A DNA stretch of 49,346 nucleotides, counting the filler, from Basidioascus undulatus (Eukaryota), in assembly GCA_000826855.1 (NCBI GenBank). It is 2 parts of 2 records of this genome, joined end to end, with 100 filler letters (N's around TTAATTAATTAA, not from the genome) between each part and the next. Parts side by side here need not be neighbours in the genome. Positions count along the whole stretch, not along the records: positions 1 to 30,077 come from JTLS01000430.1; 1 more part is not named here. One strand, 5' to 3'. Shown here in pieces: positions 1-49,346 of the stretch (positions are counted from its first letter, which is position 1; each line of letters begins with the position of its first letter). Below the pieces are notes generated by a model. That model was not told the DNA's origin. It made no database searches and saw nothing but the letters and a program-made list of their open reading frames with translations. Made by a program: the position numbers and the translations under genes.

Positions 1-480
1 ATGTGTCCTACCGTTAGACTACGTGGGCGATCTCTTTCTTGATCTATATACGAGATTGTGGTTCGCTTTTGCCCCCTTCTCAGTGGGCTTCGTAGTAGTT
101 ATTTGGGCGAGTTTCGAGTTCGCTGTATGACCTTGTTGTACCGTCCCCTTCTTCACACACCCTTCTTGCGCTCGCCGATCGATCCATGATCGTCCCCGCT
201 CGCTTGCGTGTGCTTGTTGTGTCGGCGAGCACGGAACGGACTTCACGGCGTGCAAAGAAGTAGGGGTTCGAGAAGGAGGGAAGGCAGAGAAGCCTCCACC
301 TCGCTCGCTTCGCTGATTGACCGCTCCGGGCGTGGCCGGATGACGAAACGGATCTGCGCCCGTTCGAGGTGTTGTTCAATCGCATTGGCCACGTGCGCTT
401 CTTGATCAACTACCTCTTTCATCCAGGAAAGCTCAACAACACCACTCACACCCACCCAACGAAGAACAGAAGAAGCAACG

Positions 481-1086
481 ATGGCCGACGCGTTCCAGGC
501 ACCGAAGGAAATCAAGGGGCGGATCATCTTGCTCGCTGGGGTGCGTCTTCCCGCTTCCCGCTTTCCCCCCGCTCCCTTCTCGTCAAACCGAAGGAGAATG
601 CTGTGAGTGGGATGGTAGATCGCTGATGTGGGCTTTTGGGTGGGTGGGACGTGCAGATCGAGGCCAAGCCCGGCAAGGGCGACGAGCTCGCCAAGATCAT
701 TGCGGAGATCCGCAAGCTCGCAGAGAGCTCCTCTGAGCCGGAGACGCACACGTACGTCTCATATCTCTCCCCCATCTCTCTCCTCCCCAGAAGGCTAATG
801 TGAGTTGTGGGTTGTGGGGTGTAGGTACCGCACGATCCGCGGCGCCGGGAAGGACGCGGACAAGTTCCGGGTGTTTGAGGAGTGCGTATTTTGTTGGGAA
901 TTAATGGAGGGAAGGAGAAGGAGAGAAGGGGAAGCTGATGCTGGGTGGGGTGGGGTGGGGCCGAACAGGTACTCGAACCAGGACGCGATCGCGCACCACA
1001 TCAGCTCGGAGCAGTTCGGGCGCCTCGCAAAGTCCGATTTGCTCGCTGGCCCGCCGTCGATCGAGTTCTTTGAAGAGTTCAAGTAG
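481..1086 (+). CDS. Small ABM (antibiotic biosynthesis monooxygenase-like, dimeric alpha/beta barrel) protein, 4 exons
   Basis: Introns 541-656, 752-824 and 882-968 (GT..AG, CTRAY branch) splice to an open frame MADAFQAPKEIKGRIILLAGIEAKPGKGDELAKIIAEIRKLAESSSEPETHTYRTIRGAGKDADKFRVFEEYSNQDAIAHHISSEQF...EFFEEFK*. AKPGK..EP..Y..F.vFEeY....A...H is the ABM pattern. Confidence 0.85.
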
Positions 1087-2592
1087 ACGAGTGGGGGTGT
1101 ATTTGGAGGGAGGTTGAATGGGTGGAGGTGGATAGAAATACGGACCGGACGGATGAATGAAGATGAAGAAGATAAGAACATGCGATGCGCTTTGTGAACT
1201 TCTCTGAGTGTTTGACGGACTGTTGGATCTTGATGTGTAGAGTAGCTACCCAAGTATAGGTGTTGATGAGTGAATGAGGGAGGGACAGACTGGGTCTGAA
1301 TGTGACAGGCAGAAAAGACTGCCGTGCGGTGAAGGGTGAAAACGCTTTGGTTCCACCCGCCCCCCAACCAGGCCCGTGAAAATTCGAAACGATAAAAGTG
1401 TGCATTTTCGTGATACGGCTTGTTCGAATACTTTAACACCCTCAGGTTATTGGACGTCGAGGTAACTACTGGGCAGCCGGTCTGCAAGTCTAAAAGAGTG
1501 CAGCGTATGAGGTGCAAGCGAAAGCTCTAGGTCACCATCGAATGCGACGGGAAATGAAGAGGCCAGGTATTTGACCCAAGAATTTTGCTTCAAGTGGTAT
1601 GAACACCTAGTTGCTGCCATGAAGCGGCGCTCGTATACTCGCCCAGCTGGACGTTGCACATGGGGAGCGCAATGACGAAAGACTGGCGCGGCGAACTCCG
1701 CGTATTGGCTTGGTTTGGGAATTTATAGATTCATCAGCGGATCAAATGGACTGGCGATCAAAGGGGCGGGAGGGAAAAGGCATCGCAACCATTGTTCGTT
1801 CCCAGCTCGTACTACGCCTTTCCCAAATCGAACCGTCCACACCCGGCCCTTCAACGTTGCCAACGCACTGTTGAACGACTGGCAACCACTCAGAGCCTGA
1901 GGGACATGGCAAACCTGTAGACTGTTTCGCCTCCTCTCCTCATAGAACTATCGCACTTATGCGCTCCGTGTGATGGGTGTGCCGACGAGAGCCGGAGCAC
2001 ATTTCGCCGGCATCCATGGGCGAGCAACTAACACGGGAGTTGTGATTTGAAGACGCTGAGTTCGGACAAGAACTAAGTGCCCGAGAGGCTCTGCGGCGTG
2101 CGTCAACTAGGACAAAGGAAAGGGTGGGCTGCGGAAATATCCCAAGAAAGCCTGAGCAATAAATTTGAAAGTTTTAAATTTATGCTCGAGCGGAAAGGTG
2201 TCGAAAGCAGAGCAGCCCACCACCCACAGCACGTTCAGCCCACCCCGGCATGTGCAGTCGGAACCGGGTTCTAACATTCTGGTAGCGGTTGGGCAATTCA
2301 GAACGATACCAGATTTCTCCACTACTAATTTGTTTGGTTTTTCTTTGAGTCGAGTTTGAGCACCATCGGTTCTGAACCAAACCAACGACGTCCTAGCCGG
2401 GATGGGAAGTTTTCCTCCAGCGCTAGGTGGGCTTGTCAAGACGGTTCCAAACATTTCACGAGTTCGGTTTCATGGCATTCCAAAGAGAGAGTGCAGTCGT
2501 GCAGCGCAGATCGGACTGAAACTGTCGAGGAAGAACGTCCGCCCAATCCGGCGTCGGCATCGAAAGCCAAGATGCATCAGAAGTAATCATAG

Positions 2593-3460
2593 TCATCGAA
2601 AAGTCCCCAGCGTCACCATCGGATCGTATCCGTAAAAAGGGTCCGCCTCCGGTCCCGACTCCTGTGCATCCGTGTCTTGTTCAGAATCGTCCGATTCAGG
2701 CCTGGGTTTCGAGAGCTTGACCACCAGGAGGGGAACACCGCTCGGGTCTTTGCGGAGGTGCTCCGCAAAGTCCATATAGTGAGAGCTCAGGCTCATTGGT
2801 TTGGGCAGGTTAACAACACTTGGCATGATTGGGCAAGACCGGGGGAGTAAGTTGAAGGCGCTCACTCGGCTTTGCGCTTTTGGAACTCGAAATGTTCCAA
2901 GAGGCTCCTTATCAAGCTACCGCCTCAGATCTCTTCGAAGAGGGTGTGACACGGCGGAGCGGATTGTCCGTTGAGACTGGTATGGATGGAAAAATCCTTC
3001 AGCAGACATTTGGATTCGATGCGGAGGCAGACACAAGGGATCGTGCACGAGCAACTTCTTCATATACCGCATCAAATCAGCAACAGTGACACCCTCCGGA
3101 TTCTCAACCTGTTTATATGGCAAATATGTCAAGCTAAGCCTCTCGGTACAATGAAATGTGGGACGAACCTCAAGGAACAGGTCGTCCTCCTCCAACAAGT
3201 CCCGATAATTGCCAGGGCAGATCACGTCGACTCTCACCCGCGTTAGGCCCGGGCGGGTGAGCAAGCCTCGCTTCGCAAACCGCGCGTCACGGGCCGAGCG
3301 AACCCAGGCTTTTTTGAGCTGGAGGTTGGCCGGCGAGAGTGGGGGCGCTTGAAGAGGTCATATAGCTTGATGGTGCTGTTGGCGATGAAGGGGTTCAGCC
3401 GCTTCGAGTAGGAGACGACGGTATCGGGGGTTGGGATCTCGGAAGCTGGAGAACTCAATC
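2593..3460 (-). pseudogene. Degraded hypothetical fungal gene (DUF6699-like pattern)
   Basis: Segments RLNPFIANSTIKLYDLFKRP, LTRPGLTRVRVDV and, after a GTTCGT..CAG intron, LEVENPEGVTVADLM resemble a common basidiomycete family. The first two segments are in different frames and no clean start was found. Confidence 0.4.
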
Positions 3461-4138
3461 TCAGCTAGAAGGAGGACGGTGGATCGGGTGGGAGATGAGG
3501 GATGCTATAGACAACGTACGGAACGCGACGTTCTTAATTCCGCCACGTAGCCATATCGGGCAGCCACTAGAGACCCACCAGCCCAGACCGCTCTCCACGC
3601 AACCTAATCCTCCTGATCACATTCACGAAGATCCTGAGAAAACCTTCCGAGTCCCCGCTCACGGCAAGGCATGCGTCAGATGGCCGCGTTGGAATCCGGG
3701 TGAAGCACTTCACGGGTGACGCAGCATGTTTTGTGCAACGACAGTAGATCGCGAGGAAATGTCGAGTTAAGTTTCGGTTGGCAGGTTGATCAATGAGGGA
3801 GACATATAACCACAGGAGTAAGATGGCGAACAAGGGAAAGAGGGGCCTGGCGCATGCGACGCTGCTTGTGGGACGGCGCGGTGTCAAACTTGCCGAGGTT
3901 GGCGAACAAGACACTTTATCTTAGTCTTGTCGTGTATGGTATGATTTAATGTGTCTCTTGAAGGCCTGATGCAGTGAAAGGGAGCCAGGCGAAAGCGGTG
4001 TTGCGATGGGAGATAAGGCTAGTGAAGGAAGGAATGTCCGGATGCGAAAGAAACGAGAGTGTTCCAGAGGAATGAGGAAAGGGGACAGGGAACTAAAAGT
4101 ATCTGAACTCTATCTCTAAGCAGTGTTGTAGGCGCAGG

Positions 4139-4616
4139 TTAAGCGCATCGGCACGAGGGGGCAAGAATGCTCTTGGTGAGGTTGAGCACGGCGAGAAGCC
4201 CGGCCTTGACGGATGCGAAGAACTTGACCCTGTGACGTCCAACGAAAGCTTCATTAGTTAAATACTCGAAGTGCACCTGCGGTCTGGTGGAACTTGAGTG
4301 CAACGCACTTCGCACCGATCTTCCACATGATGCCGTGCACGCAGCTGAGTCCGGAGAAAACGGAGGCGATGGACGTGCTGCAAGTAGTGCTATTCAGTTA
4401 CATGTTTAACGTATTAAACGGTCTGCCCAATGAAAGGGTCGAGTAGACTTACTCGAGGCCTGCGACAATGGTCTTGAATCCACCGATGCCGCCGGACAGG
4501 ACGTCGAGCTCCGCGCAGAGCTGCAGAGCGGACGCAACACGAAACGCAACTGCCCGCTTCAGTGCCTCTTGCAGCAGCACTGCTTCCCTCGGCGATCTCA
4601 CTGATGAATCCTGCAT
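4139..4616 (-). CDS. Small 3-exon hydrophobic protein, or orphan 3' end of a secreted-protein gene (absent from ORF track)
   Basis: Introns 4378-4452 (GTAAGT..CAG) and 4230-4308 (GTGCGT..CTAAT..CAG) give the open frame MQDSSVRSPREAVLLQEALKRAVAFRVASALQLCAELDVLSGGIGGFKTIVAGLDTSIASVFSGLSCVHGIMWKIGAKVKFFASVKAGLLAVLNLTKSILAPSCRCA*. The start is uncertain. Confidence 0.55.
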
Positions 4617-6515
4617 CTAAAAATGATCTTCCTCAGGGGGTCATTCAAAAGCCTGATTTGATTCGGCCTCGTGCTATCTACGCTGGTCGGCTCCGGTGGT
4701 GGAGTAAACTAGGCCTCAAACACGTCTGCAACTCAACATGCTGTGCTGTCAGATTACGAAGGGGTTGCATGACAATAGTCTTGTACACTCGGAATTGAAA
4801 TTAGTTCGGAACCATAAACAACTCTGCAGAAAGACCGACATGAGCGAGATCGCGACACTGGCTCGTCGAGAGAGCAAAATGCAACGTTTCAGGGGTTGCA
4901 TTAACCCCAGGTTACTCCCGAGATACTTTCATGGACCTATACATGACGCGATAGTTTTCGGTTATTGCATGCATTTGAATCATTTGATTTTGTTTCTCTC
5001 CGGAACCGACTGTACCTTCATGCATTGTTGAGATGCACGTCGGCAAGTTGCCATGGGGCAGAACACAGGGTGTTTCGCTGCGAGTGACCACCTCACTCCA
5101 CCAGCGCAGGAGCTAAAAAGGATAACAGGGAATAACCAATTCTGCTTCATATGATGCGTTCTTTGATAGAAACTAGGCAACTCTACAGTGGAAACAAGTG
5201 TAAGCATGTTTACTGTTAGAGTCTCGGAGAAGTATCAAGCAACGTGCACCGGTGGCGAGAGGTAATCGGGTGAAGATCTCTCGTTCAAAGAAATTATTCT
5301 CAGATATCTTGTCAATACAAGGGGGTTCGATTGTAGAATAGCCTGTCAAAGTCCTTCCGGCCGAGCGTTGCCTTGGGCGGGCGTGACCACATGACGAAAG
5401 TTCTGAACGCCTTTTGCACTGTTCGCTTTTGACAATTGCACAGCTCATAGTTCCAGTTAAGTACGTCCTGAAGTCACATTTCCCGGTCAGTTCGCCGGCC
5501 TGCACAGCCAACGCAGTTTTGCCAATCCCCTTCCTGTACGGCCACGGACCCAGTTCTTCCTGATTATGATGCTCTCTCTCTCTCTCTCCTGTGCTGACAT
5601 TGAGGTATATCACCTTCTGTGACGCATTCCTCATCGGCCGCAGGATTCAACAGCAGAATTCAGCATCACAGCCGCATCTTCGGCTAACCAGCAGCGCACG
5701 GTACAGCTGTTGCGCAGCCAGAGGCTGCGCGCCCACGCATTGGCCGCCAAGAGGAGCAGTGAGGTTGGGTTCGAACATTCAAGGATTGGAATAAGCCAAC
5801 CAAAAGCTCCTTGGATACCCGAATGTACTCCGGCGAGATGTCTGTGAAGAGGGAGTCATCTTGTCGCTCAGCAACGTCCCCACGCCTGTGTACTCTTCGC
5901 ACACTGCGGTGGTCCGTCTCCTGGTTTGTGGGCCGATTTTATCCGCTACACAGCACATTTCAAGACCTATGTTTATCCTGACCGGAGCCTTTTTTCTAGT
6001 GGGCAACCTCCTTGGTTGGTTCATCGGTGTTTTGTCGCCTCTGCGCGCCAACGCACGAGCCGCCTGGATAAGATTGCAAGCATCCAGCGACCTTCTTCAC
6101 AACACTTTCAATTGCTGTACAGCCTTCGGGCATAATATAATACAAAGCGCAGTTGAATTAAACCAAAGTCCAGATACATTCTGATCAGTACACAAGCTTG
6201 AATGCACAATCGGAATGCAATGTCCTCGGATATGGCTGAACCCATTTCCGGTTTGCCTGGCCGACCTACGATATCACTCTTAGCTTAACTCTCGCTTTCC
6301 AAGCGATCGCCATGACCTCTCAGCAGACGCTTGTGCTCGCTTATCCCAACAAATATCTAGTCACGGCGCATTACGGGCGGGGCCGGATCGATGCGCTGGG
6401 CTTAGTGCGCGCACACGGGCGTTCACCAACGCGCCAGACTTCGCGCTTGGACATATCCACGTTCCAGTGACTGCTCACTTGTGTGCACATCCTGTTAACA
6501 GTTCGCTACGAGGTC

Positions 6516-6565
6516 GCTAGGTAATCAAGAGCTTGAAGCTGCTAGGTAACCAAGAGCTTGAGGCT
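6516..6565. repeat. Tandem duplication, 2 x 25 bp
   Basis: GCTAGGTAATCAAGAGCTTGAAGCT followed by GCTAGGTAACCAAGAGCTTGAGGCT (2 mismatches). Confidence 0.9.
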
Positions 6566-6873
6566 GCGCAAGGTGGCTGGCCATTGGCGCTGGTCGGTAG
6601 CCGGCCAGTCGTGCTCACCAGGCTTATCCTCTACCGCCGGCGGCTGCTCTGCAGACGGTCAGGGCGCCGACGAATTCGTCTTCGAGCTTGAGGTGGCCGG
6701 GAACTTGGGAAGCTCGTCGCGCTCCCTTCCAAAGAAGCCGCGTTACCCGGTCTGCCTTCTAACCACCTACCTCACAACAGGCTCCCCCAGCCCGACCGGC
6801 ATCGCTCGCGCACTCAAGCTGATCATCCGCTCCTTACCCTCTGCACTCACTCATACCCTCATTGTCCTCATCG

Positions 6874-7882
6874 ATGCACCCATTCACCACCGCCTCGTTA
6901 CCACTCGCTTCACGGCGCAACCGCAGCCCGCTGCGTCCGCTCGCTGTGCGGACTTCCAACTCGGCAGCCGACTTGCGAAGTCACTTCCAGAACGAAGGTA
7001 ACGGCCTTCAGTAGGGTGCTCCGGAACGTTTTGGAAACCGGGCTGACAGAAGTTCATGGACTGGCTGCGTAGATGACCATCTTGCATCGGCGGGTGGATA
7101 CTGGGACGAAGAGGTGTACCACGCTATCTCACCAGGTAAGCTGCCTACCCGTCCGGTTGTTCCCATAGCCCGCTGAACCAAGGGTCACAATTCTTAATAC
7201 AGAGCGAACTGTGTTTCCCCCGCCTCGGCGCAGCTCAATCCAGTTCATCGCCGCGGCCAATCCGCACCCATACGCGAGCGCCATCCCCTCTCCGCCGCTG
7301 CCACCGACGCCGCAGTCCGCCTCCTCGGCCCGGACACTTTCCTCCCTACCTCCGGTCATTCTCTCCCCCAGCCACAATTCTACACCATCAGTTCTGCTCT
7401 ATTCGCCGCCGTCCACTCGCAATGCCCGCGCGCTCCCGGTCACCGAGGAGGACGCTGCCTCCCTCAGCGAAGCACTCGACCTCTTCCCCTCCCCGCCGCC
7501 GCACTCTCCACCTTCCGCGCCCACTCCTCCCCAGTCCATTTCTCGTCGCCGCACTCTCCATCGTCGCTCCTTGATCATGCCAGCTACCCCGCCCCCTTCA
7601 CCGCCACCGACGTGCCCCCTACCGCCCGTTCCAAGCGCAGCCTTGCCGCAACCTGCGGTCTCCTCCCGGCCTCCGCGACCGACGTATCCACCACCACGCG
7701 TCCCGGGTGAAGCCCTTCCGAGCCCCACGGTATCATCTCCCCCTCCCCCCAGGCCGAAGCGCTCGCCTGCGAGAGGACAGTCTCCGACTCCTCCGCTGTC
7801 CCCTGTCGCTCCAAGTAGGCCTGTGGTCTCGAGGCTGCACAAAGCACTGTCGACGCCCGAGCTATGGACGGCTCGCCCCTGA
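6874..7882 (+). CDS. Proline/serine-rich, probably disordered hypothetical protein, 3 exons
   Basis: ATG at 6874. Introns 6998-7072 (GTAACG..GCTGAC..TAG) and 7136-7202 (GTAAGC..CAG) join MHPFTTASLPL...HFQNEDDHLASAGGYWDEEVYHAISPERTVFPPPRRSSIQF... in frame with the 7211-7882 ORF. Many PxxP motifs. Confidence 0.75.
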
Positions 7883-8672
7883 AGCAGACTGATTGATTAA
7901 TTCCATAATGTACAACAGTCAATACTTAGACTAGTTTCCGGCTTACTTCGATTTGACTCTAATGTGCCTGCTTCGGTTGTGATTTACTGTCCCCTTTGCC
8001 TTCGATACGTCAATAAACCGTCTCTTCAGGAAGCCAAGTCTTTATCTCTTCTTCATGCAAGTCTTAGAACTTTGGCAGAACGATTGATTTTGAAACATTT
8101 TACTGGACAAGACCCGCCGAGGGAAAGTTAAGGATGAATGGGCTGTCCGGGTTTTCACTGCCCCGCTGCCCATTGGTCTTCCCTCTTTCTCCTCGCCATG
8201 TCTTCTCTTGACGAAACCGTCGGCAAAAAATTAACAACTGCTTCCCCGCTGCGATCCATTGAAATCAAATATATTCCCAGCCCTCGCAGCTCACGCTGTA
8301 CAAGGAGCGGAAACCACAAGCCTCGCATTGTCAAACAACTCCACAGATTGGCAGCATCCACCGTATTGTCGCGGAAAGCCACAAGTTATTCATTCAAAGC
8401 ATTCATTTTCTCCGCTTAAGACTACTCAGCAAGGACAGAGGCAATTGAAGGACATGCGAGTCGAGCTCCCCAAGCTCCGACAATTTCGTCGGCGGTTAGC
8501 GCTCGTTCTTCTCCGACCATCATCATTTCTGCTTCGGGCTTCGTTCGGCCAGGAGCAAAAGGCAGCTCTCGATCTCTGGTGACCAGACGGACGCGAGATC
8601 ATTTCCAGTAAGCAGTCACGCTTGCTCATGTCACACACCATGCCACTCACTCTCTGATTGATCAGGCTTGCG

Positions 8673-9450
8673 ATGGCGCATCCTGCCTTATACGGGCTAC
8701 CCACCGAGGGGTGGACGCGCATATTCTCAGATGCTGCAGGCATATCGAGCGTTAACCCGCTCAAGCCAGATATAGTTGCGCGACAGGCGCTGCGGAGCTT
8801 ACCGTTAGTGTGCAGATGTGCAGACGCAGACCTCTCCTTCCCGTGGCTGCCGCTCATCGCCCACCGCTCCGCCAACACACTCACCCCCTCGACATTGCCC
8901 TCGATGGTGGATACATACCCCCATCAACGACCACCTCCCTCAACTCGTTCACGTGCCTCACGCGCTTGTGCCTCGCAGACGGCCTCAACGGTCGGAAACA
9001 CGAGAAGCGGGCGAAAGCATCTCTTCCGCATTTGTCCCTTGCCTATGTTAGCTCGAGCTCGAGATCAACCACAGTGATATCGAACTTTTCGACAACGGCT
9101 ATCCCTTCCTGCACGTCGTCGACGAAGCTCCCTCCCTCGTCCGCCTCCGGTGGCATGGCGAGACGTGCTTCGTCGAGAACGGGTCGGCGGAGGTGGAACC
9201 CTTTGGGTCGACGCTGCGCGCGCTCGAGTTCCAGCTGCTTACGAAGGTGCTTTCACCTGGCTCGACGTACTCGCCCCACCCTCGAGAAGCTCACATTCCA
9301 GTTCATGCGCTTCTGGTTCGAGTGCAAGGACAACCTGACATCCACGTACCAGCTCCGGCTATCCGACCCTCCGGCGACTCCGTCTTTCGTACGACCGTGT
9401 CGGCGACAAGCTTTTGCGTGCGCTCGATCATGCCGATGCCCCGCGCCTAG
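8673..9450 (+). pseudogene. F-box/LRR-like gene relic
   Basis: N-terminus LYGLPTEGWTRIFSD...ALRSLPLVCR matches the fungal F-box pattern (LP.E.w..IF...L.lVCR). LRR-like pieces (FTCLTRLCL, PSLVRLRW, TLRALEF, TLEKLTF) lie in different frames. Confidence 0.5.
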
Positions 9451-9689
9451 AGACGAACAATCCAGTTCTTGCCATGCGAGGGGTACGGCTACGACAGGCT
9501 GTTGTGGGCCTGCGACTGAGTGGTTGATGAGAGGAAGATGCAAAAAGAGACGAGTCAGGCTTCGGCGGACCCTTACGCGAGAGAGTTAGTTTGCAGAACG
9601 CGCCCTCCCCGCCCATGGTCTGCCGGCAACATAAAAGAGCGTACCGCTCTTTACTCAATAAGCTCATGCTGTGACCTACAAACCTCAAG

Positions 9690-10090
9690 ATGAAAATTCC
9701 CCATATCACGCCACATCTGTTCTTCGTCCTCTCCATCCTCCTGCGCCTCTGCGTCTTCGCAAACACCCAGAGCATGACCACTCCCACGAGCGGCCCAACT
9801 CCAGCTCTGGCAGTCTGATATCACTGCCGCTACAGCTACTATTACCGCACCTGCATGGATTATACGCCGGACGCTGGGACGAAGGCACGCAGTGGATCGG
9901 CATAGGTAGCGCGGGCGGTCTGTAGGTGGAAGGTACAGGTGAGTTCGAAATCCAAGGCTGTCAACATTTGGTGAAACACATCATGGACTAACGTCGGGAT
10001 GTTCACCGGAACAGTGTTCATTGGTATGGCTGTGGCAGTTTCAGCGGCACTCGCGCTGTTGTAAAACAGCCCCTGGCCAGGCCATGACTG
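9690..10090 (+). pseudogene. Small secreted Cys-containing protein gene with two in-frame stops
   Basis: TATA-like ATAAAAG near 9631. MKIPHITPHLFFVLSILLRLCVFA is signal-peptide-like. The frame runs through TGA (9816-9818) and TAG (9903-9905) to a GTGAGT donor at 9939, with a CTAAC branch and CAG acceptor. 3' end approximate. Confidence 0.45.
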
Positions 10091-10479
10091 CCTGATCCTG
10101 AACCTGAACTGTCCAATCATGAATACACTCCAGCTTGTGATACTGAACATACATTTGTGCCTCCGTCCTGCTCTAGTCCATGCCCCGGGTCACCCGTGCA
10201 TGCCCCTCCATAAACGCCACCATCTTAATGTGACGATGCTGGTACCCCTCGGAGCCTGAATCTTCGTGCCTCCTTCTTAGCCTTCGCGCGAGCCTCTGCG
10301 ATGGCCTCCGTCCATTCCGCCATCCAGCCCTGTACTTCTAATCCAGCGGTGGTGAACCAAGCCAGTGGTTCTAGGAGGCCCGTCATCACCCCCCTAGTAC
10401 AACGGCGTCTGGGAGTACGGCGACCTACATCAAAAAATGTCTGTGCGAGACGTTCGCAGCTGTTGGCACAGTGGATTAG

Positions 10480-11209
10480 CTAGGGGAAGGAATCAGCCAG
10501 AAAGTGCATGTGGAGAAGCTTTCGCACCGGCTTCCTCGCTTCAGCATCATTGATCAAGCGCAGCAATTCGCGCCCGACGAAGTGCTCAAGCCTTTCCTGG
10601 TTTTTCCTCGTATCCGTTTGTGAAATGACTCCAGCCGCGATGAGGGCACTGCGTTGGGCGCGATGACGCAAGTCGGCGGGCGAGTCATGCTCAACCGTGT
10701 CGGACTCCAGCGGATGCGAGCAGGAAACGCCATTGCCTGTAGGGGTTTTGTGGTCAGAACGGCAGTCTGGACGAGGGAGCGGGTGTCGACAGAAAACTCC
10801 TCGCTCACCTTGTCCACTGCCTGCTCTCGCTCCTCGGCAGTCGTTATCGGCAAACCGTGCCGCTCTGCGAGATTCCCCCCCCCCCCNTTCCCGAACCCTT
10901 CGTCCGTGCTTCGCGGATTCAATCGCCCGATCACGAGTCAGTACGAGACATGGGAAAAGCGACCTAACGGAGCAGCCGGCTCACAATGTAGCTGCTGTAA
11001 AGCTTGCCTGCATGCTCATCCTCTGACGCGGAACTCAACGAGAGCCCTTGTTTCCATGCCCAGGACTCGAAGGGATCCCAGGGCTGGGCCGGGAGAGTGG
11101 GGGAAGAAGAGAAGGCCGTGAAGGTGCGAGCAAAGACGATGTTGAGCGCGAGGCCCGGTCGGCGGATTGATCGACAGGGTATGAGGCAACGGTGGTAATG
11201 AGCCATCAT
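10480..11209 (-). CDS. Possible 3-exon hypothetical gene (may be degraded)
   Basis: Two GTGAGC..CTGAC..AG intron-like segments link the 10964-11209 and 10480-10671 ORFs. The frame depends on a G12 homopolymer next to an N at 10887. Confidence 0.3.
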
Positions 11210-11417
11210 CTCGTGCAGGTAGCGAGTGCAAGAGGTGTAATTCTGTGAAAGGGATCAGGAGAAAAAATCGGGGGTGATGGTGGTAAGGAACAGAGGGTAC
11301 TACAAGGCGAGGCGAACGGGCATGCTAAAGGTAGTGCGGCACGCCCGGGAACTGGCCTCCTTTCTGCCACAACTTCGAACAGCTCCGAGACAGAATGGGA
11401 ATCATGAGACCCAATAA

Positions 11418-12284
11418 TTACAACACCCCGCACCCTTCCACCCAGATCTTCTCCGTCGGCGACCCCGCTTCCGTGCCCACAGCGTCGAGCTTCTCCAGCT
11501 CGCCCAGAGCCTCATCGTCGACCTTGCCGAAGACGACATACGATCCCTGGAGCTTCTTCAGTCTTGCCGGGTCCCGCGTGAGAACGACAAAGAACTGGCT
11601 CGAGTTCGTGTTCTTGCCCGAGTTCGCCATCGCCAGACTGCCGTACGACGGGAGGGCCTGAAGGCCTGGCTTCTCGTCCTTGAAGGTCCCGCCGTAGATA
11701 CTCTGGCCCCCGAATTGCTCTAGATGAGCTCCGTACCTGTGCAGGGGAGCGCAAGACACCGCACGAACCTCCCCACCCGACCCATCAGACCGCGTAACGT
11801 CCCCACCCTGCGCAACGAAGCCCTTCTGGACACGGTGGATCGGGACGCCAGCGTAGTGGAGCTTCTTGTTCGGCGCCTTCTTGCAAGAGCCCTTCTCGCC
11901 GGTGCAGAGAGCGCGGAAGTTCTCGACCGTCTTGCTCAAGCCCGGATCGGAAGAGAGCGTGAGCGGGAGGCGGAGGGCAACGAGTGGAGGTGGGGCTGAG
12001 GTGGGGAGCGTGTCGGGCTGTGATAGTAGCAGAACAGGTTGAGTCTCGGACAAGCAATCTTTTAGCTTCAGAAAAGTGTGAGGTGAGAGACGGACATAAA
12101 TCGATGCGAGGGTCTCGAGCTGAATCGCGTCGAGCGAGGAGAGCGACGCGGGATCCGGAAGGCCGTACTTGGGGCCTTCCTTCAGAAGGAACGTCTCCGC
12201 TGCAGCGTACGATGTTTGCGCAGCGAGGATAGTTTCGCGGTCTCCGATCCCGATGTCGAGGTAGCAGCGGACGGGCGAAGGCAT
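11418..12284 (-). CDS. Cyclophilin-type peptidyl-prolyl isomerase with N-terminal helical insertion
   Basis: KTVENFRALCTGEKG, IHRVQKGFVAQGGD, GSGGESIYGGTFKDE, LAMANSGKNTNSSQFF, YVVFGKV. Introns 12018-12095 and 11703-11768. Confidence 0.93.
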   Translation of the reverse strand: MPSPVRCYLDIGIGDRETILAAQTSYAAAETFLLKEGPKYGLPDPASLSSLDAIQLETLASIYVRLSPHTFLKLKDCLSETQPVLLLSQPDTLPTSAPPPLVALRLPLTLSSDPGLSKTVENFRALCTGEKGSCKKAPNKKLHYAGVPIHRVQKGFVAQGGDVTRSDGSGGEVRAVSCAPLHRYGAHLEQFGGQSIYGGTFKDEKPGLQALPSYGSLAMANSGKNTNSSQFFVVLTRDPARLKKLQGSYVVFGKVDDEALGELEKLDAVGTEAGSPTEKIWVEGCGVL

Positions 12285-12836
12285 GTTGGTGGTCAACGAG
12301 CGATGGGGTTCGAGAGCGTGGATGAGCGGTGAGATCTAGCGCTGATCATCCGGAGAGGCAGTCAGTGACCGAAACGTATTTTTCGAAACGTTCAAAATTA
12401 TATACGAGGCAAGATCAGTTCAGAAAGAGACGATTGGACGGATTGGTAGGTACTGGTGGGAGGAAGAGGACAAGAACATCCTCGCGCACACCCACGCATG
12501 GGCAGTGTGGTTAGGGTTTACGAAATGCAATCGATCAAGAAGCCATGTCTTCAACTGTACAACCCCCAATATTGCTGGATAACATTGTCGACATACGGAT
12601 CTGCGAGGGCGATAGTTGGCGCTGAGGTCGGACAAAACTTCTTCCGTAGTCTGCGGCCCGCGACCCCCAGCCTTCGAGCGGACCTCAGCTTTGATTTCCA
12701 AACACGCAACTCCCTGCAGCTGAGCACAAATTTCGTTAGAAGATGTATGCAGAAGGAAGGAAGCAAGCCCAAAATCGAAGAATGAGAAAACAAAAGTGCA
12801 AGCGAATGCGAATCCAACGTCCATAAAGCAACGACT

Positions 12837-15200
12837 TCAAGCGCACAAAAACTCCTTGTAAACCGGGTTGTACGTTTCCTCGACGTAGGTGTACCTGCAA
12901 GCGAGATCAAGTTAGAGATTCGGTAGGAGAGCCGGAGAAAATGGCAAGGAGGTCAAGAGAAGGCTTGAACGTACCCGAGGTCCTTGAGGAACTTGTCGAA
13001 CGCGTCGTACTCGTTCGGAGGAACCTGGAGGCCGACGAGCACCTTGCCGAGGTCTGCATGCGGGAGTAGGGGAAGAGCGAGATCAGCTTGACTGCACGGA
13101 AGAAGGTGAGACGCAAGACGGGCCAACGCACCGCCGCCTTGGTTCCGGTAATGCCACAGGCTGATGTTCCAGTCGGCCTGGAGGCCGAGCAAGAACTTGC
13201 GCAGCGCATTCGGGCGCTCAGGGAACTCTACGCATCCACCTCACAGCCATCAGCACTGTGTTCGCCAGAGTCCGCCTCTCACCCGCGTATCGACGCACCG
13301 AACCTGAACAGCCTCTCATCCGCGACCCCGCTCCGTCCGCCGATCAAGTACCGCGCGTGGCTCTTGGCGAGCTCGTTCTCGCTGACGTCCGCGGCGTCCA
13401 TGCCCTCGCGGCGGATGGCGTCGAGGATGCCGTCGATCTCGGCGCGGCGCTCGGCGTCGGGGAGGACGACGGACTGGGAGGAGAGCGAGAAGGAACAGAA
13501 GATCGTTGCTGTGTGCGGCTCGCCCGACTCGGCTGCCGGGGGCGGGCTGTACCGGTACGCGAACTCGGTGACGGCGCGCGGGTGGATGAGCGTGTGCAGC
13601 TTGACGAAGCTATGGGGGCGGGGTGGGTCGTCAGCATGCGAAGGGGAAGCCGGCGGAGGAAAATTGGGAAAGGAGAAGGGGAAGTGGGAGGAGAAGGCGC
13701 ACCTGCCCGGCTTCTCCGGAATGCGCACGCTGAGCATGCACTCCCTGCGCTCGCCGAGCTCCGCACGCTCAGCGACGAAGCGCAGGCGCCCAAAGTTCAT
13801 GTTCGCACCCGAGACGACGGCGACGAGCTTCTTGCCCGAGTTAAGCAGGCCGTTCTGCCGCACGTACGCTTTGAGGCCGGCGACTGCGAGCGCGCCGGCG
13901 GGCTCGGGGACGGAGCGGGTGTCTGTGCGGCAGGTGGGGGGTTCAGGATTGGTTGTGGGGAGGGAGAGGGAGGAGGGAAGGGGAAGAGGAAGGAAGCGAA
14001 AAGAGGATGGGAATGGAGATGGGAATGGCAAGGAGCAGGGAAACGAAACTGGGGAGATGGGGAAGCGAGAGGGACCCACCCTCGAACACATCCTTGATCG
14101 CTGCGCAAAGCTCGTCGTTCGATACCTTGACCACGCCATCCAACAGCTCTTTGCAGATCCTAAACGGCTCCTCTCCCACGAGCCTAACCGCCGTCCCATC
14201 ACTGAACCCGCCGACCTCATCCAACAATACCCTCTCGCCCTTCTCCAGACTCCGCGCCATGGCATCCCCATCATGCGTCTCCGCACCAATGACCTTCACG
14301 CCCGGGGGCGCAATGCGCTTGATGTACTCCGCCAGGCCGCTGACGAGCCCGCCGCCACCGACGGCGGCGAACACGGCGTCCACGGTGCCCAGGTCGATCT
14401 GCCGCCCGAGCTCGACGCCCACTGTTCCTTGACCGGCGATCACGTACGGGTCGTCGTACGGCGGGACGTAGATGAGCTTCAGCGCGGACGCGAGCCGGGC
14501 GCACTCGGCTTTCGCTTCGTCGAAGTCCGCCCCGTGCAGGATGACTTTGGCCCCTAGGCGCTCGACATTCCGCCACTTGATCGAGGGCGTCGCGAGAGGC
14601 ATGACAATCGTGCAGGGGATCGAGAGGTGCGAGCCCGCGAGCGCAACGCCCTGGGCGTGGTTGCCTATATTGCCCGGTCCACCATTGTCAGTACCACCCC
14701 ACCGTGTGCCGAACTCGGAGGAGGGAGAACGTACCAGCCGAACAAGTGATGACACCCCTCCACCGCTCGCTCTCAGGCAGCATAGCCATAAAGTTGTACG
14801 CGCCGCGGACCTTGAACGAAAACACGGGCTGGAGATCTTCGCGCTTGAAGAAGACCTCGCACCCAAGCCTTGCGCTAAGGTTCACCGCAGGCGTGAGCGG
14901 CGTCTCGCGGAGGATGTCATACACGCGGGAGGTGAGGATGAGGCGGACGTAGTCTGGCGTGCCGGAGGGGAGGAGCGCGTGCTTGGGGAGGCGGGAGAGG
15001 AGCGCCGGATTCGGCAGTGCGGGGGACGTCGCGTTGTCGGGGCCGGAATTGGAGGTCGTCGGGTAGGTGAAGTTGCGAAGGGGCGAGGGGGATGGCACGT
15101 GCGTCCCGTTCGGCTGCGGGTTTGTCCCGTTTTCGAGGGGCGCGGGCGCGACGGGCGTGGAGAGTGACATGGCGGAGAGGTCGGGGACGGCGGGGGACAT
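12837..15200 (-). CDS. ILV1: Biosynthetic threonine dehydratase (deaminase), multi-exon
   Basis: [18 protein letters not shown] (PLP lysine), [41 protein letters not shown]. Regulatory domains IPEKPG and [18 protein letters not shown]. Last exon [18 protein letters not shown]. Confidence 0.96.
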
Positions 15201-15929
15201 GGCGGGGGACGGGGAATGGGGATACTGTGAATTTAGGGAATATTCATGGTCAGCCTTCTTCTAGAAAGCGGTATCTCATGCTCATTCGTGAGAGAACTCT
15301 GGACGGGTCGTAAGACCAGCCCTCCCTTCCTTCCTTCCCTCCCCGGCGACCTCCTGCGACGCTGCAAGCCTCGCGGAGCTCAAGATGATCGCCCAGAGCA
15401 AGTGAGCCTCCCAAACCCAAAAGATCCAGGCCCAATTTCGAACTCGAAACCCCGGCGCAGGTCGACACACTCACGGCGAAAGAAGAACCGCCTTTCGATC
15501 GATCGAGCTCAAAGACGGGGAGCGCTTCAGCGAGAGTGGGCGAGCGGGATATCGCAGCTCCTCCAGCGATCGTTTTTAAGTTAAAAAAAAAACACGAAAA
15601 CTGGGAGGCGGTGAGTGTCCAAGGTGGATGAACAGAGATAAGAGGCAAATGAGTCGAGTCGAGCGAGGTGCGAAGCGCGAAGACACCCCACCCCGCGCGA
15701 AGGGGCGTCAGTTCCCGGCGAACTGGCCCGATACGGATTCTTACCGCCGACACCCTGGGATGCACTCCCTCGTCTTCTTTCTTTCTTCCCTTCACCTTTG
15801 CGAATCGTACACCATCAATCTGTTTCTTGAAAACAGCAATACTTAGAAGCCGCGGTTTCAGTTATTTGTCGTTATTGCCGAACGAGATTCACAGTCAGAG
15901 GGGCAGGATATCGATCACCGCGAGCCAGC

Positions 15930-16288
15930 GCATTGCCGTGTCCCAGTAGGCACCGCCGAGCATCAAGAATGCTGTAGTCTCCGTGATTATTGGTGCGCTC
16001 CACGAACCACACCTTTTGCTACCTGTTCCGAAGCTGATGTGTTTACGTGTCATCTTCAAATCCATGACACAGGTATCGGTCTCATTGGTTCCGCTGCCGG
16101 TCCCCTCATCTTCGGCCAAGTGGCGCAGTTCGTCGGCGTGGACGTTCTCCCCGGAGTGATCGTACGTACTGTCTGTTTCTACTTGAGCTGAAAATCTGAC
16201 AGATTCATCTCCGATCTCTCAGCTTGTTCTCGTCGGTCTTTGTACCGCAGGTTTCCTCGTTATGCCCCCACAGAAGGAGAAGCAGTAG
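15930..16288 (+). pseudogene. Orphan 3' fragment of an MFS transporter gene (last two TM helices; absent from ORF track)
   Basis: Introns 15993-16072 and 16162-16222 give IAVSQ*APPSIKNAVVSVIIGIGLIGSAAGPLIFGQVAQFVGVDVLPGVILVLVGLCTAGFLVMPPQKEKQ*. G..GSA.GP..fG.vA...G is a typical MFS TM11 motif. In-frame TAG at 15947; no upstream exons seen. Confidence 0.7.
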
Positions 16289-16366
16289 CGATGCAGTTAA
16301 TGTCCGTTGTCACTTCCTCCATGAATTGTAATCTTGAGCCCCGATTAGTTTCCCCTGGTCAGCAGC

Positions 16367-16393
16367 CTCGGAAGGGTTACTCGGAAGGGTTAC
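16367..16393. repeat. Tandem duplication, 2 x 13 bp
   Basis: CTCGGAAGGGTTA CTCGGAAGGGTTA C, perfect. Confidence 0.85.
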
Positions 16394-16770
16394 CAAGCCT
16401 CACATTCCACCGCGCAGTCCGAATACTGTCTTGGTCCTCTCTCTCACTGACAGTCTGGGACCATGGGTGCCTCAAAGTGAGCTTGGGGTTAGTGCAAGCC
16501 CGAGAGTCTTCGAGGTGAGTTTGTTAAGTACACACCAACTGCTTTAAAGCTATAGCTACCATTTCTCACATGCTGACGGCGTTGATGGACTTACAAACGG
16601 ACCAGTTTCGGAGAACGCTCATTTCTTACCACCGAAAGACCCACCTGGCGATGTTACGTCTCCGTCGCGCCTTGCTCTCCCTCACCTTTACCTACCTTTT
16701 CCGAGTCGGAACTCACCTTTAATTCAAGTTCTCTTTACCAGTGCTGACCACCTCTAGCGGATAGGTCCTA

Positions 16771-17640
16771 ATGGACCCAGCTACTTTCTCTCCGTTGGCG
16801 CGGACGCCGGATGATGTGTGGAGCTCAATCTCTCCGTCGGCGAGCCGTGACGATGCGAGCAAGCGTACTCTCGACGCTTGTTTCGCGTTCAACGGCAGAC
16901 GCCCCGAGTCAATCGAACTCATCAACCCTCATCAACCGCTGCAGTTCGTTGCAAACTGTCGTTGTGCGCGTGTCTCCTTTTTGCAACGGCGCCGATCCCA
17001 TGCTTCGCCGTTGTGGCTGCCCAAGCTTGTGTCACTCACGGTAGGCCGGCATTTTCCGGTTAGTTTGGCGAGCACGACTTCCTGGCGAACGCATCGTTTC
17101 CCTGCCTTCGCGAGCTGAAAGTCGATCTTGACGGATTCGAAACATCCTTCCCGGTGCTGGAAGTGTTGGTCCACAAGTACGGATCCGCTCTGATTAGCGT
17201 CGTACAAGGACTGGACTCCGACCTCCCCGCTGTTGACCGCAACGCCCCGACATTCTCGAGCTCTCCTTGAGCTCGTATTCAACCGGTACCGTACCGCACG
17301 ACCTACCGGATCGATTCCCGCACCTCTGCACACCAGTCTGGGTTGATTCTTTACCAGCAATCTCTGTCTCTCCAGCAATTCCTCGAAAAGTTGGGCGATC
17401 CCAGCTCAAGGTCATTCGACTCATTCACTTTAACTTTCCTGATTTCGTTTGGGTCCGATCCAGACTCTTTTTATTCTGGGGGCGATGGGGGAACACGCAC
17501 TTCTTCTTAACGGCATCGCTTCCGAAAAGGGCATCCCCATCATCGACTCGCACTGTCGGGACATTGACGGGTTTCGGGTCTCGGTTGTGCGAGTCGGGGA
17601 GGGATACCGAGTGGAACGAAACGACCGCCTGTGAGGATGA
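16771..17640 (+). pseudogene. Second F-box/LRR-like gene relic
   Basis: LARTPDDVWSSI (F-box-like start), then LRR-like pieces LPKLVSLTV, PCLRELKVDL, FPHLCT, SQLKVIRLI spread over all three frames. Confidence 0.45.
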
Positions 17641-17937
17641 ACTTCGCATTTGGAAAAGTATGTCGCTACGTCAGTGTCTTTCAGGTCTTCGCAAAGTTTG
17701 CACGCCTGCTGGAGAGGATGCAAGGAACCACTCTCCCTTTTCCCCGGACAAGTTCTCGGCCACGGTTTAGCTTGCGCTTCGAGTTTTCGATCATAAGACA
17801 CGCTGCTCAGGCGTCCTCTCACGCCTAGACAGTGCGCCGCGTGACACAAACACCCGCAGTCAAGCGCAAAAAGTTTACTCGTCAAGTGGGGAATGCGAGA
17901 TGCATAAATGTGGACCACACGACGCCCGCCCCGGCAA

Positions 17938-20900
17938 TCATGCCTGGGCGCCACCCAGCCCGTTCTCCTCAGCCTGCATCCAGTCGTCTGCGAGTGCCTT
18001 CTCCGCCTCTTCCAGCAAGCCCTTCACCCCGTCCGGATCGCGCCCGTTGCCTTCGAGGTAGTACTTGATCTGTGGACCGTCCCAGAACGGTCAGCAGACA
18101 TGTCGAGCGGGTTACACGTAAAGATATAGGAGCGAACCTTTGGCTCGGTCCCGCTCGTCCGGATGGTGAGGACGAAGCCCTCGCCGGACTCGCACTTGCC
18201 GGAGAAGGTGATCCTGAGATTGCGTCAAGTGAGCTTGCGAACGTCTAGGCGTGTCTTGGAGGAACTAAATCGCACATGTTTCCAGAGGAAAGCGGCAGGA
18301 CGGGCTTGTGCTCGGGCGCCAGTTGCGAAGAGTCGTACGCATATCCCTCCGTCAAATCCCGCACAGACTGAACAGGGAACGGTCCCAAACGAGTCGGGTA
18401 TCCCTTCCCCTCCTACAAAACCCCATCATTCCCCATGAGTAATCATCCCGCCCCCAAGCCCTGCAAAGGCGTGCGCACCTTTGACATCGCCCGCAAGCGA
18501 TCAAAAATGCGCTTGGTGACGGCGGTATCGGACGAGCGGAAGTAGCTGTTGGAAGTGACGAAGTAGCCGTACTTCTCGTACAGCTCGCGGAGGTGCTTCA
18601 GCGGCGAGGACCCGCGCGTCGCGAGGCGCGCGGCGAGTCGGACGAAGGCGATCGCGGCAGTGATGCCGTCTTTGTCGCGGATGTAGGGGGAGACCTGGGA
18701 TGATGTCGGCTGTGAGCGGAACAATCAAATGAGGCAAAGTGGTGAGTTGTTAACGGACAGCATAGCCTGCGGTTCGACAGCTGTGTTAGTAAAGGTAGGC
18801 AGTAAGAAGTAGCTTCGACTCACCGATCGCCTCCTCATACAAGAAATCGACGCTGTAGCCCTCAGCCTCGAGCTCTAGTGCCCGGTTCCCAACTGCGCCA
18901 CAAACCGTCAGCACGTCCGCATCGCCGACCAGTCCCCATGGAGCGTGACGCACTGTACTTGAACCCCGTCAAGCAGTCCTCAAAGCGGAAGCCCTCCTTC
19001 GCCGCCATCGCCCCGAGCATTTTAGACGATACGGTCGAGGCGACCATGGCGAGTTTCTCTGCTCCCAGTTCGCATTCCCGTCAGCCCTCCGCACCCCGAC
19101 AGGGATGGGAGAAAGGCGATAGACCTATTGGCTTCCCCTTCTTCCGATACTCCTCCAGCGTGAACGACGCGAGCAGCGCCCCCAGCTCGTCCCCCGTGAA
19201 GATATGCCAGCTCCCCCTGCTCGTCCCCCCTCATATAAGCATCTCACAGCGCAGCGGTCCGACGTCGCAAGTAGGACTTACTTCGTCTTCTCAGCGGCGA
19301 GGAAGCGGTCAGCGTCGGGGTCGTTGGCGAGGATGAATTCCGAGTCGTTCAGCTCGGCAGTCTGGAGCGCGAGCGACTGTCGCACCCGCCACCCAATGCA
19401 GTCAAGTCAGCCACCACAGCGAGAAAGCGCGCAAGCGTTTGGGTTTCACGCACCAGAGCGCCCTTTTCTTCTGGGTTGGGGAACGCAAGAGTGGGGAAGT
19501 CCGGGTCCGGATCCCGCTGTGCGCGGACGGAGTGGAGCGGAGGGAGACCGGTGTACGCGAAGGCGCGCGCGATGCTCAGGTCCCTGCAGTAGCCATGGGG
19601 GTTGAGCTTCGTCGGAGGATGGTTGAGTTGGCGGGCAGGGGTGACGCGTACGCAAGTCCGTGGAACGCAGTGTGCGTGAGCTTGAGGTCGACGTATTCCT
19701 CTCTGTATCCCAGGCTCAGCATTCAGCATGGCGTTGGCACTCGGAAGCCGAGGCGACGCACGGCGGGAACAAGGCAGCTATGTGCGAGTGGTACTCGTAG
19801 CGCTGCGGACCCACTCAGCGTCAGCTTTGTTGCCTGACTCGTGAGAGTAGTTCGGGGACCCACCATCACGTTCGTCTTGTCCTCGCACAGTGAGTGCTCC
19901 CTGACAGTCTCCGCGTCCCAGGCGCCCTCCTCCGGCTCGAGGTTGTCGTTGATCGCTTGGGCGATCTGGCCGTCGAAGGGGGGTATGATCTGCACAGCAC
20001 TGCGTAGCTCAAAGTCATCAGACTGCTGCTCGGCCAGATGGGAGAATGGGAACTGCTGTACTTCTCGTAGTAGACCTTCCAGCCGTTGTCCTCCGCAGGG
20101 TTGTGCGAGGCTGAGAAATGCAGCGCAGCGCTCAGCAGACCACGATCCGGCCGCGGTGCAGAGATTGATGCTCACCCGTCACCATCACACCTCCCACAGC
20201 GCCGAGCTTCTTCACACCGAACGGTACGAGCGGCTGCCCCAACCCCAGCATGAGCCTTCCCCGATCCAAGGAAGACGTCAGACCAACGCACCGTGTGAAC
20301 CACGCCCTTGAAAAGATACACCCGGATGCCCTTCAGAAGGAATGCGCGGGCCGTCAGGTTCGCCCAGCGCTCAGAGTTGTGTCGGTGGTCGTGTCTGAGC
20401 GTCATTCAGCAAGGTCAGTAACGCGCCAGCCGCGCAGCAAAGGACCAGGGCAGCTGACCCGACGACCACACCGCGCTTAGCTGCCTCGGGGAGTGTGGAA
20501 AGGTGTGCAGCGAGACCCTGTAAAGCGCCCCGCGATGATCAGATCAAGACGCTGCGACGCCTGAGAGCCCAGGACAGAGCGTACTTGAGCGGCCTCTGCA
20601 TATGCCCGATTGGTTGAGCTCCCGCACGCTCTTGCCTTAGAATCGCAAGCTACGCACGGATAATGATGAGGTCGTTCATCCTCGCCCAGCCGCCCTCCAT
20701 CTTCGCCCTCAGCCCTGTTTCCTCATCCACCAACATCAGGGGTTCGTCCAGACTAACAGCATACCACCAACCCAGCGTACTCACCTGCCGTCCCAAACTC
20801 GATCCGCTTGCCCATCCTCCGCTCCAGCTCGTCCCAGTCTCCATTGTCCCACAGCTGCTGGATCTCGCTGCGGGTAGTCGGGTTCTGCATCGATCGAAAG

Positions 20901-21018
20901 GCAAAGGCACGGGCATAAGCATGCCGAGCCTCCGAGCGCTCGGTGGACAGCGAAGACGTGCCTTGTCAAGGCGCAGCCAGTCGGCGACGAGCTTGTCTAG
21001 GCGCGCGGATTGCGGCAT
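17938..21018 (-). CDS. PGM2: Phosphopentomutase / phosphoglucomutase-2 family (yeast PRM15/PGM3-like), many exons
   Basis: Spliced motifs EFGTAGLRAKMEGG, GHDHRHNS, VMVTASHNPAEDNGWKVY (catalytic Ser), FPNPEEKGAL, ANDPDADRF (metal loop), LTGFKYIGN, YEEAIGY, DKDGITAA, RTSGTEPKIKYY. Confidence 0.93.
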
Positions 21019-21427
21019 AGTGTCAGTGAAAGTGAGTATGTTGCTTTGAGAGTGATAGTCTCTATGCGGGGAGGACGTCGGCGGTGATGGCGGCGAGAGG
21101 AGAAGACGGTCCGGGTGGAGAGCATGCGGGGTTCAATGACATCGCGACCGGCGACAGCTGATCGGCCGGGCCCGGCTTCTGCCTCGGCTGAGCTCGGAGG
21201 TACTGTACCTACTGTAATTGCCGGTGGCTACCCAATTTTTGTTCCTTGAAAAGCTTCACAACAACGATTTTTATTTGTAGATCAAACACCTCAAGCTCAT
21301 TAGGGGAGGAAATTTATACGATATTGGGAACTGGAAGCACGCAGAAGGTCTGCAAATGCCCACAGGAAGCTGCGGTACCTGCACAATGACTTCTCAATGC
21401 GACAGCACTTCGGGGCAACAGCGTAGT

Positions 21428-22130
21428 TATCATCAGGGGTTCGGTGGGAGTTTAGACAGCGTTCCTTGGTTTCGAAACATGCGGTATCTTTCGAAAGGTT
21501 TCTTATACATTCTTTTCTTCTGCCTGACTTTCTAAATCTTTCTAATTCCTATAGTGTCGATTCCAAAGCTTTTCAAACGTATGCCCTTGTTTCTGATTTG
21601 ATGAGAAAGGTTGCAGGCTAAGTAAGGGATAGTTTCCTACTGTCCACATGCAGGTGGTCGGGTAGGTTCAAGTGTCGAATTGACCAGTTGGAGGGTAAGT
21701 GTTGTCTTCTTCAGATATGCGCACACCGGCAAGGGCAGTCGATTACTGTACCAGCAGCCTGAACAGACCTGCTGCGCTGTAGCTGACGGGATTTGGGGGT
21801 GGAGGGGGAGCTTAGACCGTTCAACAGTTCTCATACACCGTTCCTTTGTGCTTGGTCTGAGAGAAGGTGCGCACCTGTCTTCTAGTATGTGCACCAGAAT
21901 ACTCCGCTTTAAGAAGGCAGGAGGGGTTGGGGACAAATGTTCCCTACAGCATCTTGATCCAAAGAGCATCAAATGGTTCAGGACTTTCGACTTGTGGATA
22001 TTGATAGGCTACAGGCGTGGTCATGCAGCAAAGGCCTTTCGCCATCATCACTCTACTCGGATGTAGTGCCGACACTAAGTGGACGGGCTGCTACCCTCAG
22101 ATACCTTATTAACGTCAACCAAAAGAGCTA
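21428..22130 (+). pseudogene. Multi-exon hypothetical gene relic
   Basis: Four GT..AG intron-like segments delimit 24-, 41- and 39-nt exons that join in one frame (..VSFESVDSKAFQTWSGRFKCRIDQLEVLIHRSFVLGLREAS*SKEHQMVQDFRLVDIDRLQAW..), with one TGA at 21955-21957. Ends approximate. Confidence 0.35.
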
Positions 22131-22941
22131 GTATTGATACTGCTAGAGGGTGGTCAAGGAGCTCTTTACTCCTGGCACATTCCCACTCAGTGTTAGCTAG
22201 AGGTGCAGTTTCGTACCAGTCAATTTGATAAATGACCCATCAAGTTGGGCAGCGTTGAATGCAGACGAGCCACTGCAGAGCTCAGATTTAGCTGTTGACT
22301 GCAATCCAGGGTCAGAGGGTCTCTGACGATTCACATTGAAGATTATACACCGCCAGATCCTCGGAGGTCCTCACGCACAGATGCGAGTTTGGGCATCCCT
22401 TGACGAACTTGCGAACAAGTTCAGGACATTCAAGGACATTTCCCCTGAACCGGGGCCGTAAATGGTGCGGCATATGTTCTGCGGTGCTCAGCTGCGGCGA
22501 ATGCTTGGGAAACGCTTTGAACAAGGAGCAACCAGAATTTTCGATATTCGACATGCATCGAGGTATGGATCGTACCGCTGATACATGCCTGCAAGTTGAC
22601 AACTCGAATGGACAGAGACGGCACCGCAGACTGTCATACCTTAGGAAGTGCTCAGTTGACTTCATGCTAGCTTGCCAAAGGATCCTTGTGAAGGAAGAGC
22701 CCTAGCCGCCTCTCTGCCTGTCCTGGCGACAATGCGACAGAGCCTACATGTCTAACAGCCGAGCAAGTGATGCAAGCCAATGAAAACCGGATTTTCTGTT
22801 CACACTGGTCAGTATGTGGTCCGTTCAGTGAACAATGTGTGCAGCCGTGCAAACTTCAAAGTCCCAGGGCAAATGTCTTGCGCAAGAAAAGAAAAAGAGG
22901 GGGGTACATGTTGGAAAAAGGTCGGGCTGTTCTGACAAAAT

Positions 22942-24574
22942 TCAATGGACAACAGAGTAAACTTGGAAAGTGATGTTCTGGCTGCCGGGTACAAGAGTTT
23001 GAAGCGTGAAGTTGGGGACGGTGCGTGAGGTCTTTTCCGAAGAAATCCAAATCACACCTCGGGCCCTCACCGTAGAAGCGGGAATCGAAAATAACTCGGA
23101 AATGAACACAAGGAAGCCCAAGCGAAGGATAAGCTGAGAACGCGCCTTAGACGAGTCCTCGCCTGGGAAGACGCAAACGTTTTCATCAGTCTGCGCAGGC
23201 CAGGCACCTGCCGTGCAAGTAAAGGAGTCAAACGACACTCACTGCTTTTGATTTCCCCAACAGTGAGCTCTAGGAGACCGTTCTCCAACCTTCCCAAGCC
23301 CCGGGCATCAACCTCAAAACCATCCTTCCCGAGCTCGGCGCCGACGTTGAGACGCTGACGGACGGCGGCAGCGATGAGAGTAAAGGTCTTTTTGTCGTTG
23401 CCCTGCTTCAGGATCTCGCTCTCGACGCGGCTCCTATTGAAGTTGAACGTGAGCCAACGGATGCTCTGGTCCAAGGAGTAAGGAGGACTATTCCTTACGA
23501 GTTGTTCATCCTCAGCCATTTATTCAATTGCTGGCCCATCTGCAACGGGGGCTGAAAGCCTCTCACACCGGCTTTGCCTTCGAGGTATCGCAGGGCATCA
23601 TCCAGGAGGGTCTGTAGAAGGCAAAAAATTAGCTGGAGCCGACTCTGCGGTTTCGACTCTAGGAGAAGGATGTTTACCGTGTCCGACAACAGCTTTTGCG
23701 CAACAAGCGAGCGCACGCCGTGGAACACCTCTTCCGCCCAAAGGTCCGCAGCGTTGGGCGGCACTGGCTGAAAAAGACTGTGGTTATGAGGCGATACGGT
23801 GTACTTGTCAATCACTGTATCATAAGACAAGCGGGATATACGCACTACCGCACGTCCCAAAGCACAGCGTCAGGAGACGAGTTTACTGCTTTCTCAAAGA
23901 GGCTACACCAAGAATGTGGCGTAGTATGCCATCAGTCATTGCACAAGGCCAGGTAAACGGGAAAGAAGGAAGAGGGAAGCGCACTAGAAGACGTCCTTCC
24001 ATTTGGCCCACATTGTCCCAACCATGTTCGGGTATCCAAGATATCCATCCACCGTAGGAGGGCGCCGAACCCACTGCTTCCACTGCAAGCTGACCTTCCT
24101 CTGGCTTTTAGCGATTTGAGATCGCAGGTCCGCAGAGATATAGTGCCGCAGCCATCGACATGCCTGGAAGAAAGGGTCGAAATGCGAGAAGAGCACCTCC
24201 TCAAGCACAAGGGGACGGATCGTGCGGAAGGCCCATTTGCCAAGGTCGATCAACAGCAGGCATACGAAGGCACAGGCAAGGAAGAAAAGTTCAAGGTAAA
24301 CGATCGGCGCAATGAGTGACACAGTGAAAATGGCCGCGACGCCGCGACCGAGGCCCTGCGTCCAGTCGCGACGGAAGAGGCCAAGCAGGACACCTATTAC
24401 CGCGAGGAGGAGGTAGCTACACGCGTAAATGGAGAACGCAGAGAGCCAAATTTTTTTGTCGAAGTATGGCTTGCAGAGGTCCTGACATTTCGATGTGGTG
24501 GCTACGGCCGCATCCATAGCGGCGGACAGAACGCCCAATGCGGCGTCCATCGCGGCGGCCAACACGGCGGCCAT
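22942..24574 (-). CDS. About 423 aa, 6-exon protein: two N-terminal TM helices plus C-terminal PD-(D/E)xK nuclease-like domain
   Basis: Introns 23903-23984, 23778-23845, 23612-23677, 23434-23498 and 23163-23242 are all GT..AG; exons total 1272 nt with no internal stop. Hydrophobic IWLSAFSIYACSYLLLAVIGVLLGLF and VAAIFTVSLIAPIVYLELFFLACAFVCLLLI. C-terminal FEVDARG..LELTVGEIKSSEDSSKARSQLILRL..RGVIWI. Confidence 0.75.
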
Positions 24575-26023
24575 GAAGGAGGCGTTCTGGCAAAGGAGGG
24601 GAGATTGGGCGATGTAGATACCGAATTGATGGGGAATCGATCGACGATATATGCCTTGCGCGAGGGCAAAACCCGAGAGAGAATACGAGTGAGAGTCGAT
24701 AGTGCAGAGAATCGAAAGCCAACGAAAGCCTTGGCAGAAAGGGGAACTCGAGGAGAGTGAGACGGTAAAGAGCAAAAGGATAAGGGGTTCGAGGGGTCGA
24801 GTGGTCAAGGAATAGCAAGGAGGAACAGCATGGTGAACACTTGGGAACCTCGTGGTGCGACGATACACGGCATAATTTGTGTCACCGGCTGTGTCGCTGC
24901 CGCTTTCTTTGTCCGACTTTCTTTGTTCTCGGAGCCTCATCGCAGGCTGACCGTTCTCCGCCCCTTTCTGATAGTCATCATCTTCTTTTTAAGCTTATCT
25001 GCAAGTTCCTTGAACGGGGCCAGACCATAAACGGCAGGACCGAGCGTTCGCGCGGGAGCTCGCTGTGTTTGCCAGTCAGTTCGAACCCTCGCTCGTTCAC
25101 GCCACTGAGGGGAGAACAGTTCTGCTCGGCTGTAGTTTGGGTAGATTACCATTAGTTCTACCGCAAATCTGTATGGATGGCAGGACACATGACACTGAGG
25201 TCGATGTGGAAGTCGGACGGGTTGGCGAGATACTACATGATGGGCTGCATATATCGAACTCCAAGCCTAGATATCAAGACGCAGGCACCCAAAAATTTCA
25301 AACGCTGCTCAACCCTTCTCAATTCAGCCCCGAGGCATTGGGTTGCTCGTGAGAAGCAAGAACACAGGCACGGGTGGCTGCGGCAAACCCGCAGACGTTC
25401 ACGTTCAAAGCGCCTTGTGATCGGCACCGGTTGACCTCTGGCGGATCCAAGCAGATCAGATTTGAAATTTGCTTCATAAGGAATCAATAAAGCCACGAGT
25501 CTGGAGGTGATGTGCAACAAGTTTGACAAGTCATTGTCTGTCCTTACAGAGGCACGAGTATGCATCACCGTAGCCACGCACACTTGTCTGTGCCGCCTCC
25601 CCCCGCTTCCATACTTGACAAACGTTTTGTGGGACACCAACGCTATCCATTACCGTGCCGCATTAACTTATTCCAGCTCTTCAAGTAGGCCCAGGCCCAA
25701 ACCCCTACCCCTCAACCCTCAGTCCCACTTGCAACAGCTTTCCTCTCCATTCCCATCCTTGCCCACAGCACAGTTCAAGGTCACACGCGCCCCCATAGCT
25801 ACCCCACAACTCACAGAAGCAGCCCCATACGCTTCCACCTCAGACCAGCGGCTCAGCCCCCAGCAAACACGCTCACAAACCCAAACGACCCCCGATCTTG
25901 GAATCCGAACTGGTATATATGTATATCCCCTCCCGCCCCCCCGAAAGAGTGGGCAAAGGTTATCGAAGCGAATAAAGCAAAGCAAGCACAGCGAAAGTCC
26001 ATCCCAACTGAAGCGAGGGCAGA

Positions 26024-28012
26024 TCACTTGCGCTTGTCGAACGCGTCCTGGAAGGACTTCCAGAGGACGGAGAAGAGACTGTTTGGATTGAGGGTTGATC
26101 AGTCGTGACACGGGAAGGGAGAAGAAAGGGAGAAGACGTACATGCCCTGCAGACCATTCGTCAAGATCCGAGCTGCCCGCCGCAAGCCGTATCAGTATCC
26201 TAACCAACCAACGCAAGCAGAGGGGTGGTAGGGGGGAAGGATGGGAAGGGAGGAAGGGAGGAAGACGTACTCTTCAGCCCCCGCCCGAACAGGCCCACCA
26301 CACCATCCTTGGCGACGACGTCCTTGACCGCCTGCGCGTACGACACGCGCACCTCGTTCGTCTGCCGGTACGTCTTGATGACGCGGAGCGAGTTGGAGAC
26401 GGAGTCGGAGACGACGGAGGCGGCGAAACCTATTCGACCATGCATACTCAGCCCTTTAGTTTCGGGGGGAGCGGAAGGGAAAGGAGGAGGGGAGGAAAGC
26501 AGGGGAGAGGAAGGTGAGACGCACCGATGACAGCTTGACGACCAAACTTCTTGAGCTTCTGCTCGGCGGGGGGGACGGGGATGGACTCTTGCACTGTATT
26601 GTTCCGATTGCCCTCATCCTCACATCAGCCACCGCGTTCTCCCGAGTACAGAAGAGGGAGTGGGAGAGAGTGGAAGGTTGTGGAGAAAGAGGAAGACGCA
26701 CGGAAGTTGTAAGTCGCGAACCAGGGGTAGTGGCCCGCGAAGGTCGCGGCGGCGGTGGCGGTGGCCTATGCGTTTCATCAAAATTGGCCCCGTCAGTCAG
26801 ACAGTTTATTAAGGAGGTAAGGGAAGAGGGTAGGCAGGGGAAGAGCGAGAAAGGAGGGAAGACGTACGCCGTAGAAGAGGGATTGGGGACCTGGTTTGAA
26901 TGATTTTCGAGAAGGCGGGTTCAAATAAGTAAGAGGTTCGCGTGATTAGGCTAGGAATGCATGGTTGTGTCGAAAGAGAAGACGCTGAAATGCAGTCGCC
27001 GTCGCCTTCCACCATCACGTGCTGTCTCCCCTGGGTCGTTGCGCAATACCCCACCGCCTCCATCTTCATCTCCCATCTCGAGGAGGACCACCCTATAAAG
27101 CGAGCAAGGGAAGACAGCGAAACGAAAGGAGGGAGAAAACGCACCATTCACCCGAATGCGCTCCTTCAGAATGCGCGTCCCTTCCTTGCCCTGCGTCTGT
27201 AGCGTCGTCTTCAACTGCATTCCGCGTCCACCATTCACCCATCCCCCATCCTGCATCAGCACCCTCCATCTGTCTCCTCTCCTCCCCTCTCTCTCGGACG
27301 CACAGTGTCAATGGGCGTGAGCAGCATCCTAAAGCACGCGCTCGCGGCAGACGCGCCGATCGTCTTGACTGCCACGGGCAGGGACTTGGCCGTCTCGTTC
27401 GAGTCGAGGAAGGCGAGGATGCCCGCGTTCGCGGCGGTGTCGCCGAAGCGGGAGACGGGGCCCTGGATCAGGGCGGGGGCGATACCGCGGTCTGTCGAAA
27501 GGGGGGCGGGGCTGTCAATCTTCAAACATAGCGCAGTGAAGGCAGGGGAGAAGGGGTGAGGGGAGATGGGGAAAGAAGGGGACGGGGACGGGGAGGAAGT
27601 GGGGGAAATGGGAGATGGGACGGACAGAAACGGAAGATCCCCCCGTCGCGGTAGAGCGTCTTGAGCGCCTCGGTCGTTCCCATTCCATAGCGGTATTGGT
27701 AGTTCTGTGTTCGGGGCCAATCGTGAGGAGGAAGAAGGCAGGGGAGATGGGAGATCGAAGAAGGCAGATGGGAGACGGACCATCGTAGTCCGCAGCGGCA
27801 TGAGCGTCGCTACTTGGACGACCATCGCCGCGGCGCCTGATCACCCGCGCATCCCATCCCACATCAGTCCACTCCAACCCAGAACACAGGATGCATAAGG
27901 CTGGAAGGGGAAGAAAGGACAGACCGGAAACACCGCCCCCGAGCGCGCGCTTGAGCGCCTTGTCGAGGTCGAACTGGGGCTTGGCTGCAGGTGCGGCGGT
28001 AGTGCTAGCCAT
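26024..28012 (-). CDS. Mitochondrial carrier family (SLC25) protein, multi-exon
   Basis: Three carrier repeats: LMPLRTTMNYQY, LTPIDTLKTTLQ, SNSLRVIKTYRQ; also YRGIAPAL and GLFGRGLKTRILTNGLQG. Starts MASTTAAPAAK, ends FQDAFDKRK*. Confidence 0.92.
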
Positions 28013-28581
28013 TTTGTTGTTTGTCGTTACGCGATGCGTAGGGGGTGGGTGGAGGGGGATTGAGGGATGTGGGAGGAGGGCAAGGGAGCGTGTGTGCGTT
28101 GCGCAGCGAGTGACGAGGGGTGGAATGGAGATTGCAACACCGGGCGCTGAGGGCGTACTCGGCTGTGTGTTGGGATTGCCTGGGTGGGTGGGTGATTGCA
28201 AGTTGAAACGAAATGAGGCTAAGCTAATAGGCCGCTAGCCCGTTTGGTCCCGGGATGAGTGTGCTCCGGTGGAGGGAGGGTGATTGAGAGAGCCGAACAT
28301 CCCCGGTGTGATAGAGGAGGAGGTGTTGGCGAGCAAGTTGGAGGCGTCTTCTCGCTTCGGGCAGTGTGGGCCGGGCCGGACAGAGCCGCTTTCGCCCGCC
28401 CGCCCGTGTGTCTTCTTTTGCCCGACGTCTTCTCTCCCCGCTCGCCCGCCCGCGGATCACGGAACCCGAATCCGAATCCGAGTCTCTCGCATCCCCACAG
28501 CAAGCGTCTTCCTTCTCTCTCCCTTCCTCTTTCCCCTCTGCACCCCCTCGTCGTTGGACCCCCGCGCTCCCCATCACACCC

Positions 28582-30008
28582 ATGTTCGCCCTCGCCCCCG
28601 CCTCCTCCTCCGCCTCGCGCACCCTCCGCCTCCGCGCGTCCAACGCCGCCCGCGCCTTCTCCGTCGCTGCCAACACTGCGTCCTCCCCCGCTGTCCGCAC
28701 CCGCGGCGCCCTCCCCCGCACGTCCCTCGCTGCCTCCCACGCCCGCGCGAGCAACGTCCTCCGCGCTGCTGGTGCCATGGCTTTCTCCCGCAGTGCGTCT
28801 TCCTCCTGCCTTCTTATCTCCCCTTCCTTTCCCTCCCCATTCCCCATCCCCCATCTCCGTCTCTCCCTCTTCTTCCATCTCCTTGATCTTCGGCCTTGAT
28901 CGCGTGCTGAGATGGGATTGGATGGTGGGGTCAGACGCCTCCACCGACGCGCGCATCCAGGTCGCGAACCCCGTCGTCGAGCTCGACGGCGACGAGATGA
29001 CGCGCGTCATCTGGAAGAAGATCCGCGAGGAGCTCATCCTTCCCTACGTCAACCTCGACATCAAGTACTACGACCTGGGGATTGAGGCGCGCGATGCGAC
29101 CAACGACCAGGTCACCGTCGACGCGGCCGAGGCCATCCTCAAGTACAATGTCGGCATCAAGTGCGCTACTATCACGCCCGACGAGGCGCGCGTGAAGGGT
29201 CCGTTCTGCGTCCTCTCTCCCCAGCGCACACTGACATCCCAATGCGGATGCGGTAGAGTTCTCCCTCAAGCAGATGTGGCGTTCCCCGAACGGCACGATC
29301 CGCAACATCGTCGGCGGCACCGTCTTCCGCGAGCCCATCATCCTCGAGAAGATCCCCAAGCCCATCCCCGGCTGGAAGAAGCCGATCGTCATTGGTCGGC
29401 ACGCATTCGGCGACCAGGTGCGTCTCTCCCTTCCCCATCTCCTTTTCCTTTGCCCCCATCTCCTCCTCCCTTCCCTTCCGCCCTTCCTCCCCGAAGAAGG
29501 AGGCTGACTGTGGGGGGTGCAGTACCGCTCCACCGACCTCATCGCCCCCGGTCCCGGAAAGCTCGAGCTCGTGTACACGCCCTCGCAGGGCGGGGAGGTG
29601 CAGAAGTACGAGGTGTACGAGTTCAAGGGCGCGGGCGTCGCGATGGCCATGTACAACCACGACGATTCCATCAGCGGCTTCGCCCACTCGAGCTTCCAGA
29701 TGGCGCTCGCGAAGAAGATGCCGCTTTATTTGAGCACGAAGAACACTATTCTCAAGTGCGTTTTCCCACCATCTTTCTCCCTTCCCCACCTTCTCTACCT
29801 TCATCCTTCATCCTCCCTTTACACTTTCTCCCGATATCGCTGGGTACCTGAAGTTTGGGAACTGAAGATGGAAGGAAGATGAAGGAGATGAAGCTGACTG
29901 GGATGCGGGAGGGACACAGGAAGTACGACGGCCGCTTCAAGGACATTTTTGCCGAGGTGTACGAGAAGAACTACAAGAAGGACTTTGAGGCTGCCGGGCT
30001 GTGGTACG
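28582..30008 (+). CDS. IDP1: NADP-dependent isocitrate dehydrogenase, mitochondrial precursor (3' truncated by gap)
   Basis: Arg/Ala/Ser-rich presequence, then [71 protein letters not shown]. Breaks off after GLWY. Confidence 0.96.
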
Positions 30009-30077
30009 GTGCGTGCACTTTCCCCTTCCCCTCCAATCACCCCTGGCCTTCCCATCCCCCCTTCCCCCCCCCCCCCC

Positions 30078-30177
30078 NNNNNNNNNNNNNNNNNNNNNNN
30101 NNNNNNNNNNNNNNNNNNNNNTTAATTAATTAANNNNNNNNNNNNNNNNNNNNNNNNNNNNNNNNNNNNNNNNNNNN
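30078..30177. other. Assembly spacer N44-TTAATTAATTAA-N44 (not biological)
   Basis: Symmetric 100-bp pad whose 12-mer has stops in all six frames. Genes on both sides are cut. Confidence 0.97.
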
Positions 30178-31867
30178 TGGGGAGGTGAAGGGGGAGGGGC
30201 GAAGTTGCACCGGGGGCGGGGGAGGAAGGAGCGGGCGCGGCGGACGACCCGCGCTGGGCGGCGCGCGGAGGAGCAGGCGGAGGGGGCGGCGGTGCGGCGC
30301 GGCAGGTCGGGCAGATGAAGGTGCCTGAGGGGCGCAGTTCAGAACACTGCGGGCGAATCAAGTGATAGAAAAGTGATGGTGCACCTTTGGGAGGTTTGAG
30401 GAGCGGTGGGTCGAGGCAGCCTGTCGAAGACGCGGGGCAGCGATAGTGAGCGACGACCGGACACGCGCGCCGGAGGGTTGAGCGCGAATCTCACCCATGT
30501 GCCAGCCCCTAAGCCGCGCGTACTCTCCTTCAGCATCCCACATCGAAACGCGGTAGAACAGAAGACACGCACCGATCACAATGATCGCAGAACAGGATGC
30601 TCGACTGTGATATCGGGAGCGTGAGAGGTGCGTCAGCCACGCATTTCCCGTCACGTGACACAAATACGTTTGAGATTGAGGATGAGGACAAGGAAAAAGA
30701 CACGCACGTCGTCGCCCTTGTCGCCGCAGACTTCGCACGTCTTGCAGTCGAAGCATTCCCAGTCGTAGGTGCGGATGTTGAACGTGATCTCGGGCGTGAG
30801 TTGGAGGCAGGTTGGGTGGCCTGCGGGGAGAGTGTGAGTCAGAAACAGACGGTAGAGTGCGAAGAAAGATAAAATAGAGGATTATTGCGACGACGGACCG
30901 GAGGAGCCACACTTGGTGCACGATATCTGCAAGGAACGGCATGAGGGCGAGACGGAGGAAGTACGAGAGGCAAGCCAGACTCACGAGCTGCTCCATCCTG
31001 CCCGTCTTCTTGTTCAACATCCGATCCCCATCGCAATAAGCGCACTTCTTGTCGCCCTTCACATGGCGCTCCTTCTCCGCCCGGCGCCTCTCCTTCTCCG
31101 TCTCCTTCTCGAATGGGTTCTTCGGCGGGCGTCCCAGCTTCTTCGGCGGCTCCTTTGCGGGGCTGCGCGAGCCGAGCCAGTCCGTCTTGGGCGGCGCAGC
31201 GCGGAGGGCGCGCTTGCCGTCGTGCGGCGGAGAGGGTGAGCGGACGAAAGCTGGTACACCCGCTGCGGAGGAAGAGGTGGTGTTGGAAGAGTGGTAAGAT
31301 GTGAGGAGCGCGCGGGCCGCGGCTGCTTCGGGCGTCTCCGCGTAGGGGGCTGGCTCGGGAAAGGCCGCGAAGGGGGACTGTGCGGAGAACGGGGACGGGG
31401 CTGCCTCTGGGGCGGGGGAGAAGGGCGAGTGGGAGGGAGCTGGGGGCGCGTAGGCCGGGTGGTAGGACGGGGAGTGCACGGGTTGCGCGGGGAACATGGG
31501 TGAGGCGGCGGGGGGCATGAATGGTGATGGCGCTTGGAGAAACGGCGACGGCGCCGAGCGCTGTGTGGAAAGGAAAGGATTGTTTAGTACCCAGTGCGAG
31601 CGTAATTTGGGACATTCGAGTAGGCATCTCCCTCGACGCGTCCAACGCCAGACCCAAAGCGCGCGTAGCTCCGTCTGCTTTGCCTTGTACACTCTCCATC
31701 GCGCATTTGATACAATACATAAGACATATTGCACTCACCTGGGCCAGCAATGGATCAAAAAACACGCCATGCCCCTGCTGCCCCTGTCCCTGCGCCTGCT
31801 GGTCGCCGGTGCCGTTCGACCACGCGTCGGCGCCGCCCGCTAGGCTCGGGTCGATCGCAAACTCCAT
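30178..31867 (-). CDS. DPF-type double PHD finger chromatin protein with AT-hook-like motif (3' truncated by gap)
   Basis: Spliced CAYC..[88 protein letters not shown] lies upstream; Pro-rich N-terminus. Confidence 0.88.
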
Positions 31868-34800
31868 ACTCGTCGCGGTGGCGTGTCGTTGCGATGTTCA
31901 AAATACGAAAGACCGCCGTATGTGAATTGGGTGATGATGGTGCTGGCTAAATGCGTTACGTTCGATGTCGGCGGCGAAAGAGTCGCGAGGGGGGAACACG
32001 AAGACGCTCCCTCGGGCTCGAGATGGCTTAGTCAGCACTACACCTTGCTTTGGGACGCGTACCGGACGCGACGCGATTCCTGCACAATTTCTCCGGTCTA
32101 CTTTCCGCAACGCACTCAAAAAACAGACTGTGGCCGTTCGTAATCCGTGCAGGCTCCGCGATCTGGAATTATAAAGCCCCAACCTGCATAATAGTGCACC
32201 TGGGTGGTCAACTCGCAGCGAGCGAGAGCGCGGTAACGTCCAGGAAAGTGGCTGCAGCTTGCAATTCTGCAGGAGCGCAGGAGGCCAAGGGCAGTCCGAT
32301 CACCTCGTGTCAGATACCGGAGGAGGTGTTGAGGGTCAGCGCGAATCCGGACTGCGTCTTCTCTTAGAGATCCACGTGTTGACAATCGCACAGGTTCCTA
32401 GCTTCGCGAACAAGGCGCAGTCTGGTGTCGGGTTACCACTGAGTTGTCCATCGCAAATATCACAAAGTTTATCTGGGCGCACATAATGGAAACATCCAAC
32501 AGCACAGCCGCGTCAATTCTCAATAGCTGGAGAACAGAGAGCGCGAGGTCCCCCTATCCATCGAATGACTCTTCTGTCGTACTGGGCAGGCTAGTCAGCA
32601 CAAAAATACCTTCCAAACCTCAAGGATGAAGGTGATGAGCTCGCTGGGCGTCAATTGGCGCCTCGGCCTCGGCATGGCACGATGCCGCAAGCGGGGTGAG
32701 GGCGACGCTTCTACTGGTGATATTCCTTTGCAAGCTGGAAAATACAATGATGTATGAAGCGGGAATGGATCAGCAAAGCCTAGTCATAGTTATCATTCAC
32801 AAAGATTTACAGCTGTACACGCTGACTGCTGTTCCACCCACGGCCATATGCTTCCTCCAGTCTGCATACTTCGTCGAACAATCAGCAGTCTTCATGAAAA
32901 TCAGATATTTTTCGAAAAACAATTTCGTGGTACGTGGGCCAAACGCTCATCAGCAAGATCACAAATCGATAAGACTCCGGTTGGCACGCTTCTTTTGCGA
33001 GCACCCTGGTGACAGGCTTGATCAGAGACGCGTTCGAACGACCGACGTACTGTATTCTTACTTCTTAGTCCAAAGGAGCAAAGACAGCTTGACTCTAGGA
33101 CGAGGCCACTCCGTGGCTATCCGCCGCGAGCACATGTGCATCGGTTCACCTTTCACGAAACTTGTGTTCCCCATTGTGTCTGTTGTGTCTGTCATGATGG
33201 CAATATCGCTGAGCAGGGAATTCCCGTCGTCCAATGTGTCTCCCACCTGTAGCTGTATTATCGGCGCTTCCGGTATGCTATGAAGGACAACCGGACAACC
33301 AAAGCGAGATGATCGAAGGTGTTGTTTGTTTGGGGAGAGTACGTTCCTTTTCCCGTTTCCAGAATTGTCATATACTGGACACAAAGCGGTTAAAGAAATG
33401 AATGTATGATTGGGAAAGTTCAACCGCTGGAATACAGGGAATACATCGCCCCTCTGCCTCCCTGCTGCTCGACACAATGCCTAGCAGGAAAGGAAGCAAC
33501 GGACGGACGAGACAGGAGCTCGTACTCAAAGTGGTAGTCGGGCTTAGTTGCCTGTAGGTCCTATCTGTGAGCGGTGGTACCGGAGTACGCCTGCCGACGG
33601 GTTGGCTGAGCTATGGCAGAAGCAAGAGGCAGTGCGGCAAGAAAGCTGGCCCTGCGACAAATAAGATGACATCTGGGAGGCTCGAGCAACTCATAATCTG
33701 TTCGAGATCCTTAATGAAAACCCCATTTTACTGGCTTGTATCCTTCGCCGAAATGATAGTTCATAGCGAGGATGAAGGTGTCGCAGTGAGAGTCCACGAG
33801 ACATGCCATGTCAGTCAAGCTCCATGCCCCGAGGGGATGAGGGTCGCATCTGGTCCGGAGACTGTCAGAGCGATTTGGAACTTCTTCATCCGATTGAGGA
33901 AGAAGACAAGGCAATCGCGCTGAGCTTGAATAAGCAGCGGGAGGGACTGCGACTGCGACAGCTGAGATAGCGATCGTGAGCTTGTCCGCTTCGGGGCGGG
34001 GGCACATGTCTTGTAACTCCCTCAAATGTAGAAGACGGATAAGAGAGAAGATGGAATAATTTCCAATAAGTTCCCGAGCTTGACCAGCGCTTCGCAAAAC
34101 ACTTCAGACCCCTCTGCCTACTTTCAACTCTATGCGTAGCGAGCACTGCGTGGATCGTTGTAAGGTGCGACTGTAGTTGCACGTAGCTCTTTTGCAGTAA
34201 ATCTAGTATAAATTACGTGGTTCTCGTCCCTTTATGTGCTTTCCCTGTCAGTCTCAATTCGCGCGGAGGTCGAAGGAAGACTCTGGCTGGACTTTCTCTG
34301 GCTCAGTTGACCCCTCACAAGGCGACACCCGGTCGCCACTCTGTCCTTTCGCCTTCAGATAGATTCATTATAATTTCTTTATTCTATGTTATCAGATCCT
34401 TACCGCTTCAAATTACACACAGACTTGATATCTGATGTGTGCGTTTGTCTGTGTACAGCTACGCAGCTGTGGTCGCCCAGACGGTTGTTTCGAGCAGGAT
34501 GGTAGTGAGTGGGAAGAAATAAGCCTGAATCATGTGGGATTATCGAGCATTGGACTAGATTGTACTGAACCTCAGGTCGAGTGCCGATACGAGAGGAATA
34601 ATCATGTCGGTCCATTTATGAGCTCTACGGTTTGGAGCGGATCCGCACCGGGCCAACATATTCACTGGAGCTTGACCCTGGCACTGCCTATATTATGAAA
34701 TCTTAAGGTCCCAGAACACTTTCTGTGTTCCCCGTAAGCAAACTCATGATGAGCTTTGAGGAAGGCGCGATGGCTGTACTCTGGCTGTTGTGACCCTGCA

Positions 34801-36979
34801 GGCGGGCCATCTGGGAGTACCTTTGTACGCAAGGTCACGGCCAGAAGTTGGGCAATAATCTGTCTTGCACGTTCTCCCAGCAGAACTGCAAATAAACCAC
34901 AATTGGTTGCACCCAGAAGCACATCCGTTTAAGAGAGAGGACCAAAAGATGCACATGAGGCGTGATGAGGAGGTGTGTTTGTTGAGAGCGGCAAGTTCCC
35001 GCATATCTTGTCGGTTCGTCTTGGTTCGTCCAGCTCTCCAACATTCACTTCCTCTCGACGGCGACGATGGCCGCCTCCGATGAAGGTCAGGGTCTCACTA
35101 GACTTCCGCGCCCCCTGGAATGCGGAAATTGTCCTCTTGCATTATCCCGTGCCCGTAGACCTCGAGCACCACCCCTCGCCTCGCGTCCGGAGCGCCATCC
35201 TCATCCCATTCGACGTCCAGCCACGATAACGAGGCCTACCACGCTCTCGTGTTCGGTGCCAATAATGAGGAGGACAGGTCTGGGACCATCACTTTCTTCC
35301 CGCTGTTCCCCGTACCTCCGGATGCGACCGGCGTATCGCCGCACACCGCCTCCTTTCTACCTCTCTCAGACGGCGCGCACCCCCAGCCTAGAGCCCTCAC
35401 GACTTTGGCCGTTCCCTACGCCTGCTGTGAACTGAGTTGTTTCGGTGTTGGGAAGATACTTTTTGCTGCAACCAATACACTCTTGCCCTAGAACGTTCTT
35501 GCTGAGCGGGAGGCTGAGCGGGCTGCCACCATCGGCCGGGACTTGGCTGCGCGCCTGGGCGACTACGGGCAGACGCTGCACATTACTGTCCCGCCAAGCG
35601 CTTGATTGGTATTAATTATGCTTCATTATTAAATATTTACTGCCCTGGGATCAGATTAACGTCTTGCGAATGAGCGGATACCTCGCTTGCGCCGTCTTGG
35701 AATGCAGACGCGCAGTGCCTATTCAGACCTTCTCGAGATTCACACTCTCCACATCGAGCTCATTCGTAGACTTGGATAGTCAGGCTGGTTCCTCACTTGG
35801 GGAGGGTGGCGTTGCGTCGGGTCCCAGACGAGACACATCAGAAGACGTGCAAAAGCAGAGTTGCACGCTCTTACATCTTGAAACGCTGCCGCCGGTCGTG
35901 CTGCGTCAGGTTCACGTTCCGGGCAGACCACGCACCCAACTGGCACCATCAGCACTCCAAAGTTCCTACGCGTCTATTCAATTGTTCATGTAGCCCAGGC
36001 CCTTCCCCCTTTCCCCTCCCTCTACCCCTCCGCCCACCCAGCACCCACCTTCTCATCCCCCTCGCGCTGCGTTCTGAGCGCTTCGCAGAGCTTTGAACAT
36101 ATTGAATTGTTAGTGAGCTAGGCTTCCATCAGCTGACGAGACCGTGAGAATATAGCTTCAAAGTTCGCGAATGGCAGGACTGCAGAATATTTTCCAGCAT
36201 TGGTCGACCAGTTGAACACGGGAGAGATTCTTTCTCGCACGAGGCATGCAATCACCGTCAACTCAACGGAGAAAACCCTCACAGGCGTGGTACAAGGACG
36301 CGGTCCTGGGATGCCGACGTGCTCGGAGCTTTGACCACGCGTGGCAGGCTGAGCTGGAATCCCTCAGGCACCCGCGAAGGACAATCGATGTTCTCCTTTC
36401 CGTGATGGTCTACCTTTATGAGTGTATGTAATGTCTCATCATGGTAATGGATGCGTAGAGTGAAGGGCACTCAGTGCACGCAAAGCCAAAAAGCCAAAAA
36501 GCAGATTACCTGCTTTCTGTCGTAGACCTGCCATTCTCTTCGGCTTCCTATTATATCTTGCAATAGGCAACCAGTGCAACCAGTTTTATTATTGGCCATT
36601 ACCTTCACCAGTTGGCGTCGAGCAGCGCTAATACAGCCGCGAGCAGAAAAAATCAGCGACGCGCTTGATCGACGCGTCACCGACTTTGCTCCTTCAACTC
36701 CTGCGCGTCTCCTTGCCCTCTTCCCCCACCGGCCCTTTGCGTTTCTTCGCTCCTCGTCCCACTCGGACATCGTTTTCGTCCTCGAACCTGCTTTTCCAAG
36801 GCGGAAAATCATCCGAACATCTCGTTCAAGTCCACGCTCGCTACTTCTGTGCGTTCGTCGCTGAGCTTCTCGAGCAACACGCCGGCGAGCACGCGCGCTG
36901 ACTTCGGGACCTTCTCTCGCGCTCTCGCCAGATCTCGTCTGACCTGCAGCCCTCCCCTCGCTAGCCCCGCTCTATCATC

Positions 36980-37658
36980 ATGTCCGCCGCAACGCTAGAG
37001 GACTATGCCGACCGAATCATCTACAGCGAGTGCGTCAACGGTCGTCGCATCACCTCCCCCATCTCTTGCCCTCTCCCTCGCTCGACCCATGCGCGTTCGA
37101 TACTGACGCTGAGCACCCTCCCTGCGCCTGTTCTACTTTGTCCCCCCTCCTCCTCCGCCAGCCGTTACTCGGACGACCTGTTCGAGTACCGGCACGTCAT
37201 TCTCCCGAAGCAGATGCTCCGGCTTATCCCCCGCTCGTATTTTGAGCCCGACGAGTCGGGCGTGCTCCGCATCTTGAGCGAGGCCGAGTGGCGCGGGATC
37301 GGGATCACGCAGAGTTTGGGGTGGGAGATGTACGCGACCCATGGTGAGTCGGCTAGAGCGCTATGTGGAGAAGGAAGTGGCGGGCTAGCGGAGACAAAGT
37401 GTGGGAGATGGGAAGCACACCGGAATCCCCCCATGCCCCTCTACCTTATCCGATACGATGCTGAGTGCGCTTCTCTTCCCTTCCGCCTGCAGCTCCTGAG
37501 CCTCACATTCTGCTCTTCCGGCGAGAGAGGGACTACCAGGAGAAGGTGCGTGCTCCGAAGGCTTCCATCTCGAGCTCGACCGACCGCCTGACGCTTTTGT
37601 ATCCCTGCAGTACGGCCCGCACGGCAAGCCTGCCGACTCGAAGCCGAAGAAGAAGTGA
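36980..37658 (+). CDS. CKS1: Cyclin-dependent kinase regulatory subunit, 4 exons
   Basis: [55 protein letters not shown]; ends [15 protein letters not shown]. Confidence 0.96.
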
Positions 37659-38650
37659 CCTTGTGATTTCGGAGCACGGGAGGACAGGAATGTGCGGGCG
37701 GGCGGGCGGACACGGCGTGCTAGGGGGAGGACAAAAGATGGGATGAGGGAGAGGATGTCTTTGGAGGAAGGTCGGGGTCGGTCGGATTCATAGTTGGACG
37801 GGTGGTCCACGGTGTTTCTTCTTCATTTCTCATCCCTATTTGTGGCGTACCTCTTCGGAAAAGGGGGGCGGCGGGGATTCTTCGCTCTTTGCTGCCCCTC
37901 TATCCGCGTTATTCCACTCTGCTTCCTTCGCATCCCTTATACACCACAAGCATCATCATCGTCATTACATGTCCTATGTCCACAAACACATTGTTGCATT
38001 CTACGCCTTTTCCCATCGTGTGCTGAATGGGATGTGTGCGAGACGCGCATCAGAAACGGGCGAAGCAGAAGTGAGGTGGGAGGCTTTGATGGGAGGCTTT
38101 GACCGACCGGCGAGCTCCCAGCTAGGCTCTCATCGTGCGATCATCATCTCTGGCCCGGTCTTCTCGCTTCGGTTGCTTACCATTGTACGACATCTTTGGA
38201 CAGGAATTGAGCTGCTTGTGGTCGCAGATTGCGTTGTGAGTTCTCCTTGCCAAGTTGCAGGAATGAAGAGAGGTCCTGAGGGAGTTGAGCGGTAGGAGCC
38301 GTCACCTACAGCCGTACCGAGGACTTCATTCTGGGCTTCGCGGCCTAGGAGAATTCTCGTATTCTGCCTGTGCGAATTGAATCTTAGCCTGCATTTCATG
38401 TCAGTCGCTTCTACGCCGTTCGGTGCTGGGTCCAAACGAGGTCGAGGAAGCCTAGAGGTACCGCAGGGCGGCATCTGGACGGCACCTGACGTCTTCTCGC
38501 TTCCAGATCTCCTCGCCCGCCTGCTTCTCTCTCCCTCGCCCCTCTCGCCTTCCCAACAGGCATCATGGCACGTTTCATGACTATGAGACTCCATTCCGAA
38601 AACTTATGTTCTCCCTTTAGCATCTTGCTCGCGCTCTGCGGCGCTCTGCG

Positions 38651-40300
38651 ATGGTAGCTCGGCTCCCCCAGGCTCCCTTCATCCTCACCCGCTCGCTCGC
38701 AACTCCTCCTCCCAAAGTGCCCAAAGCCGCATCTACCTCTCCCAATCAACGCGCGACCATCGACGTCCCGCGCGAGCAGTTCACTGAGCCTGCGGTCCAG
38801 ACGCTGGCCTTCATGGGGCGGACGATCAAGCTCGTCTCGCTCGGGGCGCTCGGCATCGCCCTCCTCGCCGCGGGCGCATTCGAAGGGTTCCACCAGTACG
38901 TGGAGCGCTACGAGATGTCCCCTGCGTCTGCTATCGGGCTCGTCGGTCCCGAGGGCTGGGAGCCAGACAACGACGACTGGAGCGGTGGGCTCTCGGGCGG
39001 GACGGATCGCGGGCTCGGGTGGAAAGGGCGGCACTGCGTGCGGGGCGCGTACGTCGCGCAGGAGTTCGGGTCGGGGATCGCACCCGGCGTGATCAGCGCT
39101 GCTGGCGGAGAGTCGCACTTCGGAGGAGTGCCCGGTGGGCTCCGACGTTCAACCGTCAACCGCGCAGACTCCGGGTTCGCTCAGGCCGAGGCATACCTCG
39201 TCCAGGCGCTGGCGATCGCCGTCGAGCGCGGGAGACCGCTCGAGTCGATCGTCGCGCTCAGGATGCGCTTGGCGGGCGTCCGCGAGCGCTTGGGTGGTCC
39301 TGGCGCGCTCGCTGGCGCGCTGGACGAGTACGAGACGGTGTGGGAGGCGTTGCGGAACGGGGAGGTCAGTGCCCGCGTGGAGGTTGCGCGGAGGGCGGGC
39401 GAGGTCCAGGCGCGGAGGGACAGGGCGGAGGACGCCGAGAGGTGGTTCCTTGAGGGACTCAAGGTCGCACTGGGCAAGGAGGACGTCGTCGCGCCGGAGC
39501 CGGCGAAGGCTGACCCCGCTCCTTCCTCGTCGGGCGGCTGGTTCTCCCGCGCCAAACGGAGTACGAGCACGTCTTCTGCGTCTTCCGGCCCTTCTCCGCT
39601 TCTCTCAGCGCTCCTCCCCGCACCAACGATAGCAGTGTCGCCCCCCTACCCTCATGACGCCCGCGCATTCTCCTCCCTCCTCCTCACGCTCTCCCGCCAC
39701 TACGCGACGCAGCGCGCCCTGTCCTCCGCACACGCTGTCGAGCAGTTTTCGCACCGGCTCCTCAGCGTTGCGTCCGCCGCGGCGACGCACCAGTCACCCT
39801 CGGAGCAGCTGCATGCCCTCTGGGTGCAGCACCGTCTCGCCCTCACCTCCCTGCATCTGGCCGAAGTCACGCACGCCCTGGGCGGCTCGCCGGTCACCGA
39901 TGCGCTCGGGTGGCTGCAGCAGGCCGAGCGCCTCTCCGTCACAGTCCGCACCGCCCTGGAATCCCACACCTCGTCCATCGCGCGCCCGCCCAAGTCGACC
40001 GCGCTCCGCCGCCCGCGGGACTGGCTCGAGCGCGACGCACGCCGCAGCGAGGCGGAGGCGGCGTACCTCGCTGGGCTGCTGCACGAGCTGAGCGGGCAGG
40101 CCGGGCCCGCGCTCGCGTGCTACGAGAGGAGTTTGAGGGCGCATGGCGCAGGGGTGGAGGAGGGGGAGGGCAAGGCGGATGAGAATGTCCTGGAGGAGGG
40201 AGGGCCGGAGGTCAGGAGGGTGTGGGACGCCTGGAGGAACGCGAGGGAGAAGGTCCGCGCGCAGGGCGGCACCGTGGGGCGAGAAGGGAAGAGTCAGTAG
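38651..40300 (+). CDS. 549 aa single-exon protein, probable mitochondrial inner-membrane TPR-like protein
   Basis: Uninterrupted ORF with strong GC3 bias. Presequence-like N-terminus, one hydrophobic helix (LVSLGALGIALLAAGAF), TPR-like helices (AQAEAYLVQAL, AERWFLEGL, ALACYERSL). Confidence 0.85.
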   Translation: MVARLPQAPFILTRSLATPPPKVPKAASTSPNQRATIDVPREQFTEPAVQTLAFMGRTIKLVSLGALGIALLAAGAFEGFHQYVERYEMSPASAIGLVGPEGWEPDNDDWSGGLSGGTDRGLGWKGRHCVRGAYVAQEFGSGIAPGVISAAGGESHFGGVPGGLRRSTVNRADSGFAQAEAYLVQALAIAVERGRPLESIVALRMRLAGVRERLGGPGALAGALDEYETVWEALRNGEVSARVEVARRAGEVQARRDRAEDAERWFLEGLKVALGKEDVVAPEPAKADPAPSSSGGWFSRAKRSTSTSSASSGPSPLLSALLPAPTIAVSPPYPHDARAFSSLLLTLSRHYATQRALSSAHAVEQFSHRLLSVASAAATHQSPSEQLHALWVQHRLALTSLHLAEVTHALGGSPVTDALGWLQQAERLSVTVRTALESHTSSIARPPKSTALRRPRDWLERDARRSEAEAAYLAGLLHELSGQAGPALACYERSLRAHGAGVEEGEGKADENVLEEGGPEVRRVWDAWRNAREKVRAQGGTVGREGKSQ

Positions 40301-40859
40301 GAGAGGACGTGGATTTCTGGAGTTGATTCATGATTATGCACTCCGACACGACCCAGCTGCAATTTCCAGTATTGTCGGCTTGATAGGCGGACTTTTTCTT
40401 TCTCTTTAGCCGACTGAGCTGTAACCCGAGCTCTGAAGTCCAATCATCGTCACGCTTTCGAAAGACTTGGCTCGACAAGCCTTCTTGCTCGACGAGGTGC
40501 GGCCTCCTATAGCAGACGCGTCGCATGGTCCCTTTGCGAAAGCATTCAAACGAGTTGGACCGAGGCAGATTCCGGGTGACGAGGGTTGGCGAGTGTGCAT
40601 TAAAGCAGAGTGCCTACTGCATACCTCTTGACAAATAAATCCGCAGTTCTGGCGCAGCTCGGCTCCGTTGAACCACGTATGTCTGTGTAGTTCAGGAGGT
40701 GTTGCATCGTTGTCGATGCCCGATTGCAAACGGTGGAACGGGCGACAGAACAGTCTGGAGACTGGGCGGCATCCCAACTCGGTACGCAATTGTCGGACAA
40801 GGGAGAAATAATGCTAAAAGACTCCTCCTTGATGTGTCCGAGCCCTTGGATCCGAAGCA

Positions 40860-41580
40860 GCAAGGGGGGCATGTACGTGACGTGTAGGCGAGCGGCCGTA
40901 GGGTCGAGACAGGCGTGAGGGGAACGCTGACGCCTGAGAAGGAACGCGAGCGCAATGACGGACTCGACGAGGGCGTCGAGCCGCCGGGCCGCATGGGCGC
41001 GCGTCTCGAGGTGGTAAGTCCGGTTGCGGATCCAGGGCTCCAGCTCGTAGACGCCGGGTCCTAAACCTCTCATCTCGAGCGCTTTGACGATCGCCTCGCC
41101 ACTTGGGCCAAGAATCAGGGCCTCTCATATGACACGCCTGAGGAGCGCGAACGCGCGGTGAAACTTTGGAGTTCGCACGTGGTGAGACCTTTCGTCGCGG
41201 CTTTTGTGGATGCGAAGGGCATGCTCATCGAACACCGCTGGACTACGGCCTTTGGTCGTGTCACTAAATGTGCCACTAAATAGAGAAGAGTATCGGCTGA
41301 AAATTTCGTAAAAGAGCACGGCTTGCCAATGACCACTGAGGCAGAGAGGCAACACGCCGAAAGAGAAGTGAGCGTATAGTCTCTCCTTCTCCCTCACCCG
41401 GTAGCGCGAAGCGGACCATAAATCGGCTCATTTCGTCTTGACAGTACCAGCGTTGGCGAACCTCTCGCGATACGTGTTTGGAATGTCGCTCCCGACTCGC
41501 CCGAGGACATGCACTACCGCGCACAGCGTGACACCCTCGTCGCGCTGGGCATCGTACCTCAGTCCAGACCCGCCGGCGGC
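40860..41580 (-). pseudogene. Gene relic with two in-frame TGA; possible Ulp1/C48-like protease motif
   Basis: One frame runs about 240 codons, interrupted by TGA at 41428-41430 and 41125-41127. Contains FGVLPLCLSGHWQAVLF..PAVFD. Ends approximate. Confidence 0.4.
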
Positions 41581-43241
41581 CACACAATGTCCCTTTCGCG
41601 CTGATGAGCTCGCGAGCTACTGCATTTTCCAGCGAGTGTATCCGCACGGCGAGCTCGGACAGACGGTACGGCAGTGCTGCTCTCTTACCTCACGCGCCTT
41701 GCCGGACGCTTTACCTGACTCATCCCATCGTCCGTCGTCCCGTTACACAGAAAGGAACGATTCGCCAAATTCTTCCCAGGCGCTTCGTCATTGTGCGTTC
41801 GGGCATCAACATCTCCTTGGCCTATCACAAAGTGCAACAACATTGTGTAGATTACTGACGGCTATTTGCTTCATCTGTATCGTTGCGACTTTCAAGATCC
41901 CACCGCCTGGCTTGCCGAGCGAGGGTGGGAGTTGCAGGGGCTGGAAGCCTGAGCCCATATCGCAGGCTCGTGAGAAGAACAGGGTGGCGGGCTATGTTCA
42001 CGTCGTTGCGTTGCGTGACTTGCCAATGGGTGTGCTGCAGGACTTGGCGCTCGAACTGTCGGAGGGGCGTATTCGGGTTGTACGAAGCAGCAGCAGCAAA
42101 ATCTGAAGGAGCGGCAGGGTTGCATGATCTGTGAAACGCACTTTGGCCAGCGTGATAGCATCTGGGTGCCGGAGACGAAGCGTGGCAGATCTGCGTCTCC
42201 TCGCGCCCTCGGGAAGCTTGTGCACCGCAAACCTTTAATGCGGGACATGCTTCTGCATTCTCGCCTCCTCCCCTCTTGTTCCAGCCAGCCCTTACGCGCT
42301 GTAATGAGCTACGTCCGCCAGTGGACAGCTAACTATGCAATCGACGTCGGTATATGTAGTCGCTCGAAGAACACACGAACTGCACACATGAACTGCACAC
42401 ACGATCCTCAACATCCTCAAAGGGTCATGTATCCGCCACATACCCCACATGCCCTCCCCCCTCTTCTTTCTGACCCAGTACATCGCTCTTCGGTAGATCG
42501 CTCCAAAACCGCACCCTCTTTAACTTGCAGAAGGAGATAACAGTCTTCTCCTCCTGCACGGTTGCGATACAGGCACAGCTAGTGTCATGTTGGCATTTGC
42601 ATGCAAGAGTTCAAACTCGAGCATGCTCTTCAATGCATGACCGGAAGCTGGACGAGATCCTGCAGCAGGAGAGTTAGACAGCATTTGTACGAGGTGCAGT
42701 GGGATTCGGTCGAGCTGGACTCGGAGGGCCACTAGTGCTGGCGGGCTTGCCCAACAACTGCGTTTCGGTGCATTCCGGACGTATATCACTCAAGCAGGTC
42801 AAAGGTGTTTTCTTTCGTGGTACAAAGTCAGCAAACGACACATCACATGGGGAGCATGTGTGACTATGTGAGCGTGAAACCGCGGGCTTGAAGATGTGGC
42901 TTGTCTGGCAATGCACACGCGGCAACACAACACACCCCAGCCATAAAACATGTGTCGACGCAGTCGACGTTCATAACGGTCATAGCGAGTGTGGCGCGAA
43001 AGGCGAAAAGAGCAAGGCAGAGTCGAATCCTCCAGAGAAGGCAGCGCAAGCGCAGCTCCCGTGCTCCTCCTGGGAGCTCCACCGAAACCCAGAGCACGTT
43101 CAACGCGCGTCCAAAGAAGAGAAGAGAATAACCGAGAAAGGAAAAAGGGGGGGGCGTAAGACATGAAAGGAAAGGAAATAATAACTCAAAGCGCCTCCGG
43201 GGCACAAGACAAGTGGTCATCGTGTGGTGGTGTGTGTGCGT

Positions 43242-44859
43242 TCACGCGTGGGACGACGACGCGCCGAGGGCCCAGCTCCGGCGGTGGACGTTCATGGCGC
43301 GCCGGCGCTTCGCGATGCCCTGGCACTGCTTGAACTTGGTGCCGCAGTCCCATGCGCCGCCGCCACCCGTCTGCCACTTCTCCGCGCACGCCTGGTACGT
43401 CGCGACGCAGTCGCCGTCCGCGCCCGTGTCGTTGCCGCCAGCAGCGGGCTCGTTCGAGCCCGACGTCGGCGCGGGCTGCGCGGGGGACGAGTAGGACTCC
43501 TGCGAGTTACCGGAGGGGGACGGGGACGAGGAGGGCGCGGCGGAGGAAGAGGGTGCGGGGCTGGCGGAGGAGACCGGCGTAGCGGCAGAGGAGGACGGCG
43601 CAGGGGACGAGCCGGAGCTGCCGCCGCCGCTGTAGACTTCGGAAGGGCCGGGTGCGACATACGAGTCCGAGCCGCTGTCCTGGTTCACCTGGAGACCACT
43701 GGGGAAGGGGAATGGTTGTGTTTAGCGAGATAAATGGTGAAGGCATGGGTAGGGAGTGGACGCACGGAGTAGACGGCGTGTACCAATCCGAAAGCGAGCC
43801 GGTCGCAGGCGACGCGTTGCCGCCGCCGGTGACCTGGACTTGAATGCAGGCGGGGCTATTGGAAGACATGAGTTAGCTTCAAGTTGAAGCTGACAGACTC
43901 GGACCAAGAGACGGACTAGAGCTCGGCCCCGTTCGAGTTACCGTTCTGGACGGTGTGCTGCGGGGCAGGTGAAATTTCAGTCTCCAGAGGGAGGGCGTGA
44001 GCGCGACACGAAGCACACAAGCGACTCACGTAGCCACCAAGCTCGATGCGGATGAGGTAGTCGCCGGCCCGGAGGTCGGAGGGGACCTTGAACGAGTAGA
44101 CGGGGGCGTCGTACTGGACCTGGGCGCCCTCGCCCTTGTACTGGAGGTGCGAGAGGACCATGTGCTTGGTGCCCCACTCGCCATTCTGGAAACCCCAGCG
44201 GTCGATTGCGAACCTGTTTGCGGCGTTACAACAGGGGTCAGGAAGCCTGCGAGGGGGAGGAAGAGGGAATGCGCGACGCGACCCACCACTGAGCCTGCAG
44301 CGGGTCCTGGTCGGCACAGTCGCCGTTGCACTTGGCCATGAACGCCTGCGCGTGGCCGTCGTGGTCGTGGATCCACCAGCGCTAAACAGGCGAACGTCCA
44401 ACCTCAGTTCTCTGACGCGTTCCACCAGACCAATAGAGAGGGAAAGGCGACTTACGAGGTGCTGGACGTCGACCTGCCCGCCCGCTGAGACCTGACCAGA
44501 GGCCTGGGCGGGGGACGAGTTGACGCCGCAGCCGAGAGCGGGGACGTAGAGGTTGCTGTGGAGGGCAAAGGCCGCGTTCAGGACCAAGGAAGCTCCGATG
44601 AAGGTCGCATGCTGAAGGACGCACCTGCCCCGGACGGGGTCGCCATTCTCGTTGCGCGTGATCTCGCGGCCGTAGGACTTGCCGTCGAGGGTGACGCCTG
44701 CGTGGGATGGAAGGCATTGTTCAGTCCACGGTAGAATGATAGAACAGAAAGGCAAAGGAGCTCACCGGTGATGTACGAGTGAGCCTTGACGGACTCGGAG
44801 AGGAGAAGGAGGCCCGCAAGCAGGCTCGAGGTCGTGGAAAGAGCGGTAGAGAACTTCAT
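43242..44859 (-). CDS. Secreted AA9-like lytic polysaccharide monooxygenase with Ser/Pro linker and C-terminal 4-Cys module
   Basis: Signal peptide ..SESVKA then His1 (HSYIT). HDGHAQAFMAKC, QWFAIDRWG, W-GT, FKVPSDLRAGDYLIRIELGGYH, GAELYPACIQVQVTGGG, YVAPGP. Confidence 0.88.
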
Positions 44860-46027
44860 GATGAATGAGTTGAAAGTGTGTGGCGAACAAAGGTCAAAGA
44901 GTTGATAAAGTCGTGGTGTGTCGGGGTCGGACGGAGACGTGTCGAGCGCGACCGGCGTGGAAGAGAGGACTGAAGTTGGTGAAAGCGAGAAGAACGTCGG
45001 CTGGCGGGTTTGAAAAGAAGGTCGCTGCCTGGGGGCGTAGGTGGGGTCGGTCGACACGCTGGAGGGGCGGGGGTAGGGCGGAGGAGGAGGACAAGGAGAG
45101 TGTGGGTGAGGGTGAAAGGAAGGAAGAGAACAAGGGCGACTGGGTTTTATGGCGCACAGGCACAGATGGATGTGGGGCCACGGCTCGACGGCTCGACTCC
45201 GCGGCAGGCGGCACGCACGTTTTCTTGTCTCGCGCGCCCTCGCTATCGCGCAAGCTCGACCCACGCCCACGCCTCTGAAAAACTTACTCTGCGCTCTCGG
45301 TACCTTGCACATCGTGTTTTTCAGAGCCCAGCGCCAGCCATGCGTACTGGAAATTGGCCAGGCTGCATCTTGCGCATTCTGTGTAACGACTCGCTGCTGT
45401 CGCAAACACCGACCGTCCGCCCGCGATGCCTTTCAAAACAAAGGGCTCACGCGGGGCCGTGCTCAAGTGACGTTCCCCAGCACCGTCCTTCTCCAAGCGG
45501 TCCCTGTTGATTGAAAAAACGGACAGCCTTATTGTGCAATAAAAGTCAGGTATAGCCAGATCGATGCTTGGCCAACCGCAGTGGAAGGGTTGTTGGAGAA
45601 CGCTCCATTTGCATGACAGCATGCGAGCTATTTGGGGTCGTAAAGTGACAAGCCACCGTCCGCACACCGCTCGAGTTGAGTTGCGGATGCGGTCTTCGCG
45701 GACGTGCAATTGGGACTTACATTCACGATCAAAAGGCGTTTTCGCGTAAACAGGCCAATGGAATATGTCCCTTGAGGACGGGAGAAACCGCATAACCAAG
45801 CGCAACATAACGAGGACGACCGGTGGCTGTCGTCTGCTCGTGGCAGTCGACAGTCAAAGCGCGAGCACAACCGTGTTTCAGCGGGTCACTTGAAAGATGC
45901 AATGTCCTCAACAATCCAACAATTAGATGACTCACAAGTGATCATAAGTGTGGATTAACCACGACAAGTTGTCCTAGCCACGGGGTTTGAAAATTTCAAA
46001 TGTTTATGCTTGAATTAATACTGCACC

Positions 46028-46099
46028 TCCTCCTTAGCTCAGTGGTAGAGCGCGTCACTAGTAATGACGAGGTCAGTCGTTCAAGTCGGCTAGGAGGAA
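46028..46099 (+). tRNA. tRNA-Thr(AGT): tRNA-Thr(AGT), intronless
   Basis: Cloverleaf: acceptor TCCTCCT/AGGAGGA, D arm GCTC/GAGC, anticodon arm CGTCA-CTAGTAA-TGACG, T arm AGTCG-TTCAAGT-CGGCT. T4 run at 46120-46123. Confidence 0.93.
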
Positions 46100-46404
46100 C
46101 TGCACTTCCAATGCGTTCCTTTTGCCGCCTGGATTCAATCCTTTTCGACATTACTTTTATTTTTGTGCTGTCTGCCCCAATTGAATAATAATCAATTCCA
46201 AAGCATTGGTTAAATGTCGCGCTCTATCGAGATGTCAGCACCCTGACGTCAGTCGCAGTGCCTTCTCTTCAACGACCTCCGCAGTCACCACTTCGGACGC
46301 TCCCTGTGGCTTGATACGATGCCCCTCTTGGCTCCTCGCATTAGACGACCTCAGATTTACGCCCAACCACTCCCCTGCACCCCGACTCGTTCCCCACTGC
46401 AGCG

Positions 46405-47956
46405 ATGGGACTGGTCACGCTGCTCTGGATGTGCGCCGCGATCCTGGTGGGGGCGTTCGGCATCGGCCTGCTGCCGGTCGAGTTCAAGCTCTCGGCGAGG
46501 CGGACAAAGGGGCTGGCCGTATACGGAGGTGCGCCCACTTCCTTCACGCTATGCTAGCCTATTTCATATGCTGAGGATCAGAGGGCGGGGCGGGTGATGA
46601 TAGCCGGCCTGCTCGTGGGCGCGAGCATAGGCGTGGTCATCCCCGAGGGGGTCGCTCAGCTGTATAGCAGCGTGCTTCCTGAGCACAATCACGGGAACGA
46701 GGGCAAGCACGGGGACGTGCCGCCCTCGTTCGTCCGCGCTGTCGCGGAGATCATGCACTCGGTGGGGGACGACTACGGGCTGCAGCACGACATTGGCGTC
46801 GCGTTGCTGGCGGGGTTCACGCTCATGTTCCTGTGCGCTCCAGCTCCCTCTCTCTACTCCTCTCAGTCGTACTCACCCCTCTCCGTCAGCGTCGACCAAT
46901 TTTCCGGCGGGCACCACCACTCGCACGCGCTGCCCGGCCCCTCTGCGCACCCGCAGCCGCAACCCGCCCGCGCCCGCTCCTCCTGGTACTCCTCCCTCGG
47001 CTCCTCCTCCGCGCACCCTTCCCCCGCGGCCCTCCCCACCTCCGCGACCGAGCACACGCCGCTCGCGCCCTCGCCGCTGGCTCCCACGCGCCCCTCCCTC
47101 GCCAGCGCGCCCCTCTCCCACCGCAAGTCCATCTCGCGCCTCTCGGGCGCCCCGCGCTTCGACGAGCGCACGGGCAAGGGCCGCGACGTCGCGACGACCC
47201 TCGGCCTAGTCATTCACTCCGCCGCGGACGGGATCGCCCTTGGCGCGAGCGCACGCAGCGACAAGATCGGCTTGAACCTGATCGTCTTCGCTGCGATGTG
47301 CTTGCATAAAGGTGCGTGCTGCACATCCTCTCCCCTCTCCCCTCTCTCTCCCCTCCCCGTACCAGCACGCCGTCTGACACCGCGGAGGGATGTGATGGCT
47401 GCGCGCTCGTAGGACCCGCCGCGATCGGCCTGGCCACCACACTCCTCTCCCTCCAGCCGCCGCTCCCCAAGCGCCGCATCCGCCTCGCAATCGCCATCTT
47501 CGCGCTCGCGTCCCCCCTGGGCGCGCTCGCGACGTACGGCGTACTCGGGCTGCTCCACACACAGCTCACGAACGTGGAGTACGGCACGGGCTGGGCGCTC
47601 CTCTTCTCGGGGGGAACGTGTGCGTCCAGTGGAGAGAACCTGTGAGAAGAGAGAAGCAGCGTGTGGCTGACTATGTGGGTGCGCGCGCCGGGAACAGTCT
47701 TGTATGTCGCGACTATGAGCCAGGATGTAGAGGGCGAGGGCGACGACGACGACGCGGGAGCGGGGGCAGGGGCAGGGGCGGGTGAGCTCCAGCTCGGGAA
47801 GATCAGGCGCGCGGCGCTGCTAATTGCTGGTGAGTTGCAGCTGCACAGAGAGCTTGGACTGTTGGCGCTTTGCGGACTTCATGCTGATCGTGGGTGTGTG
47901 CACCGGGACGGACAGGAATGTACTCTCCTGTACTGCTTAATCGTATTATCGGATAG
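46405..47956 (+). CDS. ATX2: ZIP-family (ATX2/ZIP9-like) metal transporter, multi-exon
   Basis: GLLVGASIGVVIPEG, IGVALLAGFTLMFLVDQ, His-rich loop HHHSH, TTLGLVIHSAADGIALGAS, LHKGPAAIG, ALLFSGGTVLYVAT. Confidence 0.9.
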
Positions 47957-49346
47957 ACGTTATTTGAGGACATGGAGTTAGATGGTATCACGCTATTTAA
48001 TACACTCTAGAGCGGATCGCGTACGTATGCCGTTGGGACCGGCCATCCACTTGAATCCGCCGTCATTGCAAGCTCACAAGCTCCGGTTGACGTCCTAACG
48101 CGAATATTCAAACACTCCAGATGATCAACTCCCGCACTCTCGTCCCACCTTACTGCCCGCAATCTAATGCTCTTCTTGGCGCTCTACACGTTTACGCAGC
48201 AGGCGCCGCCGCCGCGTCCACGACACCCCTGACCCAATGCTCCAGCGGTGTCCTAGCCGCCTGTGAAATGCAAGCAGTTGGACGCACGCGTCATGGCCTC
48301 GACCAATTCCTCATCATTTATAGTCGGCATAAGAAACCTTGGCACCGAGCTAATCCGAGCTCCTTCAGAATACCGGCCTTCGTGCCATCCTGAAGACAGA
48401 ACAAGCACTAGTCAGCTTGCGCTTTCATGTATGCATCGCTGCGAGATCCTCACCTGGCCCGTGAGCTCGCGACTCAAGACCCCAACTTTAAACTGTTCTT
48501 CTTCCGACGTGTTATGCTTGAGTAGCTCGCGGGCAATACGAGAGCCGACTGGCGGCGACTGAATTCGCCCTAGTCGCTTTTGTGAGCAGTCTATGGGCCA
48601 ATGGGAAGAGCTTGGAACGGGCCGAGGATGCAGGAGCAAACGAGCAGTTGGCGTGTTAAATATTCTTGCAGTCGACGGGAAGTCATGCGAAGATAGCAAA
48701 AGCCGTGTTTTTGCTTGAATGCTAGGGGATTGCCCATGTACGCAACTGGCTTCAGGATCCTTGTAGCAAGAGGCTCGTGCACGACCATCTGGAAGGAAGA
48801 GCCTCTTTAAACGTCCTGCGCAGAAGCGTCAGCGGTTCGACCAATGCTTGAGAGGCAGGAATGGGGTATTTTTGTGTATCTTCTATTAATTTAGAATAAC
48901 AACGTTTTTGACTCAACGGATGGACACAGAGAGAGACATGAGAGTGACATGATGAGGCCCACAACGCTCCGTGTTCATGTCTGCGTCCCAAGGCCCCCAT
49001 CGGCGAGAATACACGGTGTATTAGAAAGATGTATTTTGACTAGAAGGATCAAGGGCATATTCGCATGGAGAACAGTAGGCGAAAGCAGTGGTTTGGAAAC
49101 ATATGGGCTGTGACATTGACACTGACAGTGACAGCAACCCACCACCGGGCCGGACACGTCTCTCGCTCTCTCGGCTAGGAACTTGTCACCCACCCGCCTT
49201 CGCGTTGACTGTGATCGCCGTGCAGGATGGCGACGGCGCACCGGTCGTCGGTCTCACACACACGCTCTCGCGCGTCGATACCGCTCTTGCCCTCCTTCCC
49301 CCCGCCCCCCACCAGTCTCCCGACGCCCGCATCACCGCCCAAGCGA

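Follow-up and report, generated by a model that had tools for sequence, protein, structure and literature searches.

Within the window, by which we mean the whole stretch of 49,346 nucleotides analysed here from the 32-Mb assembly of Basidioascus undulatus, a host with short introns, the minus strand between 24574 and 22942 carries a gene of 423 codons. It consists of six exons that together yield 1272 nt of spliced sequence with a single terminal stop (TGA) (Table 1). The five introns (82, 68, 66, 65 and 80 nt) are all of the GT..YAG type with a branch-like site, and their signals are like those of 14 introns in the neighbouring gene, which measure 58-77 nt and all end in CAG or TAG. The gene is the sole occupant of a 4.9-kb gap in which GC is lower, with flanks at 49% and 53% GC against 61% in the left neighbour, and its own GC3 is 0.67, compared with 0.75-0.96 in exons nearby. 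Bordering this gap are a phosphoglucomutase-like gene, recognised by eye (no Pfam match, three exons), and a gene for a mitochondrial carrier (PF00153, E 0.0016). A previous reading of this DNA from its sequence alone (hereafter the sequence-only reading) had described the gene as the intact member of a block of decayed accessory genes. No gene relic could be recognised in the flanks, where two ORFs matched only themselves or antisense by chance; the decayed genes are the gene's own paralogues, described below.

Several other features of the window were recorded. About 100 bp at 21431-21541 recur twice in the genome (on C2839 and C403, at 80% identity and likewise at low GC), while long frames scanned in the low-GC stretches 1000-6000 and 32000-36500 gave no Pfam matches and the stretch 2593-3357 (-) resembles a small intron-split orphan gene. 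A single N lies at 10887. At 30078-30177, where contig C2360 ends, 12 bases stand between two runs of 44 N, and the sequence beyond them belongs to another contig.

Table 1 Features of the gene (positions in the window; aa, amino acids of the 423-residue product)
Feature	Position	Strand	Basis
5' UTR (extent of X3 contig)	24575..24804	-	X3 contig; 230 nt without ATG
Exon 1, aa 1-197	23985..24574	-	3' end given exactly by X3 contig
In-frame ATGs of exon 1	24574, 24550, 24517	-	sequence
Hydrophobic stretch 1, aa 43-67	24448-24374	-	Kyte-Doolittle
Hydrophobic stretch 2, aa 79-112, then basic linker	24340-24239	-	Kyte-Doolittle
Intron 1, 82 nt, phase 2	23903..23984	-	gene model and X3 contigs
Exon 2, aa 197-216	23846..23902	-	model; 86% identity to C2760 copy; X3 depths
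Intron 2, 68 nt, phase 2	23778..23845	-	model and X3 depths
Exon 3, aa 216-249	23678..23777	-	model; EEV helix kept in all 3 copies
Intron 3, 66 nt, phase 0	23612..23677	-	stop-free in frame; removed in X3
Exon 4, aa 250-287	23499..23611	-	model and X3 depths
Intron 4, 65 nt, phase 2	23434..23498	-	model and X3 depths
Exon 5, aa 287-351, candidate catalytic half	23243..23433	-	motifs and copy comparison
Exon 5 residues E293; E320; E327-V-D329; E347-I-K349	23417; 23336; 23315-23307; 23255-23247	-	
Intron 5, 80 nt, phase 1	23163..23242	-	X3 piece end; 91% identical to C2760 copy
Exon 6, aa 351-423 and stop	22942..23162	-	copy comparison
3' UTR (extent of X3 contig)	22885..22941	-	X3 contig

Three sequencing runs (X1, X2 and X3), none of them recorded as RNA, were examined over 17500-28500. 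Introns are missing from the contigs of X3: of the 15 joints listed, 14 are CT..AC skips of 58-77 nt in the neighbouring gene, none of which is present in X1 or X2, from which we infer that X3 is RNA-derived. It comes from the same sample as X1, from which the assembly may have been built. Over the gene itself, letters 1-820 of an X3 contig of 1238 nt correspond to 24804-23985, stopping at the exon-1 boundary, and its total length (820+57+100+113+148 = 1238) places its end at 23286, a position at which the DNA contigs break as well. In a second contig of 351 nt, letters 1-277 correspond to 22885-23161 and the remaining 74 letters fit 23162 followed by 23243-23315, again at the DNA breakpoint. 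When all splice combinations were compared with the X3 depths, 2/32 (removal of introns 1-4 or of introns 1-5) matched the six bin depths with zero error, the next best missing them by 25.7; because an X3 piece ends at 23161, retention of intron 5 is excluded and the five-intron model was chosen. The inner boundaries of introns 2-4 are set by summed length, to about 1 nt per bin, rather than read directly. The DNA runs X1 and X2 pass through the introns ungapped (23286-24074 in 789 letters), and X3 has no differing letters at the places listed and no cover over 21537-22637 and 24840-25940. The gene is expressed with the splicing that the model predicts, and the intact, stop-free frame of about 423 aa across five introns proposed by the sequence-only reading was reproduced, with its junctions borne out by the intron-skipping contigs. 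Although X3 had been guessed to be DNA, its cover on window 17886-28314 makes it usable for other genes of the genome; within the phosphoglucomutase-like gene, for example, X3 joints with 7 and 11 intervening letters (18694-18823 and 20517-20658) mark micro-exons.

The two N-terminal hydrophobic helices claimed from sequence correspond to hydrophobic stretches that are indeed present at aa 43-67 and 79-112, with 19-residue Kyte-Doolittle maxima of 2.4 and 2.8, respectively. Both are flanked by basic residues, and the length of the second may allow one pass, two passes or a hairpin. The extreme N-terminus (24517-24574, -) contains AAAMDAA twice, giving three in-frame ATGs, and the start of one of the other copies (C2252, below) corresponds to one of the later ATG positions. 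In addition, exons 2 and 3 (23720-23930, -) start alike, each with a phase-2 intron within a Tyr codon followed by Leu-Phe. They may represent a tandem exon duplication, a weak likeness also reached by 138/5000 protein shuffles and 209/3000 DNA shuffles; the C2252 copy apparently has one intron fewer in this region.

Exon searches of the genome recovered two further copies of the gene, on contigs C2760 and C2252, together with a fourth match (C2122, E 0.04) that was put down to chance. The three copies are dispersed, in low-GC gaps, and the duplicated unit comprises the gene and a short upstream stretch without its neighbours; none of the three loci has convincing terminal repeats. The window copy is the sole clearly intact one. 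The C2760 copy shares 75% DNA identity with it, has more than 10 non-triplet exon indels, and keeps 5/5 acceptors and 3/5 donors, with introns 1-4 at 56-74% identity compared with 77-86% for exons 2-6. Two of its frameshifts are seen again in the DNA runs, one shared by X1 and X2 and the other in X2, and are therefore not assembly errors, and this copy is clearly dead. Between the two genes, dN/dS is 0.52 (codons 67-423, 326 codons, p 1e-4), and in exon 5 alone, where dS is low, it is 1.06. Identity across 23098-23395, from late in exon 5 through intron 5 into the beginning of exon 6, reaches 86-98%, against about 72% elsewhere. Given the similarity of intron 5 and the low dS of exon 5, a recent exchange between the copies is suggested, and gene conversion across the candidate active site is possible.

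The C2252 copy is much older than that on C2760. Its likeness is concentrated at the C-terminal end, where two segments matching aa 288-423 have 30/61 and 28/68 identical residues (58/129 overall; 0/500 shuffles each). It is weaker over aa 131-287 (0-14/500 shuffles) and not significant over aa 1-130 (9/27 identical; 329/500 shuffles), and yet this copy also has two hydrophobic stretches despite its unlike N-terminal sequence. At its last junction the homologous donor is out of phase, and a stop-free path through it requires at least two AAG acceptors, whereas the reference introns use CAG or TAG in 19/19 cases, so that the copy is probably broken. Tail to tail with it lies a seemingly fragmented piece of an F-box-like gene, recognised by eye and without a Pfam match (L011, 3941-4790, +).

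Searches outside the genome used single exons of 63-196 aa as queries. Their sensitivity is low, and distant relatives could for this reason be missed. A word-index protein search with exon 5 (112-2000 aa, 334 candidates) and two with an exon-1 alignment (longer and near) returned no relative, and an exon-5 profile run with HMMER against 1.84 billion representatives gave one match, an ankyrin-repeat protein judged spurious. No relative was found with single exons in metagenome, viral and prokaryotic-genome scans, or in plasmids and phages up to an E of 10; PDB sequences gave no match to a single-exon query, and Pfam, PHROGs, PADLOC and NCBIfam hold no family matching exons 5 or 6.

In the canonical PD-(D/E)xK site, as outlined in PMC3424549, an Asp starts strand 2 and a Glu-x-Lys lies in strand 3, often together with a Glu from helix 1. 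The E-V-D (23315-23307) and G-E-I-K (23258-23247) motifs are located as the sequence-only reading had them, and D329 and E347-I-K349 follow in this order, 18 residues apart, on a strand assignment that is pattern-based. The whole series is spaced E293-27-E320-9-D329-18-E347 and K349-11-Q360, compared, by eye, with 24, 9, 14 and 10 in a corresponding NucS locus (L140). Exon 6 would supply a helix with A357..Q360-L, after which come an ARG-hydrophobic strand and, towards the C-terminus, another conserved strand. For motif I, the Glu of WAEEVF had been suggested. This segment (E231/E232) is too far away, 97 residues before D329, and would be better read as a linker helix, while E293, 36 residues ahead of D329 (33 in the NucS locus), appears the better candidate. 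Comparison of the three copies shows that E320, E327, E347, K349 and Q360 are kept in 3/3, that position 293 is acidic throughout (E, E and D), and that G-E-I-K-S and A..QL are retained across the deep split to C2252. Of the candidate catalytic residues, E347 and K349 occur in 3/3 copies and D329 in 2/3, with Asn in C2252; the two copies other than that of the window are dead or probably broken.

Statistical tests of this likeness gave a mixed picture. A motif pattern written post hoc, after viewing the sequence and after a stricter first pattern had missed the window protein, matched the window protein, 14/14 NucS, 1/68 Mrr/YraN/NERD and 1/11 YhcG sequences, as well as 0/86 control domains and 172/20000 shuffles. 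The ESM features of exon 5 pointed in the same direction, since the ten rows listed were all restriction-endonuclease or unnamed clusters, some of them of SacI, Mrr or AlwI type. The top score was 0.84 (recognition 2754), and the best 10 named matches fell 10/10 in one clan. This best value lies below the lead threshold of 0.9, and a third of shuffled proteins reach 0.8 with one-clan agreement; the features of exon 6 gave no match. None of five local nuclease HMMs (NucS, 14 sequences; Mrr, 22; YraN, 30; NERD, 16; YhcG, 11 of 13 loci) scored the spliced domain above shuffles, the best scores being equalled or exceeded by 124 and 167 of 1000 shuffles, and three control-fold HMMs likewise did not. 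Profile-profile alignment of the spliced domain with hhalign gave probabilities of 0.07-1.1%, comparable to those of controls and reversed input. Of the mixed sheet of four strands between two helices that marks the superfamily, AlphaFold models of single exons (pLDDT 46 and 54) gave, at low confidence, a hairpin within exon 5 and a helix where exon 6 begins, and Foldseek searches with these low-pLDDT folds found no match. The restriction-endonuclease fold of the sequence-only reading is therefore upheld in part: motif order and ESM features speak for it, while profile and fold tests were null or uninformative and D329 is Asn in C2252. From the motifs, we consider such a fold plausible and indeed probable for the C-terminal domain, and judge that the domain may well hold an active site, with the balance tilting slightly in favour.

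The best reading of these data, which we advance tentatively, is that the gene encodes a membrane-tethered conflict nuclease subject to birth-and-death evolution. Two or three N-terminal hydrophobic passes would hold the protein in an internal membrane or the cell membrane, from which a helical linker would bear a minimal C-terminal PD-(D/E)xK domain (aa 288-423). There, D329, E347 and E293 would bind Mg2+ and K349 would position water, while the A..QL helix would touch the substrate and nucleic acid would be cut with little sequence preference. The anchor would keep the nuclease away from chromatin, so that the cell could make the protein without an antidote, and would place it where foreign nucleic acid enters, be it viral RNA, linear plasmids, or the DNA of a partner or an intracellular microbe. 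Under birth and death, copies would settle in the gaps of low GC that separate housekeeping genes, with the anchor diverging fast and most copies dying. A tethered nuclease would explain why the gene is expressed although no antidote is linked to it, why a conserved catalytic end is joined to a fast-changing anchor, and why copies have died repeatedly. The conflict-nuclease reading is supported by the finding that the C-terminal domain is the part conserved against C2252, whereas aa 1-130 are not, as well as by splicing, the overall dN/dS, the kept motif residues, the NucS-like spacing, the post hoc pattern match, the clusters reached by the ESM features of exon 5 and the precedent of COG4741 (below). 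It is weakened by the null profiles, the sub-threshold ESM result, the Asn at position 329 and the exon-5 dN/dS.

In the strongest rival reading the domain is inactive, being either a lineage-specific alpha/beta domain with a chance likeness to the motifs or a catalytically degraded restriction-fold module that would only bind nucleic acid or protein at the membrane. We regard this as rather unlikely. Every profile test was null, the D to N change falls in the sole deeply diverged copy, conservation peaks in a stretch (AAAVRQR) that is no catalytic motif, and the motif-pattern test was post hoc; however, G-E-I-K-S and A..QL survive the deep split, and the Asn may postdate function since C2252 is probably broken. 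Moreover, according to the account of the superfamily in PMC1189080, Asn or Gln variants exist among its members and sequence profiles often miss the distant ones.

A selfish killer, whether a meiotic driver or a toxin-antidote gene, would combine a nuclease poison like that of Spok with a membrane protein of the wtf kind and add a protective alternative isoform, a combination that strikes us as improbable. Dispersed copies and pseudogenes are also seen for Spok and wtf, and the high-identity tract around exon 5 and intron 5 suggests recent exchange between copies. Upstream of the gene the frame remains open for 138 codons (24575-24988, -), a length rare in shuffles (115/20000, and 367/20000 block shuffles); it has an in-frame ATG at 24940 and includes a PPxY-type motif (24823-24812) of the kind that PMC10721834 describes in wtf antidotes. 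Such a motif arises, however, in 1328/20000 shuffles; the extension lacks a codon-position pattern against C2760 (27/33/25 mismatches) and is unmatched in both paralogues; the X3 contig begins at 24804, short of the upstream ATG, although contigs cannot show starts; and the protein has neither a kinase nor a cysteine-cluster resistance domain.

We consider two further readings very unlikely. As an organellar housekeeping nuclease, the protein would process mitochondrial RNA or DNA in an organelle membrane, much like RRG7, which is a minor family (17% of members) in one of the ESM clusters, and the gene is transcribed in X3 together with its housekeeping neighbours. Against this, exon 5 has no relative in the 1.84 billion representatives, the three word-index searches were empty, the paralogues are dead, the N-terminus is unconserved and, by the charge criterion for presequences, aa 1-42 with their 4 basic and 4 acidic residues are unlike one. 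A mobile-element endonuclease, or its domesticated relic, that copies itself through the genome would suit three dispersed copies in low-GC gaps and a duplicated unit that excludes the neighbours, and PMC5289972 links Crinkler nucleases to transposons. Terminal repeats are nevertheless unconvincing at all three loci, the copies keep their introns, which speaks against retroposition, transposition sits badly with a membrane anchor, and just 3 copies were found. Scarcely to be expected is a single-gene fungal selfish element or immune effector of a new class, a membrane PD-(D/E)xK nuclease with toxicity governed by its location and with a condition-specific long isoform (ATG 24940, PPxY) that serves as antidote; if true, it would be the first eukaryotic membrane-tethered PD-(D/E)xK protein and would combine the nuclease of Spok with the isoform logic of wtf.

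Returning to the membrane-tethered conflict nuclease, its layout, which the sequence-only reading took to be uncharacterised, is known from prokaryotes, where PMC1189080 describes a membrane helix joined to a PD-(D/E)xK domain in COG4741 and RmuC, and proposes COG4741 as a membrane-bound guard against foreign DNA. COG4741 (PF10107, Endonuc_Holl) has an N-terminal membrane helix and a minimal C-terminal core with E-(V/I)D-E(V/I)K. It was represented by one member among 42 genomes and is comparable with the window protein by layout only: as far as described, it is prokaryotic, short and has one helix, whereas the window protein combines 2-3 passes with a linker of 175 aa, and its single exons did not match PF10107 at E up to 1. 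RmuC (PF02646) similarly combines a membrane helix, a long helical region and a nuclease domain (PMC1189080), but is described as bacterial and conserved, with a coiled-coil linker, and the window exons have no Pfam match. In the case of NucS/EndoMS (PF01939) and YhcG (PF06250), the likeness is one of E-D-E(I/L/V)K order and spacing, a G/AxxQL helix and a G-hydrophobic strand, all seen by eye, without a statistical match by HMM or profile-profile comparison and without the N-terminal domain of NucS. NucS is moreover soluble. A PF01939 search of the host genome gave no match, and the local NucS HMM scored -0.7 bits, a value that 167/1000 shuffles reach.

The Crinkler-type effectors invoked by the sequence-only reading share with the window protein a eukaryotic C-terminal domain of the restriction fold used in conflict (CR-REase), but as characterised in PMC5289972 their header is ubiquitin-like and their partner domains are mostly NTPases or kinases, only one header (Angomonas) being hydrophobic. 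The 423-aa protein lacks the LxLFLAK header and HVLV motif, its exon 1 has no Pfam match and no NTPase or kinase Pfam domain was found in any window exon; membership of this group thus falls away. Spok proteins reportedly kill by disrupting DNA. They had been overlooked, although Spok is a PD-(D/E)xK killer of Ascomycota whose nuclease domain is needed to kill and whose copies are dispersed and include pseudogenes; it differs in its coiled coil, cysteine cluster, kinase resistance domain and length of about 700 aa, with no anchor in the description given in PMC6660238. The window protein stops 74 residues past K349 and has no cysteine beyond aa 139, so that the C-terminal features of Spok are absent. 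The wtf drivers of fission yeast, which are not known to have a nuclease domain, form a two-isoform system in which alternative transcription starts give a long antidote and a short poison. For the gene studied here there is one RNA-derived run with a contig from 24804, in which a long isoform was not seen. The two are alike in being a multi-copy family of multi-pass membrane proteins, to which a possible PY-motif N-terminal extension may be added here (PMC10721834). Tdk1 (DUF1773; PMC11551393) was considered as a further comparison and dropped.

Taken together, the orphan gene family is real and its putative nuclease domain credible. On the features tested, the protein falls outside Crinklers, Spok, NucS and PF10107, although by analogy it may work like COG4741. 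The literature searched, in which subscription journals are thinly covered, yielded no fungal membrane-anchored PD-(D/E)xK member, and the architecture supplement of PMC3424549 may hold one. Genes of this kind escape annotation because introns separate the catalytic motif from the helix that follows it. If the fold holds, this would be an expressed, intron-rich fungal membrane-anchored restriction-like nuclease, unrecognised by the family libraries and collections searched, and would join Spok on a short list of fungal conflict nucleases. For the guard role proposed for COG4741 in 2005 (PMC1189080), a fungal example accompanied by dead sister copies would then be a small and tractable system in which to ask whether tethering is by itself enough to spare the host.
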